Shown here: one piece after another, positions 1-64,000 of the stretch
Position numbering within the stretch: position 1 is the first letter of the stretch
Layout: every line of letters starts with the position of its first letter
Source: Amphiscolops sp. MND2022
Taxonomy: Eukaryota
Reading direction: 5' to 3'
Length of the DNA: 64,000 bases
Assembly: GCA_964187785.1 (NCBI GenBank)
Contig: OZ076409.1
Coordinates: 19,220,001 to 19,284,000 of the forward strand
Notes under the pieces: generated by a model
Seen by the model: the letters and a program-made list of their open reading frames with translations, nothing else
Database searches by the model: none
Told to the model about the DNA's origin: nothing
Program-made: the position numbers and the translations under genes

Positions 1-676
1 TGCGAGTGCGAAACTTCGTCCACGCTTAGTAGTTATATTTTCTTAAGTCCGAGAAGAATTAAAGGCGGTGTAAACTGGTAGTGATTAATTGTGCGCGATA
101 TAATTGATCAAGATATGCTTCTATTGTTGAACATGAAAGGTTAAAAGCAGAAATAATACTGTGCCACGCAGGGGACTATTTTAAATAGGAAAAAATTTTG
201 ACATCATGCCACTTGAATATTATTTACCATTCAAATTAGGTTTGTACATGAAACGTGGGCTCGTTGCTATTTGTATTCGTTTTTAAAAGACACGTTTCAT
301 TTTGTTGAATGCATTTTTGATTCAAGACCACTTATGCTAATGGATTGTTCCGAATTTTTTATGTACTTTTAGCCGGTGTGAGGTAATCTTCGCAATCTGT
401 TTTGGGTATCTCTTCATGAATAATGCATTTAATTTCCGCCACTCTGATACGTTCGGATTTACTGCATTAACCTTTTTTTCTCATTTCAACCAACCACTGA
501 TTGTGTCTTAGAAAAGACTTACTTTCATGCGGCTATGTATGAACGGCTTTTGGGCTGCCAAAAAATCGGTGCGTCACCAACTTTTTATTTCAACCTATGT
601 GTCCTTTAGTTCAATATATTCATCAGAACCATAGCTCCGAAGGAGCTCTGCAGATTACGTATACAAATGAACTAAA

Positions 677-684
677 TGACGTCA
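677..684. promoter_or_regulatory. CRE-like palindrome TGACGTCA upstream of atos
   Basis: Perfect 8-bp CRE consensus ~1.4 kb upstream of the first coding exon; function not demonstrable from sequence. Confidence 0.25.
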
Positions 685-1273
685 CTACACGTATGTTCGT
701 GGATGGCTCTTTAACCGTAATGTCATTTCAAATTTATTGAAGCACAGCGCTGCTGCTGCCATTTTTTCTTTCATTCTTTTCGAAGATACAATGTTACGTT
801 CTCAACCATATGCTCCCCGCGTTGTCATCGCTGAAAAATTTGTGGCGGTCGCTTTTTCTGGAGGTCGCTTGAAGTCGAATGTCGTAGAGACAGTCGTGGA
901 GTTGCTATATTGTTTGAATTGATACTTTTTATAGCGATAGTGACTCTACGTTCGCTGCTACCAATATTCCATCCATTACAATATCGGCTTTGAACGATCG
1001 TGGTCTATCGGCATGACAAGTAGGAAAGAGTAATTGGTATTTTATAATTGCTGACTCCTAAGACATGAGAGTTCGTGCTTTTGCATAACATTCAATATTC
1101 ATTGCTCAGATATGTTGCTTGGGTATTGACCTTTTCAATTTCTCCCTTTATTACTTGGCTTTCATCCCTAGTGCAAGTGTTCATATGACTCAAAAGAGAG
1201 TTGTTGCTCTCTTATCTAAAACTTGACTCGCTTCTCTTTCTGGTTGATTGACCTTTTCTCTTCTCTTCTTCAG

Positions 1274-1372
1274 AGTTATGATATAGCAACAGTTACTTGA
1301 CACACTGAACCTAGTTCAGAAAAGCAAACAGCTGCTGGATTGAAGCGGAAGCTGCCATTCACTGTCAGACAG
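1274..1372 (+). other. Possible 5' UTR exon of the atos gene
   Basis: Strong polypyrimidine tract plus CAG acceptor (cttttctcttctcttcttcag) and an AG|GTAGCT donor; stops in all three frames. Confidence 0.3.
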
Positions 1373-1633
1373 GTAGCTGAGTTTTCACTTTGAAAAGTCA
1401 ATTTGGAATCACCAATTTCAAAATCTCCAATTTGCTGCAAGGCTTTTGTTGTACATTTTTAGAAGTCGGAAAACATTTTCGACTGCTTATGCAATCGTGA
1501 CATTTTTGTTCCTACAACTGTTGAACAATACGGCTCAAGACAACTGAAAGTATTTCTGCAGATGAAATGATAACTCAATTTTGATTTTTCATGATAAATT
1601 GAAGGGATTTTTTCTTTTATGTTTTATATGTGG

Positions 1634-1882
1634 AAGTGTTTTGTCACCGCTAATCACCAAGTTAGCGGCCACGCAGTTTTTTTCAGCGATTTTAGCGATT
1701 CAAATTAGCGGGCAACCAATATATTGACCAAATTCGAAATTTCCTCAGAAAATACACGGAGTTTCGAATTCCAATTGTTACACATGTAAAACTCACATTG
1801 CTTGAGAAATTCTATTCCTTTTCCGCGAAAAGCAAATTTGAAACTAGCGATTAGCAAAAAAATCAGCGATGTCAAAACTCTG
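1634..1882. mobile_element. MITE-like TIR element rich in CGCTAA/TTAGCG motifs
   Basis: Ends agtgttttgtcaccgctaat ... cagcgatgtcaaaactctg are imperfect inverted repeats; the interior matches 6628-6957 in reverse complement. Confidence 0.65.
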
Positions 1883-2059
1883 ATGTAGAACCTTTTATTA
1901 CTTTGTTTTAAAATGAAGTAGAAATGTGGAGTGCCAATGAAGCGTTCAAAGATTGACTGGCGGCTAAATTGGTCGATTAGGTTTGTGAAAACTCTGATAG
2001 GTTGGCGCCTTTAGACCAGACGATAGTTGGTTGAGTGCAGCGCAGGTGCAGAAGGTACA

Positions 2060-5000
2060 ATGCGATTGAGCGAGAAGCCTCAAACTAGCAATGCTTATGT
2101 TTCTCACTCTCCTAAACAACCCCTGTTCACCAAACCCAACGCGGTGAATGCAGGGGCAACAACAGTACAAGCTACGTCTCAACAGTCAAAGGGAGCATGC
2201 TACTCCTCCAAACCCCCCACTCCTGAGGTATCTACATCCACGGCTGGAAGGTACATTCATGATGGGTCCACTGCAGCAGAGCTGCAAGGGTGCATACAGG
2301 GTTTGTAGCTTTTTTGTAAGCATTCAACCATTAACGATGTTTTAATCAAGCAATGTTGATTTTTCCTTGGTTTCATGCTTGAAATAGTGGGTGCTCTGTG
2401 CTAAATGATAAATTCTTAAAATCGTGTTTTCGCGATTTCGTATGTTTAATAGCAGGTTCTGATGATATGAAAACTTGACGCTGAGAACTCGTGTTTTTTT
2501 CTGGAATTCGTACTTGAGTTGGCCGCTTCAAGAAATGTCGCAGCTTCACATTTTAGATTAATTTAAAGATTGAAATTCATTTGCTTTCCTCGAATCCGAT
2601 ATGGGTAAAACCAGACGCAAAAATAACCGGAAACAGATTCCTGGTAAAACTCGTATTAGTAGAATAGTTATTTCAATTGGGTCGATCAAGCATAGTTACA
2701 AAAAAAATTAATTGTAATTTAAATACCCAATAAGGACGGGAAATGAGCATAGTTCGCCCTTAAGAACCAAGTTAGGCACAATTTTAAGTTTTATTGGTAG
2801 ATATTCATCAAGGTATTTCTTTTAATAATACATTGAAAAAAGATATCTATTGTCATCGACGAAGTTGGACTGTTTAGCGACTGCTGGTTTTGTTGGCGGG
2901 GCTGAAGGGGAAGGGGAAGGCGGAAGTGTGGATGACGTGTTGAAGAATGCGGCCCTGATGGTGTGTCAGTCGAGACAGCCGGACGTGGCCTCTTCTGTCG
3001 GCTACTCAGATGGCATCCACTCACCCCTCAACAAACAAAAGGCACACCACGTCTGTTCCCAAACTGACCATGAAGTAAGTATATTCTATTAAACTCGACA
3101 GTGATTTCGTCCTCAAATGAGGACAGCGATTTTTATCGACAATCTATTGGACTAACTGAATTGTTTTTGTGTAAATATACTTTTTTCCGAGCCACTGGCG
3201 AAAAAGTAACAGGAAAAAAGTTGAAATTTGCAAAAAAAATACATTTCAAAAATTTTGCTTCTTAACTGTTTGCTACTGTCCCACTCTAGTAATAGGTCAC
3301 CGTTGAAAATCCATATAGAAGTTTTTAAAATTAAGCTACAGCTATGAGTACGATCGGCATTTGAAAGGTCGGGCGATGGCGGGCTTGCGTCGGCGGGGTG
3401 GCACTCACCCCAACCAGTTGCGCCACCTCCCAGCCTAACTAGTGTAAATTTGAAAGCTTAAGTAAAGGACTTTCAGGAACATTAAACCGATTTGAGTTGC
3501 GGCTATTACTTGTGGAGAAATGAAGCTTTGAAAAAATGAAGCAAAACTGTCAATTTTTCAACTCGGTGTACTGTCGAGGTTAAAGTACAATACGTTCATT
3601 GAAGTACAATGATATATCTCATTGTACACCTCAACGATTTGACAACCGGGTTTTAATCAGAAGGAGGAGTATAGGTCACAGCAGCTCACCCTAAGTGTGT
3701 AAAGATCTTTGTGATATTAACCTAGCCTAGATAATTAACTGTAAAATTTTTTGGTTTCTTTTAGATGTTTTCAATTTTAATGTTTTCCATCATCATGGTT
3801 ACGCGGTCTTAGCGTAGATTTTGTTGTTTCAATGATCCCCTTTTTTAGTTAGCGCTTCATGAAGTGAAACGCGACTATTATAGTGGCTTTTCTTTTTTTT
3901 TCAATCCACACGAACTGACCAAAATAGTTCTTAAAAGTTCTACAAAATATTATTGCACCAAATTGCACTATTTGGTCTAGCGAACTGAACCAAAAAGGTT
4001 TTTCCTGTTTTCCCGCGTACCATACCATACCCGGGGAGACCAAAGGGTCCCCCCTTTCAATTTTTTTCTGTTTTGCGACAGAATGGATGTTGGAAAATCC
4101 CAAAGGGTCCCCCCTTTCAGTTTTTTTCGGCACTGTGAGATTTTTTTCCGAAAATAAAAATTTTTCTTTTTTCAATTTTTTGATGTTTTGCGACAAAACC
4201 CCTTCAACTGCTACAAAAATGTTGACAATTTCGGAAGTGTCCCCCTTTCAGCGCGCCAGATGCTCGCGCTAGCGGGCCCCGGCGCGCCACTCGGTCCATT
4301 TTTTGAGTATGTAATTTTTTCGTAAAATTTTCGATTTTCGAGTACTGTAAAAGAGAATACTGGACACTTGGAAGTCTTTTTGCTATTTTTGAGCCTTGGA
4401 TATGGCGCCGACTTGGGCCGGTCCCGGCTTGTTAGAACTGATGATGGCATTGATTATCGAAATCGTTTTTCATTGACCCTGTTTTTAGTCGGCGCTTTAT
4501 CCTTTTAAGGAAAAATGCCCGACTATAGCAGTGACCTTTTTTTTTCTTCAGCCTCACACTGAAAGGTCCACTTTTCTTACAATTCTTACAATCTTGAAAT
4601 CTTACAATTCTTACTTAGCAAATTTAAAATACTGGCGCAAAAGCTTGCGAAGTAGTATTTTTACATCATCTAAGAAACTCAACGGGACCAAAGGTACGCC
4701 CTCCTTACAGTATTTTCGGCTCTGTGAGACTTTTTTTTCCGAAAAAATTTTTAATGTCTCAAAAGGGTCCCCCCCTTCGAGTTTTCTCAAATTTTCTTTT
4801 TTTTCATCAGACTACAATCTCACTCTGATTGGTCCACTTTTCTTACAACTAAAACTACTAAGGCCGTAAGGCCAAGTCCGGACAGCGGAAATTAGTGCAA
4901 AGGGTCCCCCCTTTCATTTTTTAATTTTTTAACGTAACCTACAAAGCCGGACGAGACTAAAGCCCCCCTTCGATTTTTTTCGGCGTTGTGCGACTTTTTT

Positions 5001-8000
5001 CGAAAGAAAAAATTTTTCGAAAACTTCGAAAAAAAATTTTTCCAAAAAATGTTTTGCGCTTTTTGAGCCTTAGATATAGCGCCGACTTTAGACATTCTCG
5101 TCTTGTTCTCAATACTCATTGATTTTGTCCCGGTTGCGAAAATTCTTCATAGACAAATGTTTTTCTGACTGTTTTCAACGATAGTTTCAGTGGAAAAAGC
5201 TTTTGTTTAGAGGAATAGTCGGTGTTGAGTGCGCTTCTTTCGTTGTCACCAGTTTTTGACGCCTGGCTTGAAAAAGTCTTGGTTGAAATTCATTCCGCAT
5301 TTCTTTACATTCTATAGGTGTAGCTTGCTCATACACTTAAGAATTCGCGTTGAAGTTAAGGGGACATGTTTCATTGTTAAAACCTGGATTGATGCATTAA
5401 TACAATTGCTTAGAATTTATGGGAATGCTTGTGTAGACAGGGCTCAAGCTTGTTTCCGATGAGTCCACTTGATTTATATAATAACAATTCGTTTTTTTTG
5501 TGATAAAAATACATATATAAATTTGCTTTTGATGTTTTCTAGTGTCAGACAAACCGGGACAGGTTGAAAGTGATAGACGCCGTGAACAGTCTCAACAGTC
5601 CGCTGGTGGTCGAGATCTGGCTCTATGCCGACTACCCATCCTTCGAGAGCAGCAAAAGTGGAGGCCAACTTGAACTCATCCAAAGGACCGATTCCGAAGA
5701 AGCCGCCGACCCAGTGCTCATTGAAGTGTGGACGTTCCAGAAAATATTAAAGAGGTTCGTTGTGCAAGCTTGAACTTCTAATGAACCAAGCTCAAAATGT
5801 TCAACTTGATATCCAGCGGGAGCTTTCCCATTTTTGGGTAATCTATGCAGTCTGAGTATCTAAGTTTTTGGGTTGGTTTCCTATCATCTTGTTATACCCT
5901 TGGTAGGTAATGAGTTATTTAGTTGTATTGAAGTCTGATGATTCTTTCAAAAATAAGGACCGCGCGTTCTGAAACCGGGGTTTGGTGTAGAGGAAAATAT
6001 TTTGTGCCCTTATTACATGAAGGGCGTGTCAGTGAAAAGAGTTTGGGTGTCATTACGCTAAAAGCAGCGCCTCCTTACAGTGTATATAACGGTCCTATAA
6101 AATAAATTTGGCTAATATCGGTAAGTGGAGGGTAATTTATAAATTAGGACAATGTGTCTCAAATTTTATCGGTCGTCCGAAATTATTTGGTTTCATGGGA
6201 AGCACCCGAGCGATTGTCAGATTTATGACAGCGCTCCCTAGTTAACTATAACACTGATAGATGACTCTACGATTGCTTGTTGGCGTCATGTCTAAATGCT
6301 TTGAAATTTTCAGTTGGTATCTAACAAGAAGCGATATCTAATGACAGACAAGTGGAGTGTTATTTACCACCATTTGGTGTGAGTTCGATTGGTTTACGTC
6401 TTGTGTGTTGTTGCTGTAGACAATCCTCGGACCCGGCGCACTTTGTGGATGCGAACTCTCTCTACCAGGCAATCAGATCCCATCTCTCCTTCTCCCAGCT
6501 GGCGTCCTGGCTGGTCAAGAGCAACGGCAAGTCGCCTCGAAATGTACAATACAAGTTAGTCACTTTACCTTACTACTCATCGAATGCCGTAACGAATTCG
6601 TGGTCCCTTCTCTTACAGTATTCCCAGCAGAGTTTTCACATCGCTAATTTTTTCGTTAATCGCTAAACCGCTAATTTCAAAGTCGCTATTTCGCTGAAAA
6701 ACTTATTCTTCGAACAATTAAATGTTTGAATTCAATTTATATAAACGATATCTTGAATTAATTTTTGCAAGAAAAAATTATACTGTATTATACAACAGAT
6801 GAGTTGGAATTTTTCGAAATTCATTTTGAAACTCCGTGTATTTTCCGAGGAAATTTTGAATTTGGTCAATCTATCAGTTGCCGCTAATTTGAATCGCTGA
6901 AAAATTCGGCGCAGACGCTAATTCGCTAAATCGCTGATTAGCGGTGTCAAAACCCAGTGCAGGTCAGGTTTTCAGATATGCAGAATTTTCAATATAACTT
7001 CCTAGGCTCGTTGCATTAGATTTGGCTGATTTCGTACTCACTGCAGAATTCCGTCAGAAGCGTTTATGTCATTGCGAAAAGCATCAATTTTTGATTCAAA
7101 AATTCGTGAATACTTCAATATCCAGCTTTGCCCGTCCAAACAGCTGAAAAACTTTTCTTGATTTTGATGTTTTACTTTTCTTTTGCCATCATTGCCGTTA
7201 TGTCACTTCAGTTTCATTCCTGTCATCATTCCTCCTTTTTTCTTCAGGTTGTGCCCAGGTGGTGACATTCTGTCGCCCAGTTCCAAACTGCCTCTGCAAT
7301 GCTTCGACTTCCACAAGTTTCCTCACTGCTACCCGGACAGGGGCTCCAATTACTTTGTGTCGACCGAAGTTCGTTTCCTCAAGAGAGACGTTCATCCAAA
7401 GAGTTCTCCCAGCGATTTGCGGGATCTTCTCTCCAGAGAAGGAAACTCAAGTAGTCCCGAGGCGGTGAAGCCTCTTTACAAAATTGGCGATATCAGGAAG
7501 GGGTCTGACATTGTGTGTGGGGTGTTACCAGAACGGGATGACTCTCAGTCACCTTGTAACCGCAAAAATGCAGGTCAGTTTGAGCATTTAATGCTAAGTA
7601 CAGGCCTCGTCACTTAATAGAAAGCGAAAATGGAGAAAATCAATCCGAAGCAGGGTTCTGACTTTGCTGAACCGCCAGTTTCGCAACCACTAAATCGCTA
7701 ATCAGGTAGAATATGTTTTGCTGGTTGACAGCTACAAAATAGAAACACTTTTCAAAGGGCAGAGACCAGACTGACTGCCAAAAAGCATGCGGTTGTTTAT
7801 GAATAGAGCCAAAAAAAACTTCGTATACCAATTTTTCAACGGTTCCAGGGTACTTGTACCAAAGTCGAATGGTTTCTGTAGATCTCTTTGTGTATGCCAC
7901 AGTTTTCCCGAAACAGTGTGTATGGGGCGATTGTTCTGCGTACTCTTATTAAAAAATTCCTGATAAAATAGTTACCGCTAAATCAATTCGATAACGAAAC

Positions 8001-11000
8001 TTTACCGCTTCGCTTATTATCGGTGTCACAACTCTGCTCGGAAGCCATCGATGATCGTATGCCATTTGACTGGTTCGTTTGCAAATGACTGGTATTGTCA
8101 GATTTCATCAAAATTCTGATCGCTGACGTTTCTCAAGTTATTGTTGAAATTTTTCAAATATGAGGCACCCTCTCCAAATTATCGAATTTTTCAGTTATGG
8201 TCGTTAAAGAGACCGATGACTCATGTATTTCTTAAGTAGATTCATTCCCAAGACATGCGTATATTGGCTCAGGATGGTCACGGTGCCATGGAGGTCATGG
8301 ACAGTAATCGGGTGTCATGGAGAATTTTGCTGTGTCACGGAGGGCTTTGATGATTCAAAATGAATCTGTTTAAGATTGAGATGCGCGCCAAAAAGGGCAT
8401 TTGTGTATTTAATAGAGATTGGCTAATCCAGGCTTTATTTTCAGGCGGACCACTTTTCACAGACGGGAGCGAAGGGTCAGACTACGACTCCGGGACGCTG
8501 CAGTCGAGGAAGAAGACACGTGGCCATCACAAGGAGAGACAGAAGGACGAGAGAAGTCCCCGACAGAAGCTGTATTGCAAGTTGATGCACTCTCTGGGAC
8601 ATGCGGACAGAAAAACGGAGGACGAAGATAACTCTGATTCGTCAGACTGTCTCGCCGAAACCATGGTCTTCAAGGTTGGTCTAGTCTCACTATCATTCAG
8701 GATAATCAATATATTGTAATTCTGAATATAATTAAATATTTAGCAATCACTACAAGACGAAAAACTAATACAAAATGATCATTTCCGCCTTGCTATATTT
8801 TGACGACATTCACGCCAAAAATCGTTCGAAATAGCCGTATGAAAAGTTTGTTTAAATTAAAAATTTTTATGAATAAAAACCTAATAAGTAGCTTAGTCTT
8901 AAAGTATTTCAGCATCGAATCTTTGGAAATTTGTTCAACACTTGTTTAAAACTTCAAAATTTGCACAACATTCAATATAGACTTTTCATATTTTATCATA
9001 GTTTCTAGTTATCTCCCTAAATAGATATGCTATTTTTAGTCGGCGTCTTTTCCCTTAAGGAAAAAAGCCCGACTATTACAGTGGGTAGATTTTCAGTTGA
9101 CAATCTCACTCTGAATGGTCCACTTTTCTTACAATTCTTACAATCTTACAATTCTTAGCAAATTTATAAAAAATGGCGCAAAAGCTAACGAAGTAGTATT
9201 TTTACATCATCTAAGAAACTCAACGGGACCAAAGGGTACTCCCTTAGAGTATTTTCGGCTCTAAGACTTTTTTTTCGAAAAAAATTTTCCCCAAAGGGTC
9301 CCCTCTTCAATTTTTTGGAGTTTTCCGAACAGAACAGATGTTGAAAAATCCCAAATGGTCCCCTTTCAGTTTTTTCGGCATTGAGACTTTTTTTCGAAAT
9401 TTTTTTTCACCAAAAGGGGCCTTCAATTTTTTTGATGATTTGCCACAGAATGGATGAAAAATCTCAAAGTGTCCCCTTTGGTGTGCCAATTCGGTTGGAC
9501 TTTAGGGTTTTTCGGGTGCTGTAGAAGAGAATACTTTGACATTTTGAAGTCCTTTTGCTATTTTTGAGCATTAGATATGGCGCCGACTTGGGCCGTTCCC
9601 GGCTTGTTTGTTGCTGAATTCTGGGTAAAAACTTGGCTCTTTTCTGTTTCACCCCCCCCCACCACTAACTTTTTTTTACCGAAAATCGAATAACAAAAAG
9701 ACTTGAACACAAACCAGAAAGCTTCAAATTTACATTTGTTCTTAGTGTGACAGTTTAGGATTCAGATACAAACTTTGTTCACACTTTTTCAATATGTAGT
9801 CACGAATTTTTGATGAAGAAATCAACAGCTTCCTGTTTTGAGTCATCAATAAACACTGAATCCGAACATAATTATAGTCAAAAAGCGTGAACAGTTTTGT
9901 TCAAGCAAAAAACTATTCCCATAAACGTTAACTTACCATTATGAAAGAAGGTTTTACTTTTAATGAGGCTAGTCTAAAGTTTTTAAGGAAATTTACTTCC
10001 AAAAATTTTGGTGGTGGGGGGGAAACAGAAAAGAGCCAAAAACTGTATTTTTTGAATGAAAAACAAAATGGAAAATGAGTATGACAAATTTGGAAAAACA
10101 CCAGCTGAGAGATAAGCTTTTCTTTCATATATGAAATACGGGCGGAAAATAATATCTCAGTTTTTTTGTCAGAATGAGAACATACATTCATTTTAAAACT
10201 GCATAATTAAGATCTAGTCTTCCGAAGGTACTTTGATGCGTGAAAGTAGCAGTATCTACTTTGCCAAAACAGTAGTTCAGTTCCAATCGTAATTGATGTG
10301 ATATCTAAATTAAAAGGTACTGTTATTGCTAACACCAACTTCACAAAAACAATGAAACTATTTTCATATTGTTTCATTTGAATTCTTTTTTGATTTTAGA
10401 AGAGTTTCGTAGTTCTCTTGTCAAATTAAAATGTTTAATGAACGTGCTGTGTTTCAGAACTCCATATTCGAATCATCATCAGACAAGTGCTGCAAGAAGG
10501 AGGACAATAAGTTGATCATCTCCAGAATGACTGATCTCAGCGACAGGTAGGGGTACGCTTTGAAATCAATGATAGCCCATGAATAATTTGAATTCTTTTT
10601 GTGGCCCGAGGGCGTACAAACAGTAACTTAAATGTTAACATCACGATCAATGTTAGAGCACCAAGTGATAATATAATGCAAAAATACAGCAAGATTTTTC
10701 AAAAAATGTTTATCACTTAATTTCATCAGCTGGTCATACTTGATGTTAGGAAAAGTATAGTAATATTTAGGCAGCAGCTCTTTCCGCTATTCGTTGAAAG
10801 TCTTACATTTCTGTGACAACTGATACTCCCATTACTTAATACGGGAAATGACGCCGTGAATAAAATTGAAGCGAGATTTTGAAATTTCAAGTTTGAAGTT
10901 TCAACTGAAGTATTTTTACGAATTTACTTGACAAAAAAGTCAACTTCTATCACTAGACTTTAAAAAAGAAAATTTCATTGAGTCCCAATTTTGTTTGCCA

Positions 11001-14000
11001 ACATTGATTGACTTTCAAGAACTTGAGTAAATTTCTACATATTTAGACCAACGGATTTTATATTGTACAGCTGTCGAAATTTCGATGGCATTCAATAATG
11101 TTTCAGTGGCGAAAGTTTAGTGGATGTCTCGAAGACTATGGATGAATATCTTTCGTCGCAATTTGTCCCGGCGGCCAATTCTGACGTGAACTTTGCTCTG
11201 AGTCATCAACTACCGTCAGTGCTGGCTCAGAAATCGAGTGCCCACTCAGCAGCCACTGAACAAAGTGTCAGAAGGAAGTTATTCACTGTAGGCGGATCCG
11301 GCACTTTTTCTAATGGTGGGTGCATTAACTTATTCGATGGTACTTTCTTATGAGGCCCTATGTGCTGTTTTCAATGCTGAAACGTGTGCCTGATACCTGC
11401 AATTCCTAGTAGACACTAACAAGCCGAGAACAGCTCAAAGTCGGCGCAAACGAATGAACAAATATTGAATTCGACCGCCCAATCCGTTTAGTTGTATTAG
11501 TGTGTCTTGACGAAAAAAATTACTGACTAATAGTCTGGTGATTTGAGTGGTAACTAAAAACGCGGACTAAAAATATGTTATTGCACAATCTTCCGTTTGA
11601 GATTTTGCAGTTTTTTTACTGAAAGCTTTCAGAGAAAGGTAGCGTACTCATTTGCGTTTTAATCATCAATCATACTCAAATTTAGTAATACTCAGAGCAT
11701 GGAAAGCGGTAGCGAGAAGCGACTGAAGTACTTATTGCTTTTTGAACCTTCAACGGGGCATTGACTTATACCGTTCCCTGGTTGTTCTTCCCTGGCCACT
11801 ACTCGCAATCTTTTACAGCTTTGATTTTACTGCTTCTGTTGGTAGTTTACCAAATTAATATATAATGTCATTTAGTATGAAAAACTTGAGCTTTACATGT
11901 ATGTATAAAAATTTGAAAGTTGATCTTAATCTTATATTAATTCGAAATAAGTTCGACTCGATTTTGCTCCTAGAAAGCGAGAAGGATTTAATTCAAGTTG
12001 TTTGTTCAATTCAGAAACTTACCGAGACGACGAAGAATGTTCAACTTCTGGGAGCAGTTCTTGGCATGTTGGCGTGGACACAGTCGACATAGACTCAGTG
12101 TTCTTAGACGGAGTTCTCACTCATGACGCAACCAATAGATGTCTCCCGGAGAGGGAAAGAACGAAGGAATACAGCCTGGACGGCAAAAGTGATGATGACG
12201 TAGATGGTGCTGGGAATGGGGCGATGGATATGGTGACTCATTTTGGTGCTTTACTCACATCTCAGCCACGCACTAGTGACGACTGCTCCTCAGTCGCTAC
12301 TACAGGGCTCAATATTGGTGCTACTAGCTGCTCGAACTCTACTTCCAAGTTCTCTGCCGCTGACCAAAGACTAAACAACTTCACTAGTGAATCCTTCTCC
12401 GCCTTCGCCTCAAACAGTCAGCCTCAACCAACATTTCCGTCGACCTCTTTCTCAAAATTGTAAGCATTGCTAGGGTTATCGTAAGGCTCACTGAAGAGAA
12501 AATTATTCTAAGCTTAAAGAATGCAAAGGGGGTTATGAAGAGAAAATTTTCTTTTTTACTTACGTAACATCACTGATATATTATCTTGGCCATGTCGTTT
12601 TTCTCATTTGTGGAATTCTTTTAACTTTTTTCTTCAAATGTCTTAATGTAATTGAAGATTTGAACTCGAACATAACCGTGGGCTTTTTTAAACAGCTAAA
12701 ACTTAAGGGCTTTCTAATCACTCAAATTTTCACTCACATTCCTTCACACATTAGCATACCGAACATTTTATTCTGTTTGAGGAATTTGACCATGTGTCTG
12801 ATTGTAGGAATCAGTCACAATGGAAGAGAAAGGATCAGCTGGCACGTGAAACCAACAAGCGTTCAGAGCGCGAGTTTTCTCCTTCGCTCAACGGGTTCTT
12901 GGGTTCGAACAAGTCTCTGGACCTTCATTTGGGCCCACAGCCTTTTGGAAGCGGCACCGGCGGCAGCAGCTCCTCGGAGGTATCACCTGTGCCTATCTGG
13001 TCGCCCTCTGACGGAGTGGGTGTGGATCCTTACAGAAGTCTCAGCAATCTCCTCTGTGGATTCGAGCATATCGCTCAGTCAGCACCTCAAGTAAGGATGC
13101 CCAAAAACTCCTCAGCTTTGATTAAAATCTTTCGGGACGCCAAATCAAAAGGCAAGTTATATTTTGATCTCTCATTAGTCCATTTTTCTCCTTATTAAAA
13201 ATTTGCTCCGGAGTTTAAATATTTTAGGTTTTACGTGTCGGAAGTTGTTAGTCCGGTTGGGGTTTCGACAAAAAAGTTACTAAATGAATTTAGTTCTGCA
13301 CATTTTGATATCTCGATGCGGCGTTTTTATAGCCGAAGATTGAGCACTTGAAGTTGATGGGCTCGTCACACAGTGCGGGTAACAGTCACTCGGAGGGTGC
13401 TAGTGTGACTGACCCCGTGTGCAAGAAGAAACCCGGGACGACGGTAGACTCGGAGCTGGAACCTGTCATTGTTAAGCGAGCCCTATCCTACTCCAGTAAC
13501 AATGGGATGTGCTTCAATGCCAACACTGGATTGCCACTATCTAGTAGTCCGGTGAGTCACCTTCAAACTCTCATTGCAAGGAAGTCTATCTGTTGTAGTG
13601 AACTTGGTTCGTGAGAATGTTTGCATTCTGTGCTGTTCTGTTAGAGTCGTGATTGTTCTGTTTTTAGATTGCGTTCAGACGAATGAGTAAATCAGTATCG
13701 TTCCACAGTAAAGATGCACTGAGTGGGCTCATAGATTCTTCGTTAGTTATTCTTTCGTCAAACTTTTTATTCAATTAGTTTCTTCTAAAGGATTCCTCCT
13801 GAACGTTAACTAAATGAATCACTTCTAATTTCAAATATTTTTCTTACTGAATAGTTGAATTTTCGAAAATAATTGTGCATCAAATTTCAGAATTTAGCAT
13901 CTTCAGTATTTTCCGGAAAGCCACATGTGTATTCACCATGTACAAGTTGAATTACTGAGCTGAAATTGAAATATCTGTTTTTGAACAGAAATTACAATGT

Positions 14001-17000
14001 TGAGTATAGAATGTTGTTGACCTTAATCGCGATAACGTTTTATTGGAAAAAACTGCCATCTCATGAGTCTTAACATGTCATTCGGCGTTTTTTGTGCAGA
14101 GAGGTTGCAGCTGCCAACAGGAAAATGTCAGTTGGTCTGGGCAGTGTTCGAAACAGGACCTGGTCCGTGTCCAACCGTAGTCTGGCTGGCCATTCCAGTG
14201 CATCCAGCAGCAGTTCCAGCCAACTGAGTCTGGTTGTCAACTTCGAGGAGAGTGTCCTCAATGGCAGGATTGAGCCCTTCGGGGTCATAGAGGTACAAGC
14301 ATACTTCACACTGGCCGAGATTATCAAACGTTTTCTAATCGTTTTTTTTACAGCAGGTTTTTGAAAAAAAGCTGAAGTTGGTCGCAATAATTAAGTAGAT
14401 GATAAAATGCGGTATAGCAAAGCCTGTTCACGTGCGCATTCGTGTTTTTGGAAAGTGATGAATAGGGGACCCAATTTCGACTTTTAAAAAATCAAACCTG
14501 GAATCAACTATTCCTGAATTTTGACTTTGAGAAGTATGTGAGAAAAATTTTAATTTCTAGATGACGATGATTGAAATGAAACAAAATATTTAAGAAACGC
14601 GGAAATCTCGGTCTTCTCTTCAAAGTATCGTTTTTAGTCGGCGCTTTTATAAATAAAAGAGCCCGACTATTACAGTCACTCTTTTTAGTCTGCGCTTTTC
14701 TAGAGAAAAGTGCCCGACTCTTACAGTGGCTAGTTTTTTTTTTCGTCAGACTACAATCTCACTCTGATTGGGCCACTTTTCTTACAATCGAAACTACTAA
14801 AACTACTAGCATAAGGCCGGTCAGCGGAAATTAGTGCAAAAGGGTCCCCCCTTTCATATTTTACTATTTTACCGTAGCCTACAAAACCGGACGAGACTAA
14901 AGGGTCCCCCCTTACAATTTTTTTTTCGGCATTGTGCGACTTTTTTTCAAAAAATTTTTAATGTATCAAAAGAGTCCCCCTTTCGAGTTTTTGATATTTT
15001 GCAACAAAATATATGTTGATGAAGCCCAAAGGGTCCCCCCTTTTACATTTTTCGGCACTATGCCACTATTTCTGAAAGAAAAAATATTCAAAAATTTTTT
15101 TGAAAAATTTTTTTTTGCGCTTCTTGAGCCTTAGGTATAGCGCCGACTTTAGACGTTCCCGTCTTGTTTTATTTAAGACAGACTCGAAGCGACGAACGTT
15201 AAAATTAACGTTCAACTAATTACAGTACTACTAAAATACTGGCAGCGCATTTAAGATAGTGCAAAGGGTCCCCCCTTTCAGTTAGTCCATTTTTATCGTT
15301 ACCTACAAAACCGGCCGAGACTAAAGGGTCCCCCCTTTTGATTTTTTTCGGCACTGTGCGACATTTTTTTTCGAAAATTTTTCAATGTCCCAAAGGGTCC
15401 CCCCTTTGAGTTTTATTTTGCAACAGAATGCATGTTTATAAATCAAAAAAGGTTCCCCCTTTTACATTTTTCGGCACTGTGCGACATTTTCCGAAAGAAA
15501 AAATTTTCGAAAATTTCAAGTTTTTTTCCAAAAAAAATGTTTTGCGCTTTTTGAGCCTTAGATATAGCGCCGACTTTAGACGTTCTCGTCTTGTTTAAAC
15601 CTTATTTTGACCTTTGGGTCCCCTAGTGATGCGAATTGACTGATGAAATGTTGGATCTCGTTTTTGTTTAGGGTTTCAAAGCAGACATAGGTGCTGCGGG
15701 TGGCAAGTTCTGCCCCAAACATGCTACAATAAACTTCGCTGCGTGCTATTACAACTTATCCGATGACGGATCTCCGTCGCCATATTTCGTTAGTTCACAC
15801 AAATTGGTCTGTTCTTTTTCACCAATGGAAACTTTAGATCTGAAAGATCTGATTGTTTAGGGTTATATCAGCTTAGAAAGTCTGGGAAAGCGAGGCTATC
15901 GGGTTCCACGCAAAGGCCAAGTTCAAGTGGTTAGTAATGAATTCATAGTCTATCGTGATTGGTTTCACAAAATGCAATGACACTACATAGCAAGGCAGTA
16001 GTTTATTATCTGTTTCAATACTGTGCCAAATGGGGGCTGAAACAGTTCATGTGTTAAAAAGTCAGTGGGTTTCGCTAACATGGTTTTAAACATGTGTTTG
16101 TCTTATTTTATGAAATCCGCTAATATGTGCTTTGTATAAATTATGCATTCGGTGGGATCCAATGAAAATACTAAAGTCCCAAGTTTGGTATAATAATGTT
16201 GCCATTTTCGGGAGTGGTTTGAAAAGTTTGAAAGTACTCAACAAATGAATGATGTCTTGAATATGTTTTTGCAATCAAATTAATTTCACAACCTTCTCCA
16301 TTTCCATTTTGAGTTTTTTGCATTGTAGACGTTGTTCAACCCGAACGGGTCTCTGATCAAGATCTTCATAGTCATGTTTGACCTGAGTTCGATGCCGCCC
16401 AATCACCACACTTTCCTTCGTCAGCGTACCTTTCTTATGCCGTGTAGCAGTTCTCGCCACACGCATACCAATCAGAAAGGACCGGTACCAGTTGGTAGTG
16501 TCGCCCAGAAGTGTCAGGACAAGCACTCCGCGCAAGTTACTTCCTCCAAAAAGGCCACCCTTAGATATCTACTACATCTCAGGTGAGTGAGTCCTTTATT
16601 CCAGCTTGTTCTTCATCCTTGATTTGACATCCGTCGTGAACCAGTAGTGTATTGTCCCTAATCAAGTTTCTACCGTAAAGTTTTGTGTATCGTATTTTGG
16701 TATGAATTGGTCGATATCGCATCAAGTTCTGTCACACGAATCGTTTTTGAGATTCACGTGGCACGTTGATTGTTTGGATATAGGAATTTTAAAAAAAAAA
16801 CTACTTTTCGCTGTCGTTGAAATTCTGTAAATTTTTCATGTAAACATATTGTGTACTCTTAATACAAACAAGACGGGAACATCCAAAGTCGGACCTTGCT
16901 CAAGGCTCAGAAGTCTTTCGAATATGCTCATGGATAGCTTTTAAGAAATTTCTGGAATATCTTGCAGTGCCGAAAATCATCCGAAGGAAGCCTTCTGGTC

Positions 17001-17349
17001 CTGAAAAACGCTTTTCCTTAACTGAAAACATTGAAAAACCCAAAGAGGAGACCACCCTTTAATATCATCTAACTTTGCATTCATGAATTCCTTCTCATCC
17101 TTCTCATAATAAATCCTTCTCATAATAGTTATGATGTGAAAATCAGTAATGTTGTCTGTCTCCAGGTTTCAGTCTTCTAGCAGTGGTAAGATCTACCTGC
17201 ACACAGATATCAGGTGTATCTTCTCCCGCAATCAGGGCTACGAGACGACTATGGACGCCGGCTCCCAGTCTCATTGCGGCAACTTCCAACTCAAGTCCTT
17301 CACCGAAGTGCCTCAGAACCCCCAGTTCTCCCCCTGCAAGAGCACGTGA
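2060..17349 (+). CDS. atos: Atos/FAM214-family protein, 17 coding exons: 2060-2300, 2878-3074, 5543-5754, 6420-6554, 7248-7573, 8445-8674, 10458-10546, 11107-11315, 12015-12459, 12808-13090, 13333-13551, 13668-13741, 14100-14292, 15672-15788, 15861-15929, 16329-16582, 17166-17349 (3477 nt, 1158 aa)
   Basis: All 16 introns are GT-AG and phase-compatible. Family motifs: N-terminal AIRSHLSFSQLASWL..SPRNVQYK, NTGLPLSSSP, and C-terminal NFEESVLNGRIEP/GFKADIGA/SPSPY/LESLGKRGYRVP/TLFNPN..IKIFIVMFDLSSMPPNHHTFLRQRT/LRYLLHLRFQSSSSGKIYLHTDIR/LKSFTEVPQNPQFSP, matching ATOSA/FAM214A DUF4210 and chromosome-segregation domains as I recall them. The start ATG and the low-complexity middle exons are less certain. 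Confidence 0.9.
3840..4433 (+). mobile_element. Helentron/HINE-like non-autonomous repeat, subfamily variant
   Basis: 5' ttttttagttagcgc..cgcgactattatag, internal AAGGGTCCCCCC subrepeats, 3' ggcgccgacttgggccggtcccggcttgtt. Confidence 0.65.
4482..5107 (+). mobile_element. Helentron/HINE-like non-autonomous repeat
   Basis: Subterminal inverted repeats AGTCGGCGC (4487-4495) and GCGCCGACT (5079-5087); 5' hairpin tagtcgg..ccgacta; T-rich 5' end; ends cttgtt. Confidence 0.7.
6628..6957. mobile_element. MITE-like TIR element, same family as 1634-1882, opposite orientation
   Basis: cagagttttcacatcgctaat ... attagcggtgtcaaaacccag; shared core aactccgtgtattttccgaggaaattttgaatttggtcaat. CAG(A/G)G-type ends are hAT-like, but no TSD was found. 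Confidence 0.65.
9033..9608 (+). mobile_element. Helentron/HINE-like non-autonomous repeat
   Basis: Same termini and internal AAGGGTCCC subrepeats as 4482-5107. Confidence 0.7.
11418..11573 (-). mobile_element. Minimal HINE-like copy, ends only
   Basis: aacaagccgagaacagctcaaagtcggcgc ... cgcggactaaaaa reproduces both family termini in reverse orientation over ~155 bp. Confidence 0.45.
14631..15595 (+). mobile_element. HINE-like repeat (14631-15168) followed by a 5'-truncated tandem copy (~15260-15595)
   Basis: Duplicated 5' motif ttttagtc(g/t)gcgctttt..ccgact; two 3' ends gcgccgactttagacgtt..gtcttgtt at 15168 and 15595. Confidence 0.7.
16867..17065 (-). mobile_element. Degenerate HINE-like 3'-end fragment
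   Basis: aacaagacgggaacatccaaagtcgg..caaggctc is the reverse complement of the family 3' end. Confidence 0.45.
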
Positions 17350-20300
17350 CAATGACGTCACAATCGCTCTTGCTCCGATAATACGTCAAGGTGACGTCAC
17401 ATAAACAGTTTATATGATGTCATGATGATGTCACTCATCCGCCACCTCACCCTGAGTTCAACTTCAACAAAATTGTTGATACCGCCCATAGTTGAATAAT
17501 TAATTGCTAGTACTAAATTCTAGTCTAGATGGCTTACCTGTCTGACTGTTTACTCTATACAATACAGTTTAATTACTTTTATTAATTAGTATTCATTCAA
17601 TTAATTAATTCATTCTCAGTTACACAAATTATACTTTGGTGCAAACAAACATTTCAATATTACTGGTGCGAATATTTTTAGTATTCTCTTCAATTAACTA
17701 ACAACAGCAGCTGTTGTAGGTATTTAGAGTGCAGAATTTTACTATTAGATTGCAATGAAACTATTAACTTCATAATTTCAATTACTAATTCAAATTGTAG
17801 TATTTTATCATTATCCCGTTTTCATTGTCTCGTCCTAAGTAGTTTCTAGACAAGGCAACTTAGTGTAGACCTTTACACTTCTTTCGTCCATTTTTCTGAC
17901 TTTGTACCACATTGGTATAGGAGAAAAGGAGAACCTCTTCCGGGACATGCTAAATGCACTTATTCCGAAATCACTTATTAAGAAAATCTTTTTTCTTCAA
18001 AATGTAATTTTTTCATATAAGGTGTCAAGGCGAATGTAGGGAGCACTCTCTCGAATTGCTTTCAATTTTTGTGCAATTTTACTGACTTGAAAACAATTCC
18101 TCGTAGTTTTGACTGCAGCTATGGGAAGCTACGATACGTTGAAAAATGTCCGGGGTCTTTTGCGCCACAGTCGTCTACGATTTCTTTCCGTTTTTGCCTC
18201 TCAAGTTTCGTGTAATTTTTCGCTCACTCTTTGCATAGATGCTAGAGAGAAACGTCTCACAGGGTCGAAGTGTCATTGTCTACTTCTCACATTTGAAGAC
18301 TGTTTTTTTTAGGCGTAGTTGCTGAGTCGCATATTCATGATAGATACCCATCTAGATATGGTAGATATTTCTGTGGATTAGGTTCGAACCTCTAACGCAA
18401 AAGTAACCTCTAACGCAACAGTGTTCGTAGAGTTCTCGTCAGACTAATCCATGCTAAATAATAACTTCAAGGTTATTCAGTTCATTTGAAAAATCTTTTT
18501 TCAGCTTTAGTTCAATTATTTGTGAAAGCTTCTGTGGTGTGGAGTGTCCTAGACTGATCCCCACACCATTCAACTGTCTAGACTGATAACTGGTATACGG
18601 ACATATTAGGAAACCGTCTAGCCTGTGCTGTATCTGAAAATAGAGACGATGATTACTTTATCAATTTTTATAACTTTTGGAATACAGTTGTATTTTCTAT
18701 AGTTACTTTCAGATGAACACATCGATTTACTGTTGAACTAACATACCTTTTCTAACTTAATTATCCATATGATGCGGATACTATAGCTTTATAGATGCCT
18801 CGTCTCTTGTCATTATTTCACAAGACAGTTTTTCCGGTATGTTTGCTCATCTAAATCTTGAATCGACTCTGCTAAAACGAATTTCTTAAAATGAGTTTTA
18901 TGGCACCCCTAGCAACTCTATAGCTCCGCCTGCATTTTAGAAATTCAAAGGTATTCGACACTTATTAGTCTTTTTCAAACGAAAAAGCTTATGGTTCAAA
19001 ATTTGAATGCTTTCGCACAGAGGTTTACTTCCTAAACATTTAAGAGATCTTGTTTTCCCGAAGTCTAATGCGGAAATGACAAGTTTTTTGCAACTACATT
19101 ACAGATGCAGAGTCAGTGATCCGATTATTTGGAAGCGACAGATACGCCTCGAGGTTTTTTATTTCTTTGCAGTGACATCAAACTGTAAAATATGACCCGA
19201 TAGTGATCGAAAAACTCAACTTGGAAAAACGCAATGACGTTAAACTTTTTTCATCTAAGGCCGAAACATCCTCTTCAACGGTTCACTAGTTTTTATTACT
19301 TGTATTTTTTCGAAGAAACTCAGAAAAATAAAGTAGAATGAGAAACATGATTTATTTTTGCTAATTAAAAAGGAACTCTCAGCTCTTAGAAAGAGTTCCC
19401 GAGAAAGTCATGGGAAGTGTGCAATGTTGGAATTCAATTACTAGCTTCATCGACTTGTAGAAACCGGCTTTTCCACCAACAAAATGCCCCCTGAGCACTA
19501 GGAAAACTTTACAGCTCGAGCGTATCCGACATTCTACGAAACTAGCACGACAAAACTAAAACTTTGGTTAGGTTCAGCAATTTCTTTGGAAAAAAATGTG
19601 AAAGCCTCTGGAATTCTCATCCACGAAAAAATGTACCAACTTAGCATAATAGAATCGGAGGTTTTGGACAAATTTTTCAACTAAAATCTTTGGATTTTTT
19701 TTAGAAAAGTAGGCTAAGTAGCTAATTGTTTTTTCGTTGAACTCTGGTTAATCGTACCCAAAAAAAATGTACTAAAAATGCATGAATCAGTCGAAAATCG
19801 AACATTCTCTGAATGCCTTAATTTGAAATCCTTTGATTTCTCACCAATAAAAAGAACTAAATTTTCATCTGTTAGTCCGATGAACTCTCTGGATATTTAT
19901 GGTACATTCGGAAATCGACGGAACATGAAGAAGTTTGATAACCCTCGAACATTTTGGTGCATAAAATTATTTTGACTTTTCTGATACTGGTATAAATTCC
20001 AAATAAATTTAATTATCTCCACAAATTGAAAGACTGTTAACCCATTTTTTTGTTATTGAGTTCTGTTCCTAGTTAGAAGAACCTATCTGTTGAGTAAAAA
20101 ATTTGATGAATAACTATCAGCGCCTTTTTTGACAATAAATCTTACGGGAGAGGAAAACAACTCGATGAATATTCCTGCGAGTGAATTGATGAGTCTTTGA
20201 AACAATCTAATCTGGGAAAATTTCAAACAATAGTCGGCTAGATAGTTCACACAGATCATACCAGAAAACAGTTCAGTGAGAAAGAGGGGCTTACTACGTT

Positions 20301-20899
20301 GGCAGTGGTTCGAATTCGAGGCAAAATTATCTGACAAGATGTGTCAAATTCTATGTTCTTTGATCTCCTCGGTGAGTACATTTGTTTTATTGAAAAAACG
20401 CAGACAGTTTCGCTTTTCCTTCAATAAAATAACGAAGCTCTTGTGTTGAAGCTGGGAAAATAACTCAGATAAAACAAAGCAACTGATTTTTTCTTTTTCA
20501 AAGTTGAACTCAGTTTTAACAATTCGAGTGATGTTACATACTGGTGACCGCTAGCGCTCTGTCATTTTTTGTTTTGACCAACAGAAAAAAATATTCGTTT
20601 GGGTCGGATTGGTTCTCTTTAAACAAACGTCTATTACCCAGTTCAATTGATAGATAAATAGAGAGATGAACAGATAAAGACTTAAATTCCTTTTCGGAAG
20701 CAAATAAAACAAAATGTGAAGAGGAAATAGTACAAAATTTGATTGTTAGCGCCTGCAGAAAGAGCAAAAGCATTGTGCAAAGAAAGTACAGGGTTTGATG
20801 GGCAAAAAATTGTATCACGAAGAGACCTTGAATAAGCGGTCAGCTTAGATAAAAACAATACAAGAAGGCCAATTGAATGAAGTTGATGATGAGTTCACC

Positions 20900-23800
20900 T
20901 TAAAGATAGTTCCCCGTTTTGGCTGAGCGCAAGAAAAATTGTCATGAGACTTAAGTTTACACAGAAATAAAGTTGGAAGAGTGACTGGTAGCACGATTTT
21001 GTTGCCAATAATGGAAAACAAAACTAAATGAGTGCGCTGAAGTCTGCATCATAATGCAATTATGATGCACCAGAGACGAAGCATATCTTTTTAAATCAAC
21101 ACATAACACAGTGGTAGCAAGTTGCATAAGTTTAGGCGCTCTTGATAGTATGTACCAGAAGGATTGATCCAGTGAAAGACCTCTTTCTGGACGTCGTCAA
21201 GCAGCTTTAGAAACGTTATTGAAGGACTCCAAACATCGCTGCAGTAAAGCAAGATAGAGTGAATGATATAATTGCAAATTTCTAAGGCGTTTAAGACCAG
21301 ACGGCACACTCCTCTTCGGCAGAGCCAAAATTTGAGGGTTTTTATTCTGTTGAGAAATTATGTGACGGTCCCATGATAATTTGTTGCTAATCAACAGCCC
21401 AAGGTCTTCTACTTCATTGACTCCACAAATTGATTCAACCATGATAGACATTGCTAAATCTCTTGCCTCGAAGAATATAGGTTGTTTATGTCACGGTTGA
21501 ACACCATCCCATTTTTTTCAGCCCACACAGTGAGAGACTATATCAAAGTTTAACTAAACAGCATAGGCGCTCGAAGCAATTTGCGCAACGTTTTTGATGT
21601 CATCAATAAAATGCAATGAAGCTGTTTGTTGCAAGCTGTCAGATATTTCATTACTGAAACGTGTAAATTACAAAGGGCTGATAACATTACCTTGAGAAAT
21701 ACCCGGAGTTACACTTTTTAACTCAGAAACTATGTGTTCTAACCTAAAACATTGGTATCTGGTATACAATTAAAATTTGAACAGCAGCAAAAACTTATCG
21801 TCAAAACAAAAAAAAAACAGTTTTTTTGAAAGTTCATTATGGAGTACAAGGTCAAATGCTTTTTAAAATCTAAATTTATTGAATGTTAGTTGCAATTTTA
21901 TCATCAGCAGATCTGTAAAGGAAATCAAGGTGAAGTAGAGGTTGCGAAAGAGGTTTGAGAACACCGGTGCTGAGATAGGAATTTTTAGCACGAACTAAAA
22001 GATAACGACCTAAAGAATGCCTAAACAACATGCGCTTGAAAATAAGAGAAAATTTAAACAAAAACTATCTGGTCTGTAGTTGGGAGCTGATATGAAGGCT
22101 CCGATTTCATGAACAGAAATGATAAATTCATTTTTTTAATCTTCGGACCAAATACCAGTTTCAACATATAAGTTAAAAAGAGAATATAAAGTGGACAAAA
22201 TGAGAAACTCAAAATTGGAAAAAAAACCCGGAACGTCAAACCCAGCTGGACGATTCTTGTCACATCTATTCCACATGTTCTCCATAACAGGCATAGTGAC
22301 AAGGGACTTTGAAAGAATGATATTGAGGTTTTTAACCTGATCAACAAAGTAAAATTGCTGGCCCAATTACCAAAGAGAAATTGTTTGGATTGGCTTTGTC
22401 ACACTTGGTTGAAATGTAATGATGTTCCAATCCAGGTGAGAACGAATGGCAGAGGAGCCTAAATTTGAAGGAAGACGTTCAAAACAATGCTGAATATCTG
22501 CGATAATGACTGTTTTGAGAAATCTACCTTTGTCAATGTCTTGGGACTGCGATATTTGTTCTTTAGTAAAAGACAGCCTTTAAACAGTAATCCAATCAAA
22601 TGACAATCATCATTTTTTTCATCAATGTTACTTCTGTCAATCAAATGAGTTTAGAAGTATAAATCTAGGGTTGATTTGTCTTCCACGTACGTTTGAAAAC
22701 TGAGCTAGAGAGTTTCTCTTATGCCATGGAATCACTTCAATATAGAAGAATCGGAGTAAATGAAATCTTCACCCAAGAGCAAACACAGGTCGTTGAGGCT
22801 GGAATTTGAGGCAGTAATATCAAAAATCGATTTCTAATGATCATAAGCGTTTTCAGGGAGATGACTTGAAATAGGATAAAGATGAGACAAACGTTTTTTG
22901 AGTATGGAACATGAGATGTATGGACTAGATGTTGCAATCAGATCAAGAATTTAGCCTTCACTATGTGTAGGTTTGGTAATAAGTTGGAAAAGATCGATCT
23001 CATACAAGAGATTCAGAAAATTAGTCTCGAAGGAATTACTGCCCATGAGAGTTTCCCAATTGATCCCAGGAAACTTGAAGTTGTATAGTTTCCACTGCCT
23101 TAACTCCAGTGTATTTTGCTTCGGTAGATGACACATAATAAAGGATGGCTTTGCAGAGAGGTCATCAAAACAGGGATTGTATGATGATAAAACTGGTGGA
23201 CAGTAAATAAGAATGAATAGAAAGGGTATGTTATCCGAATGCAAGCTACACGATACACTGAGAAGAAACTTGTTGTTCGGCAGGTCATCTACGTTGAAAT
23301 CCCCAAAGTAATCATCAACGGCAATCAATAAAACACTATCATGTTCAATTTAATTCCTGCCTGAGCGCGCAACTTGTTTGATGGATGATCCCATTGTGTT
23401 CTCTGCTCTACTAATCTCATCGGATAACCAAAATTTGCACAAAAAGGCCAATTTGATGCTATTAGCGACCAAAAGCTGATGTAGAGTTTGCCGTCTCTCC
23501 AAACCACGTGATGGGTGACAATTGTATGCGAGAATAGTGAAGCAATTTAGTCAGTTATTGCCATCTACACGACTTTTTGCACCCTTTATGTTACCTCCAG
23601 TTTTTTTGATGCGATAAAGTCTTTTCGTGTTCATCATTCTGCAATAATACGTACCCTTGCGAGTAGTCTTCCTTTTGACTGACCTCTCAACAGAGAAAAA
23701 TTATTTTTCGAGATAAACTTGATGTTAATAATTTTTAGCGTGTAATTTTCTGCAAAGCATTTGAATTGAAACCAGGTGAGGACAGCACTGTACACGTTGA

Positions 23801-24400
23801 GAGGCAAAAAGAAGAAATCTGAGTTTTGGACTTCTTGCCAAATCGTCTTGCAGATACAATGTTGGCGGAATCATCATTTATCTGTTGTAAAAGTTCACTT
23901 AACAATGTCGGCATCGTGTTCAAGTTGCTCCACTTCCGTGTCACCTAAATCAGGATTTCCCGTAATGATATTGCATTTTCAGCAGAGTTGTTGGGAGAAG
24001 AAAAAGAATAAGATGACGGAGTTGAAAGTCAATCTGGGTTGACAATCTGCTTCAACGCGTTGTTGAACTTTTAGGTACTGGTTCCTGAAGACTTTTTTGA
24101 TCAACGCTACAATCGAAGGCTGTAATGTCCTATTAGTTTTTTTATTCGTAACACAAAATTCACAAACGTAAAAAATATCCTTCTTTTTTGTAAGGACAGA
24201 TTTATTTTGGTGAACTGGAACATTACGGACATCGTTCATGGAACCACATTATACAATTTTCACGTCCAACCGAGTTGTTGCAAGAAGTTGTCCCTTCCCC
24301 ATATTTAGCGCTTTCATGTTAAAATATTGCCCTGTGGAACACAATGATTGATTTCCAGTTCGTTTTCTTAATTTTCGTTTTCCTCCTTTTTTAGACATCG
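20900..24400 (-). mobile_element. Decayed CR1/L2-like LINE (PHD-finger ORF1 remnant, APE endonuclease, reverse transcriptase)
   Basis: Minus-strand remnants: PHD-like NC.MWFHERC..FYVCEFC (~24160-24290); endonuclease ILIYCPP..FKFPGINW..FQLITKPTH (22951-23328); RT motifs LKAFDLVLH (~21840-21860), PGISQGNVISPL (~21665-21715), FIDD (~21595-21610), VEDLGLLISNKLSWDRHI (~21370-21425). Many stops and frameshifts; boundaries approximate. Confidence 0.75.
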
Positions 24401-25449
24401 ATTTTTCTGGCTTGCTTCTCGCTTGTTTTTCTTTGTTCAGTTCTTCTTCCTCCCACTCTAACTCCGACTGTGCGCCCTCTTCTGTCCTTTTTGGTTGTTT
24501 TGGCTGAGTACTATTAGTGCTGCTGGTTGTCGTTTTTTCATTGGTTCATATTTTCACGCAGTTTCTACCTGATTAGCTGCTTCACCTCGTGATGACAAAC
24601 TCTTCTTGTTTTGACTGGCTGCACTTTTTGGGTCGCTCTTGCTATCTACCACTTTGCTCTCATTTCCCATTTTACCATCTTCTTGCGTCTTAGACAAGTT
24701 TGCCGTATTAAACCATTTTGAGCAGCATGGCTGTTGCTCCTTTTGTTCGAGAGTTCTTCTTGAGATTATCGTTGTCTGTGAACGTCATGCTGCCAAGAAA
24801 CTGATCGTATGGTTGCAATGCTCGAGCTTCACTTACTTGCGTTTTCGATACCTTCTCTCTACATATTTTTTCCTCTGGAGCGTTCCGGAATCAAAATATT
24901 TGTCCTGATTCAAAGTCGTTGTCGTTGGGTTTCAATTCTGGAGATTCTGAAAAAAACTGGAATTTGTTAGTAAGAAATCTTTTATTCGTCTTTGCTTCTT
25001 GTTCCAAATACTTTTCGTCTAGTGACTTGTTCTTAGCTGTTGGATTCATTCAATAAGATCTCTGGTAATCCTGATTTAGTCTTGCTATTGAGAATTTGTT
25101 TCGTTGCCCTCAGCCTTTCATTTATCGAACTAGTTAGTGTTTCCATTCCGCATTTCCTTCCGGATCTCTAATTGGACCTTCAACATATGAATATTGAAAA
25201 TAAGAATATTTTTTCACATTTTGCTTTGAATCGCTATCAATGTTCGCAAAACCGATTGTACTCACTCGTATCTCATAAGTTGCTATCACAGTTTGAATTA
25301 TGTTTACTCTATATTGCGCGGCTGCTTTTGTTGAGATAAATTGGGGCAAATGTGCTCTTCATTGTTCGCGGTTTCGTTTGCTCAAGCGAGCTCTCACTTG
25401 CCACTTCACTCTTGTCCGTCGGCTCGCTTGATTCTGCCAACTGGCAATG

Positions 25450-26680
25450 GATGGGTTGATTCGCGAGGCTGTGTCAGTTCTGCTCATCTAAAACTATTTT
25501 TTTACCTTTTGGTTCGTTAACCGTAAGCCAGTCGCTGGCAATGCAATGGATGCTCTATTGAAAATGTCTTACATTCTTTATTTCTCTTTATATTAGATGT
25601 CAATGCTTTGTGATTTCAAACTCTCCCGTATATTTACTTTTGAAAGTTTTCTTCCGCCCCGGCAAGGCTAAAAGTTTTAACTCAATTGTTGAACACTTTT
25701 TTTCGAAAGTGGGTAAGATTCTCGATGCGTAGTAGACTACACTCTAACTTTTTTCGGATTTCCGCTGCAGTAAATCTCCCAATTCGTTCTGGCTGGCATC
25801 ACACATGATTTTCATTGGTTAATATTTCTTAAAGTGCTCTGTTTATGTTAGTTTTTGCATATTAGTCTTTATTTCTTGAAGTGTTCCATAATTTTCTTCT
25901 GTCCACTTCCATTGCTTATCTTCACTCAACACTGGTCCTAGCAGAGTGCAAAAGTGAATTATGCCAGGTTTTTGAAATAGACCCATTCATCTAATTTGTT
26001 TGCTCTCAAAATGATCGGAGTTCTTTCAATTTTTCGGCCTGAGTTTGTCGCTATTTGCTTGCGTTTTATCATCTACTTGCTTCATCTTCTCGCTTGCTGA
26101 TAGTTTGAAACCCGACCGTTCTGTCTTCATTTGCATCATTTTAGTTTTCGTTTTCTTCAGGAGGTTCGCTGCTTCACTCTGTGTTTGGAGTACCCATTCT
26201 ACTTTCTTCATGTGTTGGTCCTTGGTGCCCTTAGTTACTACCAGAATGTCGTCAAGGTGCAATATTCTGTCCATGGTCGTTCGAAATTCAGGCGGCAAAA
26301 TGATCAGTTCATTAGATTCAGTGTCACGCATAGGTTCCTGATGCTCTTCCGCAACAATCTGGAAGTTGGAATGCTTTGCAGTGTCCTGGTGCAGTTAACT
26401 TTGCCATATGCATACAACATATCCAGTGAGATAAACATCACAGTTCCGTATTCTTTGCCATTAATATTCTCGGTTACTTGTACAGGTTCAGCCTCTGATA
26501 TTTGTCCTTCTGAACATCATTGTTCAGTGATCTGGCATCTAGCGCTGTTTTAGGTTCTTATCCTTCTTGACAGTTATCACAACCGCTTGGATGAAAACGG
26601 CCGTCATTTCCATGACTCGTTGTACTTGCCCGTCTTCCACCAACTTGTCGAATTCTTTACCACTGCTTCCGGAAGCTGCA
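25450..26680 (-). mobile_element. Decayed Ty3/Gypsy pol remnant (RT-RNase H)
   Basis: LPPEFRTTMDRILHLDDILVVTKGT (RT, 26026-26331); KIMCDASQNELG (RNase H, ~25780-25815); ASRILPTFEKKCSTIEL (~25680-25730). Heavily disrupted. Confidence 0.7.
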
Positions 26681-26689
26681 GAGGCGAAA

Positions 26690-26888
26690 CAATGTGTAAC
26701 AATGCCAAAAAACTGAAAGGGGTGCGTTTATTCTCGCCCGGTGTTGTATGTTACGCGGAAAAAAAGAAAAACCTTTTTGGTTCAGTTTTTAGGTCAAATG
26801 GTTATGTTTGACACCATAAAATTTTCTGGAACTTTGAATGAAAGTAACTATAATAGTCGCGTTTCACTTCATGACGCGGCGACTAAAA
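26690..26888 (-). mobile_element. HINE-like 5' fragment of the 3840-4433 subfamily
   Basis: actataatagtcgcgtttcacttcatgacgcggcgactaaaa is the reverse complement of the 3840 5' end. Confidence 0.6.
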
Positions 26889-28869
26889 TTGACCTCATAA
26901 TTTTCAATCATGTGTTTCCATGTTCATTAGAAATCAGCGTGACAATGACTTCATATTGAGCAAAACTGGTGCATGAAAGTGGAGCTATAAAAATATCGAA
27001 AAAAAAACTCCTTAATACTCACTGTGGAAACTTCCCACAACTATGAAATGAGGAAGCAAATAGCAAAAATTTGTATCTAAATAGAGTCGATGCTTTTCAT
27101 CAAAATTGAGAAATTTAACAAATTTGGACGTTGAAAGTCAATCAAAAATTAGGAACTCTGGGATATTTAGTATTAAAGTTATCAAACAGTTAGGATAAAA
27201 GAATTACACCAATTTCGTTATTAGCTACATCTAAAAAACTGAACTTTTGACCTTCAAGACTAAACTTTGAAGGATTACAATAGAAAACAATACAAAAGTA
27301 AACGGCTGTGAGGAAAATGATGTCATACCCGAGCACAATAATTCTTGTAGAAGTGCACCCTAATCAAAAATCAATTCAAAAACTGAAATTGTTCACCAAA
27401 TAAGTGCTAAATGCTTTAGCAGCTTGGTTTGCCACAAAGTTTCACCTCAGTAATTTTTAAATGATTGATTCCCCGAACCTTTCACACTAATTATGCTCAA
27501 TTCAAAGTCAGATCTGAAAACCAGGTCCTTCATAGGAAATAAAGTCCTCAAAAGGCAAAATAAGTATCCACCGCTTCCCCTTTGCAAGACTAAAACTGGA
27601 AAAAAATGTTAATTTTGATACATTGAAATTTGTCGTTCTACGCGTTCTGCCAGAAAACAAACTTCTTATTTTTTAATTTGGAAAAGAACAAAAGTTCGGA
27701 AACAAATGAACTATAACCTCAAATTTTCCTCAGTCAAGACAGAAACGCTTTTTTAATTAGATAAATGTTATAAGTAATCGGTTTTGTCATGGCTTGAAAT
27801 GGATATGTTGTGACCTCTTTCGCAAATTTTTTGAGAAATTCTAGTTAAAAAGCACAATAAGTGAAAATTTCTAAGTGGACACTTCATTGTGAATACGACA
27901 TTTTCTTAACTAAACGTTTTAAACAAGACGCTCGCTAAGCACCGGGATATTTTTCGCCCATGACCTTGTGTAAGAGGGACAATAAAAAGTCAAACAATAC
28001 CGTAATTAAGGAAAAGTTGTTCTATCTGCTCAGAAACAATTTTTGAAGAAACTAATTAACTTCACACTTCCCAAAAGACCAAAGTGGTTACCCTTGAGAC
28101 TCGAAGAACACTTTCACTTAACTGAGAATGACAGAAAACTCAGAAAAGGGGAGTTTTTTGCGAAACGTTGTACTCTAAAAAGAATGACGCATTGCCAAGA
28201 AATTTTTCCCAATAACCACCTAGGTTCGAAAAGGGCGTTTCTTAATAGGCATGTGGAGAAACCTGACTCTCTAGCGACTCTCTAGGGGGAACTCACTCTC
28301 CAGTGCAATACTAATTGTTTTGAAAGAAAATCGCACTGTGCCTAAAAAAGCCTCAAAGATGGACTGTGAGGGTTGTTTAATCAACGGACCTTGTTGGAGT
28401 ATAGAAATTCCTAGACCCATGTTGCTGTCCATTTTCACTTTCCCTTGAGACATTTTCTTCAGGTTTGGATTTCAACAGTTTCACCTATTCTTTCAGGGTG
28501 ACTCAAATATCAGTCTTTTCATTTCAGACGTTGTTTCTTCCTTCAGTGATACTCTCAGACTCTCACGAGCACTCTTTTCAACACGAGGCGACCTGACATT
28601 GGAAGGACCCGCAACCATGACGTCGGACTCACCTTGATCCACGTTTTCAATCAGAAGAGGGGAAACATTACACTCACCTACAATCTCGATGCTCTAATGT
28701 TAAACTCTGTTTCCCTTTGGGCTTCTAGTTTTTTTCAAAGTATTCGAGAAGAAAGCTCCTTTAACATAGTTTTCTTGACTAGAAGAAGAGGACTAAGCAG
28801 AGGGAAGATAATTTGAATTTATACATCTTGGGTATATCACCCTAGCTTCATTTGATTATATCGGCGTAC

Positions 28870-31800
28870 CGTAAGTTTGTTCTAATAACTAGTCAATTCC
28901 TGTTTTTCGTGATAAAATCCTGTTAAAGAAATCGACGCACGACAACATTTCGTCAAACTACATAATCTCCCCATTGTTAACCCGACATGAATTGTCAATC
29001 GTGCTCATAATTTTTCAAACCGGTGTCTTTACATTTCCTCAAATTTACGAAGTAGATTTTTTTTCACCTGCTGCATTTGCGGAGGTTTTGTCCGTCTTCC
29101 AGGTTAGCTAAGATTACATTCTTCAGTGATTGTATTGTGCGTTCGACCAATCCGGTGCCAGTGTGTAAGTTGGCGGTACCGTAAATGTAGTTAATGTTTT
29201 GTGTTTTGCAAAATTCTTTGTACCCTTTTGAGATAAAAGCGCCTCCTTTATCCGATTTATTTTGTTTTGGCACTCCGTATACATTTCTGTGTTCCTTGAG
29301 GAATGCTATTACGGTTTCGTGATTTGTGTTTATTGAAATTTGAGTTACTGGCCAGTGACTATTTTTGTCCACCGCAAGTGGTATAAACGGTGTGGAGGAT
29401 AATTTTCAATTGTTAAGGTTTCGGGTGAAATCCAATTGGATTTCTTCACCCGTTGATTTTGGCGGTTGCTTTTCCGTTTTTTCAGTTGGGGGTGTTTGAA
29501 ATTTCAAAGTCTTACCGGCGTTTAGGCAGGCTGAGCATGTTTTTGATTTCTTTTCAATATCTTCCCGCATGTTCGGCCACCAGAATATAGTCGCGTCGAT
29601 GGACATTTTGTTGATGCCTGAATGTCCAATATGTAGGGCGTTGAGTGCGGCATATCTCAGGGATTTCGGTATAATGATTCGATCGTCGACCATGATGATG
29701 CCACAGCGATGAGTTAGCTTTTTAGCCACCAACGTAGTCATTAGGAATCAAATTGGTGTTGTTTTCTTTTAGGCAATAGTTCAGTTCGATGGGTTCTGGA
29801 TCAGCAGCCGTCTTTTTGATGAGCGTTTCCAGGTCTAACATGAAGTGTAGTTCGGCCGATCTAACGTTGTCTTCTTGTTGTTTGTTGCGTTTGGCCTTTT
29901 CTTCCACTATGTAGTTTATTCTTACATAGTGTACCGCTATCTCTCCAATTGGGCCGTCGCAGTATTCTTGGACGGGTATTGCGGGGTAAACTCCAGGTCC
30001 GTGGGTTGCCACCACTTCATCAGAATTGTTTGAATAAGTTGATTCGGCATCCCTGTATGTTTCGTTTCCGTGGCGGGTTTTTTCTCTGTTTGTTTGATCT
30101 TGGGAGCTTGTTGTTTTTTGTGGTATTTCGTCTCCGAAATCTCTAATATATCCACCGCCGATGTGGGATTCTCTTTTTTTCTAGAGTTGACGATCAATGC
30201 GTTTGATTTCTCTCCTCCCGTTTTTTTCCGGTCGTCTCGGTACGTTAAGTTCTCGGCCCAGGTTTTTGTTCCTATCCGGTTTCATTGCTCCGGGTTTTGC
30301 TAGCTCTATTCGTCTCGTGACCAATTCCGAAGTTTTGGGTGTTTTAACCTTCTGTTGATGATGGCTATAATTTCTTGATCAGCACCCCAGTGATAACGTA
30401 ATTGTCCTTCCACACGGAAGTAGCATGCCTTTTGGTCGTTATTCATTTCTGAATGGTGGTTGTTTAAGCTGCTGGTAGCCGTATTTGAATGTAGCTGTTG
30501 TGCACGATAATTTGAGTCAATATGGCTTTTGTTTGTTTGGTAGCGTCGCGTATCAATTAGCGAGCGCGTTTCACGCATGCTTGTTTCGTTTGTCGCGTTC
30601 TCCCCGTCTGATTGGTTGAAAATCCGTCCCGCGGGCGTTTAACGTGGCTAGGTGCGCGATGGCGTTAATTACAAATTCTCCTTCTGTTTTCGTAGTTTCC
30701 TTCTGGATCCGGATTTTCGGTAGGATTACTGCCGATGCAATCTGTAAATGTGATTTATTTACCGGCAGTATGTTTTAGACTGATGTCGAATTGGTTTAGT
30801 CTATCCAGCCACCGGGTTAGTCGTGCACTGTATTGTTTATTTGCTTTGTTTCGTTTCAAAAGTGGTTCCAGTGCTTGGTGGTCCGAAAATAGTTGTATTT
30901 GTTTCCCGTATAGGTGGGAATAAACCTTTCCAGACCCCAAACCACGTCTAATTGTTCTTATTCACCAATTGAGTATTTTTTTCGGCATAATTTAAGTGGC
31001 GACTGGAGAGTGCTATGGGTTTTGGTTCGTTGTTTCCTTGTTTTTGCCATAGTGCTATTCGCAATCCGGTTTTAATAGCGTCGGTGGTAACGATGTTTTC
31101 TTTGTTTCTGTTGTAGTGTGCTAGGCAGGTTAGTTTTGTTAGTTCATGTTTTATTTTGTTAAAATCCGTATTTCAGTCCGTCGTCTAATCCCATTTTGGT
31201 CCTTTCTTGAGTAGTTGTCTCATGTTGTCTGTTTTTTTTCGGAAAGGTTGGGTATGAACTTTGAAGGAATTTAATGTTTTGGTGTTTGTGGGGGTTTCAG
31301 TTTGTTGATTGCGTCTGTTTTTTCCTCGTTTGATCTGATGCCGTCTTGTGATATTGTGTGTCCGAGCGATTTTGTTTTTTTTTGGTAAAAACTTTCTTGC
31401 TTGCTCTGTATCTTTCGTTTTCTTGTTTGGAGAGTACCGATTATAGTTTTCGGGTGTGTTCTTCTTTTGTTCTACGGGTGACGATGATATCGTCCAACCA
31501 TACCGGTGTTTGGTGTCCCAGGGTTCTATCAATTTTCTCTTGGATGATTGTTGGTATGTCTGCTGGACCGTAGAATCCCTTTAGGAATCGGTAGTAGCTG
31601 TTCATATTTTCACCGGTTACTGCAAAGTTGCAGTGTTGCTGGTTTCTGGTGCTAGTCTCGTTTGTCCGTAGGCATAATCGAGATCTATCAGGGAAATCCA
31701 GATTGGGTCGTGGTCGTTTCTTGAGAGTTCGGTGGATATTTGGTTTAGTAGTTCTTCCATGTTTGGCATGTGCGGTCTTTTTTCACGCAACTGTCGTTTA

Positions 31801-33360
31801 GTTTACGGGCGTCTAATGTGATTTTAACTGTTTTATCTTTCTTTACTCTAATTACTACGGATGATACGAACAGTCTTCTTAGATTGTTTCAAGTCTTTCG
31901 AGATGTCCGGATTTTATTATTCGGTCCCGTTAATTTTTTACGTCTTTCTGTAGGTGGTAAAGTATTGGTCTTGCTTTCTGTTCGATTGGGTAGCATCCCG
32001 GTCTTATCTGAATTTTCACTTCCGCGTTCTTGATTGTATGGTTCTTTTCGAATAATTTGTGGATTTTTTTGTGGATGTTGTTAGATTGATTGGTGTGGTC
32101 ATCCAATGAAAATTTGTTGATGGTAATTGGTAATTGTATTAGCCAATTTACACCCAGTAGTGGTGTAATGACATTTCGTTGTGTAATGAGTATCGGTGAT
32201 TTTGTGGTTTCGCCGTTGTATTCGTTAAATGCCCATATTCTCCCTAAGAATTCGATTTCATTCTTGTTCACGTCCTGGTATCTTTCTTTCAGCGGGTGTA
32301 TATCTTTTTGGTTCTAAAGTTTCGGGTTGTTTGGCATGATGGTGACCAGAGATGCGGTGTCGATTGTGGAATTTTGGTATTTTCTATTGATTTTCAGTCT
32401 GATGCCGTAATTGTCATTTTTGTTCGTTAGTATTCTGTTGATTTGGGCTGTTTGTTGGATTTCTTCTGGTTCTCTTTCATCCTCTTCGCTGTGTGTTGCT
32501 TCGAGGTAGTTGACTCTTTGTTTTCATGTATTGCTCATTTTGCTACGGCACCCTCTCGCGAAGTGTCCTATTTTGTGGCACTTACATTCCACCGTCTTTG
32601 CGGGGCATTTATGTTGTGATGACCAACTTCGTTGCCCGCAGAATCCACCGTTATTTTTCTTTGTTGTTGTTTCGGTGTTTGTTCGGTAATTTTGTTTATT
32701 TCGCGGTTGTATCTTTTGCATCGCTTCTTCTTTTATTCCTTTTTCTTTCGCGAGTACTGGTGGTATTGTTGATTGATTATGCCTTTTTTCATAGCTGTCT
32801 TGGGTTACCAGATCCAAGGTGGTTTTCAGGTTCAGTGTTTTTTCTCGAATAAGTTATCCCGTAGTTTTTTGTCGGTGATGCTGGTGATAAATTTTGATAT
32901 CAATAGGTCTTCTTGTTTGATGTCTTTAAATTCACAGTTTCTTTCCAACGATACACTGCCATTGGTCTTCTGGTGTTTCATTGTTTTGCCCAGAAGAAGT
33001 CTCCACGGCTATGGTAGGTATTGCGTTTAGGCATTTAATAGTCTTTGAATAGTTGTATCAGTTTTACGGTGTTGATTGTGTCTGGATCGGTATTGAACTC
33101 TCCTTTTGTAATCATCTCTATCGCGAATGGCCCAGCTCCCCAAATAAAATCTTGTCTTATTATGGGTTCTTTTGCCGTCCATCCAGTGTTCGTTGGTATT
33201 GTCTCGCCGGATAGAGCCGGTTTTATATCGATGTCGTGGATTCGTTTAATGTAATGTCTCATTCGTTCGGTCCGTTCTTTGGGGGTGTATAATTTGTTAC
33301 CGTCAAGTCCCTTGTCCTCAAGGTAAGGTAGTAGTATATTGTTCGTGGTTGCTGTCATTG
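28870..33360 (-). mobile_element. Degenerate Mag-like Ty3/Gypsy element, internal region with deletions and frameshifts; LTRs not identified
   Basis: gag 33035-33358; Zn knuckle CGQRSWSSQHKCPAKTVEC..CHKIGHFARGC (32524-32817); protease FTIDTAS (~32340-32375); RT start VKIQIRPGCYPIEQKARP; RNase H SDHQALEPLLKRN..RLTRWLDRL (30755-30940); integrase HIGHSGINKM..C..C (29406-29741) and SDKGGAF..GLVERTIQSLK (29064-29372). Confidence 0.85.
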
Positions 33361-34091
33361 TTTCTTTTGTCGGATAAGATGGGTTTTACACGGTAAAAAT
33401 AAAATCCGGTAAAAACGGTCTAAGTTCGTATGTTGCGGTATGAACTGAATCTACGGTAGAGGTCATGATGGCAGCATGTCACGGTACTGAAATAATAGCT
33501 CAGCTGAATAAAGACTAAATAGACAAAATTAGTTTAGATCGAAATTGCGGACGGTTGAAAAATGCAATCAGTTGAAATTGTGAGCAGTTGAAATGGCAAC
33601 AGTTGAAATTGCATAGATTGAAAGTGTATAGGAAAAAATGTCAAGTAACCGTTTTTCGTAGTGTGAGATCGAGAAGAGACTTCTGAATAATTATTCCTGA
33701 GTTTATTTAAATGACTTTGCTGTGTTTGTTTCTCACGTGGGAAAGAGTTTTTGTCTGTTAGAAGATTGCGATACTGTAGTATTCGACACTGTGCGGCTTC
33801 GTAGAGATTTTTTAAAGTCAAAGAACATTTTACCACGTGCTACCACAAAATCGTACTATTTTGTTTTTCATGGTGTTAGGTCAAGGAGAAGTCCATATTT
33901 TGAGTCATGCTAAATTTAAAGTGCAGCCAGGGGCAGCGAAGCGCTCCTTTTGATTCTTTTATTGTTAAGTATTTGAAAGATGCTAAATGAGACCAAAAAG
34001 CGTTTTGCTTCCTTCCAGTTTTTCCGGGAATACATTTTTCAGATTTTTGTCGTCTCTAAATGGTTACCCTTTTGGTATTTTGAAGACAAAG

Positions 34092-36349
34092 TGTTACGAC
34101 TATTAACCGGTGTTGTTTTAGAACTAGTCGCAGTTTGTGTCTTGACTGGAGTGGACGTTCTCGTCACGGAGATGTTTTCTTGTTCAGAATCAGAATCTTG
34201 TATGTTCGAGCTAATTGAGCGTTTCTTGTTCGCTGGTGCTATTAATTTAAGCATTTCCTTTTGGTTTTCGGCTAATATCTTTGTTAGATCAGTCATTATT
34301 TCTTTCCTCAGAGTTGTTTTTATTTCCTCCAGGTTTTCAAACTCAAGTCTAGGATTTTTACTAGAACTGGGTATCAGGTTTCCAGTAGAGTTATTTTCAG
34401 TTAAGGAAGCTTCGAAATCTCCTGACACTAAATCAGCTACAGCTTTCCTCTTCTGGCTTCTAGTGGTCATTTTTGATGTTAAAAAATGATTCTTCGGCAA
34501 TAGATGAATTCTTCGAAGATGATTTTGTTCAACGTTGAAACAACGAAAACAGTTTAAGTTTATTACAACTTGCAAAACACAACTAACTGACTTTACATGT
34601 CTCGTCTAAGTATATATACCTTCTTAGCGTCATTTGTTCCTCACCTAAAAATTCCTAGGAATCGCAAAATTAGGTTTGTTCAACAAAAAGCGCTAATGAT
34701 TCATATCATTTCAGTCGCGCGTCGTAAAAATCAGGCATCAAAATTCCTAGTTGCGTCAGTGTTCCGTAAATTTGTTGAAATCATTTTTGTTCAGGCAATC
34801 CCATTTCCTGTTTAAGTCTCAAAATTGCGGTAAAATAAAAGTCTAGCTTGCATTTTCATCAGCGTAAGTACGCCGGCATGAACAATTAGTCAACTTTCAA
34901 TTTGGGAGATTGAGATTCGAAGTAAAAGAATGACTCGCAAAAATTAACGAAATTGAAACGAGGCAAAAGGAATTTTGGACTACTGATATTTGAATATTAT
35001 TGAGGAACAAGCAACGCTAAGAAAAACATAATGATGATTAATCGGTTAATTTTGTAAACTGAACAACTGCACCAACAGAAAATCCAACTTTGACCTATAC
35101 GTGGCCATAACGTAACAAGTACGAATTGCGAAGTACAAATAGATAGGAAAGAAATGTATTTGCAGGCAATAATTATTCTGCACTCGATTGGGCTTCGTAT
35201 ATGAATAAACAGGGCAGGCATCCTGCATCAATAGCACTTGGTTTGGGTTTTGACGTTGACCTTACGTTACGTTCTGTGAAACATTTTAATGATAAACAAC
35301 TAATCACTGAATACATAAACTCTTAATGTAACGTAAGGCACACGTGAATTGAGAAACTATTGCAATAGCACCGTTACTCTTCGATCATAGTTTTAGCCCC
35401 TTCTTACAGTACAACCTTTTACATGTGGACTTGTTTTCAAAAACCCTTTAAGTGCGTCGATTCAGAAAAAATCCTTATTTGATTTCGGTTTAAACTAATA
35501 CTTCACCGCTATTATTTTACGAATTGTTCCGTACGTATTAAGATTGGTTATAGCTGAACGGCGGAATACAATTTTACAATCCGCTCCGTAGCTGTCCCGT
35601 ACGTATTAAGGTTGCTCATAGCTTAGCTATCGGACCAAGCGGAGAGAAAGCGGAGTGCGTAGGTGAAATCATTCTCTCTCTCTTATTCCAATTGGTGTTG
35701 CTAGGGGCAACCGAAATTGCTTCTATTCAACTTAGCTAAGAATAGTTCTATCAATAGAGTGACGTTATTGGTCCGTAGAAGCAAAATTCCTAATATTAGC
35801 TCAGTAGATTGGCGTTGCCATAGCGTTGTAAATATTTGCCTAAATCACTTGGCTGTGCTTTAAGTGAATATTGACAACCACTTCATCTCTGGAAAACAAT
35901 TCCGCTCTATTATTTGTCTGTTCCTTTTCATTTTAGATTGTATGAATTCCGTTGGGATCTCGGAATTGAATTTATTTTAATGTTTTCATTTTAGTGTGGA
36001 CCAGTGGAAGGAATGATCCCAATTATAAATGTTCATTTTAGTGTTTAGATTAGTATGGCAGAAAATCAGAAGATCATACCGGAAATGAAAAATCTTATCA
36101 CGCGCGGAGAATAGTTAACCGGAAGTTTTAGTTAAAAATCATTTCTGAAAAACGTTCCGTAACGTTTACGTTAGGTTTTGTATTCGAGAAATTATCTGCA
36201 ACCGATTTAGCTGTACTGTAAGTAAAATTTAGATCAGTTTAAATTTAAGTTAGTTTAATAGAGTTTACCTCGGCCTTGTCCCCGGCCAATTTCGAAACCA
36301 GGTATCCCACTGCAGCAGCTATAATCCCGACCGGGAGCGGGTCGTGACA
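34092..36349 (-). repeat. 3' LTR (2258 bp)
   Basis: Direct repeat of 48042-50299, preceded on the minus strand by the PPT. Confidence 0.97.
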
Positions 36350-37124
36350 GGGCCCCTCTTGAAGCAAGAGACAAGGGTATAGCTCGGCAATGGGGAATTT
36401 CTTTCCTGATGATGACAGGGGGACGGCCGTTAAGAATCCGCGTGCCGCGACTACGTCCTCTTCCCGAAGTCATTTTGGTTATGAATCTTTCTTCTTCTTC
36501 CATTTCTCGAAGCTCCTGTTCTCTTCGCATCGTCTCGATAGGGCATATCTCCGGCGGCTTAGTAGGGTCGCTTAACGCACAATTGCATTGCTCTCTTTTG
36601 GTCGGAGGGGGGGCATTCTCTTTAGCTCCGTAGTGAGTGCGTCCACGGCCAACTGTTGCGAAAAACTGCCGATCTTCTATGTCTAAGCCGTGTAGTGAGT
36701 CCAAATCTGCCAGCGAAGGCTCATTCAAGTCATTCAGCTTGACTGTGTTTGGAGCTCTTTCATTTCCTAATTGGGGAATGTTTGCCTTTTCTTTTAGGAC
36801 TGGTGTTGGTCTTGTTTGGGGCTGGCTCGGCGGCGTATCCGGTTCTTCGTAGAAGTCGGTATCTGAGTTAGGGTTTACTGCTGGCGGTAGATTAAAACTT
36901 ACTCTCCCTAGCTTTTTCTTTTTGCTGGGGGTAGGGCCGCGCTTTTTCGGAGAACAGTCAGACTCGGATGTTGAATCTGTTTCAGCTTCACTCCCACGGA
37001 ATGCTTCCGTTGACGAGTCACTAAGAGTGCTGATCGTGTTGAGGGGTAATGCCTTCAATGGCGTACTGCAACGGTTATTATCTTCGTCGGAAGATATATC
37101 TATCACCAACGAGTATCCGTTCAT
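36255..37124 (-). CDS. Sense accessory ORF (289 aa, disordered, SIM-like and NLS-like motifs) spanning the PPT and ending in U3
   Basis: ATG at 37124; LVIDISSDED, PKKRGPTPSKKKKLGR, RG-rich C-terminus; the last 95 nt lie inside the 3' LTR. No signal peptide or transmembrane helix visible. Confidence 0.65.
   Translation of the reverse strand: MNGYSLVIDISSDEDNNRCSTPLKALPLNTISTLSDSSTEAFRGSEAETDSTSESDCSPKKRGPTPSKKKKLGRVSFNLPPAVNPNSDTDFYEEPDTPPSQPQTRPTPVLKEKANIPQLGNERAPNTVKLNDLNEPSLADLDSLHGLDIEDRQFFATVGRGRTHYGAKENAPPPTKREQCNCALSDPTKPPEICPIETMRREQELREMEEEERFITKMTSGRGRSRGTRILNGRPPVIIRKEIPHCRAIPLSLASRGALSRPAPGRDYSCCSGIPGFEIGRGQGRGKLY
36350..36360 (-). promoter_or_regulatory. Polypurine tract AAGAGGGG(CCC)
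   Basis: Minus strand reads aagaggggccc|tgtcacg at the 3' LTR boundary. Confidence 0.65.
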
Positions 37125-37282
37125 GATTGCAGAGATTAAGTTTTGTAGGATTCTGGCTTATGTCTTCTTTGACTAGTTCACAGAGCATTAGTTTGGCAGA
37201 AGATGCTGGTCAAGCTTTTATGAAAATTGGACGACAAATGAACGTTTCAAATTCTTTCCTTCGTAATTTTTAACGAAATTCT

Positions 37283-37445
37283 ATTGGTCGGTTTTTCCGC
37301 TTTCGTTTCGGTGCGTCTCGAAATGAAAGAAACGAGTTCTTTCTTACTGCGTTGTGATTGGTCGAAATAATTGATGAAAACTTCTAATTCTAGTAGCCGT
37401 CCTCTTTTCGGTTAATGGCGTAATGACGTCACACAGTTTCATTGG
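37283..37445. promoter_or_regulatory. Putative internal bidirectional promoter
   Basis: ATTGG (CCAAT) at 37283, 37357 and 37441; TGACGTCA at 37424-37431; lies between two divergent start codons (37124 on -, 37715 on +). Confidence 0.45.
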
Positions 37446-37714
37446 TGTATTACGCCTGTGTTCCGTGATCTCCTGATGATTTTCTTAATTCTTCTTTAGC
37501 ATTTCTTGGTGGATTTTTATCCATCTTTTGGAAACGTTTTGTTCCGTCAATGCCATAATAGGCTTTTAAAAGGAAAAAGGAGATTGGAACATAGATGATT
37601 TTCTTTCCTGTAAAAATGATGCTGTTGATCCTTTTCTTGTCTTTTACGTTCGCTTTGCGTAGTTTTCTTCTTGATTTTTCCTTTTGTTTTAGATTTCTTG
37701 ATTTATTATTCTGG

Positions 37715-40700
37715 ATGGATGGTGATTTTGGTCCTCCTGCTGGTACTGGTGCAAAGTTCGTCAGTGGAAACGAGACAACATTCAATTTCACCGATGATGA
37801 TGTTGTTCCTTCTGACATCGATATTTCTCGTTCTGCTTCGGGTTGGTAAAATCTTTCTGACTTCCTGGGCAATAGGACTATTGTTTTGGTGATCAGCCTT
37901 TTATAGTCTTACCCGTAACTCTGACGCGTCTGAACCAGATCTTGATTTTCAGTAACTCAACCCATTGCGCTGCCCGGGCTTAGCTCCCATACGGAGGCTA
38001 GTCGTTCTTTGGTTCCCGTGGGACTCCCTTCCATTACCGATGCATTTCCGGTTGCCTCTGTCAACGCTATCCTGACGACTGTTCTTGCTGGTTCTGGGCA
38101 TGCTGCTTCTTTCCAGCCTGGTTCCTCTTCGTTGTTAGAGGCTCCCGACGTCAGTACTGGAGTTTCGCGAGATGCCACCGGATTTGGTTCTCAGCTTCAA
38201 GATGCTGCTGTTGTTAGTGAGCCTCGTGGAGGCGAGGCCGTTCCGGCCTCCCCAAAAGAAAGTGGAGGAGGAAGAAATGATGTGGAAGCTGCGACTGTCG
38301 ATGTCATGGAACCAAGTTGTTCTCGTGAGCGGGCTGTGAAGTTTTCGACTCCGCCACCGCAACGTCAAGGTGGTCATTCTCCTAGTTTACAGGAGCTTAT
38401 GGCTGAGGGATGGAGCAGTTAGTTGTTTCTCTTTTTTTTTCTCATCCTTTCCTTTTCTCTTCTCTTCGTTTTGTGGAATGCTTGTATGGAGTTGTTCAAT
38501 TTAGTCTTCTGGTTGGGTTTCTCAGAGTGGTTCGGGATTCCATAGTGTTTCCACCTAATTGTTTTGATGTTTGTTATAGGTGATCCAGAAGCGGAGGAGG
38601 AGGTGTTAGCTTTCCCCGGCAATACTCCGTTGAGTCCGATTGACTTGGCGCAATTTGGGCGTCATCTGATTTCTGAGGTGGAGACTCGGGCAGTACAAAG
38701 TATCGAGACAGGTACGTTAGTATGTCATAGTTGATAGGGGGTTGTTTAGGTGTGGTTGGGGTTTTGGGGTCGCAATATCGTGTGTCATATTTATAGATGG
38801 TTGTGTTATCGTTTGCAGGTTTCACGAAGTTGTCGAAGAAGATTGGAGATCGCTGCCAGCGGCGAGTGCGAACTTATGGGAATCGCAAGCATTTGAAGAG
38901 ACGCATGTTATCTTTGCATCCCGCATATTCCAACTTTGTCAGTGGCTCTAAGTGCGGGGAGCCTACGTCCTTCTTTTGTCGAGTGTGCAATCGAGATGTG
39001 CGGATGAAGGCACAAGGATCTGGCGAGTTTAAACGTCACTTCGCATCTGATGGGCACTGGTTTCGTGACGTGCGCTACAGAGTACATTCAGGGTTGCCCG
39101 TATACAACAGATGGTTGGAGCCTATGGAACTGACTGCCGCTCAGATTGCGGAATACAAAGCTCAACCTTTTGTGGACTTGGCAGAGGGGTTTCCCTTTCC
39201 AGAAGATTTGGTGCCCAAACATGCCCAAGTTGATTCAAAGGTCCCATTTATGACCATGATCTCGGCCGTCTGTGAGTGGCTCCGGAGTGGCGGCGATTTC
39301 ACGTTGCTGCGACGTTTATGGGCGTGTTTCCGAGCTTCTTTGGGTGAGAGGGCGCCCGAATATCAGCTGAATTGGAGTCGTGCTGAGACGGTGGTAAGTA
39401 GGGGTATTACATATTTTTGTGGTCTTTGGGTTCATGAGCTTTGTCTGTATCGTTTTCCCTCTTTTTCCCTTTTTTTTTCTTCTTTTTTCTTTTCTTCTTC
39501 GGGAGGGGGGGGCAGTAGTAGTGTGGTTTTGTAGTCATGGTATTTGTATATTGTTTCAGTCCTTGCTGTGTCGTGGCCTTGCTCCTCGGGTGTTGCGTTT
39601 GGTTCTCAGTGCAGTCGGGACGCGCAATGAATATGCATTGTTCTATGAGAAAGACGCGGATGTGGAACGATGCTTTGTTGTGTGCTGGTTGGATAATGCT
39701 CTGCAGAAAATCTGCATTGGTCAGGAAGTTTTGGACCAGCCTATGCCCAAATCCGAGTTGGTTCCTTTGGCACAGTTCGTCCATAGTGTGCAAAATGCGC
39801 GCCTTCCCTTTTGTGTCAGCGGTGCTAGTCCGGTGCTTCTTCGAGTGATAGAGGACAATCGTACTGATGGGAAACGACTTGTTATGCATCAACAGTTTTC
39901 CGAGGAGGTGTTCCTACAGTGTGTGCGTCAGGCACATCAGGATGTTTTCGGAATGGTAGAGGTGACAAGTTTGGTGGACTATGTCATTTTACGGCTAAAG
40001 AGCGCTGTGTACGAGGACTGGACGGATGGCAAGGTGTTGCTGCGCAAGGCCATTCGTCAAGGTTTCGTTGCCTTCCAGGATCTTCGTGAGGTTCTGACTG
40101 ATTTGGTGGACCTGTGGCCTTCAATTCGCCTGTTCATTAGGTGTACCGGATTGCCTCATGTGAAAGATCAAGCCGACAGTGTGAGTTTGTTGCATGATTT
40201 TTTTTTTCGGGAGGTTCTTCACGGTCGTCTTGTTGGTCATCTGTTGTTTTCCGTCTGCTTAGTTATTTTGTGTTGTTGTTTAGTTGAGAGGTATGGATTC
40301 AACTGTGATCTCAGACGGACTGGTGCCGTATCGTTTTGGGCTGTTGCAATTGATGTTGGATACTTTCCATATTCATTTGCCGAAGTTGAGACAGAGCCGC
40401 AGCGATTATGCATTCCATGGCTATGGTGAATTATGCAATTTCGTATACTGCTTGTTGATGAAGACACGCCAGTTATCAAGTCTTCCAGCTATTCACGATT
40501 GGGATGCATACATGGACGTGGAGAAGGCGGCAAGTTTCCCTGTTGCACCTATAGATGAGTTCTTGGCTCACTGTGATTATGGGAAGTCTCTTTTGTCGTC
40601 GAAAGCGAGCGAGATGCCAAAGTTTCGTGGTCGCTGCAGAGAATTTATCGATCGCCTCGTCACTCTGTTAGTGGAGAGTGCCAGCACTCGTTCCATTGTT

Positions 40701-41576
40701 TCGAAAGGTCTGTGCAGTTTCTGCCCTGAACTGATGTTAGAAGGTGACGATAAGTGTGCGTTTGATTTGTTTTTTGAGCTGTGTGATGGTCTTGTGAGGT
40801 GCGGCGCTTTATCTCGAGAAGAATGCAATGCTGCTGTGGATGAGTATAGTGCGTACGTGATCGAGAAACGCAGGCAGCATAGTCGATTGGAGCGTTCTGC
40901 CAGTTCTATTACGGACATTCGCCGCTACTTGCTGGATGATTTTGGGTTCCAGTCACGACGACATGTACTTCGTGTCTTCAAGTTGTGTTGTTTGCTTGTC
41001 GGTGAGCCCAACCGTGTTAGTCCTCCGTTTACTCTTGATCTGTCGAGTTGTAAACAGGCTGAAGGAAGTGTTCTTCTGTGTTGCAGAGTTGTTCAATCGT
41101 ATGTTTTGAGCGACGGTTATTCTCCGCAGTCATTATTTACTGAGTCATCTATGGGCCTAATTCGAGATGCAGTTTCTGATGCTGGGTTATTTTATATTGG
41201 CTCTGATTTTAACGTGTGGAAAGATTTGTGTGATGCCGGTGTGGACTCGTTTATTGCTTCTTTTTGCGAGCTGTATAAAGAATTTTTGGCAAAGCGACGT
41301 CAATCCAGTGATGAGCATTATACGGAGTGTAATCGAGTCAATCGTTTGTCTCGGGCAGAGCAGGGGTCTCGTAGTAGTTCCGTTGTGCAGAGTAGTTCCA
41401 GTTCTGTTAGTGGAAAAGGGAAAAGTGGTGGAAGTAAAGTTGGTGAAAAGAGCACTGATGGGAAGCAGGTCGGGAAGACGAAGAAGTCTAACGTGCAAGC
41501 TGGTGGTAGTAAAACGACTCCGAAGAAGAAGTCGAAGAAAGACATTGATCCTTCCGTACATCATCATGTCAAGTGA
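37715..41576 (+). CDS. Antisense spliced accessory gene inside the retrotransposon; exons 37715-37841, 37953-38417, 38580-38711, 38819-39393, 39560-40180, 40284-41576 (3213 nt, 1070 aa); BED-like zinc finger plus hAT-transposase-like body
   Basis: Five GT-AG introns (111, 162, 107, 166, 103 nt) with phases 1,1,1,0,0 that join six open segments into one frame; C-x2-C-x16-H-x5-H at 38977-39057. The first exon and start codon are the least certain part. Confidence 0.82.
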
Positions 41577-41722
41577 TTTGTATTGTGACGATTTGTAGAC
41601 TTTTATTATGTTTTGATGGTTCTGAAGGAACTATAATTTTGGCTTTGTTGCTGTTCTCTTTAGTTTAGATGATAATTTTACGTAGCTACTCCGGTTCGGT
41701 TTAGCCTGCTGATTGTTTTCAT

Positions 41723-44700
41723 TTAGTTTTGAGTTTGACGTAAATCGTCCGCTGTAGTTGAGTTTAGCATTCTGAAGTCAGGATCCACGTTGGGTCTCGG
41801 ATTAGGTCTCAAATTGTATCGTCCCACTTTTCTAGGATTGTATCCAACGACTATAGGCGGTAATTCGGGTGTTTTGGGAGGGCTGTGTATCGGTGGTGGG
41901 GTCAAAATATATGGGTTATCGCTGACATCTAGATCAAATGACGTTATATTGTCGGAAGGTGTTTTATCTGCTGCAGTATTTTCATTTGTGGCTGTTTGAG
42001 CCACGTCGCTTTCCGTTGTAGCTTCGTGTGTGGTTGTTTGAACCACGTCATTTTCCACTGTGCTTCCATTGGTGGTTGTTTTAACCACATCATTTTCCGT
42101 TGTAGTTTCGTTGCGTCCTGTTGTGTCTGTGATTTCTGTAACTGTGGCTTCTTCTGCGGCGTTTTCGGTATTGTTTCCGAACAGAACTTCTCCGAATTCG
42201 GTTTCCCAAGCTTGCGCGTACCAATCATTGTGGGTTGTTTTAACCTCTGGGTCTGGAAGATAATCTTCCCTTCTGACTGTTACGTCAGGTACTCGCTGAT
42301 TGGGCGCATATAGCCTTAGGCGAATTCTATGGAGTGTTTGGGTATATCTAGTTCCCGTGCGGCGTACGACGTAGTTGTTGTTCGAGAGTACTTTGACTAC
42401 TATGTAGGGTCCAGTCCAAATGCAATCTTTAAAAGCGAATTTCATCGACTGGTTGTCTGCCTTCGGATTGAGGACGTAACAGTAGTCATTGACTTTGAGC
42501 GGTGTAGCTGTTGCTTTCTTGTCATAGTACTGTTTGTATTTGAGGTAGGATTGCATTAGGTTTTCTTTGGCGGCATGGTGTATTTCGGATATTTGCTTCT
42601 GTAGTTGATCCGTTAGTTCGTCGTTGCTATCTTTTTTCCATTCGGGTTTCAATCCGAGTTTTATGTCTAGGATGTTGTACGGAATGCGTCCGTGAAATAC
42701 TGTTGTAGGTTCACAACCTAGGCTTTCATGATAGCTCGTATTGTAGTTCATGACCGCGATCTGGACATATTTATGCCACATAGAGCGTCGTTCTCCCGTT
42801 GATATCTTTAGGGAGGTTTTCAAAGAGGCATGAGTCCTTTCTAGGATGCCAATTGTTTGAGCGTGTTTCGTTGATGCGTGGCTTATCCGTATATCCAATG
42901 TTTGTGTTATTTGATTGACTACTTCTGATCTGAATTGTGATCCTTTATCTGTTAGAATGACGGTCGGCAGGTAGCAGTGTCGTGTCATGACGTCTATTAT
43001 GCATCGTGCGACTGTTTTGGCTGTCATGTCCTGTGTCGGGTAAGCGAAAAGGTAACGTGAAAAAACGTCCATCATCGTTTTGATGTGTTGGTATCCATTT
43101 GAGGAAGGTAGGTTTGGTAGAATGTCTACTTCTAGGCAGTCTTCTGGTCCCATTGTGAATTCAGTGTTGCTTAGCATTTTAGGGCGTATTTGTCTTGTGT
43201 CAATTCTTTTATTGGCAATGCAGTCTTGACAGCTGGTTACCCAAGCTCTGATTTTACGTGCAAGACCCGGGAAGTAGTATTTCGCTCTGCATTCTTGTAT
43301 CATTTTTGCGATTCCTGGATGTTTATTTGTTTTCCCATGTAGAGTGGCCAAGAGTTCTGGGACTAGGTGTTTCGGAATTATGATTTGATTATGGGTGACT
43401 GATCCGTCTTCTCCGTAGTATTTCCGCATCAGAACTCCATCTTTCATTATGATTCTTTCTTCGTGGCGTAATAGGTTACGTCCTCGTGGTTCGGTTTTGA
43501 GAAGGTGTTTGTCATATTCTTCGTGTGAAATCCGTTGTTTCAGTGCTTTGAGGAGAGGGTCTGCATCTTGCTCGTTTCTGATCCGTGCATTTTCTTTGAT
43601 TGCACCGAAGGAGTAGACTGCGGAGTTGAGTGGTATCTTGATGACTTCGGTTACTTTTGTTGATAATTCTCTCTCATGTTCGTCTAGGGCGCGTCGCTTG
43701 CTGAGTGCTTTTCGGGCAAAGATTTCTTGTTCAGATTCATCTTCGTCATCAGGTAGGAAGAAAAGTTGTTCTTCATCAGCTACATCTGATGATTGTAGAT
43801 TGACCTCAATTGGGGACGTTAGGATGTCGTCTCGTAGCTTAAGTTGTACTTTTTCTTTCGGTGTAAGTTCGAGTCTTGAGAGAAAATCTGCTGCTGTGTT
43901 TTGGGAGCCTGCTACGTGCATGATTCGAAACTTGAATTGTAATACATAGTCGCAGGCATTCCAGAGTGCAGCGGGTGTCGTTTTGGTCTGGAAGAATCTC
44001 GTTACTGAGCGGTTGTCCGTTAAGACCAGGGTTGGAATTGTTGCTTCCCAAAGTATGTGACTGTATTCGAGGAATGCATGATAGATTGCTAAGAATTCCT
44101 TGCAGTAGATAGACATTTTCAGTTGTGCAGGTGAAAAAACTCGTGATCCGAACGCTACTGGTGCGAAAGTTTTCCGTTTGGAGAGTATTTTGCGTTCATC
44201 ATTCTCCTCAATCATGAGGGCGTAGCCTGACGCACGAAAGCTTGCGTCCGTCATTAGGACGTACTGTTTCCCTGCTATAGGCTGTCTTAGTGCGAGTCCA
44301 CAAGCTTCCGCTAAACTGGCGTTGATTTCCCTAAAGTTATCGACAAGTTCTTCTGAAATTCTGATCTTGGAGTCTGCTTTAAGAAGTTCGTACATGCCGA
44401 TGAGTTTTTCTGATAAGCGCGGTATGTAGTTGCGGTAATAGTTAACAAAGCCAATGTACTTTTGAACTTGTTTTTTGGATTTGGGGAAGCGTACTTTGGA
44501 GAGGAAATTTTTGACTTTTTGATCTTGCGGGGCTACTCCGTCAGGGGTGATGGTTCGTCCAAGAAATTCGACTTGGGTTACTCCAAAATGGCATTTTTCG
44601 ATGGTTAGTTTTAGTCCTGCTTTCCGGATGCATTTGAAGACTGCTCTGATATTTTTTATGAGCTGTTCCGTTGTGTTTGCGGCAATGCCAATGTCATCTA

Positions 44701-47020
44701 CGTATTGTGCACATTGATCGGCTTTAATGACTGAGTCCAGATACTCACGCATGAAGCTCGAAAAGGCTGATAGGGCTCTGCTTAGTCCTTGTGCCAGGCG
44801 ACGGTAGGCGAACGTCCTACTAGCAAAATTAAAAGCAAGTAACTCTACTGACCTTTGATCTGCCATTTGAAGGCAGTGATACGCCTGGGAGCAGTCGAGT
44901 TTGCAGAATAGTTTTTTCCCTGCTAGGTGTTGTGCCGCATCTGAGAGGGTGCTGACAGGGTGGTTGTTGTTGATGTAGTCATCTGCTATGAGTGCGTTGA
45001 TTTTGCGCAGATCCACCAGTAGTCTCAGTTTGCCGTTGGGTTTCCGTTGTGCAAATATGGGACTGGCGTACTTGGAGAAAGGGAGTGTCGTGATGATGCC
45101 GTATTTGTGCATCAGTGCCAGTTCCACTGTTAGGTCTTCTTTGAGGTTGATTGGGACGGGTAAACTCTGTGTGTAGACTGGTTTGTCGTCCTGTGGTGTT
45201 AGGCTGACTTTGAACTGTGTATTCATCCCGATATCTAGTCGGTGTCGAGCAAAGATGTCATTGAATTCAACAATGGTGTTCTCAAGTTTTTCACGATCTT
45301 TGCCCGTAATTAGTGAGTCTGTCCATTTGAACATTGATAGAAATTTGTTGCGAGAGTCTTCGTTTTCGGTTGGGTCAAGTTTTTCTAGTTCGGCAAGGTC
45401 TCGCAGTTCTTTCAGGATTCGCTTTTGTATGGGTGAATGTTCTTGTTCGTTGCCTGGGTGTTCTGGGGTTGGGAACCAGAATTTTCCTTCATTGTCTTCT
45501 GGCCGTTCTACTTGCATTAGTGCGTTGATGTACGTGATTACATCGTCATGGTCATTGAGGAGATTCAGGGCGGCAATGTCAACTGGACGGATCATCTTCG
45601 TTTCTTCTGGTTTCAGGATTTGCAGTTCAGCCATTTTGGTGTCGTTGGCTATTGTGTATGGAAAATCCGTGGTGTTGGCGATTTTAATTGGAAGCTTTTT
45701 ATCTCTAGCTGTTGTAATCGCTGGGGCTACTATTACTTTCGCGCATTCATCGAATTGTGGTAGGGGTTGTATTGTGCCCGTTATTGGGTGCTCAATACTC
45801 ACAGGGATTGTTGCGTAGATGACTCGGGTAGAGTGCGCTGGGATTGTATGCTTGGCTTCGGTCTTTATTGTGATGGGTTTGGGATTGCACTTTTGTCTTT
45901 CGTCTGTGAGCGCCATCGTGATTTGAATCTTGGGAAAGTTGATGGTTCCTTGTGCTGTGTCAAGGATTGCGGCATGCTTTCGTAGAAACGCTAATCCAAT
46001 TATGGGGAATGACGTTTGATTCATGATGATGAATGTTTCTTCAAAAGTGTAATCCCCTATCTTGAAGCGTAGAGTGTACGTGGCAAGTGGTTGTTCTAGT
46101 TCGGCATTGGCGTATTGCACTTTGAAAGGGGGTGGAGGTGCTTTGTTAATAATGCATTGACTCGCATTTTGGTGGAGTTTTTCAGCATCCCGTTCGCTAA
46201 TAGCATTAATGTACGCACCTGAGTCGACTAAGGCTTCGATTTTGACAGTGTTGAATTCGATTGGTAGGAAGAGCATTCTCTTTTTCTTCTTGAGGGCAAT
46301 TGCAGACATTAACGGGATGTAGTCGTCTTCCTTGTCGTGCTGGATGAATTCTTTGATGACATCTAGATCTTCTGGTAGTGTTGGGTGACATTCCGTTATT
46401 TCTTCGTCTTCAGCGGCTATTGCTGTGGCTGGCGCGGTTTGTGGTGATGACGAGAGCGAAGCGGTGTTTTCTCGCTGTTCTCTTGCTTGTCGTGACCATA
46501 TTGTTTTGTCTTCAATGCATAAGATGTTTTCGGCATCGATCGGTGTGGACGTGACGGTGACGGGTGCTGTTGGGGACGGTGTTGTTCTTTTTAGGATCGG
46601 TGACGGCGGTGACGGTAGGTTTGTGGTCTTCGTGGTTTGAGCTTGAGGGTTTGAGACTTGTATTTTGAAGGATAGTTTATTTGTACCATAGATGGTTGGT
46701 TCATCCCAAGGGTCACATCTGTAGTCTCTGTCATATATATAAATTCGGTCTGTTTTTGATTCCGGCAACGGTCTTTTGAGTGTCGCATAGTTATCAGGTG
46801 ACTCCGTTATCCACTGGGGTAGTGGTGTTGGGTCGTCTGGGTGTCTGGCGTTATGTCTGAGAATCATGCCTACGTTCCAGCGGCGTTGCCAGTCTTGAGT
46901 TGGTTCTTCATTACATTCAGTTAAAAAATCTTCTTCATACCTGTTTGGGGGGTCCTCTATCGTGTACGCCCTCGCGTCTACTTTTTCCCCAAATCGTAGG
47001 CGCGGCGATTTTAGTTTTTT
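41723..47020 (-). CDS. pol: Pol polyprotein (protease, RT, RNase H, integrase with GPY/F module); frame open from 47050, entered by -1 frameshift
   Basis: ALVDSGA protease; RT LDCSQAYH, QGL, YVDD; RNase H TDAS..KEFLAI..TDN..ADFLSR; integrase H..HPG..C..C, MDVFSRY, TDKGSQF, GILERTH; WTGPYIVV. No internal stops in 1714 aa. Confidence 0.97.
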   Translation of the reverse strand, partial: KKLKSPRLRFGEKVDARAYTIEDPPNRYEEDFLTECNEEPTQDWQRRWNVGMILRHNARHPDDPTPLPQWITESPDNYATLKRPLPESKTDRIYIYDRDYRCDPWDEPTIYGTNKLSFKIQVSNPQAQTTKTTNLPSPPSPILKRTTPSPTAPVTVTSTPIDAENILCIEDKTIWSRQAREQRENTASLSSSPQTAPATAIAAEDEEITECHPTLPEDLDVIKEFIQHDKEDDYIPLMSAIALKKKKRMLFLPIEFNTVKIEALVDSGAYINAISERDAEKLHQNASQCIINKAPPPPFKVQYANAELEQPLATYTLRFKIGDYTFEETFIIMNQTSFPIIGLAFLRKHAAILDTAQGTINFPKIQITMALTDERQKCNPKPITIKTEAKHTIPAHSTRVIYATIPVSIEHPITGTIQPLPQFDECAKVIVAPAITTARDKKLPIKIANTTDFPYTIANDTKMAELQILKPEETKMIRPVDIAALNLLNDHDDVITYINALMQVERPEDNEGKFWFPTPEHPGNEQEHSPIQKRILKELRDLAELEKLDPTENEDSRNKFLSMFKWTDSLITGKDREKLENTIVEFNDIFARHRLDIGMNTQFKVSLTPQDDKPVYTQSLPVPINLKEDLTVELALMHKYGIITTLPFSKYASPIFAQRKPNGKLRLLVDLRKINALIADDYINNNHPVSTLSDAAQHLAGKKLFCKLDCSQAYHCLQMADQRSVELLAFNFASRTFAYRRLAQGLSRALSAFSSFMREYLDSVIKADQCAQYVDDIGIAANTTEQLIKNIRAVFKCIRKAGLKLTIEKCHFGVTQVEFLGRTITPDGVAPQDQKVKNFLSKVRFPKSKKQVQKYIGFVNYYRNYIPRLSEKLIGMYELLKADSKIRISEELVDNFREINASLAEACGLALRQPIAGKQYVLMTDASFRASGYALMIEENDERKILSKRKTFAPVAFGSRVFSPAQLKMSIYCKEFLAIYHAFLEYSHILWEATIPTLVLTDNRSVTRFFQTKTTPAALWNACDYVLQFKFRIMHVAGSQNTAADFLSRLELTPKEKVQLKLRDDILTSPIEVNLQSSDVADEEQLFFLPDDEDESEQEIFARKALSKRRALDEHERELSTKVTEVIKIPLNSAVYSFGAIKENARIRNEQDADPLLKALKQRISHEEYDKHLLKTEPRGRNLLRHEERIIMKDGVLMRKYYGEDGSVTHNQIIIPKHLVPELLATLHGKTNKHPGIAKMIQECRAKYYFPGLARKIRAWVTSCQDCIANKRIDTRQIRPKMLSNTEFTMGPEDCLEVDILPNLPSSNGYQHIKTMMDVFSRYLFAYPTQDMTAKTVARCIIDVMTRHCYLPTVILTDKGSQFRSEVVNQITQTLDIRISHASTKHAQTIGILERTHASLKTSLKISTGERRSMWHKYVQIAVMNYNTSYHESLGCEPTTVFHGRIPYNILDIKLGLKPEWKKDSNDELTDQLQKQISEIHHAAKENLMQSYLKYKQYYDKKATATPLKVNDYCYVLNPKADNQSMKFAFKDCIWTGPYIVVKVLSNNNYVVRRTGTRYTQTLHRIRLRLYAPNQRVPDVTVRREDYLPDPEVKTTHNDWYAQAWETEFGEVLFGNNTENAAEEATVTEITDTTGRNETTTENDVVKTTTNGSTVENDVVQTTTHEATTESDVAQTATNENTAADKTPSDNITSFDLDVSDNPYILTPPPIHSPPKTPELPPIVVGYNPRKVGRYNLRPNPRPNVDPDFRMLNSTTADDLRQTQN
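41995..42120 (-). repeat. Three imperfect 42-nt tandem repeats encoding 14-aa Thr-rich units in the integrase C-terminal tail
   Basis: TTENDVVKTTTNGS / TVENDVVQTTTHEA / TTESDVAQTATNEN. Confidence 0.8.
46965..47020 (-). promoter_or_regulatory. Programmed -1 ribosomal frameshift signal (A AAA AAC plus downstream stem-loop)
   Basis: gag ends CCA AAA AAC TAA; pol frame reads AAA AAA CTA AAA TCG; downstream CGCGCCTAC..GTAGACGCG can pair. Confidence 0.8.
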
Positions 47021-48420
47021 GGCTGAGAGGACGTGGTAGGTACAGGTTGTTCACTGATTTTGTTGGTTGGGATTGTGAATTCTCGTTTCTTCTTCCTGGG
47101 GTCATTTACTGCGTTGGCTCCGTTCCAACAATTCTCAGTTTTGTGCATCTTGCCACATGTATCACACTTGGGTTTGGGTACTTCGTTTTGGGCTGGGTCT
47201 TTTGTGTTTGTTTTGGCGGTATTGTAACGCTCTCGTTGAAGTTTGCGACACTGTGCCTTGTAGTGGCCATATTTGCCACAGTGAAAACAATGGCCTCGTT
47301 GTTGTTGGTCTTTTTTATGGTCCGTCACTACAGCGTCCACTGTGTTGAGTGGGACTAGGATTGTTTCATCGGGCGCACCTAGTCCGTTTAATCTCATTTC
47401 CCTCTCAAGATGTAAAACTATGTCATTGTAGGGTTTATCTTCCAAATATGCTCTGTTGAGGATCTTTTTGACGTGATCCGGCATTTTGGCGTAGATTGCT
47501 TTATCAATGAATTTTTGTGCTTCTGAGCCGAATGCTTCTTTTGCAGTTTTTTGCAGGGTGTCGAGGAACTCATGGAGTTTCTGTTTAGTGGGGTCAAAAT
47601 GCAGGGCGTCCCACTCACATCTCGCTTTAGCGGATGATTGGAAATCACCAAAGCGGCGTTTAAATGCCGTTATGACTTCTTCTAGGTTGTCTTTTTTGGT
47701 GTCATCGAGATTACAATACGCTTGTAGTGCGTTTCCTCGTAGGAGTGAATGAAAGTAGTTGATCTTTTGTATCTCGGTTAGGTGAGGATACATTTTGATA
47801 TTGTTTCGGAATAGGTCCTCAAAAAGTTCAAACTTTTCGGACTTACCATCGAAAACTGGGAGCGAAGCAGTGAGTGCTTTCGGCATCGGAAGTAGATTGG
47901 TTGATGGGAATGTCTGTGGTTGTGGGGCGAACAGGATCTTTGATGTGGAGGGACGGTCTTTTTGTTGTTCGTTGAGTATACGTTGCGTTTTCGGTCGTTT
48001 GGTGGGTTGGTTAGTGGAATCATTGAGGACTCCTGTCACCATGTTACGACTATTAACCGGTGTTGTTTTAGAACTAGTCGCAGTTTGTGTCTTGACTGGA
48101 GTGGACGTTCTCGTCACGGAGATGTTTTCTTGTTCAGAATCAGAATCTTGTATGTTCGAGCTAATTGAGCGTTTCTTGTTCGCTGGTGCTATTAATTTAA
48201 GCATTTCCTTTTGGTTTTCGGCTAATATCTTTGTTAGATCAGTCATTATTTCTTTCCTCAGAGTTGTTTTTATTTCCTCCAGGTTTTCAAACTCAAGTCT
48301 AGGATTTTTACTAGAACTGGGTATCAGGTTTCCAGTAGAGTTATTTTCAGTTAAGGAAGCTTCGAAATCTCCTGACACTAAATCAGCTACAGCTTTCCTC
48401 TTCTGGCTTCTAGTGGTCAT
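47011..48420 (-). CDS. gag: Gag, 469 aa from MTTRSQKRK; first ~126 codons lie inside the 5' LTR
   Basis: Capsid-like LPVFDGKSEKFELFEDLF..KINYFHSLLRGNAL; knuckles CFHCGKYGHYKAQC and CDTCGKMHKTENC; first ATG at 48420 (the track ORF starts at an upstream TTG). Confidence 0.9.
   Translation of the reverse strand: MTTRSQKRKAVADLVSGDFEASLTENNSTGNLIPSSSKNPRLEFENLEEIKTTLRKEIMTDLTKILAENQKEMLKLIAPANKKRSISSNIQDSDSEQENISVTRTSTPVKTQTATSSKTTPVNSRNMVTGVLNDSTNQPTKRPKTQRILNEQQKDRPSTSKILFAPQPQTFPSTNLLPMPKALTASLPVFDGKSEKFELFEDLFRNNIKMYPHLTEIQKINYFHSLLRGNALQAYCNLDDTKKDNLEEVITAFKRRFGDFQSSAKARCEWDALHFDPTKQKLHEFLDTLQKTAKEAFGSEAQKFIDKAIYAKMPDHVKKILNRAYLEDKPYNDIVLHLEREMRLNGLGAPDETILVPLNTVDAVVTDHKKDQQQRGHCFHCGKYGHYKAQCRKLQRERYNTAKTNTKDPAQNEVPKPKCDTCGKMHKTENCWNGANAVNDPRKKKREFTIPTNKISEQPVPTTSSQPKN
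48029..48041 (-). promoter_or_regulatory. Primer-binding site TGGTGACAGGAGT, tRNA-Leu-like
   Basis: Directly abuts the 5' LTR CA; resembles the complement of the tRNA-Leu 3' end (TGGTGTCAGGAGT). The tRNA assignment is from memory. Confidence 0.7.
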
Positions 48421-50299
48421 TTTTGATGTTAAAAAATGATTCTTCGGCAATAGATGAACTCTTCGAAGATGATTTTGTTCAACGTTGAAACAACGAAAAC
48501 AGTTTAAGTTTATTACAACTTGCAAAACACAACTAACTGACTTTACATGTCTCGTCTAAATATATATACCTTCTTAGCGTCATTTGTTCCTCACCTAAAA
48601 ATTCCTAGGAATCGCAAAATCAGGTTTGTTCAACAAAAAGCGCTAATGATTCATATCATTTCAGTCCCGCGTCGTAAAAATCAGGCATCAAAATTCCTAG
48701 TTGCGTCAGTGTTCCGTAAATTTGTTGAAATCATTTTTGTTCAGGCAATCCCATTTCCTGTTTAAGTCTCAAAATTGCGGTAAAATAAAAGTCTAGCTTG
48801 CATTTTCATCAGCGTAAGTACGCCGGCATGAACAATTAGTCAACTTTCAATTTGGGAGATTGAGATTCGAAGTAAAAGAATGACTCGCAAAAATTAACGA
48901 AATTGAAACGAGGCAAAAGGAATTTTGGACTACTGATATTTGAATATTATTGAGGAACAAGCAACGCTAAGAAAAACATAATGATGATTAATCGGTTAAT
49001 TTTGTAAACTGAACAACTGCACCAACAGAAAATCCAACTTTGACCTATACGTGGCCATAACGTAACAAGTACGAATTGCGAAGTACAAATAGATAGGAAA
49101 GAAATGTATTTGCAGGCAATAATTATTCTGCACTCGATTGGGCTTCGTATATGAATAAACAGGGCAGGCATCCTGCATCAATAGCACTTGGTTTGGGTTT
49201 TGACGTTGACCTAACGTTACGTTCTGTGAAACATTTTAATGATAAACAACTAATCACTGAATACATAAACTCTTAATGTAACGTAAGGCACACGTGAATT
49301 GAGAAACTATTGCAATAGCACCGTTACTCTTCGATCATAGTTTTAGCCCCTTCTTACAGTACAACCTTTTACATGTGGACTTGTTTTCAAAAACCCTTTA
49401 AGTGCGTCGATTCAGAAAAAATCCTTATTTGATTTCGGTTTAAACTAATACTTCACCGCTATTATTTTACGAATTGTTCCGTACGTATTAAGATTGGTTA
49501 TAGCTGAACGGCGGAATACAATTTTACAATCCGCTCCGTAGCTGTCCCGTACGTATTAAGGTTGCTCATAGCTTAGCTATCGGACCAAGCGGAGAGAAAG
49601 CGGAGTGCGTAGGTGAAATCATTCTCTCTCTCTTATTCCAATTGGTGTTGCTAGGGGCAACCGAAATTGCTTCTATTCAACTTAGCTAAGAATAGTTCTA
49701 TCAATAGAGTGACGTTATTGGTCCGTAGAAGCAAAATTCCTAATATTAGCTCAGTAGATTGGCGTTGCCATAGCGTTGTAAATATTTGCCTAAATCACTT
49801 GGCTGTGCTTTAAGTGAATATTGACAACCACTTCATCTCTGGAAAACAATTCCGCTCTATTATTTGTCTGTTCCTTTTCATTTTAGATTGTATGAATTCC
49901 GTTGGGATCTCGGAATTGAATTTATTTTAATGTTTTCATTTTAGTGTGGACCAGTGGAAGGAATGATCCCAATTATAAATGTTCATTTTAGTGTTTAGAT
50001 TAGTATGGCAGAAAATCAAAAGATCATACCGGAAATGAAAAATCTTATCACGCGCGGAGAATAGTTAACCGGAAGTTTTAGTTAAAAATCATTTCTGAAA
50101 AACGTTCCGTAACGTTTACGTTAGGTTTTGTATTCGAGAAATTATCTGCAACCGATTTAGCTGTACTGTAAGTAAAATTTAGATCAGTTTAAATTTAAGT
50201 TAGTTTAATAGAGTTTACCTCGGCCTTGTCCCCGGCCAATTTCGAAACCAGGTATCCCACTGCAGCAGCTATAATCCCGACCGGGAGCGGGTCGTGACA
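48042..50299 (-). repeat. 5' LTR (2258 bp)
   Basis: TG...CA ends; six substitutions versus 34092-36349 on a by-eye comparison (~99.7% identity). Confidence 0.97.
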
Positions 50300-53200
50300 C
50301 AAAGAAAAATAAGATTATCATGCCTAAAGTTTTTTTAGTATTTGTGGCACTGTCTGACTTCTTGGGAAACATTCTATTTCCCTGAAGATCTTTACTTTGA
50401 ATGTTCGAGCCTTCTTGATAGAATATAGTCTTTTTCAACCTGAGAGGATTTCCCATTTGTTTTCTCTGGCTTCTTTGTTGAATTTGTTTTTAAGAGGAAG
50501 TTCTAGACAAGGCAGGAGTTTGTATCTGGAATTGATTCTGAAGATTGTCAAAGGTTTTGTCAAAGATTGTGAATTGTTTCAATTTGAACCACGAAATTAT
50601 GCTTTACATAACCAATAAAATGATTTTCATAAAATTTCTAAGATAGCGTGCAGGGATATACTAATTTCAAGACGAAAAAGAAACTTCTTGAAAAATCTCA
50701 CAATGCCTAAAATTGTAAAAGGGATGATCCTTTTGGCCTTTTCAAAATCCGATTTATTGTAAAATGTCAAAAAATTGAAGAACTTGGGAGACATTGAAAA
50801 TATTCCGATGAAATGTCTCACAAGCCAAAATAACAAGTATAAAAATATCTGATGAAGTGCGAGACTAGAGCCCACTCCTTCTGCTTCTCAGGCCTCAAAA
50901 ACTCCTGAAAAACCCTTGTGCCAAGTGACAGTAGAAGTTAAAAATTAGTAAGCAACAGCTTATAAAACTTCAAAAATCTTTGAGTTCGTCGGTCTTGAAA
51001 ATTATAAAAAAAACATAGGCACGACGGCATGTCGCGCTTGGCTTCGAGCAGAAACGTTCAATGGTCTGAAGAAGGAGCTACAAAATGAGTATATCCCAGG
51101 GCCCAAAAGCTAGTGAACATATGTAGCTCCAGATTAGAATATTTTGATGGAAGAACTAAAAAGAAAAATATTTTTGAAAAAAATGAAAAAAAATTCTGGC
51201 AGAAACCCGACAGCGTCACACTTCATGACGGAAACTTTGATAGTACAAAACGTAGCATACATCTTTGCCTCACTTTGTGAGGGAAAATGGTTTCCGTATC
51301 CATTTTCAGTTCTGCGAAAAATCAGCTGCACGTTGGAAAAAATGGAAACATTCCATGAAAAATTTTTCATTACTTCACTTGCTGACAAAAATCCAGAGCG
51401 AAAAAAATTCAACGTAACTTTTAGCATCAAACGTAGAATACATGAGCTTCGTAAAATTAACGAAACCATGAAGCCCATATTTGGTCTCGGTCATGAGATA
51501 TAGGAGCTCAAGTGAAAAAGAACCATTATTTAAAAAAAATCAAGTGTTTTTGGCAAAAAAAAACGAAGACGTCATACTTGAATACGGAAATTTTGTTGGT
51601 CCAAAAAGTAGCCGACATCAATGTTGTTTTTCTCGATAGGGAATGGTTTCTGTATCTTTTATAAGTTTTGAGAAATTTGAGCTACGACATTTTTTTCATC
51701 ATTTTTTGCCCAAAAAAACCAAGTATGAAAAGTTTTAACGTCGTTTCAAAACCAAAACGTAGTCTTTGAAACGCTTGTATAATTTACGAAACCATGGACC
51801 CTGTATTTAGTATCATTTCTGACATATAAAGATCAGAGATGAAGAACATTCGAAAGTTGCGTTTTTTCAAAAATTGTTTTCAAAAAAACCCTTGAAATTT
51901 GAAAAAAAAATTTCGACGAAAATGTAGCCAAGGATCGTGCGAAACGTTTAGCGAAAACATGGTGTCCATATCTATTCTGGGTTTTGAGAAATTTTCCTCA
52001 CAAGTTTTAAAAGTTGGCACATGTCACGAAATCTGCGAAAAAAAGAAAACGTCACCATATGGGCACCTCGCAAAGCTCTAGCCCCAATAAAAGTCATACC
52101 AATAGCCTGGTCTTTCTGCCAAAGCCCCGTTTAAAATACCGCTCAGCTTTGGACTGATGAGATTGATATATAGTCTTTTCTATTGATTCATACAAAATCT
52201 TTGTTCTTTCTTTTTGCTGTAGAACTCTCAAATGTTTGACTTTGTGCTTGTATCTAGCCAAAATTTAGCGGAGAACTTGCGGATTGTACCAAAAACGCTG
52301 ATGTCGAACAAAAAATGTTATTACCTCTATGAATATTATATGCTACTAATACACGGTTTCCGCGTTAAATGAAGCCAATCTCACTTAATGTGAACGAAAT
52401 GGTAGCTTGAATGAAAGTGTAAGCGAACGCCGCATACGATTTTGGGTACACGTAGCATTCTTTGGTCAGCGTTTGTTTAATTTGAAAGCGTCGTTGGTGA
52501 TTCTTATTTGCTAACTCACATGGACGCTGATATTGTTCACTTAACTTCTGATTGTAGAGCACTTTTCGTTTGGTGGCCGGTGATTGCCCTAGTCGAGCCT
52601 GCATGAACTTTTTGCATGTTGCATCAATGCATGCAGGGAAACTTGTTTCTTTCGAGAATTTTTGTCATTGAAAATAGTGTCAGTGCGCTAATGACTCCGT
52701 GCCAAATTTTCTATGCCCTATCGTTTTCCAGGCGAAAAAAAAATGAATCGCACTGAAGATTTTTCAGTGAGACGATTTTTTTTGCTTCAGTGGCACATTT
52801 AGATGAGTTTGTTCACATCAAAAGTAGCGTCTGTGCATACAAGAACCCTCACTTTGCCCGCAAAAACTAACAAAAGTTTTGCGGTTCTTATCCTCTACAT
52901 CTTTGATGCTGCTCGTAAAACCCGCCAAATTTTGCATAAACCTTGATTAAAACCTGGATAATTATCAGCTCAACAGCGAAATTTTCGAGCATGAAAACAT
53001 CTTAAAGAATCACCTAAAACTTTAGTAAAAGTGTCAGGCAACCTATAAAAACATGTAAAAAGTTCATGCACTGTGAACAAGGGTGGCTGAAAATTTGGAA
53101 CGAAAGCAGAGACAATTCACTTAACATCTGATGTGCTTCACTCAACGCGGAAACAGCGCATAATTTGTTTCAACATTCATTAAAGTAAAATAAATTCATA

Positions 53201-53621
53201 AAGGACCAGAAAGTTGCTTGAAGGTTTACTTCTGATCAATTTCAACACACTCATCCAGCTTTGCTTTCTCTACTAACTCTTTCATTCTCATTCAAATTAA
53301 GTGAATTGTAATGAAAATTAATTACTTTCTCGTAAAATGCATATTGAGTGCAGTTTATTCTAAATGTGCAATCAGATCGCAAGATTAAGTAGCAGTAGAA
53401 AACAATTAAAGATGAATATTGCATCAAATTACCCCTTAATTTTAAAGAAGGATAAAAATGTAGTCAGAGGAGGTGGTGGAGGAGGATTGAAATGGTGTTT
53501 TTGGCGGCGTTGGCGACGTACCGTGTAATGAATGCCTGGCTACTGACAAGGAAGCGTTTTGCACTGACTGGACTGATCACCGGATGACTGGTCCCTGGTA
53601 TCTCCTTTTTTGGTTTCGGAC

Positions 53622-56600
53622 TCAGACGTCTGTGAATTTCTTGGGTGTCTGTTGCTGTGACGTCATAGCTCCTCTCTGGATGCCGTAGTTGCCGTCTGGA
53701 AGAGGCGCAACCCCCGCCGAGGCGAAACTTGTCTGAAACAACCTTCACTATATTTCGGGTCTCTATAAGAAGTATTTTACCATATATCCGCAGATTGAAT
53801 AAAAATTTTCATTCTTCTGCTCAAGAGACGAGTGTAATTGCAGAAATCTTTTATCCATTCAAAACTTGTTTATTTTATAACATGTCTCGGTACATTGGAA
53901 CCCTATTAAAATACTAATATTACTTTTTTTTCTAGACAGGATTATCTTAACAATAGTTCTACACGATTGCCAACTATCTTGTGTTTTTCACTTATATAAA
54001 TGTCTAATTCCTCGTTCGCTGAGATTTTTCTAAAGAGTGAAAGCAAAAGTTCATTATAGTTAACTTGTAGTATTATCTTATTATGCTCAAAGTTTTGCAA
54101 TATTCGTATCCTTTAAGTAACAAATCCTCAAGTCTAAGATTTGGATGGTTTTTGTGGAATCTGCTTGGAATTGCAAATCTTACTGCTGCAGTTTTTTTGC
54201 TAAATGAGATTTTATCCTGAAACTAACTTGGCAAGTGTAGATATACTTCTTCAATTGTTTTGAGAAGTTTTTGCTCTTTAAGGAAAATAACAGAGGCCGC
54301 CTTAATTATTCAACTTCATTTGTAAATAAAACTTTTCGACGTGAGGCTTTCACGCTTTTCAATATCGTTCTATGGAGTTATGCTGTTGCATGGAATCGCA
54401 TGATTTCGTATGGAACTCCATACATGGTACTCATGAATTCTTTTACACGTCAATGATTCAGAGGAAATATCAGAAACTTTCTCCTTGTGATGTTTTTTGT
54501 GACTGCGCCATGTTGTATTGTACGATTATAGCTAATTTTAAAAGGACGAGACGCTAGGATAAAATGGTGAATTCACATTATGTTCTAATGCTAAGACAAC
54601 GTACTCTACTTCATATCGGTATCGAATCTACTTGATAGCCCCTTTACATCGGTCATCGCAAGGCGTTAGTTAATTGCAAATTAGGAGTACCAATTGCTAA
54701 TTAGGGTCACAAAGACGGTTGAAAGTTCGTGTCAGTGGAAGTGCAGTTTCTATACTACACTCGAATTCACTGGCATTTTAGCAGATCGTGTGCTAGAAAC
54801 ACAAAATTCGTAAGCGAATGTTTGAACCATGCATTTCATGGAATCCAGTAATTTTTTCTTTGATATTGAGCCAGTATGAAGTTGGATTAAACTAGTCAAG
54901 TCTCGTAATGCTATATTGTGTTCATGCCTTTATGATGATAATGATATCAGTGAGAATTAACAAAGATTGGGGGAAATGAAGTCGACTAACGAAAGAGTAC
55001 TGTGAGCCAGTGTCGTTGTTCAAACCCTGCTTGAAGGTATTGCTTTTGTTCCAGTACTCATTTTGCCCATATATGGTGGCCCCTCCCCCAGGGGGAACAC
55101 CGCCTATCCTCTGCAGACTGGGCGCTTTCTCGAACACCTGGCCTTTGAATGGCAGAGAATCGAAGGCAGGCATCGGCATTCCGTTGTGCAGATTCTTCAA
55201 ACTTTGGTTGCTCTCGTCGACTCCTGTCACCATGTACTTCACGTTCTGTTTGAATGCAGTCGGCATGGATTTCTAAATCACAGAAGAAACAAAATGAACA
55301 ATGAGTGAATTTATAGGCGATGAGAAAAGCAAAATTTGATGTTTCACTGGTCATTAAAGACTTGAACAGGTTTTAGTTCTATGGGCAGAGACAAGAAGAG
55401 CTGTAAGAATCATTTTCTGTCCAAATAGATTGTCTTTTTAGTCGGCGCCTTTTCCCTTAAGCAAAAAAGCCCGACTATTACAGTGGGTAGTTTTTTAGTC
55501 GGCGCCTTTTCCCTTAAGGAAAAAAGCCCGACTCTTACAGTGAGTAGTTTTTTTTATTTTTTCAGTTGACAATCTCACTCTGAGTGGTCCACTTTTTTAC
55601 AATCTTTTGTTCCTTTGTTTTCTGAGAAGCTTAGTTTTTCACAACTAATTTTCTGAGAAGCAGGAGGTCGTGGGTTCGATTCTCGCACTAAACCACAAGT
55701 TTTTTATGCTTCCAAAAGTAGAGGCGAGACCAAAAGGTCCCCCATTTGGGTTTTTTCGGCACTATGCGACTTTTTTTCGAAAATTATCGAATTCTATCAA
55801 AGGGTACCCCCTTGCATTTTTTTGAAGTTTTCGGTTTCTAAAAACGTTTCATGAGCCTAAATGGCCTCTTTTTACAATTTTCATGATCCACTAACTGGCA
55901 CTTGGCATAGAGGTTACGGCTTTTTTGAGGTCTACCAAGCAGAAGGACGTGGGTTCGAGTCCAACTTTGACCAAAATTTTTTTGTGCAGGTTTTTTTCGG
56001 CTTTGCGATACTTTTTTTCGCAATTTTTTTGTCTCCAAAGGGTCCCCCCTTCATTTTTTCCCTATTTTGCAAAAGAATGGATGTTCAAAAACTCCCAAAG
56101 GCCCCCCTTTTACATTTTTCGGGACTATGCGACTTACCGGAGACCAAAAAAATTTCGAAAAAAAATTCAAAAAAATTCAAAAATTTTTCCTCACGCGGGT
56201 ATTGTAGAAAAGAATACTTGACACATTGAAGTCCTTTTGCTATTTTTGAGCCTTAGATATGGTGCCGACTTTGGCCGTTCCCGGCTTATTTTTGTACTGA
56301 ATACTGAATGCGTTAACTAATGACTTTCAATTAAATTAACTTCTTCAATAACACAAACTAAGCACAAAGGAAGGAAAAACTTGGAGTTAACTGCAAATCA
56401 ATACTCAATAAATAACAAGTTACGAAACTTTTAATGAGATGCCTTGGACTCAGGCACTTCACGGAGTTTAAATTGGGGGATAGATAGAAAGTCAATTATG
56501 TCATTCTCGTGAAAGTAATTTCGTTTCAAAAAATAATTCAACTGAATATTTTCTGAGCTCATTTATAAACAAACTTTTTTGATATGAATGTTTCGGCTTT

Positions 56601-57367
56601 GGAAACTCTTGTAAATAGATGCCATGAAATGATGTGCATGGTCATAAACTGATAATGTAACATCTGAGATCCCCACAGCTTTGGAAACCTGCGCAACATG
56701 AATGAAAATGTTTTCCATAAATTTTCCAATGTACAAGAACTTTCTTCCACCTAAATTCCGCGCAATGAGGATTTTTAACATGCAGTTGCATGTACCACGG
56801 TGATGTAAGAATTTAAATAGGGGTCTCAGTCGGATAAACACATTTTGTTCTGGAAATTTTGTAGGAAAAAACTTCGATCGAAAAAACTGATTCGACTGAT
56901 CAAGCTTTGAATTAAAAAAAAATGCTGTAAAATCATCTTTTTCAGCTCTGGCACACGAACCTTTGGTCCGAACCCCTTTTTTGTAACTTCTGGTGATTAA
57001 TTTTACCAACTACATGAAACATCATCATACTTCTCATAAATAAGCATCCAATCACCACACCTTCAACAACCCTTTTAAATTAATTGAGTGAAAACGTGCT
57101 GTGTGTGAGTGGACCTTTTCGGTTTTGTGCAGCCTGTAGCTCTTGTAGAAGTACTCGGCGACGGCAGAGATCATGGCGAGGATGAGTCCGGAGATGAGGA
57201 TGTAGAAGATGCCGGCCACGGAGGACAGTCCCAGCGAATTGGTGTTGTCCGTGTTGGTCGACGAGAACGAGCCCCCACACTCGCCCTTGTCTATCCACCA
57301 CGTCGTCTTCATCCGCTCCAGCGCCCCGTCTTCCTGGTACTTCAGGATGCGCAGCGTAATGTTTTTA
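53622..57367 (-). CDS. Ionotropic glutamate receptor (AMPA/kainate-like), last three coding exons: 57367-57115, 55272-54991, 53732-53622; upstream exons not found in the window
   Basis: S2 end plus M4 (ILKYQEDGALERMKTTWWIDKGECG..LGLSSVAGIFYILISGLILAMISAVAEYFY); phase-0 GT-AG joins to KSMPTAFKQ..QYSF and TSFASAG..PKKFTDV*. Confidence 0.88.
55435..56290 (+). mobile_element. HINE-like repeat with duplicated 5' end and embedded tRNA-like segments, in an iGluR intron
   Basis: Two tandem ttttagtcggcgccttttcccttaag..gcccgact units; 3' gccgactttggccgttcccggcttatt; B-box-like motifs at ~55672 and 55952. Confidence 0.7.
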
Positions 57368-57494
57368 CTGGATAAAAAAACAATACGCAATCCTTAAGTT
57401 ACAGAAGTAATAGAAATAGTTCATTTATCGATGTAAACTAAATGAGCGGCCAGTGGACGAAAAAAGGTAGGTTTTCAAAAACATTTTTCGTATA

Positions 57495-57699
57495 TGTGAC
57501 ATGAATACAGTTGAAGGTCAATAGTAACGCAATGTTACATAATTCTTACTTACTCTATGACCTTTTATGTTAATTACATAACATACCTGCTAGTAACTTT
57601 AATGTCATCTGTAGTACGATATAGTGGACACTATAACTTGATCTTACGTACAATACAGTATTACATTCCCAAACTTCTTTATTCCATTGGTATACAACA
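57495..57699 (+). repeat. 5' LTR (205 bp)
   Basis: tgtgacatg...tatacaaca, followed by the PBS. Confidence 0.95.
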
Positions 57700-57709
57700 T
57701 GGCGCAGTC
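57700..57709 (+). promoter_or_regulatory. Primer-binding site TGGCGCAGTC, tRNA-Ser-like
   Basis: Abuts the 5' LTR; same start as the tRNA-Ser PBS of Drosophila 297/17.6-type elements (from memory). Confidence 0.7.
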
Positions 57710-57712
57710 AGA

Positions 57713-60700
57713 ATGAGTCAAAAGAACGAAAACAACTCCGCGGAATCCAATAGCAGAAACTCTTCAAGTGAAGAATCTGGAGACAAAAAAGGACGGACAA
57801 CAACAAACCAAAAAATAACACTACCAATATTCGAGAAGAAAACCATACAAGAAGCGGAACTATGGTGGCGACGATTTACTCAGTATGTCAAAATGACCCA
57901 GAAATTAGACTTGAATACAATGACAACAGACAAAGAGATATTGGAAGAATATCGAGAAGAACTGGAGATTAAAATAAAAGACATTTTTATCTGGGCATTG
58001 GGAGAAGAAGCCGTCACAGAAATGACAAAAACGGTGAGGGACAACGATCCAAACAAAATGAACATCAACCAACTCTACCTAATATTCCGCCTCCACTTCA
58101 TACCAGAAAGCAACAAATTCCACAGCCGGGCAGATTTTTTCGGAATAACGAGAGAACCGAATGAGACGGCTGAAGACGTTTGGACACGAATATTGCAGAC
58201 AGAGAAAAACTGCGAATTTGACAACGTTACCCCAGCCGAACTTATCGCATCGAAATTCCTATCTTTAATCGTGAGATCAACGGGAGACTACGAACTCAAA
58301 AAGAAAATCCGGAAAAGTAACATGACCATTGAAACGATAACCAAATACATGAATATATGTATGACCGGTTAAACGACTCAAACAATTTCAATGACGGAAG
58401 GAACATAGAACATGTACAAGAAAAGCCGAGAAAAAGAAAATGGTCAGAGAAGACCAGTTACGACAAAAACAAAAAACGACCGGAGTATCAAAAACCAAGA
58501 TACAAAGATAACCGGTGCGGACAATGCGGAGCACCTAACTGGTCCAGACAACACATATGCCCAGCCAAATCGGTAGATTGCCGAAATTGCAAAAAGAGGG
58601 GGCATTACGAAAAAATGTGTAGACTCCCAAAAAGAATACAACATGTGGATAAAGTATCATCATCAGCAGAAGAAGACAACTGGGACTACAATAAAATACA
58701 AAGAATAAACAACAACAAAAAGAACGGAGAGTATCTACACGCAACACTATTGGTTAACAACACACCAATAAAATTTATAATAGACAGCGGGTCCCCAGTA
58801 ACTTTGATACCACAACGCTTACTTAACAAAATTACTGAAGTGGAAGAACTCAAAACCAACTACAAAGACGTAAACGACAACAAGATCGATTTCCTGGGAC
58901 AAACAAAAGCACTGGTGAAAACCAACAGTACAGCACTTCAGCTGCCACTATTAATTACAAAAACAAACATTACACCGTTAATGGGACTAGATTGGATGAA
59001 ACGGCTTGGAATAACAGTAAACACAACAACCGACGATATCAAAATACACAACATCAAAATGGACGAAACCGAAAAAAAAGATCCTCAAACTGAAGAACGA
59101 ATTTAAAGATCTGTTTTACAATAACACGGAAATAACAGACTTGGAAGTAAAAATCGACCCGAAAGAAGACGCAAAAATAATACAACAAAAAGGAAGACCA
59201 GTACCAATTCACCTTCAAAATCAAGTAGCGGAAGAAATAAAAAGACTAATCAAAAACGGATACTTGGAAAGGGCCACAGAAATAACCGAAGATTGTTTCG
59301 TGAGCCCGGCAGTCACCACGGTGAAGAAAGACAAATCAATAAAAATTGCATTGGATTCAAGAAAAATAAACGAAGCAACAATTAAAAAGAAAGTACAAAT
59401 GCCGAACATGGAAGAGCTAATATCCAGAATATCACGGAAGATATCGGAAGAACAAGAAGGAGAAATATGGATAAAAAAACTAGATTTTGATTATGCTTAC
59501 AGTCAAATCAAATTGAACGAAAATACAAGAACTCTATGTATTTTCACCGTTACAGGCGGAGAATTTACGGGATACTACCGTTTCTTGAAAGGCTTTTACG
59601 GACTGGCGGACATCCCAACAATTTTCCAGGAACGGATAGACAGAACACTGGAATTCAAACACCCCGCTTGGCTAGATGACATCATAATTGTAACCGAAGG
59701 AACAATAGAGAAACACGAGTCGGAAGTAAAAGAAACAATGAAAAAATTAGACGAAGCAGGATATAGACTACATCCGAAGAAATGCGAATTTTTCAAGAAA
59801 GAGGCTGAATGGGTGGGACACCAAATAAACCAAGACGGCATCAGACCACTACAAGACAAATTGAAAGCGATAACAAAAATAAACATACCAAAAAACGAAA
59901 AAGAACTAAAATCCTTCCTGGGAGCAATACAATATCTGTCAAAGTACATCAAAAATCTATCAGCACAGACAGATATACTCAGAAAACTACTGAAAAAACA
60001 AAACGAATGGATCTGGACAGAAGAACACACAGAAGCGTTCAACAATTTAAAGAAATTATTCACCCAATTGCCATGTCTAGCGCACTACAACTCGAATAAA
60101 GAAAATATCCTAACAACCGACGCAAGTACAAAGGGACTAGGCGCTACACTGTGGCAAAAACAAAAAGACGGAAATCTGAAACCGGTTGGCTTTGCAAGCA
60201 GATTTGTATCGGACAACGAGAAAAAATATTCGATAAACGAGCTAGAGCTACTAGCAGTAGTGTGGGGACTGGAGCATTTTCGCTTATATGTTTATGGAAA
60301 ATCAATTGAGTTACTAACCGATCACCAAGCGCTGGAACCACTAATTAAACGAAACAGATCAAATAAAACATACAGCGCAAGATTAACAAGATGGTTGGAT
60401 CGATTAGCACACTTTGATATAAACATAAAGCACATTGCTGGCAAGCATCTGGAATTGACGGATTATTTGAGTAGAAACCCGATTTCAAAGCCGGAGCCAA
60501 TTGAGAATTACGACGAAGAATACGTAATTAATTGCGTAATACCCTTACTGGAGTTCATTAACACACACGGTAGCATCACCGATGAAAAGAAAGTAGAAGC
60601 ACAAACGGACGAAGTAGCAGCGTCAGCAAACAACCAATCACAAACAAGAAGCGTGAACAAAATACAGCTCAGCGAGTACGAACAAGACAAACAGTGGTCA

Positions 60701-63005
60701 TTGAAATCCTCAAAAAGCAAAGTACGTTCAAATACAGCTGACACAAATCAAAACGTACAAAACAGAATGGATATTGAAACAATCGAATCTATCGAAAAGG
60801 ACGACCCATCGGAAGAAACACTGAGATTAACAACAAGATGGAAGGAGATAACAAAACCAGGCGACTACAGATTCACGCAGGGACAATGGAAAAAATACAA
60901 CCCATCCAGAGCACTGCGGGCAGACAGAAACGAATCGAAGTTGAGCTGTGGCAGAAAAGAAACAGATTGTTATGGAAACGAGTGGAAAATAACAGCAGAG
61001 AGACAGAAGAAGAACTAGAGAGAAAAAGAGAATTCCATAGAGTCATCGAAAAAATCAGAGCGAAGCCAAAAAGGGACGACACCGGGACAAGCAGTAACAC
61101 ACAACAACCACAAGAACAAGATGAAATAGAAACAATGTCATCGGACTCCGACCAAACAATCGCTGTACCGGCGATCAACTTCAAGAGATACCTGAGGGCA
61201 ACCAGTGTACGATATATACAAATGGGAACGGCGAGCAAAGTGCAATACAACGAAGAATGGGACTTAGAAGAAACCATTCGTCAGGCCGAACAAAAATTTT
61301 CAACCGATTTAAGAACAATCGCAGACGAAACAACAAACGACGAAAAATTAATTAAAACACTGGTATGCCTGGAGAGGAGAAGTTACGAACAAATACCAGA
61401 CGAATACAAGGAACACCACAAAAACATGTCGACACGATTTGGAGTAGTGTTCTATAATGACAAAATAGTAATTCCGAAGCCACTACGAAAAACAGTCATC
61501 TTATCACTACACAAAGGCCACCCCGCCATCAACAAGATGACACACGCAGCCAAACCCTTCTGGTGGCTAAAACTCAACAAAGACATTCAGACGAAATGCA
61601 ACGAGTGCATTCCCTGCAAAATGTCAGGTAAGAGTATAAAACCACAAATACCAATGACGGAGATAAATTACTTACCTCCGGTAGAAAAACCAAACGAGGA
61701 AATCCAATTGGATTTCATCGGACCAATATGATTCAAACACCGGCGATTTTATATACTGATATCTATTGACCGGTATAGCAGATGGCCGGCAGCCTATATA
61801 TGTGAAGCTCCTACAGGCAAAACAGCGAAAATTTTTTTACAACAGTACATACTACTGATTGGTATCCCACAAGTAATTAGAACAGATAAAGGAACCGCCT
61901 TTACCGGAAAAGAGTTTAGACAAATGTGTAAAAATCTACACATTAAACTAATATATGGTACACCATATATACACACAGCTACGGGACTAGTAGAAAGGGG
62001 AATAAAAACACTGAAAGATTTAATGAGGACTAATTTAGAAGACAAATGCAACTTAATTGATGCTTTATACCAGTCCCTGATGGTAATGCGAATGACCATC
62101 CACTCAAAAACTAAAGAGACACCGTTTGAAAGACATTATGGTCGAAAGCCACGAACGGAACTAACCAGCTACTTAAACTTACCAACGGACAAAAATGATT
62201 ATGTTTCAGCACAACCGGAGACACTACAAGTCTACTCGTTCAACAACGGGCGAGGAGGATATGATCAACTCATCATGAAAACCCCTCGAAAGCTGAAATG
62301 CGATGTTAGTAATAACCTCCCATACAAATTCCTAGAGAAAAAACAAAATAAAAACAAATTTGAAAGTGAATACGATACAAATCCACAAGTAGCAGTAGCT
62401 GAAACCAAACACACAATAACGACGGACACAAATAAAATAATACACAAAAAATGGATAAGTAAACCATTACCAAACTCATTTCAGAACCCCCTATCAAGAA
62501 GAGGAGAAAACCGTTGAGGTACAGACGAAGATTTGTCCAAACATCCATACAGTCAGACTCAGAAGACGAAGAAGAGGAAGAAGAAGAAACACAAACCGAG
62601 ACCGATGAAAGGCGAGCAAGTACCCCAACGGCAGAAACATCAGTAGAGGGGATGGAAACCAGCTTCGATTTCACACCACCGATACAAATCGGACGAGGAA
62701 GAAAAAAGACAATCAAGGAAAAAACCCCGGGAGAAAACAACCTAAAACTCCACGTGGACAGAATGAGCGAAGAACAACTAGATCAAGCAATGGAGGCAAT
62801 AGCCGAGGACCCTACAACAATCACCATCGTCGACAACAACGGTAACGAAAATCAAAACCAAAACAACCAAAACCAAATAAAAACTGAAATAACGGAGTTA
62901 CCAGATACAATTGAAACAAACAATACAAACATACAAACTAGAAAATCTTCTAGAATAAGAACGAATAATCCGATATTAAGATACGGAAATCCAGTAACAT
63001 TCTGA
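57713..63005 (+). pseudogene. gag-pol reading frame broken by about four frameshifts (~58345, ~59075, ~60930, ~62510) and a TGA at 61729-61731
   Basis: Track ORFs 57557, 58357, 59141, 60838, 61924 and 62514 hand off domain sequence across frames; the integrase core reads through the 61729 TGA in the same frame (GPI*FKHRRFYILISIDRYSRW). Confidence 0.88.
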
Positions 63006-63282
63006 TATTTACAGGAAACACCGTTAAACGAATAAACAGCCAAGCCAGCGGAAACACACAATCAGACTGAGGAGGACCGGAAGAGAAAACAGGAGGAACG
63101 TGAGGAAACCAGTAGCATGGTATCGAGGCGAGAAGCACCGTCAAATCTTAAACAAGAAACTGAACGGACTCATTATCAACAATTGAGTTGATACAACCTT
63201 TTTGTTCATACATGTAATCTAAATTTGTGTTATAAAATACAGTTATCAATTATACTAGATAACTTCCTGCCAGGGGGGGGAA

Positions 63283-63487
63283 TGTGACATGAATACAGTT
63301 GAAGGTCAATAGTAACGCAATGTTACATAATTCTTACTTACTCTATGACCTTTTATGTTAATTACATAACATACCTGCTAGTAACTTTAATGTCATCTGT
63401 AGTACGATATAGTGGACACTATAACTTGATCTTACGTACAATACAGTATTACATTCCCAAACTTCTTTATTCCATTGGTATACAACA
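63283..63487 (+). repeat. 3' LTR (205 bp)
   Basis: Same sequence as the 5' LTR; preceded by the PPT, followed by the TSD. Confidence 0.95.
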
Positions 63488-64000
63488 GTATAATACCCGA
63501 TATGACGGAATTACTGCATTTAAAAACTAGTTACATGCAAAATCATTACAGATTAGAAAAAGACATTAAAGACTTCAGAAATATTGAAATATTTGAGGCA
63601 TAGTTGTTAGCAATGCTTCAACTGAAGATTTCCAAGTTGCTAGTGATTAGGTTGAAGAATAGAGAATAATTAATTGTATGTTTTGGCTATTGTGTTTTTC
63701 AATGAACGCCGTTTGCGTTTGAGGTTGATTCGAGAGCTTTACCAGATTCCGAAGACGAAACAAAGGTTTTTCAAAATATGGAGCAGTTTTTGCCCAATTA
63801 ATTGAAACCTTATAAGTGCTGAACTGATACTTGGTTATCATTGGTTAATAGAGGAGCAACTGAGATGCCGTACTGACATTTACGCCCACTGGCAAATGGA
63901 GTGTCATTTCGTCGGAATATTCTCACTGATGCTGATAATTTCACACTACATCCTATAGAGGCTCATTTGAAACGCTCAATTTTTTGTGAAAGCATGCTTT

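Follow-up and report, generated by a model that had tools for sequence, protein, structure and literature searches.

A 289-amino acid open reading frame (ORF) located downstream of pol in an intact LTR retrotransposon of Amphiscolops sp. MND2022 almost certainly belongs to a large Ty3/gypsy clade as a true accessory gene, as its conservation shows, and its product is predicted to be a disordered motif-hub protein. The ORF was analyzed within the window, i.e., the whole 64,000-nucleotide stretch of DNA under study. What additional ORFs in the interval from pol to the 3' LTR do is in most cases a recognised open question (PMC7264820), and the deep natural alignment of this accessory ORF singles out a few testable residues.

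Host element and conservation of the accessory ORF

The host element is a young, intact Ty3/gypsy LTR retrotransposon of 16.2 kb with a 5-bp TSD at both flanks. Its two LTRs, each 2,258 bp long with TG...CA ends, differ at 6 positions. Domains of gag and pol were assigned with Pfam; gag precedes pol, and PR-RT-RH-IN follow one another in the Ty3/gypsy order. The features of the element are as follows.

34092..36349, minus strand: 3' LTR
36255..37124, minus strand: accessory ORF, 289 aa, product predicted to be disordered, codons 259-289 in the 3' LTR
36350..36360, minus strand: short candidate PPT, abutting the 3' LTR
41723..47050, minus strand: pol frame, open
47011..48420, minus strand: gag, 469 aa, starting 126 codons inside the 5' LTR, its frame crossing the PBS
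48024..48041, minus strand: PBS-like stretch beginning TGG, directly adjoining the 5' LTR
48042..50299, minus strand: 5' LTR

No tRNA gene against which to check the PBS was found within the window. A single TATATA (34618), an initiator-like TCAGT 28 nt on (34590) and an AATAAA (34564) in the 3' LTR indicate that the part overlapped by the ORF is U3, with the U3/R assignment taken from consensus only. Coding sequence crosses both LTR borders: the accessory ORF enters U3, and gag starts inside U5. Membership runs to hundreds in several pol clusters and reaches 1,547 in the largest.

An earlier sequence-only reading had proposed a 289-aa ORF in the sense orientation of the element, and we found this ORF to be real and under selection. 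A distance of 4,598 nt separates the pol stop from this downstream ORF, in agreement with the 4.6-kb gap proposed earlier; the gap is not filled by an antisense gene alone, as had been claimed, but contains ~3.6 kb of antisense gene and ~0.8 kb of promoter-like DNA. Position 36349, where the 3' LTR starts, falls within codon 259, so that 31 codons (259-289) and the stop touch the LTR. The proposed overlap was thereby confirmed, whereas the PPT that the ORF was said to read through is merely a run of 8 purines followed by CCC. The overlap block (PPT/att/U3) is present in 56 of the 79 cluster representatives.

AF2 predicted the ORF product to be disordered, as had been suggested, with a pTM of 0.19 and one confident helix at residues 195-219. 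Across the family, the N-terminus is acidic and the C-terminus basic. The view that the protein is not env was upheld, because neither a hydrophobic leader nor a TM segment was detected: the best 19-residue Kyte-Doolittle mean was 0.61 for the query and 1.04 for 41 members. Pfam scanning of 46 family members gave sub-threshold matches only (RBR, E 0.022), and no hit in a PDB profile search with the ORF family fell below an E of 0.015. A scan of viral, metagenome and prokaryote contigs with the ORF alignment revealed no relative, and an Atlas search with the ORF returned no usable match, a result that speaks for neither absence nor novelty.

Homologs of the ORF form 79 clusters with 877 sequences at 31-98% identity, and none of the best 150 of 181 HMM hits is longer than 303 aa. 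Sister copies were expected to conserve the ORF, and both of its ends are kept in 61 of the 75 listed members of five clusters. Reading frames remain intact at identities of 31-60% even though lengths range from 216 to 301 aa; in a neutral simulation, an open frame survived in 0.13% of the runs set at 54% identity and in 0 of 3,000 runs at 45% and 32% identity. Frameshifted relatives showed 81 third-position mismatches vs 39 at first and second positions over 350 sites (null ratio, 1.0), an excess found both upstream of the PPT (38 vs 20) and, past att, within U3 (25 vs 9).

The frame may alternatively not encode a protein, being open by chance or through DNA-level constraint on the PPT, att and promoter elements. 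In the PPT/att region, every codon position indeed shows few mismatches (18 vs 10 over 133 sites), and the RGALSRPAPG block (conservation, 0.97) coincides with this region. Moreover, 39 of the 79 representatives are partial or frameshifted, compared with 40 that are full-length, and the database holds called ORFs only, which favors survivors. This explanation is nevertheless opposed by the third-position excess on either side of the PPT/att region, by the frames open at low identity and by motif islands that lie far from any known cis element; judged from these sequence patterns, it is extremely improbable and appears to have been largely refuted already.

The Nef-like layout and other animal accessory genes

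Nef is, as the ORF product may be, a small accessory protein that acts via short motifs; it works at the membrane, is made from a spliced LTR transcript and is myristoylated at its N-terminal Gly2. The accessory ORF had been called Nef-like, which our comparisons bore out for the layout only. A start with MG (Gly2) was seen in 0 of 41 family members, and unlike Nef the ORF product has no predicted folded core and no Pfam or PDB match, in an element without env. Without Gly2, a predicted fold or a profile match, the ORF and Nef have only their layout in common: the ORF is the last of the element and crosses the PPT and att before entering the U3 part of the 3' LTR, as is described for lentiviral nef in the available text of a previous report (PMC11076291). 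The U3 overlap of the two is convergent.

Non-env accessory genes are also reported for other animal LTR retrotransposons, namely CERV of Caenorhabditis elegans Cer1 and the ORF3s of bdelloid rotifer elements (PMC10309623; PMC5408684). As far as the accessible portions of these sources describe them, both are produced by way of splicing, and the ORF3s comprise enzymes as well as coiled-coil or TM proteins, in contrast to the disordered motif array without domain match that is predicted here. CERV is reportedly nuclear, regulated by phosphorylation on which it depends, and needed for export of the genomic RNA (PMC10309623). The accessory ORF product could similarly be a Rev/CERV-like adaptor, whose RG/Cys tail would bind unspliced genomic RNA while its phospho-regulated N-terminus would serve nuclear export or packaging. 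An RG-rich basic tail in 41 of 41 sequences accords with such a role, which we consider distinctly unlikely: outside the PPT/att overlap, conservation peaks in the SIM and the STP, neither obviously needed for export, and no sequence link to CERV came to light.

Short motifs and a possible role in SUMO-dependent silencing

The alignment of 41 full-length sequences, 19 of a near clade and 22 of a far clade, revealed the following motifs.

37080..37109, minus strand: SIM-like motif with CK2-type acidic/Ser tail, residues 6-15, conservation 0.97
37053..37067, minus strand: S-T-P-x-K, a CDK site and Polo-box-type docking consensus, residues 20-24, conservation 0.91
36894..36923, minus strand: basic NLS-like cluster followed by a PP1-type RVxF, residues 68-77
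36831..36854, minus strand: conserved motif [FY][FY]EEP[DE][ST]P, residues 91-98, with [FY][FY]EE[PAT] in 37 of 41
36606..36623, minus strand: KENxxP, KEN-box-like, residues 168-173
36258..36464, minus strand: C-terminal basic RG-rich region with PHC and CC/CxxC, overlapping the PPT, att and U3

Phospho-SIMs have a hydrophobic core followed by a Ser/acidic tail of the CK2 type. The ORF motif matches this consensus (PML, Daxx, PIAS type) and may bind SUMO; its letters presumably resemble those of the Daxx, PML and PIAS SIMs. The string SLVIDISSDED had been placed at the very start of the protein; it is present at residues 5-15, after an initial MNGY. As the best-conserved internal motif (0.97 vs a mean of 0.52), the SIM-like motif supports the earlier description, and LVIDISSDEE is exact in 110 of 176 block-bearing proteins. 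The SIM-like motif occurs in 38 of the 41 sequences, where shuffling predicts 1.3, and S[ST]Px[KR], a predicted Polo-box docking site, in 39, where shuffling predicts 2.0, with the significance overstated by these shuffle controls because the motifs were chosen after the alignment was viewed and the homologs are related. SUMO acceptor sites were at the chance level (8 of 41 vs 8.9).

The NLS proposed earlier was found to be clade-limited among the full-length homologs, occurring in 17/19 of the near clade and 3/22 of the far clade; the RVxF (predicted PP1 docking) is likewise present in 19/19 and 7/22, respectively. KENxxP was found in 13/19 near-clade and 0/22 far-clade sequences and the D-box-like half-motif LxDITN in 0/19 and 18/22, as if degrons had been swapped, which amounts to effectively one event since it follows one clade split. 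The KEN columns are poorly conserved and aligned (0.36), and the canonical D-box RxxLxx[LIVM]xN occurs in 0/41. The last 70 aa have a net charge of +8 to +13 in all 41 sequences. A possible repeat, within the protein, of a module made up of LNDL, an acidic helix and GRG proved no better than borderline in 7 sequences (p 0.014-0.21) and was not accepted. The sequence-only reading had overlooked four of these features, namely the S-T-P-x-K, the RVxF, the KEN/D-box-like motifs swapped between the clades and the basic RG/Cys tail. Together, they suggest cell-cycle control and turn a mitotic tether and a self-repressor into real rivals of an anti-silencing role.

In transposon silencing in flies and of mammalian ERVs, effectors are recruited via SUMO-SIM contacts, reported as a central step (PMC8490990; PMC10144533; as far as the available text of each extends). 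We tentatively propose, with rather less than even confidence, that the ORF product is an adaptor which binds SUMO under cell-cycle control and thereby weakens silencing of the element. The N-terminal SIM would bind SUMO on host silencing complexes, and CK2 phosphorylation of the SSDEE tail would strengthen this contact, while the basic RG/Cys tail would keep it bound to nucleic acid. Its action could be confined to a cell-cycle window by Polo-kinase docking at an S-T-P-x-K phosphorylated by CDK, by PP1 at the RVxF and by an APC/C-type degron, and the transposase-like antisense protein might target it to the element's chromatin. The net effect would be that SUMO-dependent repressor recruitment at that chromatin is competed with or disarmed. 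The clade-restricted NLS and RVxF, largely missing in the far clade, and the absent canonical D-box argue against this adaptor, as does a loose RVxF in the unrelated antisense family described below.

In the literature searched, we found no description of a SIM in a protein of an LTR retrotransposon. If the ORF product antagonizes or exploits the SUMO-SIM step, it would give access to the pathway from the side of the transposon and might partly account for the very high copy number of the family. In plants, transposon-coded anti-silencers such as VANC/TnpA and transposase-driven activation are known, these factors activating their own family (10.64898/2026.08.24.746577). According to the accessible part of that work, they belong to DNA transposons and target DNA methylation, unlike a retrotransposon accessory ORF; in the text of 10.64898/2026.08.24.746577, 'SUMO' and 'LTR' are absent as whole words.

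The phospho-SIMs of PML, Daxx and PIAS are reported to serve repression (PMC4276917, in the portion available), and hence, the SIM indicates SUMO binding at best and not the direction of its effect. The same SIM conservation, in the form known from these repressive host proteins, would fit a self-limiting repressor adaptor, whose SIM brings SUMOylated co-repressors to the element and thus caps copy number or restricts cell types. We regard this as quite unlikely: the family is very large (largest pol cluster, 1,547) and the copy in the window is young and intact, which fits escape from control better than self-restraint.

A mitotic delivery factor is also conceivable, in which a CDK-primed, Polo-docked S-T-P, a basic tail and the SIM would anchor cDNA or the particle at nuclear sites rich in SUMO or on chromosomes in mitosis, and thereby aid integration in dividing cells. 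The near-universal S-T-P-x-K and the basic tail favor it, as do precedents in the available text of two reports: the foamy virus Gag S-T-P binds Polo-like kinases and promotes integration (PMC5006980), and the HPV L2 SSTP, primed by CDK1, binds PLK1 and is needed to tether viral DNA to mitotic chromatin (PMC9868124). These conserved motifs match the Polo-box docking consensus as the accessory ORF does, but they are in capsid proteins and have a tested function, whereas the site here is predicted only, stands beside a SIM and belongs to a separate, non-structural gene with no sign of packaging. In addition, the window's Gag has its own STP (residue 106), and the motif is short and common, 12.6 of 41 shuffled sequences being expected to contain a bare S[ST]P; mitotic delivery seems unlikely.

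The apparent degron swap might further point to a cell-cycle manipulator, i.e., an APC/C pseudo-substrate or a PP1/PLK sink that prolongs a transposition-favorable phase. This is very unlikely, given the missing canonical D-box arginine and the weak KEN columns, and a degron would more simply time the destruction of the protein itself.

Probable internal promoter and antisense gene

Two features occupy the space between the accessory ORF and pol.

37125..37950, strand unassigned: putative bidirectional internal promoter, with CCAAT on the minus strand at 37230, 37287, 37361 and 37445 (and 37587) and TGACGTCA at 37424
37946..41576, plus strand: apparently spliced antisense gene with approximate boundaries, containing a CxxC...H...H zinc-finger-like exon and a conserved last exon

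The internal promoter suggested earlier is plausible from consensus sites only. The CCAAT cluster lies 106-321 nt above the ATG of the accessory ORF and is one of only two places in the window where 4 CCAAT on one strand fall within 220 nt. At 37251, a CHR-like TTTGAA was discounted as too common (~1.9 per kb). Transcription of the ORF probably starts from this CCAAT promoter, which the antisense gene would share in a head-to-head arrangement, and the transcript is probably polyadenylated in the 3' LTR. At 37608, a splice acceptor equals the inferred acceptors of the antisense gene in pyrimidine content, making splicing from the 5' LTR conceivable; ORF mRNA may arise in that way, which counts against the internal-promoter reading.

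Foamy virus tas/bel2 (Bet), reported to be 3' accessory genes under an internal promoter (PMC3798896, in its available part), offer a likeness, given the promoter proposed for the accessory ORF. The foamy virus promoter is in env and acts in one direction, whereas the present element has no env and its promoter would be bidirectional, and no homology to the tas/bel2 (Bet) cassette was detected. Plant Ty3/gypsy elements carry additional ORFs (Grande gene23, RIRE2, Retand TRP28) in a long region between pol and the 3' LTR, averaging 4,616 bp in Retand; these are reported as antisense ORFs with a transposase-like domain, nuclear localisation and their own promoter (PMC7264820; PMC11963269). They match the antisense gene and not the sense ORF, the accessible descriptions including neither a conserved sense ORF entering the LTR nor a SIM. 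The plant ORFs are of the Transposase_28 type, whereas the antisense gene here is hAT-like with apparent introns.

A two-gene counter-silencing cassette under one bidirectional promoter, combining a hAT-derived spliced DNA binder and a CDK/Polo/PP1-gated phospho-SIM adaptor, is a speculative extension that we hold to be unlikely. The captured binder would find the element, and the adaptor would intercept SUMO-dependent heterochromatin formation. If true, this would constitute a retrotransposon-encoded antagonist of the SUMO step in transposon silencing, whose activation and destruction would follow the cell cycle.

Pfam gave no match for 21 antisense-family members, and fold searches with a low-confidence antisense model yielded nothing clear (best Z 5.4, rmsd 4.5, 87 aligned). 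The single contig match of the antisense family was spurious, lying in a bacterial-type gene cluster on the strand opposite its ORF. As a lead only, the last antisense exon resembles the C-terminal part of hAT transposases, and the Atlas neighbors of the antisense protein are FAM200/GTF2IRD2/Dimer_Tnp_hAT at 0.87-0.89, all under 0.9. A loose RVxF is also found in 14 of 37 proteins of this family, which is unrelated to the accessory ORF.

Coding constraint in the accessory ORF

The accessory ORF (289 aa, 37124-36255, minus strand) starts 4,598 nt beyond the pol stop and enters the 3' LTR within codon 259, in line with the sequence-only reading of a frame running through the PPT into the LTR; the PPT candidate is short, with 8 purines and CCC only. 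A protein search (897 candidates) yielded 79 homolog clusters, all derived from ENA, which represent 877 sequences with 31-98% identity over local alignments. Searching 1.84 billion representatives with an HMM produced 181 matches, the best 150 of which span 49-303 aa. The N-terminal block, LTR-overlap block and tail were all retained in 40 of the 79 representatives, whose clusters account for 724 of the 877 sequences; the remaining 39, partial or frameshifted, were excluded from motif counts. The expectation that sister copies would keep the frame was largely borne out, with both ends retained in 61 of 75 members (14, 12, 13, 7 and 15 of the 15 listed from each of five clusters of 47-82 members).

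Off-frame residues of frameshifted homologs expose bases at known codon positions, which allowed a codon-position test. Frameshift alignment of 290 family proteins gave 19 segments, reduced to 16 (350 sites) once a duplicate and two close relatives had been removed. Mismatches numbered 81 at third versus 39 at first/second positions, the sites being non-independent and mostly from the last 50 codons; the split was 38 versus 20 before the PPT, 18 versus 10 over PPT/att and 25 versus 9 in U3 beyond att, and neutral simulation gave a null ratio of 1.0-1.04. Neutral runs left the frame stop-free in 0.13% of cases at 54% identity and in none of 3,000 at either 45% or 32%, the homolog database consisting of called ORFs only. 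Despite these limits, constraint on the protein is clear, its U3 portion included, and it is very improbable indeed that the ORF makes no protein.

We found that the product is conserved and holds a constant position across the PPT; AF2, using a 46-sequence alignment, predicts it to be disordered (mean pLDDT 52.6, pTM 0.19, one confident helix). No TM segment was detected, which agrees with the earlier view that it is not env. The ORF is a real, conserved and apparently undescribed accessory gene: a literature search of titles and abstract starts, with most subscription papers outside it, found neither this family nor a SIM-bearing accessory protein of an LTR retrotransposon. Non-env accessory genes are already known from animal LTR elements (available portions of PMC10309623 and PMC5408684).

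Conserved motifs and possible functions

The motif panel comprised 41 full-length sequences (query plus 40), 19 in a near clade and 22 in a far clade. SIM, D-box, KEN, CK2 and CDK motifs were defined by their standard consensus forms. A SIM-type core with an acidic/Ser tail occurred in 38 of 41 (shuffle expectation 1.3) and S[ST]Px[KR] in 39 (2.0), figures that overstate significance because the homologs share ancestry and the motifs were picked after viewing the alignment. By a fairer measure, conservation relative to flanks, the proposed SIM passed a hard test, with weighted column conservation of 0.97 (S[ST]Px[KR], 0.91), the mean being 0.52. The equally high value of the RGALSRPAPG block (0.97), which falls on PPT/att, is at least partly DNA-driven. 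[FY][FY]EE[PAT] was present in 37/41, [IL]P[HY]C in 35/41 and L[ND]DLxxP in 30/41.

Strict RVxF was found in 19/19 near-clade and 7/22 far-clade sequences, the NLS in 17/19 and 3/22, KENxxP in 13/19 and 0/22, and a D-box-like LxDITN half in 0/19 and 18/22; the latter two are mutually exclusive between clades, and a canonical D-box occurred in 0/41. Among rival readings, manipulation of the cell cycle by the protein is decidedly improbable, and a mitotic tether resembling HPV L2 or foamy Gag (PMC5006980 and PMC9868124, in part) unlikely. The last 70 residues carry a charge of +8 to +13 in all 41 sequences and the first 60 of -9 to 0. A further rival, a CERV/Rev-like RNA adaptor (PMC10309623, in part), is quite unlikely.

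No internal motif is better conserved than the SIM, and repressors are brought to transposons through SUMO-SIM contacts (available text of PMC8490990 and PMC10144533); on these grounds we tentatively favour a cell-cycle-gated SUMO-binding adaptor that may blunt silencing of the element; a self-repressor (PMC4276917, in part) is rather unlikely. The favoured adaptor would bind SUMO, would be controlled by CDK/Polo and PP1, and its tail would bind nucleic acid; the function as a whole is a testable inference.

Nef is myristoylated and made from spliced RNA. The label "Nef-like" did not hold: an MG start was present in 0/41, Pfam, PDB and Atlas searches returned no credible family, no folded core is predicted, and overlap of PPT, att and U3 is the sole feature in common with nef (PMC11076291, in part). 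As far as the available text of the sources goes, the accessory cassettes with internal promoters of foamy viruses (PMC3798896) and maize Grande (PMC7264820) are closer working parallels than nef, and plant Retand, with its long pol-to-LTR region and antisense transposase-like ORFs, parallels the whole element (PMC11963269).

Expression and the antisense gene

~37946-41576, plus strand: antisense gene between pol and accessory ORF, apparently spliced (GT-AG-like introns by eye), head-to-head with the accessory ORF
38797-39393, plus strand: its CxxC...H...H zinc-finger-like exon
37450-37818, minus strand: basic ORF of 122 aa within the promoter-like stretch, with no Pfam match

Four CCAAT boxes lie on the accessory-ORF strand at 37230-37445, with TGACGTCA at 37424 among them; the window holds just one more cluster of four same-strand CCAAT within 220 nt. 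With the closest box 106 nt upstream of the ATG, transcription beginning near 37130-37190 would bypass most upstream ATGs, and the ORF would be expressed from this putative internal promoter. An acceptor at 37608 (9/14 pyrimidines, comparable to 8-10 in the antisense gene's acceptors) counts against such a promoter, notwithstanding six ATGs between it and the ORF.

The antisense last exon has 37 homolog clusters. Its Atlas neighbours are hAT/FAM200 proteins (0.87-0.89), a weak lead to a possible hAT-transposase likeness, which found no backing in Pfam or in fold comparisons. Nine of 51 source-contig sizes recorded for the antisense family reappear among 145 for the accessory-ORF family, a weak sign that the two travel together. 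Some antisense-gene homologs apparently bear introns where the window copy has none (by eye).

The host retrotransposon and neighbouring repeats

48420-47011, minus strand: gag (Pfam)
~29000-33400, minus strand: broken gypsy-like element with stops and frameshifts
57494-63487, plus strand: broken gypsy-like element with stops and frameshifts, 206-nt direct repeats at its borders

Self-BLAST found a single long repeat in the window (34092-36349 and 48042-50299; 2,258 bp, 99.73%), the LTR pair, which reads TG...CA on the minus strand and differs at 6 positions. Identical 5 bases flank the element, a PBS starting TGG directly follows the 5' LTR, and pol is an open PR-RT-RH-IN frame; the element is a young, intact 16.2-kb Ty3/gypsy retrotransposon. 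The LTR has one TATATA at 34618, TCAGT 28 nt later and AATAAA at 34564, positions that, with standard core-promoter spacing, place U3 at ~1.76 kb by consensus. Among 6,613 candidates, pol relatives formed 275 clusters at E < 1e-30, the largest of the best 120 having 1,547 members, and by these matches the pol family is large.

The first 126 gag codons lie within the 5' LTR, in inferred U5, and the frame continues across the PBS; the 3' LTR therefore bears a 143-aa gag stub (34470-34039) extending into flanking DNA. Ty1 gag likewise begins in its own LTR. In the window's element, ORFs cross both LTR borders. An A-AAA-AAC heptamer shortly precedes the gag stop (47011-47025, minus strand), with pol in the -1 frame, and a programmed -1 frameshift is likely there. 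The pol homologs P0424 and P0426 contain a dUTPase domain (PF00692); in the window's pol, the part that separates protease from RT carries no annotation and may be a dUTPase remnant.

By tblastn, neither broken gypsy-like element carries an accessory-ORF relative. A dispersed repeat family of AAGGGTCCCCCCTTT units and T-runs occupies 4000-15600 and 55400-56300.

Follow-up and report, generated by a model that had tools for sequence, protein, structure and literature searches.

The window, a 64-kb stretch of DNA from Amphiscolops sp. MND2022, contains a young Ty3/Gypsy element of 16.2 kb (34092-50299). Its LTRs are 2,258 bp each, have TG...CA ends and are 99.7% identical to each other; a 5-bp TSD flanks the element, and a primer binding site (PBS), gag, and a pol ordered PR-RT-RH-IN complete the features that mark it as Gypsy. 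The gag frame passes through the PBS. Between pol and the 3' LTR lies an antisense gene (37715-41576), hereafter the cargo gene, with six predicted exons and 1,070 aa. A second accessory ORF stands head-to-head with it and opens with a near-invariant LVIDISSDEE-type motif, which we take to be SUMO-interacting-motif-like. The features of the element are as follows.

34092..36349, minus strand: 3' LTR of the Ty3/Gypsy element, 2,258 bp (TSD CAAAG at 34087-34091)
36255..37124, minus strand: second accessory ORF, about 289 aa, sense to gag-pol, extending into the 3' LTR
37715..37841, plus strand: cargo exon A, acidic and conserved across families; its ATG is predicted at 37715
37842..37952, plus strand: intron 1 of the cargo gene, more strongly conserved than any other DNA in the module (26/26 loci at 83-93% identity)
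37953..38417, plus strand: cargo exon B, low-complexity, Ser/Gly/Pro/Thr-rich, fast-evolving
38580..38711, plus strand: cargo exon C, acidic first, then helical
38819..39393, plus strand: cargo exon D, CCHH finger at 38977-39057; matches the hAT N terminus as far as the GRTK motif
39560..40180, plus strand: cargo exon E, degenerate RNase H-like core with Glu at the first-Asp position (39647-39649)
40284..41576, plus strand: cargo exon F, carrying the helical insertion domain and the C-terminal region of hAT, followed by a basic tail rich in Ser and Lys
41723..47050, minus strand: pol (protease, RT, RNase H, integrase), open over 1,775 codons
47011..48420, minus strand: gag, with its ATG within the 5' LTR and 126 codons inside the LTR
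48030..48041, minus strand: PBS (TGGTGACAGGAG), common to both clades and to non-autonomous derivatives
48042..50299, minus strand: 5' LTR (TSD CAAAG at 50300-50304)

The interval singled out by an earlier note on this DNA, 38819..41260, is the core of the predicted cargo gene, and the spliced 1070-aa protein proposed there agrees with an exon-by-exon check, which found GT-AG in 5/5 introns and an uninterrupted frame of exactly 1,070 codons. Intron-free relatives, including one of 890 aa, are colinear with the spliced model, and exon F of the window precisely lacks an intron that is found after codon 27 in most families. Because of this colinearity and the one precise loss, comparison with relatives supports the prediction that the antisense gene is spliced; precise intron loss was seen in 3/43 loci overall.

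The LTR retrotransposon lineage with this antisense cargo has about a thousand copies in this genome. Exon-F matches scored genome-wide number 117, and 107 of them are stop-free. The cargo family falls into two deep clades with about 28% identity between them, and dN/dS values of about 0.04-0.10 in unsaturated pairs indicate strong purifying selection. Its antisense orientation, its place in the pol-3' LTR interval, its conservation in most copies, and this selection are the features of an aORF-3R. A chance antisense ORF is ruled out by the selection and the splice sites.

To find the origin of the cargo protein, we compared profiles with one hAT subgroup, chosen via a motif given in the earlier note, and the E-values that follow are pairwise or come from small target sets. 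The hhalign match runs from the finger to the C terminus over 590 columns at 13% identity (probability 98.3, pairwise E 1.3e-14), against E 0.19 and 0.20 for reversed controls and 0.048 for the best of 12 block shuffles. Three consecutive cargo segments match hAT in register, each alone, at E 2e-5, 4e-4, and 2e-8; the last of these values belongs to the C-terminal segment, which does not include the finger, and exon F rows alone reach 4e-7. In the reciprocal searches, an HMM built only from cargo sequences found hAT ORFs at E 5.5e-7 (864 targets; best reversed decoy, 2.7), and one built only from hAT found the window's exons F and D at 1.5e-5 and 8.6e-5 (134 targets; best reversed, 1.2). A blind ESM Atlas search, which we treat as a lead only, returned 8 family matches among the best 10 that share a family or clan, and the families listed are hAT-type, with scores of 0.81-0.84. 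Not every part is equally recognizable: exon E by itself gives a weak match (profile E 0.014; hAT HMM matches in 0/17 exon E rows), the last C-terminal segment, from the dimerisation region, aligns in the full profile comparison but is not significant alone (E 0.14), and shallow hAT profiles gave weak N-terminal matches only (E 0.009 to 2e-5), so that deeper profiles were needed.

The library checks proposed in the earlier note came back blank, and the hAT call came instead from targeted profile-profile comparison. Pfam gave nothing above cut-off for the exons, alignment members, 18 library matches, and 6 intron-free ORFs, with zf-BED and PF05699 among the families that did not match the cargo, and the best PDB sequence match had E 0.083 and was unrelated. 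No consistent family emerged from ESM Atlas with exon F alone; a word-indexed homologue search found none with exon F and two close relatives with exon D. A PF14291 search of the genome matched nowhere, its controls being likewise blank, and no hAT relatives were found among viral contigs. The suggested structural route was no more productive, since the AlphaFold models are of low confidence: exon E (pLDDT 48) shows the order E-E-E-H-E-H-E and then helices, which fits an RNase H core, and exon F (pLDDT 41) is all-helical, but Foldseek and VIA gave no usable match for either, an outcome that is uninformative about the fold. Exon profiles also failed to match the Ac-type hAT ORFs of this genome (E 0.1). 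The nearest cargo relatives, as judged by these comparisons, are a hAT subgroup poorly covered by the Pfam and PDB libraries and not the Ac/Hermes type.

It is scarcely credible that the hAT likeness is coincidental, or confined to a generic zinc finger in a gene of other origin. The blank Pfam, PDB, and fold searches and the failure with Ac-type hAT would fit such an origin, but the C-terminal segment matches alone without the finger, and the segments are colinear. Because the profile matches are reciprocal and controlled, the data support the earlier proposal that the cargo protein derives from a hAT transposase, to which it is homologous along its length. The companion idea, capture of a class II transposase by a class I element, is supported by the tail-to-tail arrangement of cargo and Gypsy pol in 89/90 loci, which were picked by protein. 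The mobile unit around the cargo gene has LTRs and a 5-bp TSD in place of the TIRs and 8-bp target duplication of a hAT element, and a search of the 64-kb window for inverted repeats of 60 bp or more found none. A recent nested hAT insertion was rejected on the basis of the same position in both deep clades, the lack of a TIR/8-bp TSD unit in the search for repeats of that length, and the lost catalysis. An env-like gene was likewise rejected on the basis of antisense orientation, zinc finger, and hAT homology.

The zinc finger read by eye in the earlier note, C-x2-C-x16-H-x5-H, is present at 38977-39057, as are all of the peptides quoted with it. It is a BED-type finger whose C, C, H, and H are kept in 17, 16, 18, and 19 of 18-20 intron-clade rows (posterior 0.97-1.00) and in 7/7 rows of the other clade. 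The by-eye registers also held, with alignment posteriors of 0.93-0.95 for WSRAET/GRTK, 1.00 for LAP, 0.94 for the first Asp, 0.84 for W-to-F, and 0.99 for SFCP/LDP. The catalytic positions differ from those of the 24/24 reference hAT rows spanning all anchors, which keep D, D, C, H, R, and E throughout. As had been suspected, the first Asp is replaced, by Glu in 14/15 intron-clade rows and by Arg/Lys in 7/7 other-clade rows. No acidic residue aligns at the second-Asp site, where the posterior is only 0.28, and the third position is T/S in intron-clade rows and E/D in other-clade rows (posterior 0.42). The CxxH columns hold F/Y and E/D/S in both clades at a posterior of only 0.13-0.15. These column counts support the loss of the DDE and CxCH residues; the claimed loss of RW stands for its Arg, which is not kept, but the Trp is Phe in all rows (17/17 and 7/7) and not simply absent. 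The alignment thus supports loss of the hAT catalytic residue set by the cargo protein. In the hAT transposase Kat1, these residues are required for cleavage or hairpinning, and the finger confers specificity (PMC4763223).

Alternatively, rearranged acidic residues could preserve an altered nuclease or end-processing activity, which we regard as very unlikely. The Glu of the intron clade, 20 columns that are acidic in both clades, and the low alignment certainty in the core leave some room for it, but the other clade has Arg/Lys at that same column, CxxH is gone, the shared acidic columns all lie more than four positions away from the second and third catalytic sites, and the catalytic exon is the least recognizable part of the protein.

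Intron 1 contains a predicted hairpin and an 8-bp palindrome, GACGCGTC, at 37923-37930. The palindrome is single-copy per element and occurs at the same place in 30/30 loci of the intron-free clade and in 0/190 hAT loci; the intron-1 motif has at least 1,011 matches in the genome. Non-autonomous elements without gag, pol, or hAT core keep both hairpin and palindrome, although these elements were selected by the motif and its retention there is partly built in. The hairpin with the palindrome is our candidate for the target of the cargo protein; it is just as possible that this part of intron 1 serves as a signal in RNA. A hAT-derived protein that binds this hairpin as RNA, in a Rev/RRE-like manner, could serve genomic RNA export, dimerisation, packaging, or its own splicing. 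In keeping with this, a hairpin with a palindromic loop is predicted in both clades, base-pairing joins the 5' splice region of intron 1 to the beginning of exon B, with one pair changed on both sides in 4/26 rows, and the non-autonomous elements retain the element. Single-sequence folding, however, did not outperform shuffled sequences (z -0.6 to 0.8), double changes affect only 2/25 pairs, Rfam gave no match at the gathering score, and Gag or host factors might recognise such a signal with no part played by the cargo. We consider RNA binding by the cargo protein decidedly unlikely.

We put just short of an even chance on the following reading: the hAT-derived, non-catalytic, selected antisense protein of this Gypsy lineage would bind DNA sequence-specifically without cutting it and, as a regulator, would maintain transcription of the lineage's own copies. 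A hAT element or its gene would have inserted antisense behind pol in the ancestor of both clades and then lost its mobility. Antisense orientation would protect the introns from being lost when the genomic RNA is reverse-transcribed, and the cargo may be spliced from a transcript that starts at an internal promoter, head-to-head with the second accessory ORF. A short motif in the element would then be bound by the finger together with the transposase scaffold, GACGCGTC in intron 1 being the best candidate; the added acidic, disordered N-terminal 240 residues may bring in activators or dislodge silencing factors, and the basic tail may direct nuclear import. The part regulated would be the element's own 3' module. 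A fuller version seems to us doubtful: that the retrotransposon domesticated a whole transposase as a trans-acting, sequence-specific regulator of its own, which binds GACGCGTC and forms, with the SUMO-interacting-like partner ORF, a swappable two-gene anti-silencing cassette. Non-autonomous elements, which retain nothing of it but the cis motif, would then profit from the cassette.

Comparisons between the cargo and integrase trees reveal disagreement within clades. Inside the intron clade their distances are barely correlated (Spearman 0.06-0.15), and loci L126 and L128 have an integrase dS of 0.056, yet their cargo dS is saturated or near-saturated. The uncoupled distances and this contrast in dS suggest that the 3' module moves between pol backbones. 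They also bear on a role at integration, in which the same hAT-derived protein would act with cDNA or integrase, in nuclear entry, or in tethering to chosen chromatin. In hAT transpososomes, transposase scaffolds hold DNA ends, and the cargo has a basic tail that would suit such a role. Nuclear import has also been proposed for plant antisense ORFs (PMC7264820). Discordant histories would not be expected of a tight protein partner, however, and because the two trees disagree, integrase tethering is weakened; we judge the integration role unlikely.

We give very little credence to a protein of the same origin aimed at the host or competitors and not at its own element, as a general silencing suppressor or a dominant-negative hAT inhibitor. 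There is precedent in ALP1, a domesticated inactive transposase that can antagonise Polycomb (PMC4671723), and related hAT elements are present in this genome. The cargo gene nevertheless contains a dedicated, conserved cis motif, and 13% identity would make mixed multimers with host hAT transposases improbable.

With the GRTK-type hAT subgroup (our working label, in the Pfam DUF4371 / FAM200-ZBED5 RNase-like / Dimer_Tnp_hAT neighbourhood), the cargo protein shares domain order and spacing over the 590 columns: CCHH finger, GRTK/LAP, RNase H strands, helical insertion, and C-terminal region. It differs in its missing catalytic set, about 35 extra residues after the finger, and the added acidic N-terminal exons and basic tail, and its setting is an LTR element instead of a pair of terminal inverted repeats. 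ZBED and FAM200 genes are host-domesticated inactive transposases. Like them, and like ALP1 (PMC4671723), the cargo protein keeps the scaffold and has likely lost catalysis; theirs is a role in chromatin or transcription. What sets the cargo apart is domestication by a second mobile element and a gene that is itself mobile and present in many copies.

Plant and fungal antisense ORFs (maize Grande gene23, RIRE2, Retand TRP28/PF04195, Boty) are likewise antisense, between pol and the 3' LTR, and in most copies, and PMC7264820 and PMC11963269 report or propose their own promoter and a nuclear role. Retand is described there with the TRP28 domain only, in contrast to the traceable full-length DDE transposase ancestry and five or six introns of the cargo. 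VANC, a VANDAL-encoded accessory protein that acts on a short motif in cognate elements according to PMC6719617 and PMC13317346, is the model for the role proposed here. It belongs to a DNA transposon, counters DNA methylation, and is not described there as transposase-derived. The cargo elements, by comparison, have a candidate motif that is single-copy per element, and a VANC-like role against DNA methylation is weakened because element and flanks show no CpG depletion (observed/expected 0.9-1.4). The captured ORF3 of bdelloid LTR elements (GDSL esterase, DEDDy exonuclease) is likewise an added gene that lies downstream of pol and whose descent from enzymes can be traced, but its enzymes keep their catalytic residues (PMC5408684). 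The word "transposase" is absent from the main text of that paper.

Our literature search brought up no case of a retrotransposon that had domesticated an entire hAT transposase. The familiar domesticated transposases are genes of their hosts; in the present lineage a mobile element from the opposite class would have done the domesticating, and the gene has persisted across deep divergence and in about a thousand copies. According to a review (PMC7264820), the origin of antisense accessory ORFs is mostly unknown, and similarity to other TEs is lacking. The cargo gene gives this type a traceable origin. By extension, Pfam and PDB may be missing transposase relics among other orphan LTR cargo genes. 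The pairing of zinc finger and GACGCGTC, along with the natural non-autonomous derivatives, would make the function of these accessory genes directly testable.

The cargo gene lies in a Ty3/Gypsy element of a eukaryotic genome assembled at 1.07 Gb. The LTRs of this element (2,258 bp each) differ by 6 mismatches, end in TG...CA and are accompanied by a 5-bp target duplication, and the gag and pol frames are open, with protease, RT, RNase H and integrase domains. Two additional genes, a sense ORF and the antisense cargo, lie head to head between pol and the 3' LTR.

34092-50299, minus strand: Ty3/Gypsy retrotransposon with LTRs, target duplication, gag and pol
36255-37124, minus strand: second accessory ORF, sense to gag-pol, ~289 aa
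37715-41576, plus strand (antisense to the element): cargo gene, six-exon model, GT-AG at 5/5 introns, no internal stop, 1,070 codons
37842-37952, plus strand: intron 1 of the cargo, ultraconserved; contains the palindrome GACGCGTC and is predicted to form a hairpin

The gag start lies within the 5' LTR, where the first 126 codons (48042-48420, minus strand) are followed by a frame that continues through the primer binding site, and the 3' LTR carries the same gag start. In most of the 27 loci listed, the second accessory ORF has a near-invariant N-terminal LVIDISSDEE-type motif, and many of them have a KKKK..RVSF-type stretch; we take these to resemble SUMO-interacting and PP1-docking motifs. 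Another, dissimilar ORF of 210 to 270 codons occupies this position in the intron-free clade, the second of the two cargo clades. Elsewhere in the window are an unrelated Gypsy element (57494-63487, plus strand) with identical 206-bp LTRs, a frameshifted pol and an RT 23% identical to that of the first, and several partial copies of an AT-rich dispersed repeat family (4069-5108, 9030-9609, 14631-15596 and 55435-56291).

The antisense gene described in the earlier note was confirmed as a predicted gene model, and we infer that its transcript is spliced. In the intron-free clade of the same genome, the cargo core is one open frame of ~870 to 910 codons, with which window exons D, E, and F align end to end at 24 to 34% identity. 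This colinearity supports splicing, as does the precise loss in some loci of an additional intron after exon-F codon 27, which was present in 37 of the 43 loci examined, precisely absent in three (the window, L042, and L045) and not callable in three. Trees built from the cargo place both the L041/L042 element and the window inside intron-bearing lineages, and recombination with spliced cDNA would give such a precise loss. At one locus, L105, exons A to E form a tandem triplication with a spacing of 2.5 kb.

The earlier note had suggested that this cargo looks like a catalytically dead hAT transposase, kept as a DNA- or chromatin-binding scaffold. The routes it proposed for confirming this came back blank: Pfam scans of the cargo found no family, PDB sequence searches gave no match, and neither did fold searches with its predicted models, which were of low confidence (pLDDT 48 and 41). 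An ESM Atlas feature search with P0039, an intron-free 890-aa relative, listed hAT-type families in those rows that had a family assigned, and 8 of the 10 best had a common family or clan, at scores below 0.9. The hAT call came from a targeted comparison with a chosen subgroup, distinct from a database search. This GRTK-type subgroup, to which the motif pattern in the earlier note pointed and which was assembled from this genome plus 80 metagenome loci, is hAT by its sequence features: PF05699 was over its cut-off in 4 of the 12 members scanned, the subgroup profile matched Ac-type hAT at E 2e-17, and all 24 rows covering every anchor retained D, D, C, H, R, and E. Several GRTK-type families occur in this genome (L157-L215), many copies being internally deleted, and none of three ORFs scanned from them had a Pfam match over the cut-off; one metagenome hAT transposase (L279:1179-3878) has an OTU-like cysteine protease domain at its N terminus (Pfam E 3.5e-14).

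Against 864 targets, a cargo-only HMM matched reference hAT ORFs at E 5.5e-7, compared with 2.7 for the best reversed sequence, and all 30 top matches were forward ORFs. In the other direction, a hAT-only HMM recovered 11/11 intron-free ORFs, 16/19 exon-F rows, 13/20 exon-D rows and 0/17 exon-E rows at E <0.01. Profile-profile comparison aligned 590 columns with 13% identity (probability 98.3, pairwise E 1.3e-14), and controls gave E 0.19 and 0.20 (reversed) and 0.048 (best of 12 block shuffles). Three consecutive cargo segments each matched the hAT profile in preserved order; the C-terminal match is independent of the zinc finger, and the last 120 columns alone gave no separate match. The cargo is thus very probably of hAT origin, in agreement with the earlier suggestion.

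Transposase catalysis has very likely been lost. In the first catalytic Asp column, 14 of 15 intron-clade rows have Glu and all seven rows of the other clade have Arg or Lys, the second Asp column has no acidic residue, the CxxH motif is gone, and the Trp of RW is replaced by Phe; alignment certainty at the second Asp and CxxH is low (0.13 to 0.28), and no acidic column common to both clades was found near these sites. The third acidic position is Thr or Ser in the intron clade but Glu or Asp in the intron-free clade. All four zinc ligands of the finger are retained. In the yeast hAT protein Kat1, cleavage is lost in catalytic-residue mutants, CxxH is required for hairpinning, and specificity comes from the finger (PMC4763223).

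Exon F has at least 117 scored matches in the genome, 107 of these 117 being stop-free. Intron-1 patterns of the two clades match exactly at 788 and 223 sites, whereas the reversed controls match at 0 and 1; these are motif counts, and the cargo core was missing at 3 of 12 sampled sites. At protein-picked loci in four sets, with another 24 loci lying outside them, the cargo stood tail to tail with Gypsy pol in 10/10, 19/20, 30/30, and 30/30 cases, the single exception being occupied by the tandem triplication. All four intron-free-clade elements examined whole have 2.1- to 2.2-kb LTRs, the window's PBS and an RT 82 to 84% identical to that of the window element. Cargo dN/dS is ~0.04 to 0.10 in unsaturated pairs, comparable to integrase (0.07 for L111/L115), with an outlier of 0.18 for the frameshifted exon E of window/L041. 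Among 1.84 billion proteins, 733 reached E <=0.001 with a profile of exons D and E. From the 150 best of these, 18 were scanned without any Pfam family passing its cut-off, and 10 were looked up, all with uninformative names. Two of these relatives are only 39 to 40% identical to their best scored match in this genome, so that other species probably have members of the family too.

The best conserved DNA of the 3' module is intron 1, recovered in 26/26 loci at 83 to 93%, compared with 0 to 6 of 26 for the remaining introns. Its palindrome occurs once in the window, in 30/30 intron-free-clade loci, where a different hairpin precedes it, in 17/20 intron-clade 10-kb loci and in 0/190 hAT loci. 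Pairing is possible between the 5' splice region and the beginning of exon B. A hairpin is predicted, but folding of single sequences is no better than that of shuffles, and covariation is thin. The block also persists in shorter elements:

L343:5344-9711, L345/L346, L340/L331, L341/L332: non-autonomous LTR elements, 3.8-4.4 kb, with PBS, pol-tail remnant and exon A/intron 1 block only

Three copies of the 4.4-kb family are 93 to 96% alike, with LTR pairs at 96 to 99% and 5-bp TSDs in two; they have lost gag, pol and the hAT core, but the PBS remains, as does an exon A/intron 1 block that is 79% identical to the one in the window. Because these elements were chosen by that motif, its retention is suggestive only. 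The cargo may bind the intron-1 element as a DNA site, or the element may serve as an RNA signal.

Antisense genes behind pol are already known from plant and fungal LTR elements (PMC7264820; PMC11963269). A review describes their origin as mostly unknown and similarity to other TEs as lacking (PMC7264820), with only the TRP28 domain of Retand noted (PMC7264820; PMC11963269). No case of a transposase-derived cargo in LTR elements, or of a role for one, was found in literature that included few subscription journals and no repeat databases or supplements. Accessory factors specific for a motif have a precedent in VANC (PMC6719617, PMC13317346), and inactive transposases with chromatin action have one in ALP1 (PMC4671723). 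The cargo would work like a domesticated hAT protein, but its catalytic positions are not those of an active transposase, and its carrier is a Gypsy element, unlike a hAT transposon. The interpretation of the cargo as hAT-derived is supported.

Within the intron clade, cargo divergence did not track that of integrase (Spearman 0.06 to 0.15, with an integrase segment of only 168 aa), and in some locus pairs the integrase was near-identical while the cargo was saturated. Deeply diverged cargo stands beside near-identical integrase segments in L126, L128, L137, and L141 and in L114 and L115. Because the cargo does not track integrase within clades, the 3' module appears to have been exchanged between pol backbones, pointing to frequent recombinational swapping, and such exchange is easier to reconcile with a unit whose targets are linked cis sites than with a partner of integrase. 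No CpG depletion was found in the element or its flanks, so any anti-silencing role would be unlikely to be directed at DNA methylation. In the protein, an acidic low-complexity N terminus of 240 residues precedes a hAT scaffold whose finger is intact, and the tail is basic; this layout would be that of a DNA-binding regulator. The reading we favour is that the cargo may act as a DNA-binding regulator.

Follow-up and report, generated by a model that had tools for sequence, protein, structure and literature searches.

Can a long, multi-intron gene be maintained inside an LTR retrotransposon, a type of element which passes through an RNA intermediate each time it is copied? This question is raised by a locus in a window of 64,000 nucleotides (assembly GCA_964187785.1, contig OZ076409.1), in which the initial annotation described a six-exon frame of 1070 codons, carried antisense between pol and the 3' LTR of a young element, and interpreted it as a maintained accessory gene. 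We rebuilt the exon model from the sequence, delimited the surrounding element and compared both with related copies and families. The observation holds, and the comparative evidence supports the interpretation. The gene is very likely a real, selected and element-borne spliced gene, although in the absence of transcript data its expression and splicing are inferred.

The element and its antisense gene

The gene lies in a complete Gypsy-type element of 16 kb on the minus strand (34092-50299). The 5' LTR (48042-50299) and the 3' LTR (34092-36349) are 2258 bp each, and not short, have TGT...ACA ends and are 99.73% identical. The element is flanked by the 5-bp target-site duplication CTTTG, at 34087-34091 on its 3' side and at 50300-50304 on its 5' side. 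A putative primer-binding site, TGGTGACAGGAGTCC (48027-48041, minus strand), directly follows the 5' LTR, but no tRNA gene was found within the window. The polypurine tract AAGAGGGG (36353-36360, minus strand) ends 3 nt upstream of the 3' LTR. The gag gene (47011-48423, minus strand; Pfam: DUF1759 / Retrotrans_gag) has its ATG 382 nt inside the 5' LTR. The pol gene (41723-46867, minus strand) encodes 1714 amino acids with Pfam hits in the order protease (residues 197-303), RT (608-773), RNase H (840-973) and integrase (1164-1333), and its stop codon lies 146 nt from the stop codon of the antisense gene.

The antisense gene spans 37715-41576 on the plus strand. Its exons are located at 37715-37841, 37953-38417, 38580-38711, 38819-39393, 39560-40180 and 40284-41576, and together make 3213 nt, or 1070 codons plus TGA (41574-41576), with no internal stop. 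The five introns are 37842-37952 (GTTGGT...CAG), 38418-38579 (GTTAGT...TAG), 38712-38818 (GTACGT...CAG), 39394-39559 (GTAAGT...CAG) and 40181-40283 (GTGAGT...TAG), with donors as given in the initial annotation, pyrimidine-rich acceptors and phases 1, 1, 1, 0 and 0. They are 103-166 nt long and T-rich (37-52% T, GC 0.36-0.42), compared to a GC of 0.45-0.54 in the exons. Intron 4 also has an in-frame alternative acceptor, with the exon starting at 39506. No strong sense-strand donor was found in the gene region, and no AATAAA or ATTAAA lies within 1 kb downstream of the stop.

The gene is between pol and the 3' LTR, as initially annotated, but it is not directly next to the LTR. A sense-strand ORF of 289 amino acids, ORF3 (36255-37124, minus strand), which ends 95 nt inside the 3' LTR, and a spacer of 590 nt (37125-37714) are found in between. 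The spacer is a candidate internal, possibly bidirectional, promoter, which holds the CRE TGACGTCA (37424-37431) and inverted CCAAT boxes ATTGGTC (37283, 37357). The CRE recurs in the same spacer of four other copies (L001, L004, L005 and L006) and is the only one in the roughly 21 kb of L001 and of L004. Between the window element and a further copy, L002, the spacer is 75% identical, against 65-69% for the exons. Intron 1 is unusually conserved, with 87-94% identity across modules whose exons are saturated. It shows no excess folding stability on either strand, and no Rfam family was found anywhere in the window. A sense-strand TATA box in intron 1, considered as a conserved ORF3 promoter, is lost in L002 and is not consistently placed in other families.

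Selection and exchange of the module

L001 is a copy found elsewhere which is 98.5% identical to the window element. All three indel events between the two in the gene span (3, 8 and 16 nt) lie in introns 2, 4 and 5, respectively, and none lies in the exons. The chance that all three fall in introns is 0.005. Of the 35 exon substitutions 20 are synonymous, which under neutrality has a binomial p = 1.5e-5. The dN/dS is 0.22 for the gene, 0.17 for pol and 0.21 for gag, so the purifying selection on the gene is about as strong as on gag and pol, although dN/dS between element copies mixes selection on active lineages with neutral decay after insertion. In L001 the AG of the intron 4 acceptor is mutated to TG, so that copy must use another acceptor or retain the intron, which is in frame there.

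Exon 6 ORFs of similar length were found in 63 protein clusters with about 745 distinct sequences at 31-99% identity, and there are 474 representatives for exons 4 and 5. The architecture of the window element, with LTR pairs that are 99.3-99.8% identical, recurs in L001, L002, L004, L005 and L006. An older copy is L008, and L010 and L011 are distant families, the latter from another assembly. In every context recovered pol converges on the gene and a small sense ORF3 precedes the 3' LTR, including elements whose pol is only 60-66% identical. An ORF of similar size was found at the same place and on the same strand in L001, L002, L004, L005 and L006, but sequence similarity to ORF3 was detected only in L001, L002, L004 and weakly in L008.

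In families with 31-55% protein identity, introns 4 and 5 are kept in position. For intron 4 the position is kept with GT-AG ends in L002, L004 and L005, and in L009 and L011 the protein match breaks at the same residue (433/434). For intron 5 (about residues 640/641) it is kept with GT-AG ends in L002 and L004, and the protein match breaks at the same residue in L011. Intron 4 is absent in the subfamily of L008 and P0105, the latter being a distant homologue which reads through the positions of introns 4 and 5 as one ORF of 890 amino acids. In distant pairs synonymous sites are saturated, with pN 0.26-0.33 against pS 0.70-0.83. ORF3 gives a pN of 0.20 against a pS of 0.72 between the window element and L004.

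For the same pair the gag-pol dS is only 0.10-0.15, while the dS of ORF3 is 2.4 and the pS of the gene is about 0.8. Nucleotide similarity resumes at 41671, between the two stop codons. The module of ORF3 and the antisense gene therefore has a much deeper history than the gag-pol it now sits beside, and has likely been exchanged between gag-pol backbones by recombination. The initial annotation described the element as cargo-carrying, but the gene is not recent cargo. It is an old, integral module of a clade of elements whose pol identity goes down to about 60%.

The persistence of the introns follows from established retroelement biology. The RNA that is reverse-transcribed is the minus-strand transcript, on which the introns read CT...AC and are not spliceosome substrates, so they are carried unchanged into every new copy. 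The same principle underlies antisense-intron retrotransposition reporters.

Predicted protein and possible roles

Exon 1 (ATG 37715) contains the motif SGNETxFxF..DD, which together with an MD start is also found in L002, L004, L005 and L006. Exon 2 is a low-complexity Ser/Pro/Gly/Ala-rich region with weak conservation, and exon 3 is conserved in L002, L003 and L004. Exon 4 encodes a CxxC-x16-H-x5-H zinc finger (about 38977-39057) with conserved aromatic residues, followed by a conserved region ending in LLRRLW. In the family alignment the finger residues C53, C56, H73 and H79 are 89-97% conserved. Mixed alignments of exon fragments, made to model P0105 or the 504-aa ORF of L001, stacked fragments from different exons on top of each other (MAFFT) and were discarded, and exon 5 was modelled alone. 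AlphaFold2 predicts an RNase H-like fold for exon 5 (three-strand meander, helix, strand, helix, strand, helix) with a mean pLDDT of 79. The three best Foldseek matches in the PDB are Hermes transposase, but these are below threshold (E = 0.018-0.075, probability 0.51 or less, TM about 0.2). No column with a conserved D or E was found at the end of strand 1 or just after strand 4, and position 88 is a conserved Gly, although this depends on the predicted model. Exon 6 is predicted to form an all-helical domain (mean pLDDT 68) with an invariant FCPE..GDD motif and conserved Cys/His, followed by a Ser/Lys-rich basic tail (KKKSKK). Its model matched nothing in the PDB or in BFVD.

Pfam searches with each exon, with 109 family members and with P0105, L008 and L010 gave no family and only weak hits to C2H2 fingers, none to zf-BED. 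Profile searches of exons 4, 5 and 6 against all PDB sequences found nothing below E = 0.6. ORF3 has no Pfam hit either. It is hydrophilic and Ser/Pro/Arg-rich and does not resemble a retroviral env-like ORF, by inspection and without a transmembrane predictor.

We are fairly confident that the gene belongs to the retrotransposon itself, whereas its mode of action is inferred without any significant homology. It would be transcribed from an internal promoter in the spacer and spliced, and would make a nuclear, nucleic-acid-binding and catalytically inactive protein with an N-terminal acidic motif and disordered region, a C2H2/BED-like zinc finger, an RNase H-like fold without a DDE triad, a helical domain and a basic tail. 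Such a protein might regulate the transcription of the element, or target or escort its DNA, a role comparable to the antisense accessory ORFs of plant Retand/Grande elements or to retroviral accessory proteins. That it is a nuclear nucleic-acid-binding regulator is about as likely as not, and its descent from a hAT-like transposase is tentative. Taken together, it is possible, though less likely than not, that a large clade of probably metazoan Gypsy elements took over a catalytically dead, hAT-derived DNA-binding protein as its own accessory factor, keeps it as a multi-intron gene by antisense placement, drives it from an internal promoter with a highly conserved first intron, and trades the whole cassette with ORF3 between lineages as a regulatory or targeting module.

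An alternative is that the protein is a self-limiting repressor, or that the main product is the antisense RNA, which would pair with genomic RNA and feed small-RNA silencing. Antisense transcription can generate dsRNA, as has been proposed for plant antisense aORFs (PMC7264820), and with only 146 nt between the stop codons and no nearby poly(A) signal read-through into pol is plausible. However, the synonymous excess and the exclusion of indels from exons show selection on the amino-acid sequence, which an RNA-only role does not explain. Furthermore, families carrying the gene are highly successful, with clusters of hundreds to more than 1500 pol variants, which fits poorly with a strong self-inhibitor. 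We consider this alternative unlikely, but a modulating repressor is not excluded.

More doubtful still is that the gene is a passenger, derived from a hAT-like DNA transposon or a host gene that was inserted or transduced into an ancestral element and has hitch-hiked since. The domain order and the Hermes matches would fit, introns are typical of cellular or DNA-transposon genes, and homologues occur without visible LTR context on L007 and L009, short contigs from two other samples. But these contigs, the only ones without LTR context, are too short (4-5 kb) to show one, a passenger would decay, and the gene is present in every family examined. No terminal inverted repeats were found around it, and the lack of conserved acidic residues at the ends of strands 1 and 4 indicates that it is probably not an active transposase serving its own spread.

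That the frame is an artefact of fortuitous joins is very unlikely, since, although GT and AG dinucleotides are frequent, many alternative in-frame acceptors exist and transcript evidence is lacking, all six segments are conserved at the protein level in divergent families (exon 2 weakly), the protein matches break at the positions of introns 4 and 5, and P0105 reads through both of these positions.

Comparison with known systems

Antisense accessory genes in LTR retrotransposons are documented mainly in plants, and their function is still unknown. The gene described here appears to lie outside plants, as a neighbouring Bel/Pao element, a group that is probably animal-restricted, and the DUF1759 gag family, seen on both this Gypsy gag and the Pao gag, point to an animal. 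In a limited search of the open-access literature, we found antisense aORFs only in plants and retroviruses, non-coding antisense RNAs in Drosophila micropia, and no animal Gypsy with an intron-bearing antisense gene. The case is unusually clear because the gene is large with several introns, is under measurable purifying selection, is present in hundreds of young copies and spans families diverged to synonymous saturation. It indicates that antisense placement can keep a normal spliced gene inside a retroelement over long periods, and that such a gene can be shuffled as a cassette, much as env genes are swapped among retroviruses. In genome annotation these ORFs are likely to be called as orphan host genes. 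The system also offers a tractable way to ask what an antisense accessory protein does for a retroelement.

Extra ORFs of bdelloid-rotifer LTR retrotransposons (Vesta/Juno GDSL, DEDDy) and accessory domains of planarian Burro (PMC5408684, PMC6431247) are also non-env accessory coding capacity acquired by invertebrate Gypsy-like elements and shared between element lineages. As described, they lie downstream of pol as ORF3 in rotifers, or in Burro as domains within the large polyprotein or an accessory ORF upstream of it, and have recognisable enzymatic or regulatory domains. Text searches of the two papers found no antisense or opposite-orientation ORF and no introns within them.

The hAT-superfamily transposases and their domesticated derivatives (Hermes, ZBED-type proteins) have a domain order that the predicted protein may match, with an N-terminal zinc finger of Cx2C...Hx5H type, an RNase H-like fold and a long helical region, and loss of catalytic residues is usual in domesticated copies. 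Here, however, there is no significant sequence or profile similarity to zf-BED, the hAT dimerisation domain (Pfam: PF05699) or any other Pfam family, the structural match is below threshold, no conserved acid sits at the expected DDE positions, no credible inverted repeats flank the gene, and the gene is mobilised by reverse transcription of its antisense strand.

The antisense genes of deltaretroviruses (HTLV-1 HBZ and relatives) appear comparable in that they are protein-coding, lie on the minus strand between the main genes and the 3' LTR, and in HBZ include a spliced isoform of a nuclear regulator whose intron survives replication because it is antisense to the genomic RNA. HBZ would be a small bZIP protein with one intron, transcribed from the 3' LTR. 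Here there is no bZIP, the protein is about five times larger, the likely promoter is internal and there are five introns.

The antisense additional ORFs (aORF-3R) of plant Ty3/Gypsy elements, maize Grande gene23, rice RIRE2, Silene Retand and PvRetro13 (PMC7264820, PMC11963269), likewise sit between pol and the 3' LTR, antisense to gag-pol, and are present in all or most copies of a lineage. They have their own internal promoter, shown for Grande, and are suspected nuclear DNA-binding regulators with no established function. There is no sequence relationship, as no hit to the TRP28 domain (Pfam: PF04195) that marks Retand aORFs was found for any exon or among the 109 family members scanned. 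The gene described here is also much larger, with 1070 amino acids and five introns, is paired with a second, sense ORF3, and belongs to a module that has likely been exchanged between gag-pol backbones.

Structure of the gene and of the surrounding element

We rebuilt the gene model from the raw sequence. Starting at the ATG at 37715 on the + strand and using the five donors named in the initial annotation, the first in-frame, stop-free acceptors give the exons 37715-37841, 37953-38417, 38580-38711, 38819-39393, 39560-40180 and 40284-41576, which together make 3213 nt, or 1070 codons ending in TGA. All introns are GT-AG and 103-166 nt long, with phases 1,1,1,0,0. All donors fit GTNNGT, the acceptors follow pyrimidine-rich tracts, and the introns are markedly more T-rich and GC-poor than the exons. 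The coordinates, the length and the splice signals are as given in the initial annotation.

The gene lies in an intact, recently inserted 16,208-bp Gypsy-type element on the minus strand. Its direct repeats (34092-36349 and 48042-50299) are 2258 bp each and 99.73% identical. Read on the minus strand, each repeat starts with TGT and ends with ACA, and the element is flanked by the 5-bp duplication CTTTG. The sequence TGGTGACAGGAGTCC, a candidate PBS beginning with TGG, follows the 5' LTR directly, and the purine run AAGAGGGG ends 3 nt before the 3' LTR. The gag gene (DUF1759 / Retrotrans_gag) runs from 48423 to 47011. Unusually, it starts 382 nt inside the 5' LTR (overlap 48042-48423) and reads across the LTR end and the PBS, so that the same coding start is duplicated in the 3' LTR (at 34092-34473), where it gives the 178-aa ORF at 34039-34575. 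The pol gene runs from 46867 to 41723 and is an uninterrupted 1714-aa protease-RT-RNase H-integrase polyprotein. At its 3' end three 42-nt tandem repeats (41980-42111, 71-81% identical) encode a repetitive Thr/Glu/Asn-rich C-terminal tail after the integrase.

The antisense gene is found in the 3' part of the element, with its stop codon 146 nt from that of pol. Between its ATG and the 3' LTR lie a 590-nt spacer (37125-37714) and a further sense-strand ORF of 289 aa (ORF3, 37124 to 36255), neither of which was mentioned in the initial annotation. ORF3 ends 95 nt inside the LTR. It is hydrophilic, starts with a SUMO-interaction-like motif LVIDISSDED, has a basic KKRGPTPSKKKK stretch and an Arg/Gly-rich C-terminus, and has no Pfam hit.

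Besides this element, a second, unrelated Gypsy-like LTR element with 206-bp LTRs that are 100% identical is found at 57494-63487 (+). Its gag, protease, RT-RNase H and integrase pieces are spread over several frames, so its pol is interrupted or frameshifted. In the flanks, several dispersed 100-350-nt repeats, 78-91% identical, lie at 4000-5100, 9000-9650, 14600-15600 and 55400-56300 and probably belong to a short interspersed repeat family of the host.

Conservation of the gene and history of the 3' module

A second insertion of the same family at another genomic site (L001), next to which a Bel/Pao element lies, is 98.5% identical over all 16.2 kb. Within the gene span the three indel events (3, 8 and 16 nt) lie in introns 2, 4 and 5, and none is found in the 3213 nt of exon (p = 0.005 by position alone). 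Out of the 35 exon substitutions 20 are synonymous (p = 1.5e-5 against neutrality), which gives a dN/dS of 0.22, against 0.17 for pol and 0.21 for gag in the same pair. The intron-4 acceptor of L001 is mutated from AG to TG, but there the intron is 174 nt, in frame and stop-free, so the reading frame survives either way.

The exon-6 ORF has 63 homologous protein clusters (31-99% identity, about 745 distinct sequences), all of which come from unnamed ENA assemblies. A phmmer scan of 1.84 billion representatives with exons 4-5 found 474 relatives. We retrieved the genomic context of ten relatives (numbered from L001). L001, L002, L004, L005 and L006 are complete elements with 2.3-2.5-kb LTRs that are 99.3-99.8% identical. 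In each of them pol converges on the gene, and a 240-300-aa sense ORF sits before the 3' LTR, although sequence similarity to ORF3 was detected only in L001, L002 and L004. L008 is an older copy with LTRs 94.5% identical. L010 has a pol only 62% identical to that of the window and belongs to a cluster of 1547 variants, while L011 comes from a different assembly and its pol is 66% identical. Both carry a 23-32%-identical homologue in the same convergent position. L003 is a rearranged locus (3782-21248), in which segments of 3-4 kb are repeated about 10.6-10.9 kb apart at 98% identity, giving two copies of the antisense gene (72% identical to that of the window) with fragmented pol pieces; it may be a tandem or recombined array of elements.

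Protein matches to the spliced product break exactly at residues 433/434 and about 640/641. In L002, L004 and L005 the gaps are bounded by GT...AG, while the intron sequences themselves are unrelated; in L009 and L011 the same breaks were seen at the level of the protein match only. Exon 1 (MD...SGNETxFxF..DD) and exon 3 are also recognisable across families. One subfamily, to which P0105, a distant homologue from a third sample, and L008 (4917-7417) belong, lacks introns 4 and 5 but still has introns further upstream, and in L007 (sample ERZ1742291) it reads through as a single 890-aa ORF. This independently confirms that the joined exons form one protein, and it indicates that introns have been gained or lost within an element-borne gene. 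For distant pairs pN is 0.26-0.33 while pS is 0.70-0.83, which is saturated. Long-term purifying selection is therefore clear.

The element of the window (WIN) and L004 have nearly the same gag-pol, with 94.7% nucleotide identity, 98-99% amino acid identity and a dS of 0.10-0.15. In contrast, their ORF3 has a dS of 2.4 (pN 0.20 against pS 0.72), and their antisense genes are about 50-56% identical in protein, with saturated synonymous sites. The divergent region spans 36350-41671 of the window, compared with L004:5895-11422, and high nucleotide similarity resumes at 41671, between the two converging stop codons. In the close pair WIN-L001 the dS of the gene and of pol are equal (0.025-0.027), so a different mutation rate is not the cause. 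The 3' module of ORF3, spacer and antisense gene has therefore been exchanged between backbones, presumably by template switching between co-packaged RNAs.

Candidate regulatory sequences and predicted protein features

The spacer at 37125-37714, between the divergently oriented ORF3 and antisense gene, holds a perfect CRE (TGACGTCA, 37424) and inverted CCAAT boxes (ATTGGTC at 37283 and 37357). The CRE recurs in the same spacer in L001, L004, L005 (twice) and L006 (three times). In L001 and L004 it is the only copy in about 21 kb, and about one is expected per 64 kb. The spacer is better conserved than the exons, with 75% identity against 65-69% for WIN-L002. Intron 1 plus the first 10 nt of exon 2 (37842-37962) is 87-94% identical among WIN, L002 and L004, even though the exons on both sides are saturated at synonymous sites, and it is more conserved than their gag-pol. 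It contains the palindrome GACGCGTC and, on the sense strand, TATAAAAG, but it has no unusual RNA stability and no Rfam match. We take the spacer to be a candidate internal promoter, possibly bidirectional, and intron 1 to be a regulatory or cis-acting element, although neither is proven and the function of intron 1 is unexplained. No canonical poly(A) signal follows the stop codon.

No Pfam families were found for any exon, for 109 family members or for the distant homologues, and profile searches gave no PDB sequence hits. Residues 1-240 are low-complexity, apart from the short acidic/aromatic exon-1 motif. Exon 4 carries CxxC-x16-H-x5-H, apparently a C2H2/BED-like finger, in which C, C, H and H are 89-97% conserved. 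The AlphaFold2 model of exon 5 (pLDDT 79) has the strand-strand-strand, helix, strand, helix, strand, helix order of an RNase H-like fold. Its three best PDB matches are the Hermes hAT transposase, but only at E = 0.018-0.075, followed by retroviral integrases and other RNase H-fold proteins. In this predicted model no acidic residue is conserved where the first two catalytic carboxylates would sit. Exon 6 is predicted to be an all-helical domain (pLDDT 68, with the core at 80-97) with an invariant FCPE..GDD motif and conserved Cys/His, and it matches nothing in the PDB or BFVD. The protein ends in a Ser/Lys-rich tail with KKKSKK. The apparent order of finger, RNase H-like fold and long helical region resembles that of hAT transposases, but we treat this ancestry as a tentative lead rather than a finding.

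Possible role and comparison with known systems

The gene is part of the element, is copied with it and is under selection, so the reading of the initial annotation, an element-encoded accessory gene that is maintained, is supported in its essentials, although expression and function remain to be shown. Because the replicated RNA is the minus-strand transcript, the + strand introns are never presented to the spliceosome as introns, and no strong donor exists on the sense strand in this region. They therefore pass through reverse transcription intact. We infer that an internal promoter drives a spliced mRNA for a nuclear, nucleic-acid-binding, non-catalytic protein, which may serve the element as a regulatory or targeting factor. 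Alternatively, the protein might be a self-repressor, or the role might be one of the RNA only. A hitch-hiking passenger conflicts with the selection data, as does a chance frame.

The closest functional parallel is the set of antisense additional ORFs of plant Gypsy elements (Grande, RIRE2, Retand, PvRetro13), which share the position, the orientation and the lineage-wide presence and whose function is unknown (PMC7264820, PMC11963269). There is no homology to them. HTLV-type antisense genes appear to share the logic of an antisense, spliced accessory gene. Reviews and surveys of invertebrate LTR elements with extra ORFs place them downstream of pol or within or next to the polyprotein, and text searches of these found no antisense case (PMC5408684, PMC6431247). 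No animal Gypsy with an intron-bearing antisense gene was found in the open-access literature searched. Antisense accessory genes of LTR retrotransposons are thus already known, and what sets the present gene apart is its size, its five introns, some of them conserved in position, its pairing with a second accessory ORF, the cassette exchange and a possible transposase origin.
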